Shown piece after piece: positions 1-64,000 of a stretch of DNA of 64,000 nt. The position numbers were made by a program, and so were the translations under genes. The notes beneath the pieces were generated by a model. That model was not told the DNA's origin, did no database searches, and saw only the letters and a program-made list of their open reading frames with translations. Each line of letters starts with the position of its first letter. Positions within the stretch are counted from its first letter, which is position 1. This stretch comes from Bugula neritina (Eukaryota; Animalia; Bryozoa), in NCBI GenBank assembly GCA_964035545.1, contig OZ037769.1:8537929-8601928 (forward strand). Direction: 5' to 3'.

Positions 1-3000
1 CTGCACTTGAGACAGCACAGCGCCAACATTTTGGTCACTGGCGTCAGTGTCGAGGATGTACTCCAGAATGGGGTCTGGGTAGGCCAAGATGGGCGCCGTT
101 AGTAGGCAGCCCTTAAGGCGGTCGAACGCTCCTTGTTCGACTGGGGTCCACTGCCACGTCACTCCCTTTGCGATGAGCCGGTTTAACGGCTGTGCTATGC
201 CCGCAAAGTCTGGTATGTATTGCCTGTAATACCCTACCAGCCCCAAGAAAGCCCTAAGTCCGGTCAAGTCTTGGGGGGTGACCCAGTCTTCTATTGCCCG
301 TACCTTTTCGGGATCCGTTGCCACGCCGTTTCGGCCGACAACGTGCCCCAGGTACTTGACCTCCAGCTGCAATAGAGCGCACTTGGAAGGTTTGAGCTTA
401 AGACCGGCACCTCGGAGTCTCTCGAAGACCTCCTGCAGACGACTGACATGCGTCTCGAAGTCTGGGGAGATCACGATGACATCGTCGAGGTAGATCAGCA
501 GCGTCTTCCAATGGAGCCCGCTGAGGACTTGCTCCATCAGCCTCTGGAAGGTGGCTGGGGCGGAGGTTAACCCGAAAGGCAACACCTTCCACTTCCACAA
601 ACCGTCCCGTGTGATAAACGCCGCTTTCTCCTGGGCGTCGGGACTCAGAGGAACTTGCCAGTAGCCACTCAGCAAGTCTAACGTACTGAAGTACTTGCTG
701 ACGGCTAAGGCATCCAGTGACTCATCAATACGAGGTAGAGGGTAGGCGTCCTGTATGGTTACGCTATTGAGTTTGCGGTAATCCACACAGAACCGCCAAC
801 TGCCGTCTTTCTTCCGGACCAGTACGACCGGCGAGCTCCACGCACTATGGGCGGGCTCTATGAGGCCGCGGTCCAGAAGATCCCGTACGTGTCGGCTAAC
901 CTCCTTCTCTTTTTCCGGCCCCAGCCTGCGTGTGGGTTGCCGGACAGGGACTGTCCCTGCAGTCAGCGGTATTTCGTGTCTGACAACTCCAGTCAGCCTC
1001 ACGTCATAATCTCCGCTGCTGAACACATCACCGTAGTCGCGTAGCAACTTCGCCATAGCTTGGCGTTCTTTGTTACTCGCGCAGCCGCCACAGGCTGTGT
1101 CATACAACTCCCGGAGATGTGCTGGGACTGTCCCTCACCCTTGAGTAGGGCACCGAGGGAATGCTTCCGTCGCATCACCTAGCGACGGGCCCACGTCCTT
1201 CTCCTGAACAGAGTGAAAACGGCCCAGCATAGACCCAGCCGGAAGCTTGACAGACTCGGTAAAGGGGTTGACACACTGCACTAAGATCTCCCCTTGCTCA
1301 GTCAGCTTATGCAGACTGCTGGCAAGTTGGATCCTTTCGTGCGCGCCTTCAACTACCCCGAGTCCAGAGATCCGGCTATTGTTCACCCTGCAGTGAATGG
1401 TAGCCCGGGAGCGGCCTGGTATGGTACGGTTGCGTACCACCTGCACACCTCCCACTAAAAGGCGGCCGAACTTGTCGACGCAGGCGAGTTCTCGCCCGGA
1501 CATCACCATCGCAGATTTACTAAAATCGATGTGACATCCGTGCCATTTTAGGAATGGCATCCCGAGGATGGCGTCCTCCTTGAGCTGACTGACGATAAAC
1601 ATCTCTTGGATCGTTTGATCCCGGACTCGTCCCGTAAAGCTCAATTATACCATAGAAGGGAAGGCACGACCCGTCAGCTAGGGTGCCATACTCCCCCTCG
1701 TATGGTTCCATCTCGCCCCTGACCCTACCACTGAGGGTGTCGAAAAGTTGGCGGCTTAAGAGGTTCGTGGTACAGCCCGAATCAATGAGGAAAGTAACAG
1801 CTTTGCCTTCCAGTTTACCGGGCAAGAAATAGCTGTTCCCATGGGGCTGCACCTGAACTCTCTCTTCAGGCCTTACTTTCGCAGGGAGTACCTCCCTCGC
1901 TTTGGGTCGCGAAGGAGGTCTTTTGGGATGATGGTAAGTGGGCCTCGGAGGTGCCGAGGCTAGATTTCCGGCTACCTTTGTTGGCTCCCATCCAGATTCT
2001 TGGGCTGGTAGCCCTTCGAATCGATTGTGGAGGGGCATGGAAAAGGTAGCAGCGGGGCGGAGCCCCTTGCTGGTCCGTCGCGGCTGTTGTCACTGTTGGT
2101 TGCCAGTACGCGGTGCCCGTCTGGGTGACCTGCGTTTCTTCTTCCCTAGAGGTTTCATCGTCGGCCCGCAGGAGGTGGGAACATCTGCGAGCCGCGGTAG
2201 TTTAACCCCGGAGTTAGGAAGGGACAGTACCTGCGAAAATGTCCTTGATTTCCGCATTCCCAGCAAAAACTGACCGTTTCTCCCGGTGGCGGCGCCGGTG
2301 ACCGTACGGGCTCAGCGGCGGTACCTACTGGGGTTTGGGGTGTCAGTGTTGCTATCAGTTTGGCCAGCATGTCTGTCATTTGAGTGACTTTCGATGCTGT
2401 CGCTAACTGAGCCACGGCAGCCGTGGCGGAGGTTTCCTCCTCTCGTCCCGCTGCCGTGTCCGCGCGGTCTACTTCCACTTGACGGGAGCTCCCGCGACTT
2501 TTATGCATTTGATTTGCTAAGAGGTAAGCTTCCCCCTCTGTCAGAGCATCTTCAACGGTGGTGACTCCCCTAGCTAGAAACTGGTGGTGGAGACCCAGAT
2601 CGTCGACAGATGCTATGAAGGCGTCAAGGGTATACCTCTCGCGGTTGACTGGGGGCAAGTCGCTGTATGCGATCTGTGCCAGCTTCATGACCGCGGCGGC
2701 ATGTTCCCGCAGCGGGGTGCGGGGATCACGCCGCAACCTTTGCAGTCAGGCCCGGGTATCTGTAGCAGAGAGGCCGAAGCGGGCCCGCAGAGAAGCAAAG
2801 ATGTTATTGATGTCTACTCCCAGCCCATAAGGCTTGGCTTTGTCCATCAATGCCATTCTAAGCTTCAGCAGGGCCACCCTACCGAGCCACTGGGCGACGT
2901 CCATTACGTCGCTAAACTCTTGGATGAATTGCTCCACCTCTTCTTCGCCCATGAAGGTGAGCGCCTTTAACCGGTAGCGGTCTTCACTTAGTTCCCTCGG

Positions 3001-3450
3001 AACCCTTCGCTCTTCTACTACATGGTTGACAGGCATTGTCTCTACAGCATTGTCTCTACGCTCACCTTCTACTGCCGGTGGTTGCATTCCAGCGTTTTCA
3101 GTCTCCATCTTGGATGTGCACTATCCCACCGCTGCCACCACTGTTATGATTTTCAGTATTAGGGTTGATATGCAATCCAGAGAGTCTAATTACTTGCTAG
3201 AGAACTTCACCAGGATAAGTCGAGTAAATGAGTATATATTTTAACACAATAACACATTACAAAAACTATACAAATACATCTAATAATACACACATCTAGA
3301 CTATTCAGCACTCTAACTTCGACTGACTAACAGCGGGAAAACTACTACTGCTACTAACTATCAAAACCGCTAATTGGCTATCAATTGTTCCGGGTCAATT
3401 ACGCGACCCTGCGTACTGTGCTGCTGGTAGCTCCACGAGCCACCATACTA
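1..3450 (-). mobile_element. Gypsy/Ty3 LTR retrotransposon A (5' half: LTR, PBS, gag, protease, RT; runs off the window; inactivated)
   Basis: Minus strand: Gag with CCHC knuckle CWECGNQGHFRRYC (2155-3108, in-frame TGA at 2746-2748), protease FLIDSG (1520-2038), RT motifs WRFCVDYRKLN, LDLLSGYWQV, PFGL and YLDD (~480-790). PBS at 3123-3140; LTR from 3142. The LTR outer end (~3450) is approximate. Confidence 0.95.
3123..3140 (-). promoter_or_regulatory. Primer-binding site complementary to the tRNA-Leu 3' end (element A)
   Basis: Minus strand TGGTGGCAGCGGTGGGAT, 1 nt inside the LTR end; same 18-mer in element B (38489-38506). tRNA-Leu assignment from the known 3' end AUCCCACCGCUGCCACCA. Confidence 0.85.
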
Positions 3451-4370
3451 TTTAGAATTCAAAATTCATTTCAATCTTAACTCTATACTTTATTATTGCA
3501 GATTTCTTTACTCAATTACAATTCAAATATAGCTCCATTATCTAACAAAAAGCTTGATGAAGTTAGCTAACTTGTAAAACTCATGCATAGTAACATTTAT
3601 AGTTTAAGTTTCAGACCTGTTATTGGCACATCTCTACAAGTTAACTTTTCCAGTTTGCTTACATTGAACGTACACCACACTCTTTATATACAATATCTTT
3701 TGCACTGACTGTTTATGTTAGTGTTGCACTTTGATTACTAACAACTCTTGATGATTTTGATTTAATTATTCATTTTCGATTATTATTGTAATTTGCAGAT
3801 TATATGGGTAGCTCAAGATATATTGTGAGGTGTATTGGATATTATTTATCATATACGTTTAAATTGGAAGGCAGAAGTTGAACTTTATTCTCACGCACTG
3901 GCATATAACATCAAACCTCCTCTTTCCTTCTTTTTATAATTCATTATTATAGACGTTACTAGTTGATTATAAAGCAAAAATAGCTCTATTACCTTTTAGA
4001 AAAAAATTATTTTGAATCTAATTATAGCTAAGTTACGGACCTGAATAGAGTAGTTCTCTTTTTATTTCAAAGAATGTTTGCTTTAGCTTTTACTTAGCTT
4101 TCACCTTTTATATGTTTCTTTGCACTAAACACTAGCACAGTCTTATACATTCACTGAACGAATTAAGCTAAAAAAACATAGCTAAGTGTATGACACATCA
4201 AGAAGGAAGTTAGTAGAGTATGCTAATCAATTCAGTTTCTTCAAGTCAAATACGCACTCTTAAAAACTGAAATCAACAACATAACAGAAAAGAAAAGCTA
4301 CTCGTTGACTGCACATGGTACATCAATATACTGACTATCACTTACTCTAAAAAGAGTACATGACTTCATC

Positions 4371-30865
<26,495 letters not shown>

Positions 30866-31954
30866 ACTCATAGTATTTCAGTATATAATATGTTATGTTT
30901 ACTCTAATTTATACTACTAGTTTAAAAAAACTCTCTGACACCCTGGTTTATAAAATTATTATATTACATTTACTTTAATGTATATATATTAATGATTAAT
31001 ATAAAGCTCATATTAAAAAAGACAATGGATGTAATGGATAAATAACATTGGATGCATTATATTGTTTAGTGGCTTAATAGAGCACTTTTATATAATGCTT
31101 TCATATTTTATATATAATATTGAGTATATGATATAATATATCATTTTCACTAATTTACACTACTATTTAAAAATAATTCACTGATGCCTTGGTTTAGAAA
31201 TATTATTATAATACATTCACCTTAATCTAAAATCATGCACTAAAACATAGCTCACACAATTTTAAATGCATTTTATTATTCAGTATGTTTAGGCACATGT
31301 TACATCTTTATATATTTATATAATATTATAAATCTACCTTTGTTGTGCGATGCACAATGATTATGTGGGCTTTCTAGTGAGCAATTAGCATTTATCCTCA
31401 AGCAATCTGACTGTAGTTTCGTTTGTAAGCTTTATTATAAACCATAAAATATAACATGAAAATATCTATAAGTATCACCGTAATTGCTACTTTACATCGC
31501 TGCAAGTACACGCTAACTAACTAAAATATTGTTCTGCTTGGCTTAATCCAATAGTTGCCAATCACTCTCTGTGATTGGCAGGGGGATACGCGTGAGGCGT
31601 AAACCATGCCCCATTACACCGCCCCCCCCCCAGCAGGAAGCATACCTTCCTGATATGCACCCACAACAACAAAAAAATATAAAACAAAATACTATAAAAA
31701 AAAACCAAAAAAATATAAGATCTGAACATCACGTAAGGTGGACATATCTCCAAAAGAATTTACACACTATTGAGCAAAATTACGTATTGACATAAAAAAT
31801 ATAACAAAAAGAATAATACAATCCACATACGGAGATCATGTAGCACCGAGATCAGATACAGCCGGAGGAGGAGTGAACGGAGAGAGAGAGAGAGATTGTC
31901 ACCACCTGCAGGTGCGGATAGTTAGAGAAGTGGAGAGGGAGGATACTGTCATCA

Positions 31955-33049
31955 TCAGTCTTGGTCGCCTCGTTTGAGTAGGGCCACGGAGGCTTTGAGA
32001 GTCCTCATCTCCGAGGCGGCTGCGGCAACTCTGGGGGTTAACTGTTGAATTTCAGCTTCTAAGTCGTACATGCGGAGTTCAACTTCTTTCAAGTTGCGAG
32101 CGATGGGAGCCTGCCGTTTTGGGGAGGAGGAATGCCAGCGGCGTTTAGAAGAAGGTTGTATAGAAACAGGAGAGGGGGAGCGTTGTTTCCGAGGTATCTC
32201 GACTCTTTGGAGCAGGACTCGAGGTAGGGTGGTGGGTCGAGGTACAGTCTGTGCTGGAGGAGAGTGGGGTGGCTTTGTAGGTTTCCTGTGTCTGGGGGGT
32301 TTCGAACACGGTCCATGAGTGATGATGCGAGGGGAGGGGAATTCTTGTTTCAGTCGTTCGAAACGGGGGAGGTCTTTAATGAAAGGCTTGATCAGGTTGA
32401 GGAAGGTGGGGAAGTTATATTGATCCACATCATATAGGTGCCCCACATGGCATTCCATGGTGCGCTGGTGTCTGAGGATGTAGTCCCTGTGGTAACTAAA
32501 TTCACCACAGGGACAGAGGGTAGTTAAGAAGTGTTGCGGTACATGGACGCGCAAACGGCGATGGGTAGAGAAGTGCTGCTGACACAGCCTGCAGGTGGTG
32601 CATTCATCATGGCCGCGGTGTAGCTGAATCTGCTCTTCTGTTTCTGGTGCGACCCAGCTATGTTGTTGGAGTAGCACGTCAGGTAGAGATGTGGGAGGTG
32701 TCTCCCCGTTCCAGGCTAGCTCTAGTGGAGGCATGTCTCCGTAGTTGGGAGAGCGAGTGGCGTCTAAAAGAGCAGAATTCTTGTTAGATCGAATTTGATC
32801 TTTACAGCATAATTCTGATGACAATCGACTGTTACTAGTCTGAGAGTCATGCATCTTTTTATACGGCACTCGAGAGACTGTGTCAGAACGTGTAAACTGA
32901 CTGAGAGACATAGTATCAAGCTCCAGATCTAGTAGATCGTCCGCCATTACTATGTCCTCGTCGTCATTCACGTGTGACTCTGTCTCCAGTAACTGTGATT
33001 CAATCAGATCGATTAAATCAGAGTTGACTGAGGTGAGATCTATTTCCAT
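31955..33049 (-). CDS. Element B accessory ORF3: acidic N-terminus, C2H2-type zinc fingers, Pro/basic region, C-terminal coiled coil (364 aa from ATG)
   Basis: Uninterrupted ORF between integrase and 3' LTR. CRLC-x12-H-x3-H, then CPC-x12-H-x5-CH; heptads LKEVELRMYDLEAEIQQL..MRTLKASVALL; no signal peptide or TM. Confidence 0.85.
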   Translation of the reverse strand: MEIDLTSVNSDLIDLIESQLLETESHVNDDEDIVMADDLLDLELDTMSLSQFTRSDTVSRVPYKKMHDSQTSNSRLSSELCCKDQIRSNKNSALLDATRSPNYGDMPPLELAWNGETPPTSLPDVLLQQHSWVAPETEEQIQLHRGHDECTTCRLCQQHFSTHRRLRVHVPQHFLTTLCPCGEFSYHRDYILRHQRTMECHVGHLYDVDQYNFPTFLNLIKPFIKDLPRFERLKQEFPSPRIITHGPCSKPPRHRKPTKPPHSPPAQTVPRPTTLPRVLLQRVEIPRKQRSPSPVSIQPSSKRRWHSSSPKRQAPIARNLKEVELRMYDLEAEIQQLTPRVAAAASEMRTLKASVALLKRGDQD

Positions 33050-33091
33050 TAGTGGAGTGTTAGATCTAAGCAAGCTTACTTGGGAACTCGG

Positions 33092-33099
33092 TATTTATA
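33092..33099 (-). promoter_or_regulatory. Candidate internal TATA box for ORF3
   Basis: TATAAATA on the minus strand in the short gap between the pol stop (33135) and the ORF3 ATG (33049). Confidence 0.5.
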
Positions 33100-33134
33100 C
33101 TCATACTCGACGTTCAAGCTTGGATGTGGATGGA

Positions 33135-36100
33135 TTAAAAAGCACGTCTACTCTTGACCGCGTCGGCGTAGGAAAAGGCTGGGCAGCGTGTTTGTTGTGC
33201 GAGACCGGAACTGTGTGCCCGGAGAGTGGTAATTCCACTCGCTATTCCGTTTTCGCAAAACTTGGTTTTTCCGTGGTGTTCATAACTCCCACGCTTTGCT
33301 GCCAGTCTTTCCGTACGGCGCCCAGCTGAACTTTCATACCTGCCGCTTGTAATGCGGTCGCATACGAAGTCTTGAAGATAAGCTGGGGGTCTTCTAGTAC
33401 GTTGTCCCCTTTCAAGGGGGGGAGGTGTACTAGTGGTAGACGCCGGGGAAGGTGGGGTAGCTGGTGAGGGAGGTGGTGTACTCACCAGTGGGTTGTTATT
33501 CTCCACTGGTGGTGTTTCCTGCCTCCCGTCAGCTGTCATTCTCTCTTCCCCTATGTTCTCTCCGGACGGAGCCCCTCCCGTGGGGGGGTTTTGCACTTCC
33601 GGAAGTATATTTAGTTCCGGAAGTGGTGGTGGTAGTCCTGGGGCCGGACGGCTTGGCTCTGGAAGCAGAGGGTGGGGCCCCGTTGGGGGGGTGGCCTCTC
33701 CTGCCTTGCCAAGTCTTCTGTCCGTGGCATGACCCACTCATCATTGGGTTTATGCCGCCGCCGCCCGCGCATCGTTGTCTGCCTCCTGGGCTCTAACAAT
33801 GGGGGGGCACCCCCGGCCGCACCTGGGCTAGCCCAATAGGGTTTCAAGCGGGCTTCATTCTGGACAAATACTTGTCCAGACCGCTCCAACTTGTAAGTGT
33901 GATTGGGCATCACCTCAACTACCACGTAGGGTCCTACAAACTTAAGCTGTAGTTTAGCCGCCTGTCCTCGACGCCTACGGTAGTTGATCATCCAGACCCA
34001 GTCTCCGGTCTGGTAGAGGGGTGGCTCATCAGCGTCTTCCTGTCGCACCTGCCACTGCTTATCCCGCAATATTTCGTGTGCGACTTTCAGACGCTCTATG
34101 AATTCCCCAGCGTACTCGTGGACAGAGTATTCTGGCTCTGGGATATGATAGGCGAGGTGGTCGGGCACTCGTGTCTCACGACCGAGTGTCAAGAGGTTGG
34201 GGGTCTCGCCGGTGCTGGTATGTGGCGTGCTGCGGTAGGCCCGCATGACCTGCGGCAACACGAGATCCCACTCCTCCTGGCCTCGGCCGAGTAGTAGACT
34301 GCGGAGTGCATCGCCCAGCATCCGGTTGTTGCGTTCGACCACTCCGTTACCCTGAGGGTGGTATGGAATGGTCCTACTTTGGTTTACTCCCCAGAAGCGA
34401 CAGAGGTCGCTCATCAGTTGAGACTAGAATTGCGACCCCTGGTCCGAGTGTAGTTGCTCGGGCAACCCAAAGTAGCAGAATACACGTTGGTCTAGTGTGC
34501 TGGCCACTGTCGGGGCAGACGCATCCGGAATGGCCAGTGCGTCGGCCCACCTAGTGAAGTAGTCGGTCAGCACTAGAATCCAGCTGTTTCCTCTGGGGGT
34601 GATGGGCATGGGTCCGACCAAGTCAACAGCTACCACCTGCCAGGGCCTGCCAGCATAGAGCCTACGCCGTCCCGCCTCCCTGGGGAGACGGCCATGCTTG
34701 CTGGCCTGGCAGATTTCGCATTGTTTGATCCTTAGGCGGACGTCACGCTCCAGATTGGGCCAATACCACCGGAGCCTTAGCTTGGTAAGCACCCTCCGAA
34801 CTCCGGCGTGAGCCTGTCGGTGAGTGTCCCATACTAGCTCCCAGCGCATGGCGGTTGGACAGATCACCCTTTCTCGACCAGGGTGTTCCTGGTCGGCGGC
34901 CAAGGTGATGGTCAGCAGACCATCTGGCCCGATCCGCAGAGAGTCCCAGCGTTGGCAGTACAGCCGTAACTCGGCGCACCCCTGCCGCAGCTGTTCTTTG
35001 CTGGGTCGTCGCCCTTTCCGTTTAGCTCGATATATGTCGGCTACCACCCCAGGGAGGTCCTCCTGGAGTTTCTGCAGCTCTCTGACATTACGAGCTAAGA
35101 CAGGGTTGGCGCGGAGGTTGTTGACAGCCTCCGGTGGGTTAGGACTCCTTGGTTTGAGTTGACCTTGGTCCCAGTCGTAACTCACTCCAGGGTGGTCCAG
35201 TGTCGCCAACTCGGATCTTGGGGGACCCCCATCCCTCCTCTCAATGTTGTGACACTGTTTGCACCCCTCGTCCGGTCGCCGACTCAGTCCGTCTGCATTG
35301 CCGTGTTTCTTACCGGGTCGATGTTCGATCCGGTATGAAAATTCGGCTAGGACTTCGAGCCATCGGGCGACTTGACTGGACGGTTCAGCTCTCTTACACA
35401 GCCAGATCAAAGAGGCGTGGTCCGTCCGCAAGCGGAACGGCCTACCGTAGAGATAAGGCCGGAAGTGTTTCACTGACTTGATTACTGCCAGCAACTCCTT
35501 GCTAGTAGTGCAGTAATTGCGCTCTGGGGGTGTGAGTGATTTGCTGTGGTAAGCTCTGACTACTTCACGGCCTCCTTGCACTTGCGACAGCACAGCGCCA
35601 ACGTTCTGGTCACTGGCGTCCGTGTCAAGAACGTACTCCAGAGTGGGGTCTGGGTAGGCTAGAATTGGAGCCTCTAGCAAGCGGCTCTTGAGACTGTCAA
35701 ATGCCTTTTGTTCGTCGGACGTCCACTGCCAGGTCACTCCCTTTGCGGTGAGCCGATTTAACGGCTGTGCAACCCCCGCAAAGTCTGGTATGTATTGTCT
35801 GTAATACCCTACCAGCCCCTGGAAAGCCCGGTCAAATCCTGGGGGGTGACCCAGTCGGCCACAGCTCGCACCTTGTCGGGGTCCGTCGCCACCCCATTAC
35901 GGCCGACTACGTGCCCCAGGTACTTCACCTCCGGCTGCAAAAGAGCGCATTTGGAAGGTTTGAGCTTGAGACCGGCACCTCGGAGTCGCTCGAAGACCTC
36001 TCGCAGACGACTGACATGGGTCGTGAAGTCTGGGGAGATCACGATGACATCATCGAGGTAGACAAGCAGCATCTTCCAGTGGAGGCCGCTGAGAACCTGT

Positions 36101-36650
36101 TCCATGAGCCGCTGGAAGGTAGCAGGAGCGGAAGTTAACCCGAAGGGCAGTACCTTCTACTTCCACAGCCCATCTCTGGTGATGAACGCCGCTTTCTCCT
36201 GGGCGTCGGGACTGAGGGGGACTTGCCAGTAGCCACTCAGCAAGTCTAAAGTACTGAAGTACTTGCTGCAGGCTAAGGCGTCCAGGGACTCGTCGATCCG
36301 AGGTAGAGGGTAGGCGTCCTGTATGGTTACGCTATTGAGTTTGCGGTAATCCACACAGAACCGCCAACTGCCGTCTTTCTTCCGGACCAGAACGACCGGC
36401 GAGCTCCACGCACTATGTGCAGGCTCTATGAGGCCGCGGTCCAGAAGATCCCGGACTTGTCGGCTGACCTCCTTCTCCGGCCCCAGTCTCCTAGTGGGTT
36501 GGCGGATAGGCAGAGTCCCGGCAGCTAGCGGTATCTCGTGACGGACGGCTCTAGTCAGGCCCACGTCCTGGTCTCTGCTGCTGAACACGTCCCCATACTG
36601 GCGCAGCAACTGGGCCATAGCTTGGCGCTCCTTGTTGCCCACACAGCCTT
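33135..36650 (-). pseudogene. pol: Element B pol (RT, RNase H, integrase with GPY/F and Pro-rich tail), disrupted
   Basis: YLDD, LDTDAS, RNYCTT, HHCC (H..AH..CEIC), VDLVGP, HSDQG, NGVVER, FVGPY, RTRRPPAYLQDFV. Stops at 36157-36159 and 34424-34426; frameshifts near 36690, 35820 and 33700. Confidence 0.93.
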
Positions 36651-38455
36651 CACAGGCTGACTGGTATAGTTCTTGGACGTGTTCCGAGACGGTCCCAACG
36701 CCGCACAGATGGGCGCTCTTGGGGACCCTCCGTCGCCTCGCCCAGCGACGGTCCTATGTCTCCCTCTTGGACCGTGTGGAAACGGCCCAATAGGGATCCA
36801 GATGGTAATGTCACCGACTCTGAAAAGGGGTTGACGCACTGCACCAAGATCTCCCCTCGGTCAGTTAGCCGGTTCAAGCTGCTGGCGAGTTGGATTCTCT
36901 TGTGCGTTCCTTCAACGACCCCTAATCCAGAGAGTTGGCGGTCATTCACTCTGCAGTGAATGGTCGCCCGGGAGCGGCCGGGTACCGTACAGTTACGTAC
37001 TACCTGCACACCCCCGACCAAGGGACGACCGAACTTATCGACACAGGAAAGCTCCCGGCCGGCCATTAGTATGGCGGACTTATGGAAGTCCATGTGGCAT
37101 TGGTGTCGCTTCAAGAACGGCGTCCCCAGGATGGCATCCTCTTCCAGCTGGCTGAGGATAAAGGTTTCCTGGATGGCCTGGTCGCGGACGCGGCCAGGCA
37201 GCTCTACAACACCGTAGAAGGGGATACGTGACCCGTCTGCGAGGGTGCCAGGTTCCCCGGTGTAGGGAGCTAACTCCTTCCTCACCTGGAGAGGGAGGGC
37301 ATCGAAGACTCGTCTGCTGAGGAGATTCGTGTTGCAACCGGAGTCTAGCAAGAACGTGACGGCCTTGCCGGCTACCTTCCCGGGCAGGAAGTAGCTCTCT
37401 CCATGTGGTTGCGACCTTACTTCCCCAGCATGCGTAGTCTCGGTCAGACGGCGTGGTTTCCGTTTGGTGGCCTGCTGGTGCCGCTTCTTCGGCGGAGGGG
37501 TGTTTAGTTCCCCTCCGATGTCCCGAGGGACCTCGCCGGCCAGCTCCGTCTCCGGTAGCTGGCTGAAGCGGTTAGTGATTGGTAGCACGAACGGTTCCTG
37601 TCGTCCGATAGGGCGGATGGTCCGTCGTGGTATCTGCCATTCACGGGGTACGTCCCGTGGTTGCTCTCTCTTCGGCCCGTGAGGCCTCTTCCTGGGTTGG
37701 GGGTCTATGGAGCGGGGAGGCCCTGGCTTGCCGCTTTTCCTACTCCGGGTAGTCTTCCCTGAGGTCTCTCCCTTTTGTCCTCGGTTAGGGGGCCCGGCAT
37801 TGGTAAGGGTCTTTGCCATCTGCTTCAGTCTGACGCTCAGCCGGCCCATCTTCTCCCCGAGTGATTGGGCTACCTCCGCGGTGACTCGTGTGCCTTCTGT
37901 TTTCTCCGTATATGGCTGCTCGGCCCGGAGGTAGTCTTCCCCGACTTGTAGGGCACTTTCTAGGGTGGTCACTCCCTTCGCCTGTAGTTGATGGCAGAGA
38001 CCCACATCTTTTAGGGATTGCATGAAGTCAATGAGAGTAAAGTTCCGTCGGTGTGCTTCTGGCAGGTCGCTGTACGCGCTCCGTGCCAGTCTCTTCACTA
38101 AGGCAACGTGGTCGCGGAGCGGCGTGTTTTCCGCCTGGCGTAGCACTTGTAGACGGGCCCTGGCTTCCAGGGCGGAGGTGCCAAACCGGCTCCGTAGTGC
38201 AGTAAATATCTCCGCCACGCTCCGTCCTTGTCCGAACGGTCTAGCGCGCTCCATCAATACCTCCCGCAGCTTGACGAGGGCTACTTGTGGCGGCCATTGA
38301 GCGATGTCTGCCACATCGTGGAATTCCTCAATGAATTGCTCTACATCTTCTACACTCGTGAAGGTGGGAGCGGTCAGTTTATCTCTATACACCTCCTCCA
38401 TATGCAAGAAATTGGCTGGCTTACCTCCCGGGTGTTTCATTGTGTGCTCTGTCAT
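36650..38455 (-). CDS. gag: Element B Gag-protease in-frame fusion (no zinc knuckle)
   Basis: Capsid-like region homologous to element A Gag (VEQFIEEFHDVADIAQW..LRSRFG), basic linker, FLLDSG protease motif. Confidence 0.9.
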   Translation of the reverse strand: MTEHTMKHPGGKPANFLHMEEVYRDKLTAPTFTSVEDVEQFIEEFHDVADIAQWPPQVALVKLREVLMERARPFGQGRSVAEIFTALRSRFGTSALEARARLQVLRQAENTPLRDHVALVKRLARSAYSDLPEAHRRNFTLIDFMQSLKDVGLCHQLQAKGVTTLESALQVGEDYLRAEQPYTEKTEGTRVTAEVAQSLGEKMGRLSVRLKQMAKTLTNAGPPNRGQKGETSGKTTRSRKSGKPGPPRSIDPQPRKRPHGPKREQPRDVPREWQIPRRTIRPIGRQEPFVLPITNRFSQLPETELAGEVPRDIGGELNTPPPKKRHQQATKRKPRRLTETTHAGEVRSQPHGESYFLPGKVAGKAVTFLLDSGCNTNLLSRRVFDALPLQVRKELAPYTGEPGTLADGSRIPFYGVVELPGRVRDQAIQETFILSQLEEDAILGTPFLKRHQCHMDFHKSAILMAGRELSCVDKFGRPLVGGVQVVRNCTVPGRSRATIHCRVNDRQLSGLGVVEGTHKRIQLASSLNRLTDRGEILVQCVNPFSESVTLPSGSLLGRFHTVQEGDIGPSLGEATEGPQERPSVRRWDRLGTRPRTIPVSL

Positions 38456-39998
38456 GTTCTTCGTCTTTTCATTGTCTCAGCTAGAATAATCCCACCGCTG
38501 CCACCACTGTTGTGCGATGCACAATGATTATGTGGGCTTTCTAGTGAGCAATTAGCATTTATCCTCAAGCAATCTGACTGTAATTTCGTTTGTAAGCTTT
38601 ATTATAAACCATAAAATATAACATGAAAATATCTATAAGTATCACCGTAATTGCTACTTTACATCGCTGCAAGTACACGCTAACTAACTAAAATATTGTT
38701 CTGCTTGGCTTAATCCAATAGTTGCCAATCACTCTCTGTGATTGGCAGGGGGATACGCGTGAGGCGTAAACCACGCCCCATTACACCTTTTACATGATAT
38801 TATTCCTGTTTGCTCATTTTTATGTCAATTCACATAGATCATAATAATAATAATGATAATAGTATGCTTTGCTCATAAATGATGTAACTAACAAAAGCTC
38901 TAAATCTGTAGGTTGCAGTAAATTTTTGTTGTAGTATTTTTAATAAAAATAAAGGATGATAGGTCATGTACAAATTCTGAGAAAGTATTTGTCTAGTAGC
39001 ATTTAGTATAAAATGCTTGCAACATACTGTTTGTAGCGGTTTGAGTGGGAATTAGGCTCCCTCTCTCAATTATAAAACCCTGTTGTTAAGCTGCTAACAA
39101 AGTAACATGTATAAGTGTAGGTTCCCGATATGTTATGTTGGCACATCTCTACAAAATTAAATTTTCACTTTTCCAGTTTGTGTATGCTGAACATGAAATC
39201 CTATTAGGCTATTTATATCAAATGTTTTTGACTCTGCCAATTTGAAAGTTTAGTACCTGTACTGACCGTTTATGTTAGTGTTGTACTTTGCCTTATAATA
39301 ACTTTTGGTAGCAATTTTGATTTAATTATTTATTTTAGATTATTATTGTATTGTAAAGTATTTCAGTAGCTCAAGATACTTATACACAGCGTATCTCAGT
39401 TTATTTATTATATATTTGAATTGCAAGGCAGAATTATAAGGCAAAGATAGCTCGACTTTATATTTTAGAAAAACTCTTCTAAATATAATTAGCCAACTTA
39501 TGAATCTGAAAAAATAGCCCCTTATTAGCTTAAAAAATGTTTGCTTTAGCATTCGCTTAGTTTCAAGCTATCGGACAGTACCCTTTTGCTTCTTCTTATT
39601 GCACTCCTTTTTTTTAGCTCAGCTTAAGATTTTTAATTTTATTTCTTTTTCTTTCTATGTTTACCATTAGAAGCAATAAATTGAAAACAACAACAACAAT
39701 AACAACCCTTTCTATGTTCCTTTGTTACACACTTTATTTGCACTGAACACTATAGCATAGTCCTATACATTCACTGAACAAATTAAACTAAATAAAAATA
39801 ACTAATTAGTGTATTTAGCACATCAAGAAAGAAGTAATTAGTAAAGTATTTGCACCAGCTTTGTTTCTTCAAGTCAAATACACACTCTTGATAACTGAAA
39901 TCAACAAAGTAACAGATAGGAAAAGCTACTGGTTGACTGCACCTGGTACATTAATACACTTACTATTACTCACTCTAAGAAGAGTACATGATTCCATC

Positions 39999-42900
39999 AT
40001 TATATTCCTGAAACGTTTGCAGTATTACTCTACCAACATTTCTGTTACTCTACTTTGTTGCGAATACAAAAGGAAGTAAGTAAAAATCATATATTATAGG
40101 CTACTCATTATGGTTGCTTGTTTAGATGAGATTCTCTGGGTGTATTTAGGAAAAGTTGATTTCTTTAGCTTAGAAATATTTTTTATAAACATGGCATCCA
40201 TCAAGTATACTTCTGCTGCAAAAATTTCCTAAAACAAGTTTTGCATTCTCCCAGTTTATGTCTAGCTTTTTTTCTAACATATTTTTAAACTTAAATTTAT
40301 AGTACCATCATTACATAATATACTTTGTGCACATAATACTTGCTCTGTAAAAGTGCTATATATAGCTTGTTTTCAAGCTTAAATGGCATAAACATAGCTA
40401 CTTTTTATTATTTATTATTTAACTTTAGCCGTTCAGATATTTAAATTCTATACCATCAAATGATATATTTTAATTGTAATTGCATATATAGCAGTTAATG
40501 TACTTTTTTGAGAAAAATTACCATGCAAGAGCGTGTCCATCTATTTAATCAACTTTATTCTTAGATGAGAGAAAATATGCAGAGAAATTGTCTGGTTTTG
40601 TTATTCAGGCGTATAGAAGAAATGAATTGTGAAACAAATGGCAGACCAACCTTTATCTGTAGTGCATGACATCAAATATTTGCTCAGAAATGGAGAATGA
40701 GCTTTGCATCTTTTGACAGCAATTAAAAATCTATCAAAAAACAAAGCAAGGATCTGCTCCAAATAACCATTGTAATAGTGGATGATGACAGAGATGGTAC
40801 GATAACTAGATGAGGTTTTGATTCACCATGCTACAACCAACTCCCAGATTGTATGTACTGCATGCTACATTTCTACTTTCACTTCTCCAAACATGTAGAT
40901 AAGAGGATAAGAATTGATTTGGTAGACAAATACTTTGTTGCAGAGATCAGTGTATTTACTGGTTAGTTGTTACTGAATTATCATATTATGCTAGGTTGTT
41001 ACAATCATTTGCTGTTTCTGTAAAACATCTTGAAGTATACAAAATAATACGTTTTACTCAATACAATGCTTGAATACTTCTCCAAACAAAATGCATTTGC
41101 AACAAATGTATAATTTTTTGTATATGCTTTCCATATTCAACTGCTTTACTTTATGTTTTAATGTCAACTATATAAAGTTTACGTCTTACTATACCTATAA
41201 TGAGTTATATTCAGTAGGTCTATGTGAATCATGTTTTTTTGTTGTTGTTATAGTCAACATCTATAGATATAATATGCTTGTGTAATTCTTGTGAATCAGT
41301 TAAGGTAGATTTTACAGTGCTTTTATCAGTTTATATTTTTAGTAGTTTTATACCATATTAATCAAAATGTAATGCATTAAAAGTCAGCCCATCATATTGC
41401 ATCTGATGGCGTGTCATTATAACAATGTAATAATAATATATTGTAAGATTTTGTTTGATTTCATAATTGAGGTTACGCTATTTGTAGACAAAGCTATTGT
41501 TTTATGAAAAGCCTAAAGTGCAGCTTTTCAATACTAGTTTGCATGTAATAAGAGCTTAAAGTTCAAAGGATGCACTAACTAAGAAAGCACTTATTGTACA
41601 AGCCTTGTTTTTGCCGCGATTCTAACAATTAAAGAAAATAAATTCAATACCCCATTATTAGCTTGATCTATGAAACAATACCAAACTGTGGAAGATTGTG
41701 GTGAAATACATATTGCTTCTAAATTTGAAAATGTACATAATTGCATTAGTCACTATAAATATTAAACCTGAGTTATTTAACAGTGTTGTCAAATAATTTT
41801 TTTTTGAATAAATGAAACATCAATTAAGCAAAGCATGTCATATGCAGATTTCATGTCCAACAATTTTCAGGTGGCCGGTTTTTTTGCGACATTTGACTAG
41901 AATAAAGATAGTAACTAACCCCTACACTGTCAATGTGAATCCAGTCTATCACAAGAGTTATTGGAAGGGTGTCTATTATGAAGGAAGGGCATCATATCAA
42001 TGGAATGCTAACATCAAACCAGCTTCACTCTGTCTCTATCTTGCTGTGGTGAGAGAAACTTCTGGTGGATTAACTCTCTCAGAAATTGAGGTGTTTGGAT
42101 ATAGTGGGTAATAATATACTGATACATATTGAAGTGCTGAATTTCATGAAATAAGAAAATACTTTATTGAAATGAATATTATGATAAAATTGTTAATACA
42201 TCTATCTAAGCAGTAATAACTTCATGAAAATGTTGAAGAAACCTCTATACTTATAGTGGCAAAATTGTTTTTGATGAAGTATATCAATTGAAAGGTTTCC
42301 TGAAATGACGAAAGTTTTACTATATAGTGTTGAGTATTTAATTTTATTTAATGTTGTTCTTAGCAACAATTTAACATCCTTCCCAACACAATAATTCGTA
42401 GCGTTATGTGAAAAAATTTTCAGCCATAAACAAAACTTATTCACAAAGATGGACAGTTTTATATAATAATAATAGCTTTCCAAAAACATCCTACTCATAA
42501 CCATGTTCACACAAGGTTTTTGACCATATTCAAATAAAGTTCCATAATAATTAAGACAGCTGCTTATCATATTAAGTTTGACCACAAATTTTCTTTACAA
42601 TTTTTATAAGAAATAGTACTGCATAGAGCTTTAATTGTTTATCAACAGCTCTAGCAGATTTTAAACATTTTCGTAAATATACAAATCAAATAAAAGCTAT
42701 ATATGTATAAAATAATTGTTGCACCATTATTTATTGCTGTAGTTTTTGTGTGGAACTTCTTCATGGAAATCATCAGGAAGTTATACTTATGTTACTGTGT
42801 GTGGTCTGACACCTGCTGTAGGTCTACAGTGTAGAGTGAACTAGAGTCAGAATTGATGATATGTCATTCAAACTGAAATACATGCAAACCTACAGTGTTC

Positions 42901-45027
42901 AGGTAAGTCTTTTATATTACATAATTTTCTAATTTCTGATATAAGCCAAACTGATGCAACATAGTATGCTCTAATAGTAATTTAGGTGTATTGGAAATGT
43001 CATTATAGTCACATTTACAATTTTGCATTTGGTTCAAGCTGGTAGACCTACAATATATGCTCTTCCAGAAATGATTGATTGTTTTAAACATGGAAATATC
43101 TTTAATTCTAACTTTGTGTATTTTTCAGTTCCGATTTTAATGATTATTCTCTGTTTTCCAAACTAATCACTGCATTTCCATGACTGTGCTACTTGCTAAT
43201 AAATAGATGAATATTAATTTGTAGTTGCGGCTTGCATCAACTTATGGTTGTTGTTTTCCTCGATGTAACTGCTGCCATTAGGCTATCAAAAATCAATTCG
43301 AATGACTCATAGAAATGTTGTGATTCAGTGACAATAAGTGCAAGATCCTTTTTACAATCATTTCTTATTTGATAAAATATGGTATTTAAAAAGTATGAGT
43401 ATATTATTGTCCAAACTTAGAAATTCAACTTTTTGTAAAAATATTAATTCAAAAACACAATTCTTCTATTAGCCTAACCTATATTTCGTTTTTGGCTTAT
43501 TTACAGATCTTATTGTGGTTCAATTTTATGATATCACATTCAGTACAGGAAGTAAAACACAAAATGGAAGAAGATGGCGTTACCAGTACTTTGTCTCTTG
43601 GAAGGTAAAGAATTTTTTTTGTTTAAATCTATGATATGCACTAATTTTTTGGAAAGTATAAATGTAAAAAATACTGTACTAAGCTAAAAAAAATGCTACT
43701 TCATACAAAGTAACTAATTTCTGCTAGCATGGTTAATTGTTGATTTGATAAAGTTCTCTACTTCAGCCTGTGCCCCTAAAAGCAATTGTAGGCTTATGAA
43801 GAGAGAAAATGCAAGTTGTCAACATATTTGATGCTCGTATTCATCATAATGCTCACTTCTGTACATAAACATGATATAATGTTTTGAACTATTGTAAATC
43901 TCCTTAGTTAGCTGCACCACTGGAGGTTGTATCTGGTTATGCTCCTAATATTTCACAATATCAGCTATCAAATATAACAATACTGTTGAAAATATTTTAT
44001 ATGTTGATTGTAGGTTCCTTCACTTTACACATCCTGTGTTAATTCTTCAAATCCATACAGAGTACAAATAAATTCAACCACAGAATCTCAAGTAGTTAAC
44101 AGTTATAATAAAAACAATTACACTGTATATGGAGACAGTGAAGATGCCATCACAGTTAAAGTACAAATCAGAAACAAAGATGGAGATTTGTTTTCACCTG
44201 CTACCAAATCTTTGATAGTTCCAATTGGATTACGTAAGGAAAGAAATTTTGAGATTTTTCAACTCAATGAAAACATAGTAAAATTATCTATTCTAATATA
44301 AATTAAAATCTAAGTTATTATTGCTTAAGATACCATAAAGTGATGTTGATGCTTTTTTACTTTGTATCTAATTTTTTCATGCTTTATCAACAGCTCTTCA
44401 AGTAGCACCAGAAGACTTTAATCTAACAGCTGTATCTACATACTGTGTTAGTCTGAGTTATGATCCTGTACTCTATCCTAATGAACAAGAGAGTGGACTA
44501 GTATATCAGGTATAAAAACAAATACAACTATATATTGTTGATGGCAAAATTATGATTAAAGCCTTAAACCACGAATAGATGCATAATTAAAGTTTACCAT
44601 CTATATGTATACATGTAAACATACTGAAAGTAAGCAGCGTTAATTGCTTACTCAATGTTTTAAATGTTTTAAGTAGGCCGCAAAGTTTTAAAATTATAAA
44701 GTTAATTTATTTTTTGAGGCAATTAATTTTAGAGCGACTTTATATCATTATAACTCTTACTAAGTGAGTTTTCATCATTATGCATATAGTTTTAATTTAG
44801 GGCTTCCAAAAACCTCAGTTTGCATAATTATAATATTTGATGCAATACTTTTACAGTATAACTGTAACTTCAGTTTTCTTGCTACTTTATAGTTTGGTGT
44901 TAGAAGTTCTAATTCTGTGGTTTGATTTGTGAGTTCTTCGTTAGATTTTACAATCAGTTGCTCGAGGTTTACCTAGCTTCATATTCTTCTCCTCTACTAC
45001 TCTACTTAGACACTGTGTGACAACTCC
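39999..45027 (+). pseudogene. Truncated pseudogenic paralogue of the lectin-FN3 receptor (exons 1-9)
   Basis: Start ATG changed to ATT at 39999; exon 2 (~40720-40961) and exon 5 (~42742-42902) carry stops/indels; exon 3 ~41871-42107, exon 6 ~43507-43604, exon 7 44014-44233, exon 8 44394-44509; exon 9 interrupted at ~44870. Upstream region 39130-39990 aligns with 3620-4360. Confidence 0.9.
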
Positions 45028-45091
45028 AAAACTCTCTACACTGCGACATGCAGAAAAGAGCTCAGATTTTAGTCCACTGCTGTAGACATCC

Positions 45092-46545
45092 TTGTTTTTT
45101 TGTTTGTTTGTTTGAATTTCCATCAAATAGTAGTTTATGTCATAGGTTGAAAAACAGAAAAAAATCAGTGATAAGGTCCATATGCACAATAGTGAAGCTA
45201 GTCGAGGTGCTTGACCCAGAGGTAGCAGCCAGCAGAGCCCGCACGACGCAGACCCTAAATCAGTGAGTCAAGCAGGAACTGCTTCAAGGCCACCGCAAAC
45301 TCACTCCTACTTCGTATCTCCCTCAGGTGCTTTGGGAGGGAATTTCAGGCGTCGGCCACCTGATAGGTAACCTGTCTATGGCCACGCGCAGTAGTGAAGA
45401 GTGGCAAGGAGAGACTGAGAGGAGCATGTCTGGTTGGGTAGGAAGGAAGGTAGTTAGATGCTAGGCATAACGAAAATTCAGAATGGGCGAGTAGACAAAT
45501 TCAAAGTTTATAGAGTTCATAAATTGGTAATATTTTAAATTCTTTATATAAAGGTGCTGCGTGAAATCGAGGTGGTTTGTGAAAAATTATACGAAGTAGT
45601 CTATTTTGAATAGTTAAAATTTTATCTAGGTAAATGGATGGGGCATTGCCCCAGACTTCTAAGCAATATACAATTTTACTATTTATTAGGCTATTATATA
45701 ATAGAATTAAAACTTTGCGAGGTAGGAAGGTGGAAGCTACATAGGTCAGTCCCAGATTTTGGCGTAGTGTATTTCAAAGGTTTTCAATATGGGTAGCCCA
45801 ATTTAAATTTTTATCAATTGTGATTCCTAGAAATTTGATTAATTCTGCATTGTTAATTTCGGTATTGTTTATAAAAAGAGGTTGGGAGATACGAAATTTA
45901 TTTTGCGGATTCTTAATAATAATGAAATTTGTCTTTTCGATGTTGAGGGTTAATTTGTTTGCGAAGCGCCAGATCTTTATTCTTTCAAGATTTCTATTTA
46001 TTGTTTGAATTTCGTCATTAAAATTTTTGCTATGAAAAAGAAGATTTGTGTCATCGGCAAATAAGATGGTGTTAAAGAATTGCGCACTTTTAATTAATTA
46101 AGTCATTTATATATAGTAGGAATAATGTAGGACCTAAAATCGAACCTTGCGGTACCCCACAACTGATCTTTAGCAGAGCTGAGGTAACATTGTTTAGGAA
46201 AACGCATTGAGCTCGGTCACTTAAATAGTGCTGTATTAGTTTGACAGACTCATTAGAAAAATTTACACTACTCAGTTTTTTAGTGAGAATATGGTGATCT
46301 ATTGTATCAAAAGCTTTTGAAAAGTCTATAAAAATTCCAAGGACAACCAAACTCGAGTTTAGGGCGGAAAACGCATTATTAGCAAATTTAATCAGAGCAT
46401 CGTGAGTTCCCTTCAATTTTTGGAATCCGTATTGGGAGCTTGATATTATTTGTTCATCATACAAATGATTTTTAATTTGGGTGTTGATAACTTTCTCGTA
46501 AATCTTTGAAAAAATAGGTAGGATCGATATAGGTCTATAATTATA
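45092..46545 (-). mobile_element. 5'-truncated CR1/L2-group (Crack/Daphne-like) LINE
   Basis: NYRPISILPIFSKIYEK, QYGFQ, FIDFSKAFDTIDH, GVPQGSILGPTLFLLYINDL, LFADDTNL, C-terminal NSLPKHLR..LKQFL; (CAAA)n tail at 45092-45115. Confidence 0.9.
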
Positions 46546-49330
46546 GTCATTTCCTCTAGTCATTTTCTCTAGTCATTTCCTCTAGTCTAGCTTGAAGCAG
46601 ACTCTGAGACTTGCTGGTGTCTTTCTCCGTTGCTACTTTCTGAAGTCTGCCAGTTTGCTGTGGCAGGAGTTTACCCTTCTGTATATTAGCTGGGTTACCA
46701 TTGACTACATTGATGGGTGCTGTGCCATTCACATGCACACTGGGAGATGTCTGCAGTGCAACAGTGGCGGATCCAGAACCCGATATAAAAGCTTTGCTGT
46801 CAGCTTTTAGTTTAGATGAAAGAGGGGGTAGGAGAAGTGCCGAGGCTTTTTAAAATCTTGTTTTACATCGGCTGATGCAGGAGGTGATAAACTTTGTCTC
46901 TTCAGTAGTTTCTTAGTAGACACAGCGGATGTCTGACTTTGTTGTGACTCATTACTGCATGCACTCAGTGACCTTTCTACATTCTCTCTGGCTAGAGCTG
47001 TGTGTAATTTAGACTGAATATTTCTAGGTGTATCCTTAAGGGGGCCTTCGCGTTCTCCTCTATTTCCTTAGTTACACCAGCCCACTTACTCTTAGGCTTA
47101 CTCTTCCGGATCACAGGCTTGATGAGAGGATTTAACTTGTCTTTTGTAGCGAGTAAGAGTGGTAAAAGGCTCTCCCATGGTTTTGCAAGTTTGAAAGGTT
47201 TGCTGAAAGCAGGCATAGATTGTCTCTTCTCCGAGTTGCCATTCTTTATTTGCAGTAGACTGGATTTTCTGCATTTAGTTGGAGCTTTGTTTACCCCTTT
47301 TGCAGTCACTTTAGATTTTGCTCTCTCATTGGCCGAGACAGGCGTGAAATGTGTGATAGAGGTACTACTAGTAAATTCATACTCTCTTTTATTCCCTATC
47401 GACATGGACACAAGGTCATTGACTTCTAAAGATCGGTTTAACTGTTCAGAACTGGTTTGTTCTGCAGACTCAATGACTGGGTCTCCCGGGCAGGAGGTTC
47501 ACTGTAACTGGTCTGAGTCATCAGCTGACTCATTCATCCAACATCCAGTGGCTGTAGTCTGGGACTCGCTACAAATTATAATAGCCTGAGGCCTAGTTTC
47601 TATGGTCTTAGTGACATTGAGGGAGTTGCAGTCACTATTGCATAAACTATATGTAAAATTTACTGAGTTTGAAAATGCTTCTAGCTCTTGATTGGTCGAT
47701 TCAGGGGTCGAATATGAGCTCATGTTGACCTCTGCATCTCGGAGTCATTGAGGGCTGGGGAGTTGTTTCCATTTACTAACTGACCCTTCATTTGGATAAA
47801 CGTCTTGCTTGAAACTGAGACTACATGTGTATCATTACTAGATTTCCTTTTATCAACTGAGGTGTTCATATTCACATTATAACCGTCAGATTCCTGCTCT
47901 AAGTAGTACACAATGCCAAAAGATACGTTTCCACAGGTAGAGTTATTACTACTAGAGCTGCCACGTTTACTTTACCTTGTACCAGATAACTTTGAAAATG
48001 ACCTTATGAACTGACTAGGAGACGCGTCGGGACTATTAACACTGTAGGCCGCCAGAGAAACTGTAGACAAGTCTAGATTACAGCCGTTGAGCGTGTCCTG
48101 AATGCTTTCATGTTGCATATTATATACTCTACTATATGCATTTTATATACTCCGCCGCATGCTGCCATACGTACACTGTTCACTTTTCTGTTTCACAGTA
48201 TGGTTGTAGTGGCAGCCAAGTTTTTCAGAAAAAATGCTTTCAACTTCCTCCAAATTTTTATGCATCATGGTAGCCTGGACATGGAAATATGAAGATGGAA
48301 GTGTAGAAAAGTTGCTAAGGGCCGGGTGTGCTCCTTGCACACACAGTCCAAAAGGTCTGGAATATACATAAAAGTGAGGTCTCGCTTGATCAACTTGGTG
48401 TTTTGGATACATATCCAAGAAGATCGCTACCAATTAGCAGGTCGATAGGTCCCGCCTTCTTTAATAGCTTGTTAGTGTCTACTTTTGGGAACAAAAACCC
48501 GAGGGTGTTTGCATCAAGTGGCCTGTTGATAGCCGCTGTGAGTTTCTGAAGACTGTAAGCTAAAATGGTAAAAGTCCTTCCTTTTTCTAGTCTGTAACTT
48601 TATTTTATAAGTAGTAGAAGTTTCGTTAGCTTTATGTTCACCAAGTGTGTTCATTTCCAAATTCACCTTAGCTATCTGCCGTGCACCCCACGCTCTATCA
48701 GCTCTCTTCAATATAAACGGAGCATTAGATCCTCCGTCGAAAATATAAGAGCTGGGTGAAATGTACCCACTACTTGGGCCTGCTGCATGGCAAATACTGT
48801 AGCGTTACCTAGATGATTGTGCACTCCATGATTAGGAGACACATGGACTGTAGTGCTAACAGCAGACGCTTCAGAATTCTCGCTAATCTTGTGTTTAATT
48901 TGATCAGCTTTTACTTTATTCAACTTGGTATTAAAATTGATATGTGTATTAGTTTCAGCAGATTCAATGCACAATAACACATGGGGAGTTGTTTTGTTAC
49001 ACACTGAACAAGGGATTTGATAATTTACTAGCATTTAGGCTCATGAGCGCTCAAGCACCTAACACATAGAGAATTAATTTTTTATAACTTGTATCTTCCA
49101 TCTACAGACAACGCCAAGGAATTTCTGCACTCAACAAGACAATGACGTTTACTGTGATGAATAAAACAGTAATTCTTACTATCAATGAGTTTGTTATTAT
49201 TATTAAAACTGTTACTACTAGACTTTGGGCCACTGCTTTTAGTGTGGAACGCTTTCAGCTTCTGCTTATGCATGCTGGAGAGGTTTGACTAAAATGGGTG
49301 TCGCGAACAATTTTCGTTTTATTTTCAGAG
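46546..49330 (-). mobile_element. Degenerate BEL/Pao-like retrotransposon remnant (gag Cys array and protease region)
   Basis: CFIHHSKRHCLVEC..R..LC..CSVCNKTTPHVLLC resembles the BEL/Pao triple Cys-His array; VNLEMNTLG and DLLIGSD..PFGLCVQG follow. The 46550-48000 part is Ser/Lys-rich ORF debris that I cannot assign. No LTRs found. Confidence 0.5.
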
Positions 49331-49570
49331 TTTTATTCAGTTGTGATTGTTAAGACTATTGTTAAATAAATGTTTAGTATATAGTGAACATTTCACAATC
49401 GCTTAAACCAAAATACATGAATAAATAATAGTGATGAAATTGAAATGACTGGAACAAAAACAAACTCGTTAGGAGTTATTTTTTCTTGTTAAAATATCAA
49501 TTTTCAACTCAATTTCTTTGTGATTTTTGAGATCATAGACATGTTGACTTATGAAACATATATTTTAAAC

Positions 49571-49647
<77 letters not shown>

Positions 49648-49719
49648 TATACGAGAAACATTGTTGTTTTTTTTTTTTTACTTTATTAGGTAAAGTAATT
49701 ACACTGATATTTCGGGTAC

Positions 49720-49759
49720 TACTCTGAAGATGGGTACAGTGGTACCCGAAATATCAGTG
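49720..49759 (+). ncRNA. Minimal (Penelope-type) hammerhead ribozyme at the centre of a palindrome spanning 49643-49819
   Basis: UACU-CUGAAGA-U-GGGUAC agug GUACCC-GAAA-UA-UC-AGUG: stem III reduced to palindromic AUAU. AATAAA downstream; (TA)n on both sides. Confidence 0.75.
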
Positions 49760-49849
49760 TAATTACTTTACCTAATAAAGTAAAAAAAAAAAAAACAACA
49801 ATGTTTCTCGTATACCTATTTATAATCAAATTGCTAGCTCGTAAAGATA

Positions 49850-49948
<99 letters not shown>

Positions 49949-50501
49949 TATAATCTACTGCATTAGGCTATTAGATGATGTACAGCGTAACAATTGCAAC
50001 TAGCCCTAAGGCTTATGGCCATATAACTGTTATCATGGGGGGTGGGGGGAATAGATAGTTTCATATTCATTTATCATTTAACCTAAAGAAGAAGCTAAAC
50101 TTGTTTGATAATTGACAGTAAAATGATACATTGATAAATGCTGCAATCACTGATTATTTTACAAGGAATCATTCATATAGCTAAGAAGTAAATTACATTA
50201 TCTGCACAAGCATGTAAACAGGTTAGTTGAACTAAGTCACATGCATAAAGGTTGAGAAGGGGAATTAGTTTTTCCAGTTATGACAGATGATAAGGAAATA
50301 TTGCATCACACTTTACCTTAGCAATAACTGATCACGTGTTAACTAATCACAAGGCTTTTCATTTGTAAAGAGACACTTCCAAGTTGTTGTGAATTGTGGA
50401 TGTATTCACATAAACTTACTACTACTGATTGATAGAAAGAATAGCAAATGTAGGATAGAATGTGGAGCCTCCAGTAATCTAACACTTTTATTAGCATCAC
50501 C

Positions 50502-53500
50502 ATGTACGGGACTCGGCCCAAGACTAAGACAGTCAGTGCTGATCTACTAGTGGAGAATGCATTTCAAGATAACATACAATGTGGAATCTGTATGGAAGTG
50601 AAGGAGCTGAGGATGCTGCCTTGTCAGCACAATTTATGCGTAGGTTGTCTGGGTGAGTCAGCACAACATTTTAATATTATTATTCAATGTATTGTTTAGG
50701 ACTAGAGCGTAATTGTAGTGTTGAGGTTACCCAGTAGTCTCTGTGGTGTAATGGTTAGGGTGCCGGCTTGCAAGCCGGAGGTCTGGAGGTTTAGGTTTCA
50801 AGTCTCAGTAGGAACATAAGTTTTATAGTTTAATGTGTGTTGTGTAATATGTGTATAATGTGTTTTATGAATAGACATACAGATTGGTGGTAACAAACAG
50901 TGTAAAAGTAGGTGTAGTAATAGAGAATTTAAGACAAGGTTAGGTTCTAAATTACAAGTTTAGCCAAAGAAATTATTTTTTCAAGAGAATTTCAATCTGT
51001 TTTGAACCAGTATTTATACAAAACAAGTAGAAGATTTGTAAAATGCGCCATCAGCTGTAGCAAGTAGTGCTAGTATATATAGCAATAACTAGTAGTGCTA
51101 GTAGCAGTAACTAGTAGTGCTAGTAGCAGTAACTAGTAGTGCTAGTAGCAGTAACTAGTAGTGCTAATAGCAGTAACTAGTAGTGCTAATAGCAGTAAAT
51201 AGTAGTGCTAATAGCTGTTGCAAGTAATACTATATATTATCACCTGGCCTACTCTAATATTTTTGATGTGTGATCCTAATTTGTAACAATTCATATGTAT
51301 ATTATTGTTGTCCTCCGTGATAACTATAGCCTATGACTTATACAGTTGATGCAGTAGGTTGTTCAATCTGTAGATTCTCAGTCAACAATTAGATAGTTTT
51401 GTATTTAATACACGATGAAAATATTTACTATGCATATTTATGACTATGTTATGGCAACTAGTTATTCCTATATACTAGCATTTTCATTCTAAAACTAATT
51501 GCAGTTGATATAATTTATTGGCTCTTTTCTTATTTTACTAAGTTGATCTGCATCATAGTAATTGTGTCATGTAGCGTGATTAAATATGCGTAAAATAGTA
51601 ACTCGATTACAGGAAGTTACTTTTTTACTGTTTGGTGGAAATTATACGACATATTAGGCGGTATTTCCCAGACATGTTTTGTTTATAAATTTGCAGGTAG
51701 AATTTTGAGAGAGCTCAGACCATTCTGCTCTTTCTGCAGAGAGCCTCTCCTGAAAACTTCTCCAGTTAGTTATCCTGTATCTAGACTCGCTGCCAACTTA
51801 CAAAAAGAGGTCAAGAAGCTCGGCAGCGACCTCGCCAAGTATCATCTCACAGGTGTGTAGCCTACAAGTTTCTTGATTATTCTAATTTCTAAGCTAACTG
51901 CAATAGCATATATATATAGAAGTGTTTTTACATTACTATATTGCACTTTGCCAGACAAAATTAAAACTTTGAAGGCTTTAAACAAAGTGAAAACCTTTAT
52001 AAAAGCTGCTAGAAAAATTTTTTTTGTAATAAACAAAGTCAAAATTAGCAGCGATAAAAACCATTAGTCAGTAGCAAATTTGTTGTGTTTGATTAACAAA
52101 CCAAATGCTGCTGTTTCTGCTATTAAGTAGCAAATAAATGTTGTTATCTGGTTGCAAGGCAAATACTTTTCATCACTTTGGAAATATGAGTGTAGGTCAT
52201 AAATTATCCTGTATTTGTTTACCTTTTTACTGTTAAACCTTTTTAGTTTTGACAGCTTCCTTGTGTGTGTGCTTATAACTAAACACACAAGTTCTGTACT
52301 AAATAAATCTATCTGTGCGTGTCACTGTAATGAAGTAGTTATAACATGAATGTTACATGAATGTATAATATTATGTTTGTAGGCAGTGAGGTTTGTGAAA
52401 TGGAGAACTGTTTGAGACCTGTCATAGACATGTTCTGTACTATATGCCTTCTATTTATGTGCTTTAGGTAAGCATGTTTACTAGTAGCTCCAGAAATATT
52501 CTGATAAAATGAAATACATAGATAAGTGTTATAAGTGTTTTGTTTGTCAATGTAAACTTGCAATCTGTTATCAGTTATGCAAGCATTACAGGTATGACCT
52601 TTAGCATAATGAGGTATATTTCTGCTCAGGTAATATTCTAAGACCTAAGTTATCATTTTCTCAAGTGGCAATGTTATCAGTAAGTTGTCAGTTGGGTGAT
52701 ATTTGCGTTGTCAGGTGATATAATGCAAATGAATAATGGTTTATTTTGTCAGTTGCAAAACTCAATTTGACAAAATTTCTGAAGAAATTGTTGATTTCAT
52801 ACTAGTAGTACATTATAGGAAGCATTAGTAAAAACAGTTTAGACTATAAGCTGATCTCTTAGATAAATATAACTTTTTTAGTGAGACTGCAATCAAGATT
52901 CATTGTAAGCAATAGTTTCTATAGTACTCATACATCCTGCTTTACTCAGCTGGTCTGGTATTTTGTCTTTCTCTAACATGCACAATATTTCTAAGCCGTT
53001 AAATAAATGATTTCATTTCAACTTTTTAGCAAAACAACATACTTAAAAAATTTGTAGGTGCTCTAAAAGAGAGTGCATTGATGGAGTTAAACACAAAGTT
53101 GTAGAGTATGAAGAAGAATTAATAAATAATGCTAAAACAAAGCTTGATAAGTGGAAGAAAGATAAACTCAGGGAAATAAACTTTCTCAATAATCAGGTAA
53201 AAATTTGTTCTCCTATATAAAGTTGTTAACCAGTCTCAACATGAGAACCAACAGTAATATAAAACTCGATAAACTCAACATTATTTGTTTTCAGCAAAAG
53301 AGAGTAGTAGCTCAATTCCGGACAGTGACTTACTTAGTTACAGTGGACAACTTTATGAGCATGGCCGAGCGGTTGAATGATCTAGTTAGTAACTTTCTTC
53401 AAGTGATGTGTGCAATAGGAGATAAAAATGGAGAGCTGCAACGAGCTAAACCAGATGCTGAACTGACTGACTTGGAGATTGTCAGAGTTGTGCACCAGTT

Positions 53501-56500
53501 ACCCAGTAAGCAATTTCAAGTGTTCGAACAATCCTTTACTTTTCAGAAATTTCTTTGGTGCATGTATTACTGTGATGAACAGTGAAAACAGGTGCAACAT
53601 GTTTGCAATTTTTAAATGCTCTGCATCCATGTATCTTTTATTACCTATTGGATACATTTTTTAGTGAAATATCAATCCTGTCTCAATGGGATTGTTCTTG
53701 CACATGGTACGTTTAGCCTTATGGCCATACCATAAAAATTAGCTTAATATCAGAATGGAACTGAAACTAAGTCGCTTGATTTGCTATTGATTATAGATTA
53801 TCTGTTTCTAAAATATCTTTATAAAAAAAACCTATCGCAAGAATTTAATTCAAAGATATGGTTGACCATTGTGCTAATAATCCTAATACTTGTAAACCGC
53901 GTGTGCTTCTGTAATTAAATTTAATTGTGCAACCATGAATGTCTCAAGAGAAAAAATGGAAAGTTAATGCTAATTCAGCATTAGGTTACTAGGTAAATAA
54001 TATTGCTGAATGCAATAAAATTATATAAATTTCTGTGCATGACCAAAATTCACTTTACAGGTTATAGCACTATGTTTGCTGCAAGCTTGATGCTACATGT
54101 AATTAAGGATCATAACCTCCAATAAAAAAAGTATATTGTAAAAAATACTTGCTCTGCTATAAAAACAATTATTTGCGTAAATTTTAGCCATCAATTGCTT
54201 GAGCCCTCATTATATTATCTAGTAATATTTACTGCAATGAGCTGCAGCGCTTTCCATGTACTTGAGCCAACACCTGAACTAATTCTTGAGAACGATTCAT
54301 CTGGTTTTATAGGTGAGGAAGGAAGCAGACTTTCGTTTCCAACAAATACTTCTACTCTGCCACAGTTTGGGAAAAACATGACTCGTAAACCATTGTCAGG
54401 AAGAGAAGCAAAACCTAGTTTTTTGGAAGCAAAAACTCACAGAAGTTTCCACTCTGAGAGCCCCAAAGGTGTATTGCATTGTATTGTTTTGTTGCTAAAT
54501 TGTTCACAAGTTAAGGGATAGTAACCGTCGTCTAGGGGTTAGAGCGTTTGCCTAGTAAACATGAGGTCATGAGGAAAAGCATCCAGTCATAATTGCTTCT
54601 GCTTAATTTACCAAAAAGAGTTTTTCATCACGAGTTTCTCACAGAGATGGTGAATATAAATTTTTGTGACTTTTATTTTGCACAAGTTACTTCCTCAGTC
54701 AATCTAAAGTTTTTTATTCAAAAAGTGCCAGTTTTCTGAGATCTTACTAGGTTTTACAATCTTAATGTAGAAACATGTCAATCACGTGGGTGTGAAGAAG
54801 ATAGCGTGGAGCAGTTCTGTGTAGACTGTCTAAAGTTTATGTGTCAAAAGTGAGTAGTTACTCTCCAAGTAGTCAGTAGACAACTTAGAACATTGCACAA
54901 AGTGTATTTAGATGAAATACTGTTGCATATTATATGAAAGCATGGTAAAGGATATATATTTGGGTTGAAATACTATAGTACACACTTTAAACACATTTTC
55001 CAATGTATGTGTAGTGCAAAATGATGATATATGTTTCAGCAATTAGTTTTGATGGTTAACTGAGTCTTACATTTATGCACAATGCAAAACATAATTAATT
55101 TAACATTTTGATGGTGGCACACCTTTATCACTAGTCAGTTAATAAATCTAAGTTTTTGTTGCTATATTTCATATATTTGTTTAAAATTGTTAACATAGTT
55201 TGAATGAAAAATATATTAAGTTGCGATAATCTTCATCTATATATAGATGCTCTCAACAACATTTAAAAGAAGAACTCGAGCACAAGCTGGAGAAGTTTGA
55301 TGCAGGGCTAATAAACCGTGCTAAACTAAAATATAAGCAATGGAAGTCTGCTAAGTTTATAGAAATTATAGACAAGCTTAAGGACAAGGCAAGTGTCTGT
55401 TATATAACTTTGTTGTAACACTGGTAAACTGAAGCCTGGTTAAATAAGAATGACAAATACATGCATCAGTGTTTCTCAATTTTCAAACTTAATATAGTGT
55501 GTTTATGGTATATATTATTGTAGACAACTTTTTTCTTTGGCCTTGAACTGAACTCACAGTAAAGCCGGTCATTTTGTTTTTATTTCGTTGCATATATGTG
55601 TGCTCATGCTAGGATGATTTTCAATACCACCAATAACTATCTATATAATATAGCCCATGCAAGACTAGTTAGCCTTTGGTAAATACTGACATGCATAGTG
55701 CCAAACAGTTTCATTTTAATGATGAGTGTTATTGTGTTTCATATTGCTAGGTGTCCTGGTGACTCGCAAAACTCACGCAAGTTTATAGTCACCATCCCTG
55801 TAAAAACCCCTGATGAAAAGGGGTTCTTTTATGCAAGCTAAGGATTTATTCATCTATGTGGCACGGGAGCAATTTTGACTGGATAATCTTCCTACCATCA
55901 CCAATGGCCTTTGTTGGGGTTCAAACCCATAACTTCTGTTCACTAGGCAAACGCCCTAACCCCTAGATTACGGCTGCTCCCCTATCTCATGCCTAATTTA
56001 CCTATGTCAAATACTGACACGCATGGGTCCATTAAATATACAGTTTTCAATACGATGACGGGTGTTATTGTATTTCTTATTGTCAGATGTTTTATTAACT
56101 CACATAAAGTGAATAATTAAAATGTTTATTTATAATCCAGCAACCTTGTATTGTACTACTAACTGTTATTACTATTTATAGCAAGTGAAGGAAATCAGGA
56201 GCTTTCAGGAGAGAGCTACAGACCTGTCGCCCAGTAACTTCCTGGATGTTACTGAAATGTTTAATCAATCCACAAAAATATACCTCGAAACTGCCAAAGC
56301 TCTAGCAGAGAAAGAACAGGAAATGGAAAAAATTGAGAAAAAAATGGCTGACTCCGAAGGCAGTGAATATGTGAGATGTGTTGAGGAACTTTGTGGTAAG
56401 ACTTTAGTGTGTTTTCTGTAGTGCTTACATTTTCATTTATTGCCCTACTCTTTCTCTCTACTAAACAAAATTGAATTATTGAAGTTCGGAGCTCAACATG

Positions 56501-57162
56501 TTAATTTTGTTCATTTTCTGTTGAGGAAATGATAGAAATACTTCAAAATCGATTGCACTTTAAAGTGGCACACTTATATTTTATTTACAATTTAATTAGA
56601 ATTCAGCATAAAGTTCATGTAATCTTCAATATAACTCATACAACTACTGTTAACAGCTGAAGACAGAATTGCTACAAACAAGAACAAAAACACGCTGCAG
56701 ACACTGATGAAATTTGGAGCTAAAGTTAGTCAAACTATTGTACAAATATTTTCTCAATGATGCTTCATTGCTGTAGAAACATTGTTAGTAATATCATATC
56801 TATTTGTTTGTTGAATTTTGATAACTTGCTTTTTAACCATACAAGCATCACAATAATGTGCTTGTTAGATGCACTAAGTTCAATTCTCTTTCTTTAGCTA
56901 GATGTCTAAAGAGGTACAAATAATGAGTTGCTTTACAAGCAGCAATGGTTTGATTGTCACTTGTTTGTTTTCTTATCATATTGAATAGTTTTATTTTTGA
57001 AAACAACTAATAGAAAGATGAATATCTGAAATATTAGGCAATAAGTAATAATTCATATACATATACATATACAACTTATACATATACACATACATATACA
57101 CATACATATACATATTATACATATACATATACATATACATATACGTATACGTATACGTATAC

Positions 57163-57240
<78 letters not shown>

Positions 57241-60200
57241 GTGTATATACACACGCACGCACTACGCACGCACGCACACACACACACACATTTAATAAAA
57301 ATGTCCTCAATTTTGTAAGCTGTAATCCTAATGTTAATAATTTTATTATTTCATGACAAAAGCTTTACATTTATATGAAACAATTCTTTTAATATGTTGT
57401 TTTCAAAAATAACACAGACTAAAAATTAGTTTTGAAAATAAGTTATAGTCATCTATAAATAAGGGTTTGCAATTAGATAGTGTTTTAATTTATTTTATAT
57501 GCTCTTTGAGCTTCCATACCTAGTTTATTGTGTATAATATTTATTATTGTAGTAATTAAGTGTATATTGTTTTATTTTAGAATGGCAGCTTATCAGGCAA
57601 TGAAAAAACTTTGAAAGTTCAATACCACCCACTTCAAGGTGATTTGAGCATGATATTTATAACGAGTAATCTACACTTACCTGCATTAGCTCAAGTGCAG
57701 CATTTGCTAGAATCTGCAACAGTTATGTTCTGTATTTTCAATGTGCTGTAGCTTTGCATCAAATTTCCTAAATAGATCAACAATATTTTATAATTCACCT
57801 TGAACTGAGCTAATGGTATATTTTAATGGAACTTTTCAAGTGAAAGACAAAGTTTTTGCTTTTTAATCTTTTTGTTATAAGGAAAGATTTTCAATGACTG
57901 TAATACAATATTGGATTTTACTCAAATGGTTTTTAAAAAGTGTAAAAAAGTTTTATTATTTTCTTTTCAATTACCTACATTATAACTTATATTCACCCAT
58001 ATATAGATACTTCAAATAGTGAAGTGGACTGTTACTCTACACAACCTGCAAAAAACTTTGGCAGGAAACGGTATTCCCGAGCAAAGGTAACCTCTTAACG
58101 CTTGCTATTGCGTCACTCAAAAATGCAAAAAATTAATTGCCTCTTCAATGTATAACATATTTTTATTTCTCTTTATACTCTATTGCTTTAAAAAAAATTT
58201 TAACTTGAACAAGTGCCAGTGTATTTAGATGTAACCACGTTAATTCTATGCACTATATAAGCAATAAGATGCAATGAGCTAATAGTATATATTTTGGTAT
58301 GTGTGTAATTTAAACAACTATAAATATTCGTATAATAACTTCAGAGTCATTTTATTTCATTTTGCATAAATGATAAAATTTCATAGAATAAAATTGTTCT
58401 GTATTTTATTCAGCCTAAGCACAATTTTCAATATTCATCTTCTCACCAATCACGAGAGAGTTGTGCAAAAGAGGTGGAGTTAAACTCACAACAGAATTTA
58501 CCTTCAGCGTCTGTTCCTAGAATTCCACGTAAGTGCAATTAAGGTAGCCTTTAAAATTTTTGATTTAGAGAAATCAAATTACTGAAAGAGTAAATATAAC
58601 TTTATAACTGCTGCAAAGAAAATAAAAGAATTAATCACTGTAATAATTATAGTAGAATAAAACACTCTTATCCAGATGTTATAAAGCTCTTGGCTTGTTT
58701 AATTCATCTGATTAATTATAGCTAAATAAAATATTACTTCATGCAATGGCATTATTCAATAATATTATTACATGCAAAAGTATTTTATTTTGTAGCTGTG
58801 CAGTCTACCCAGTTACCTTATACCAACCAGGCTGCCCAAGCAGCATCACCAGCCCCTGAGGTAAAGTTCAGTTTATTAGAAGCTATTTCAACATTTCTAT
58901 TAACAGTGCGATGTTTCTATAATTAGGGTTTGCTAACTGAAAAAACAATAGCACAAGTTTTCTAATTGTATTTATTTTGATAGATTTTTTTAATTTTGGT
59001 TATTATTGCAATTGCCTGTACATTTAGCACCACAATGTGGCTAGCAGACTAAACTATTTTCTTATAAGCTATAAGTAATTAAACCTTAATTTACTGTTCA
59101 AAAGCAAACCCAACTGCTATGAGGCACGCTTATAACTTAGGCATTTTGCCATTGCTAACAAATAATGAGTTTCTTTTTTTTATTTAGTAGATGCAAAATG
59201 TATGATATATATAACAAGATGCCTATATAGAAACACTATATTGACAATGAAGTTTACTTTTTGTATAGAGTCCAAATGCTTTAGTTCAAGTATAATATTC
59301 AGCTTACTTCGCTGTTATAGGTCAATGATATAATAATTAAATCTGCAGTTTAGCAGGAAACATGCTTCACAAGTTACTCATTCTATTTAGAAACTTTAAT
59401 TCCTGTTAGTAAAAGTTTATAACTTACTTTCAACAAGATAAACTCGATTTTGAAAAGCTGCTCAGTAAATAATTAAAGAAACAGTTTATAAGTAATAAAA
59501 AGGTGCCATATGCTACAGATTTCTATAGCTCATTAGCACAATAGATTATTAAAAAATTAGTAAAGTTAACCTATAAAATTATTCTAAAGTAGTTAAAATG
59601 CCAAAACAAGTAGTTTACCTAGTATACCTAATTTTTTTAGCTCATTATAAAAGTTTAATCTTGCTTTACAGTTGTAAATGAGTCATGACAGTTAACCAGC
59701 ACAAGCAATCCACACAGTCTGGTTGCAGATATTGGCATTTGACGGAGGATTAAAGTTCTCATGTTATGGATTTTAGTTGATAATTATAGTTTTCAATTTG
59801 AAAAAAGACGGGTTATTTGTATACTATGTTCTTGTAGCCTAAAGCAGAGGAAAAGTCTCTGTTTTCAAAAGTTTTCTCTTTTTTTACCGGGAGAAGCCCC
59901 AACTCAGCACCATCAGGTACAGTAGGTAAGTCAACTAAACTGTTTCATAGTATCAAACTTTCTCTTTTGTAAAGCAGCGAGTATGAGATTAACAAAGGTC
60001 TGAAATAGCATAAATGTATATATAGGTACAGTTCCTTAAGGGAAGAAACTGGCAAATAAAAGTTTATAAGACTTTTAGCTGTGCCAAACTTCACAAATTT
60101 TTGACTAATTCACATACTTTAACCAATATTCTTTGATGGTGATGCAAGCAATATTACTCAATTGATGCATATTTACTTCAGTAAGATCTGTTTTCTGCTT

Positions 60201-62921
60201 CTTACCGTTTTAGAACCTTCCATTTCTCCAGCAACATTAAGAAGATTGCAACTCGAATGGATACAGTCTCCGACTGATCAAATGGTGAGAAGCTTCTAAT
60301 TTTATACTTTGCTTTAAAAACTAATATTTATATTAAGTTGCTGCAAAGAAAAATTGTCATTTTTAAATATTAAACTTTTGAAGAAAGTTTTGATTTCATA
60401 AATGTCGGTATAAAAATGATTAGGCCTATTTAGTTTTTGTCATAAAACTTATTTTTAATATAAAGTAATGTATGTAGTTGGGAACAATAACAATGTAGTA
60501 GCTAAAGTTGGCATTCAACATGTTTCTGTAATTGATATCACATTATCATTTAGATAAGACCATTATCATTTTAGGTAAAATGCTGAAAATTAGTTTTTTT
60601 GTAAGATATCTTTTAAATAAATTCAAGCATAAAAAGGTTAAATATGCAATAAAATATATTTAATAGTTTTTATAATATTATTATAATGCTAAAATATAGC
60701 TGACCTAAACAAAAATTTTAATTTTCATGAGAAAATAATTACTAGTGTATTAAAAAGTTATGATGAAATCAAGGAAAATTTCGTCACTATATCTCATAAT
60801 TTGATGCTTTTTTAGCTTAATAAGTAAAGCTAAACTCTGAACAATAAATAGCTTAACTTTGGGTTAAAGATATTTTACTCAAGGTGCAACTGAGCTGATG
60901 TGTTCTGTGAAACTTTTACTATGATTGCAACATGTGGCAATGATTTTAACCGCAGTAAATTGTTGTGAAAAACATGTTTTGATTGCAGGCTGAGCCTGTG
61001 GTACTTGTGAAAAAGGTGCAAACTATTTTAAGAACAACTCCTAGCATTGGTGAGCTAAAAACCTTTTTTATAAATTTCAGAAAGCTATTAAATTTTAACT
61101 TTAGTTTAGTGCTTATATATAAAGCTTGAGCAACATTTTAATGTTATTTCAGTGATGATTTGTGCTTTTTATTTACATAATGTAACATAAAATCATAAAA
61201 AAGTTTTGATTTAGTTGAAAATGTCTATTTTTTTATATAAGTTAGGTTTTTATATGCTTTAATGGCACATGTCATTGCTTTAAATATTTAAGAACCCTAA
61301 TTAAATATACCCAAATCAAAAACTTAGTTTCTAATTTTTCTGCAATAGTTTCATGTGACATAGTATATTACAGGGCAAGAATCAGTTGATACAGTAATGC
61401 TTAAAAAGTGCAATGACTTTTTACGACACCAAAGCCTCAGCGTTTATGTAACAAGTTGGAACTACATCTTAACTGGACTTTATGGGGCGTTTGCTGTTCA
61501 AGGAAACATGGGAGATATTTCAAGAATGGTTTCAATAAATCAAGAACAGTCACGTTACTATGTAGTGTCTATACAACAGTATAAAGACTATGTATTCACT
61601 TTGTTAGTGCGAGATTATGATTCTAAGCATGAAATTCGAATTTTTGATTCCCAATATCGAACATTGGCCAAATGGTTTTTCCCACATACTGCAAGAGTAT
61701 GCAGCATGGCTTTGAGTTGTGATAAGGTTTACTTAGCTGTTGATGGATCAGATAAGCTGCTCGTACACAAGTTTGTTAACAACCACATTCAGCAAGGCTA
61801 TATTCTGTCCAAGTTTTCTACTCTGTCGCATCTCAAGGCTGCCCCTCCTCATCACATTGTCATCTGTGACACTGAGGCTAGCTCAGTCTGCTTGCTAGAC
61901 TGCAGGAATGACACAATTGTCTGGTGTTCCACCTTCATCAATGGTCCAGTCTGCAGCTGCGTTGATAGCACTGGAGATGTTTGGATTGTCTCAAGAACTG
62001 CTGACTTTTTTCGGATACTGGACAAAGCTACTGGTGAGTGTTATAGTGGATTGTCTAATTCCATTATTTTAAAGCTTTTCTGCCACTTTTCAGTATTTTG
62101 TATCAATTGATAGTCTGAACCTTGGTTGCTGTAAATATGCTTCCTACTATATAGAGAAACATATATATTTCTCTCAGGCTAGATTATCAAAGATTCTTGC
62201 AAAATAACTGCTTTGCTAATATATCAGTAAACTATATTGTGTAATGTCAAAAAATTCCTTTTTATATATATCATAGTAACAGCACTGGGTTTTTACTCCT
62301 TGCTTATGACAACCGGTTGTTAAATTTAATGAGTACCTATAATAATCATGGTATGTATCGTGAGGCTAAAAATAGTTTGCAATATCAATTTTATTATTAA
62401 GTTGCTGCTGAGTAGAAATAATATAATGTTTATCTATATATAAAATATGTTCAAGTTCTAATAAAAATTTCTGTTATTATTAAAATTAAAGTTTCAAGTG
62501 CTACTTTTTCTGTACTGACCAAAATTAGGTATTTGAGTTTATATTAATTAAATCGTAGTTTCCCCGATTATTGTGGTATCATTTTGATCTGATTTTTAAG
62601 ACTGTTTGTCAAAACCTAAGTAATATGCTGCTTTAAATATTTATATAAATAAGTAATGAACACATTACTATAAAAAAAATTATTAAACAAAATTTGGGAT
62701 CAGCTTTCTATCTCATCGATTTGCCATTTTTGTCAACTTTTTGTTATACTGTTATAGGTCAGTTGAAGCAAAACGTGAATCACTCAAGACTCAAAAAGTT
62801 GACTATCACTAAAAACAAGTGTGACATGTTTATTGGAGACAATGCATTATGGGTAGCAATAGGCACAAGTTTGCCCGGACTTCTTAGGTTCCAGATTCAA
62901 AGGCAACAAGTTAAAACCTAA
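50502..62921 (+). CDS. TRIM-like E3 ligase: RING, two [B-box + coiled-coil] modules, low-complexity linker, NHL/beta-propeller-like C-terminus
   Basis: Exons 50502-50652, 51697-51852, 52383-52467, 53058-53196, 53295-53505, 54313-54468, 54771-54849, 55247-55388 (GC donor), 56182-56395, 56657-56724, 57581-57638, 58007-58086, 58414-58528, 58796-58860, 59838-59925, 60214-60284, 60989-61049, 61374-62033, 62758-62921; phases consistent. C3HC4 RING CGIC..CQH..CVGC..CSFC; propeller-like IVICD..V.LLD and [16 protein letters not shown]. Linker exons are less certain. Confidence 0.82.
50735..50820 (+). mobile_element. tRNA-derived SINE head
   Basis: A-box TGGTGTAATGG, hairpin CCGGC ttgcaa GCCGG, degenerate B-box GGTTTCAAGTCT; no clean acceptor stem. 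Confidence 0.55.
51086..51213. repeat. 21-bp minisatellite (TAACTAGTAGTGCTAGTAGCAG-like), about 6 copies
   Basis: Directly visible. Confidence 0.9.
55790..55981 (-). mobile_element. tRNA-derived SINE; a deleted copy of the same family lies at ~54520-54600 (+)
   Basis: Shared TCTAGGGGTTAG(G/A)GCGTTTGCCTAGT head, B-box-like GGTTTGAACCC and ATCCAGTCA..AATTGCT body. Confidence 0.6.
57053..57290. repeat. Compound microsatellite (CATATA)n/(TA)n/(CA)n
   Basis: Directly visible. Confidence 0.97.
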
Positions 62922-63503
62922 GCAAGCTGATCACGAAACCTCATTTTACCTGGCATTTTATTTATATAATTTGCATTTACTTTACAGCTTGAGAAAAATA
63001 AATATTTCCCCCCCCCCTGCAATGTTTTTATTTAAATTTACTAACTAGCGCTTTCGTACATACCTAACTTTGATGACACTCTTTGTTTACTATGCAAGAA
63101 CAATAATCACAATTTTCTGATAATTATGTTGTCTAAAGACCTGTTTATTTTGTTTTCTAGTTTTTGTTTTCTTATGAAGATTCTTTTATATTACACACAC
63201 ACACGCACGCACGCACACTTAAAATTATTTAACTTTTAAATGTTATAAAAAAATTTTATAAAGCATTATTTGTAAAATATATATAAATGTTATTAAGACA
63301 TTATGTATTTACAAAAGATTTATGCTAGGTAATTTTGTCATTCAATATTTTTGCTCTACCGTTAATAGTGCTTACAGAGCTTTTGTCATAAATAAGTTTT
63401 TTACAAATTTTTTTTAAAGAAATTGTGATGTTTGTACTTCTCTACAAAAATAATGTTAGCAAAATGTTTATGTAATTAAACATTTCAGTATTTCTTCCAG
63501 GGA

Positions 63504-64000
63504 CTAGCAATCCTGTTTGCTTACCATCTTGGCAAAAGCAGACTCCTGATTGGCCAATAAACGTTTTGGGGTGTCAAATTCTAGCACCTGTACAAAGGTA
63601 TCAAAACATCAGTTTTTGTAAATTTGAAAAGCATGCAGAAAAGTTTTACACAGCAGAATGCATCATTGATGTAGGCTATAGCTTTTTGACTGTTATAAAC
63701 ACAAGTATAACAGAACACCGCAAAAGACAACATAAAAAAATAACAATCATTTTGTTTCATATGATGGCTCTTTAAAGTTTTAAACACATACTTTACAGGA
63801 TATTTTTTAATTTTTAATAGCTTGTTTTGATTTCTGGTGTTCTGCAATACTTGAAAATGTTTACCAATGTTGCCGGATATAATTGTTCCGAAATTATAAC
63901 TGGAAAAGAGGATAATATATATTAACAGCAAAGTAGAACTTACCTCCCCTTTGTCCAGCACTAGAATTCTATAGTAGTTGATTACAGTGTTGCGTCTATA
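63504..64000 (-). CDS. 3' end of an ABCC/MRP-type ABC transporter (or decayed copy); exons 63944-64000 and 63504-63587
   Basis: YRRNTVINYYRILVLDKGE|VLEFDTPKRLLANQESAFAKMV matches the ABCC NBD2 C-terminus (HRLNTI.DYDRILVLD.G...EFD.P..LL....F..M); GT-AG intron 63588-63943. Confidence 0.8.

Follow-up and report, generated by a model that had tools for sequence, protein, structure and literature searches.

Gypsy elements are usually seen as simple gag-pol(-env) replicators. The locus examined here, part of a window of 64,000 nt (the whole stretch of DNA that was analysed), raises the question of what a third open frame might do in such an element. This frame, ORF3 (31955..33049, minus strand; ATG at 33049, stop at 31955), encodes 364 aa and, as an earlier note on this DNA had stated, is located in the interval from integrase to the 3´ LTR, following the integrase frames and preceding a G-run polypurine tract (PPT) and the LTR. 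Two more in-frame stops come after it, and inside it no overlapping frame of at least 100 aa is found on the same strand.

The element that carries ORF3 is a young Gypsy copy on the minus strand. Its LTRs, both TG..CA, occupy 38508..38785 (5´, 278 nt) and 31341..31618 (3´), show two differences from one another and are bordered by a 4-bp target duplication, AAGG, found at 38789-38786 ahead of the 5´ LTR and at 31340-31337 after the 3´ LTR. The primer-binding site (PBS; 38488..38506) is a putative match to a leucine tRNA at its 3´ end, and the PPT is located at 31619..31631. The gag-pol region (33135..38476) is read in six pieces: gag-protease (38476-36650), two reverse transcriptase (RT) pieces (36753-36157 and 36156-35809), RNase H-integrase (35896-34424), the integrase C-part (34423-33611) and a proline-rich integrase tail (33737-33135). 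The integrase frames match the rve, zf-H2C2 and SH3/GPY-F-type domains of Pfam, and the LTRs, PBS, PPT, target duplication and the pol order protease-RT-RNase H-integrase are those of Ty3/Gypsy. Element A carries the same PBS after its LTR, and elements A and B lie at near-equivalent positions in two paralogous host segments. No tRNA or Rfam genes were found within the 64,000-nt window. In the sequencing runs, depth was 1,112 over the contig spanning the TATA and ATG of ORF3 compared to 54-68 in the flanks, a value that is consistent with many copies and is not a copy number. No RNA run was listed among those containing the sequence, a result without bearing on expression. The frame layout contains five breaks, three frame changes and two stops, confirming the earlier count of about five pol lesions. 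The contrast then drawn with the open ORF3, however, is not evidence alone, because all five breaks would miss ORF3, by length alone, with a probability of 0.39. The evidence for selection on ORF3 was drawn from other copies.

Judged by the signal peptide, transmembrane anchor and fusogen fold that mark an Env, the ORF3 product is not one, in agreement with the earlier view. It contains no hydrophobic segment (the best 19-residue Kyte-Doolittle mean is 0.76, and at most 0.96 across the 15 full-length members of the family), and its predicted fold consists of zinc fingers and a coil. The protein begins with an acidic hydrophobic N-terminus (aa 1-46; 32912..33049, minus strand as for all features that follow) that has 16 D/E, no K/R and 18 large hydrophobic residues, includes a predicted helix (residues 7-21) and evolves slowly (rate 0.69). 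A double zinc-finger domain (aa 121-240; 32330..32689) is predicted to be folded, with a pLDDT of 89 and a pTM of 0.80. A linker predicted to be disordered harbors the PxVxL box P-R-V-L-L-Q-R (aa 276-282; 32204..32224), a predicted HP1 chromoshadow ligand, and a basic K-R-R-W patch (aa 302-305; 32120..32146), a predicted nuclear localisation signal, is accompanied by conserved S-P sites. The terminal coiled coil (aa 320-361; 31967..32092) comprises six heptads with conserved a/d positions and forms one 49-residue helix at pLDDT >90 in the predicted model. The N-terminal strings, the basic motifs RHRKP, SKRR and PKRQ and the coil listed in the earlier note are all present. In bZIP factors the zipper is immediately preceded by a basic region that contains N-x7-R; this pattern is absent ahead of aa 320, and bZIP_1 matched 2 of 68 family members, at E 0.15. 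Matches to DivIC and other coil families were treated as chance.

How might ORF3 be expressed? A TATA box-like TATAAATA (33099-33092) that matches the consensus is positioned 42 nt ahead of the ATG, where a TATA had been placed at ~43 nt; the 6.9-kb internal region has two TATAWAWR sites on its sense strand, and this is one of them. An initiator-like 7-mer (33063..33069), also a consensus match, gives a predicted start A at 33067; counted from the TATA's first T, this lies 32 nt downstream. When the 600 nt upstream were shuffled, a TATA alone arose in 3-4% of shuffles and a TATA with an initiator-like 7-mer at the observed spacing in 0.2% of 20,000. Judged by these letters, the pair is compatible with an internal promoter for ORF3. 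The initiator-like letters can also be taken for a possible 3´ splice site, made up of a short stretch of pyrimidines and TAG, and a splice acceptor just ahead of the ATG would suit the main rival to the nuclear regulator that we propose below. In this rival, ORF3 is a Rev/CERV-like factor whose zinc domain binds unspliced element RNA and whose coil oligomerises, the RNA then being exported from the nucleus. Such a factor would fit with the coil, the basic patch and the conserved S-P sites, and also with residues 35-44, which show an NES-like pattern, and CERV, in the portion of its description available (PMC10309623), occupies the same slot and has similar parts. However, the NES-like pattern is found in only 7 of 14 full-length relatives, the ORF3 fingers are of the C2H2 type and are absent from CERV, and neither the TATA/initiator pair nor a chromatin-type PxVxL box would be needed for export. 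We consider RNA export unlikely, but worth taking seriously.

The zinc-finger region defines the family. Finger 1 is canonical, as first described, a classical C2H2 finger of the beta-beta-alpha type (C-x2-C-x3-F-x5-L-x2-H-x3-H; ligands C153, C156, H169 and H173), and stays below the Pfam cut-off. Finger 2 had been read as CPC-x12-H; the segment C179-x-C181-x12-H194 stands but is completed by x5-C200, making it C2HC in this copy. As the last ligand of finger 2 in the family, C200 is present in 86/86 and H201 in 48/84 covering sequences. A W-x4-T-x3-I helix, finger 1, finger 2, a V-D strand and helices follow each other in this order, and the family shares as its core an unnamed double finger of ~100 aa, made of a C2H2 and a C-x-C-x12-H-C/H finger, for which Pfam has no family of its own. 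In the predicted model a larger compact domain appears to enclose the finger pair, a setting that ordinary C2H2 arrays do not have. Nor is it a Krüppel-type tandem array, since five unrelated residues serve as the linker in place of a TGEKP-type one and finger 2 is not C2H2. Superimposition of predicted-model residues 148-200 onto tandem C2H2 pairs resulted in a best Z of 3.5 (rmsd 3.0, 58 aligned), and it was finger 1 through which the family profile matched C2H2 proteins, at E 2e-6. Fold searches of the PDB and viral models gave nothing significant: Foldseek returned nothing below E 0.5, the core had no match with a Z of at least 5, and the viral fold models contained no match to ORF3 below E 0.39. 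Structural matches at Z 5.2-5.4 were set aside as generic long helices, and a ribosomal eS25 profile match (E 0.014) was treated as chance. Atlas look-alikes of one relative, which fell in C2H2 clusters (0.87-0.90) and unnamed clusters (0.95-0.96), are leads only. The structural matches are weak, and ORF3 departs from C2H2 arrays that read DNA in its finger 2, in the linker of five residues and in the helices on either side.

Sequence comparisons indicate that ORF3 is a real, family-wide gene under purifying selection. Fourteen further full-length relatives, 62-77% identical to it, begin and end where it does, the 15 full-length members including this copy are 55-99% identical to one another, and a full HMMER profile search extended the family to 248 clusters with identities down to ~25%, while word-index searches retrieved close relatives only. 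ORF3 is therefore not confined to a single copy. The zinc ligands are retained in 96-100% of 86-100 covering sequences and, in distant cores, seven of the eight are present in 55-58 of 58. By contrast, simulated neutral divergence to 67% identity left 0/600 frames open and 64% of the ligands. Among the 21 ORF3 differences within the 40 listed of 285 DNA differences, 14 are synonymous and 15 fall at third positions (p <0.001), which with ligand retention argues against neutral evolution. The acidic/zinc-finger/basic/coiled-coil layout persists even in distant relatives: the part upstream of the core is net acidic in 23 of 27, and the C-terminus is coil-like in 28 of 40 (1-7 in shuffles).

Do these relatives belong to Gypsy elements? 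Genomic context came from bridging contigs and from 9 of the 267 relatives fetched. In these nine the reading frame continues into sequence of integrase, protease or an LTR: P0163, P0243, P0185, P0188 and P0218 with the integrase end, P0245, P0259 and P0257 with a retropepsin 38-41% identical to that of this element, and P0076 with the PPT/LTR start. In addition, a contig with 86 differences bridges the LTR start, the PPT and the 3´ half of ORF3. From these alignments, an extra ORF in the same slot, after pol and ahead of the 3´ LTR, is evidently present in diverged copies, and ORF3 is long associated with Gypsy pol; its relatives travel with Gypsy elements, as had been supposed. ORF3 alignment scans of metagenome and viral contigs yielded no confirmed relative, nor did the integrase piece and PBS pattern in viral contigs; a PBS scan of metagenome contigs produced 24 loci, 7 with pol matches and 0 with ORF3 (tblastn/profile, best E 0.056). 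The joins of the domain to the integrase tail or protease in P0163, P0243, P0245 and P0257 raise the idea of a cofactor for integration or nuclear import by which the pre-integration complex would be held to chromatin, much as integrase chromodomains do, and the near-equivalent sites of elements A and B would accord with it. Yet two insertions are no proof of targeting, the joins may have arisen by accident, through decay of the copies or through gene calling, and ORF3 here is a separate frame with promoter-like signals. We view tethering as improbable.

The double-finger domain is also carried by annotated bryozoan proteins of two genera, among them P0126, which has 35-39% identity to the ORF3 core. 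22-residue RT matches in four bryozoan-cluster proteins (E 0.003) were treated as chance. Because the domain occurs in annotated host proteins, this may be a case of element-host exchange, and ORF3 could have begun as a captured host gene piece, a passenger without use to the element; the domain tree, being unrooted, is compatible with a host origin. However, purifying selection acts within the element family, and the deepest split of that tree has retroelement-linked members on either side, which together imply long retention whatever the origin of ORF3. A useless captured piece, already largely refuted by these data, is thus very improbable, and ORF3 is not an exon that was captured recently from a named gene.

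The PxVxL box is the slowest 8-residue window of its predicted disordered linker. Its P, V, L and R positions are retained in 27, 27, 28 and 27 of 28 sequences, and it is present in 52 of 59 covering close relatives; a bare PxVxL occurs by chance in 16% of shuffled ORF3s. Among distant members the strict form is not enriched (2/40 against a shuffled mean of 1.9), and the loose form is found in 15/40 against 8.3 (4 of 500 shuffles were as high), a count that comes largely from one sister clade. Strongly acidic hydrophobic segments, such as the ORF3 N-terminus, are typical of activation domains. In the available part of PMC12126490, the HP1 box of KAP1/TRIM28 reads P486-R487-V488-x-L490-E491-R492, so that both proteins have P-R-V-x-L-x-R in a flexible linker; the likeness amounts to seven residues, and KAP1 is a host co-repressor. 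The conserved ORF3 box thus resembles the HP1-binding box of KAP1, in its strict form within the close family. Because this box serves silencing in KAP1, that of ORF3 could point the opposite way from activation. ORF3 might then be a self-limiting repressor, a KRAB-ZFP and KAP1 in one chain, that sits on element DNA and uses PxVxL to recruit HP1, limiting copy number or timing expression. Its DNA-binding-type fingers and coil would serve such a role, and hosts that kept a repressor would be expected to carry the domain, as bryozoans of two genera do. The restriction of strict PxVxL to the close family and the family-wide conservation of the strongly acidic hydrophobic N-terminus speak against repression, which we regard as a distinctly unlikely reading.

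We propose that ORF3 is a conserved accessory gene of an animal Gypsy lineage encoding a nuclear regulator that promotes transcription of its own element in the face of host silencing, a proposal whose chances of being right or wrong we rate about equal. ORF3 would likely be made from its own short RNA, starting at the TATA/initiator pair and ending in the 3´ LTR. The basic patch would direct the protein to the nucleus, the coil would form a dimer, the double finger would contact element DNA or chromatin, the acidic N-terminus would recruit co-activators, and the PxVxL box would engage HP1, displacing or rerouting it. Because it is a separate small gene, ORF3 would act in trans on every copy of the family, even where pol is dead. 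A VANDAL-like repeated target motif was not found in 31341-33400 or the 5´ LTR with a seed of 8, which misses shorter motifs. A bolder version, which we consider doubtful, holds that ORF3 is a chromatin regulator encoded by an old lineage of animal Gypsy elements that finds element DNA and, with its HP1 box and acidic domain, switches off heterochromatin silencing; it would be the first anti-silencing protein from a transposon of animals, and bryozoans would later have domesticated it as host genes. If a regulator gene has indeed been long kept, this Gypsy lineage would be "complex" in the retroviral sense.

Extra genes in the slot that follows pol and precedes the 3´ LTR are already known; the double-finger ORF3 family was not found in the literature searched, Repbase and GyDB lying outside that search. 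Foamy-virus Tas/Bel1 is a 3´ accessory gene with an internal promoter, an acidic activation domain and an NLS, but belongs to Retroviridae with env, and C2H2 fingers are not known in Tas/Bel1 or other complex-retrovirus trans-activators. Oikopleura Tor elements, in the available part of their description, have an internal env promoter in the equivalent slot, although the product is a membrane glycoprotein whereas ORF3 has no hydrophobic segment (PMC4402516). Bdelloid rotifer ORF3s (Env, TM, GDSL, DEDDy, CC) indicate that varied non-Env third genes exist in invertebrate LTR elements, as here, but they are enzymes or membrane proteins, typically spliced, and the text available does not mention zinc (PMC5408684). 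Plant Grande gene23, whose GENE23 product is nuclear with its own promoter (PMC7264820), and Retand TRP28 are, in the portions available, conserved extra genes lying after pol and before the 3´ LTR with their own promoter, a nuclear product and a proposed regulatory role; these plant ORFs are antisense, with TRP28 or no known domain, whereas ORF3 is sense, animal and zinc-finger (PMC7264820, PMC11963269). A Pfam search of the ORF3 family gave no TRP28/Transposase_28 match. The VANC anti-silencing proteins of VANDAL transposons are, like the proposed ORF3, element-encoded and relieve silencing in a family-specific manner, but, compared by description from a partial source, they act in plant DNA transposons on DNA methylation via tandem motifs (PMC6719617). 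A close parallel in position is CERV of Cer1, a Ty3/Gypsy element of C. elegans, likewise a non-Env ORF placed after pol and before the 3´ LTR. As described in the part of PMC10309623 available, it is a nuclear protein with a leucine zipper, NLS, candidate NES, Cys-rich zinc site and essential S-P phosphosite, of which the zipper/coil, NLS, zinc site and S-P sites have predicted counterparts in ORF3. CERV differs in being spliced to gag exons, in its C4-type site and G-protein-like domain and in its role in RNA export, whereas ORF3, again compared by description, is a self-contained frame with C2H2-type fingers, a TATA-like signal and a PxVxL box (PMC10309623).

The Ty3/Gypsy copy that carries ORF3, the frame between integrase and the 3' LTR, is complete and lies on the minus strand at 38785-31341, with a GC content of 50-60% versus about 30% in its flanks, in an AT-rich animal genome. 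Its 278-nt LTRs show 2 differences, have TG..CA ends and are bordered on either side by AAGG. After the 5' LTR comes a primer site, a G-run stands ahead of the 3' LTR, and Pfam matches give the Gypsy domain order protease, RT, RNase H, integrase zinc and integrase core. Its gag-pol is split over six frames by five breaks, and because the LTRs are near-identical while pol is broken, we suggest that the copy was mobilised in trans or that assembly errors are present.

Element A, a related Gypsy copy near the window start, has a pol 79% identical to that of the ORF3-bearing copy (element B), the same primer site and a different LTR. The two occupy equivalent positions, to within a few hundred bases, in two paralogous host segments (~75% identical; window 1-3450 and 3586-5631 versus 35577-41243), and an insertion preference is hinted at, since two related elements occupy equivalent spots. 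The duplicated segments contain exon-like frames that give a weak F5/8-type galactose-binding match (E 0.004), and a membrane-like frame (5011-5385, 30479-30865, 40814-42111) and are likely tandem lectin-type receptor genes. Elsewhere in the window are an HTH fragment of Tc1/mariner type, endonuclease and RT fragments of LINE type and a frame resembling WD40 (7619-7990, 14476-15168, 46090-46572, 61364-62110), and a long (TA)n tract within nested perfect inverted repeats of 91, 87, 73 and 67 nt (22615-24105), which can be read either as a fold-back element or as an assembly artefact.

ORF3 runs from an ATG at 33049 to 31955 (364 aa), and every feature listed in an earlier note, which saw in it a zinc-finger trans-activator or anti-silencing factor with its own TATA box, is present. 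An initiator-like 7-mer lies at a fitting distance from the TATA box, a pairing found in 0.2% of shuffles, and its letters are also readable as a 3' splice site; the ORF3 message could arise from an internal promoter or by splicing, both compatible with these signals. A second TATAWAWR lies inside ORF3 at 32863. The note's argument from an ORF3 that is open while pol is broken does not hold, as a frame of this length would be missed by all five breaks 39% of the time.

ORF3 belongs to the Gypsy elements. Some relatives lie inside LTR elements, as seen both from bridging contigs and from retroelement sequence in frame in 9 of 267 fetched relatives (the 9 for which the context is known). One contig, with 86 differences, covers the LTR start, polypurine tract (PPT), 3' spacer and 3' half of ORF3, while further contigs cover the TATA box with either the ATG or the integrase tail. 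Among the protein relatives, P0076 continues in frame into a PPT/LTR-start-like stretch (a score reached by 0/300 shuffles in each frame), P0163, P0243, P0188 and P0218 start within the integrase tail (0/1000 shuffles each), and P0245, P0259 and P0257 carry an N-terminal retropepsin 36-41% identical to that of the ORF3-bearing element. In P0185 integrase is fused in frame to ORF3. That the ORF3 product acts as an integration cofactor is, in our estimate, quite improbable.

In the long frames P0245, P0259 and P0257 a Gypsy retropepsin and the double-finger domain are linked with neither RT nor integrase in between, and these are possibly non-autonomous gag-protease-ORF3 elements. Among loci with the same primer-site pattern, L004 (4429-9540) is a Gypsy at a greater distance (RNase H 49% identical) that shares the primer site and has, after pol, acidic sense frames of 168 and 366 aa; these have no Pfam match, are unrelated to ORF3 and form a candidate for another accessory gene. 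At L007, L018 and L019, integrase matches precede RT matches on the same strand, the domain order of Gmr1-like Gypsy elements.

A word-index search returned 68 ORF3 relatives at 50-86% identity, none of them named, and a profile search 106. Fourteen full-length relatives start and end as ORF3 does (62-77% identity to it); many more are interrupted or truncated where a contig stops, which is normal for a family of transposons, and gene callers report the open copies. Under simulated neutral change to 67% identity, 0 of 600 frames remained open and 64% of zinc ligands were kept; the observed share of ligands kept is 96-100% (86-100 covering sequences of 120 used). Contigs of four sequencing runs were placed on the region, and the copies show a purifying pattern: among the 40 best-supported of 285 DNA differences, 21 lie within ORF3, 15 of them third-position and 14 silent, where a silent share of 0.23-0.31 is expected (p 3e-5 to 9e-4). 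On a tree of 28 sequences, finger 2, the box at 276-283, the N-terminus and finger 1 evolve slowest, the linkers fastest. ORF3 is a selected gene, and its being passive cargo is scarcely credible. Residues 76-101 (window 32747-32824), predicted to be disordered, are conserved like the fingers (0.86 column identity) and coincide with the contig depth peak of ORF3 in 3 of 4 runs; they are possibly a DNA-level signal or a linear motif.

The core of ORF3 is a double-finger domain (finger 1, C2H2; finger 2, C-x-C-x12-H-C/H) that is old and has no name. In a full HMMER search 248 clusters reached E 0.001 (150 listed). Of 166 cores that span both fingers, 70 were kept at <70% mutual identity. In the 58 cores <50% identical to ORF3 the pattern is W-x4-T-x3-I ... 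C-x2-C-x(9-12)-H-x3-H-[FYW] ... C-x-C-G-x2-S-x2-R-x2-[VI]-x2-H-Q ... V-D; seven ligands recur in 55-58 of the 58, and the eighth aligns as C in 36. No Pfam family spans the domain in 65 distant proteins, 2 of which match a C2H2 model at E 0.001, the other matches being protease and one UBR-type finger. AlphaFold predicts the double finger as a single compact domain (pLDDT 89, pTM 0.80), the N-terminus and the linker as disordered and the C-terminal part as a long helix. Residues 148-200 superpose weakly (Z 3.0-3.5) on C2H2 finger pairs of Kaiso, ZNF524, SALL4 and others, which points to a similar fold but not to a function. The entire ORF3 layout, beyond the fingers alone, is conserved in distant members, with a net acidic upstream part in 23/27, a net basic downstream part in 29/40 and a coil-like end in 28/40. 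A [FY]-x-I-P-[KR] motif follows the fingers in P0231, P0245, P0248 and others (3/40 distant members versus 0.1 in shuffles).

Among 30 proteins looked up, organism-named ones with the domain come from two bryozoans only, Watersipora subatra (XP_067940963/4, with two domains, and XP_067944745) and Bugula neritina (KAF6040922/3). Three of these, spread over both genera, have an additional N-terminal piece in common (0/500 shuffles), which suggests true host genes. The bryozoan proteins fall at three points of the domain tree (77 rows, 127 columns), and retroelement-linked rows lie on either side of its midpoint split (support 90/79). As this tree is unrooted with many forks open, the domain may have passed either way, by capture from hosts or by domestication from elements; that domestication was repeated is our guess.

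Within the disordered linker the slowest-evolving window is P276-R-V-L-L-Q-R282, a box absent from the earlier feature list. Of the 59 close relatives that cover it, 52 have it; distant members have loose PxVxL forms only, mostly in one sister clade. PxVxL is described as a ligand of the HP1 chromoshadow domain (PMC7465937), and the KAP1 box (PMC12126490) has P, R, V, L and R in common with ORF3 276-282. The box fits a predicted HP1 chromoshadow ligand, with a chance rate per shuffled protein of 16% for bare PxVxL and 0.3% for the longer form, the motif having been picked after viewing the alignment. We give an even chance to a regulator that works in the nucleus and promotes transcription of the element: ORF3 would be made from its own short RNA, imported into the nucleus and dimerise, its fingers would recognise element DNA or chromatin, and it would combine acidic activation with HP1 engagement. 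A self-repressor of the element is unlikely, and CERV-like RNA export is doubtful.

Extra non-Env genes in the interval from pol to the 3' LTR are described for nematode Cer1 (PMC10309623), plant Grande/Retand (PMC7264820, PMC11963269) and rotifer elements (PMC5408684), and internal promoters for Tor elements (PMC4402516). A description of a third gene of C2H2 type in animal Gypsy elements was not found in the open-access literature, the scope of our search; the family may already be annotated in subscription journals, Repbase or GyDB. ORF3 represents a real, conserved and apparently undescribed accessory gene family with a putative regulatory function.
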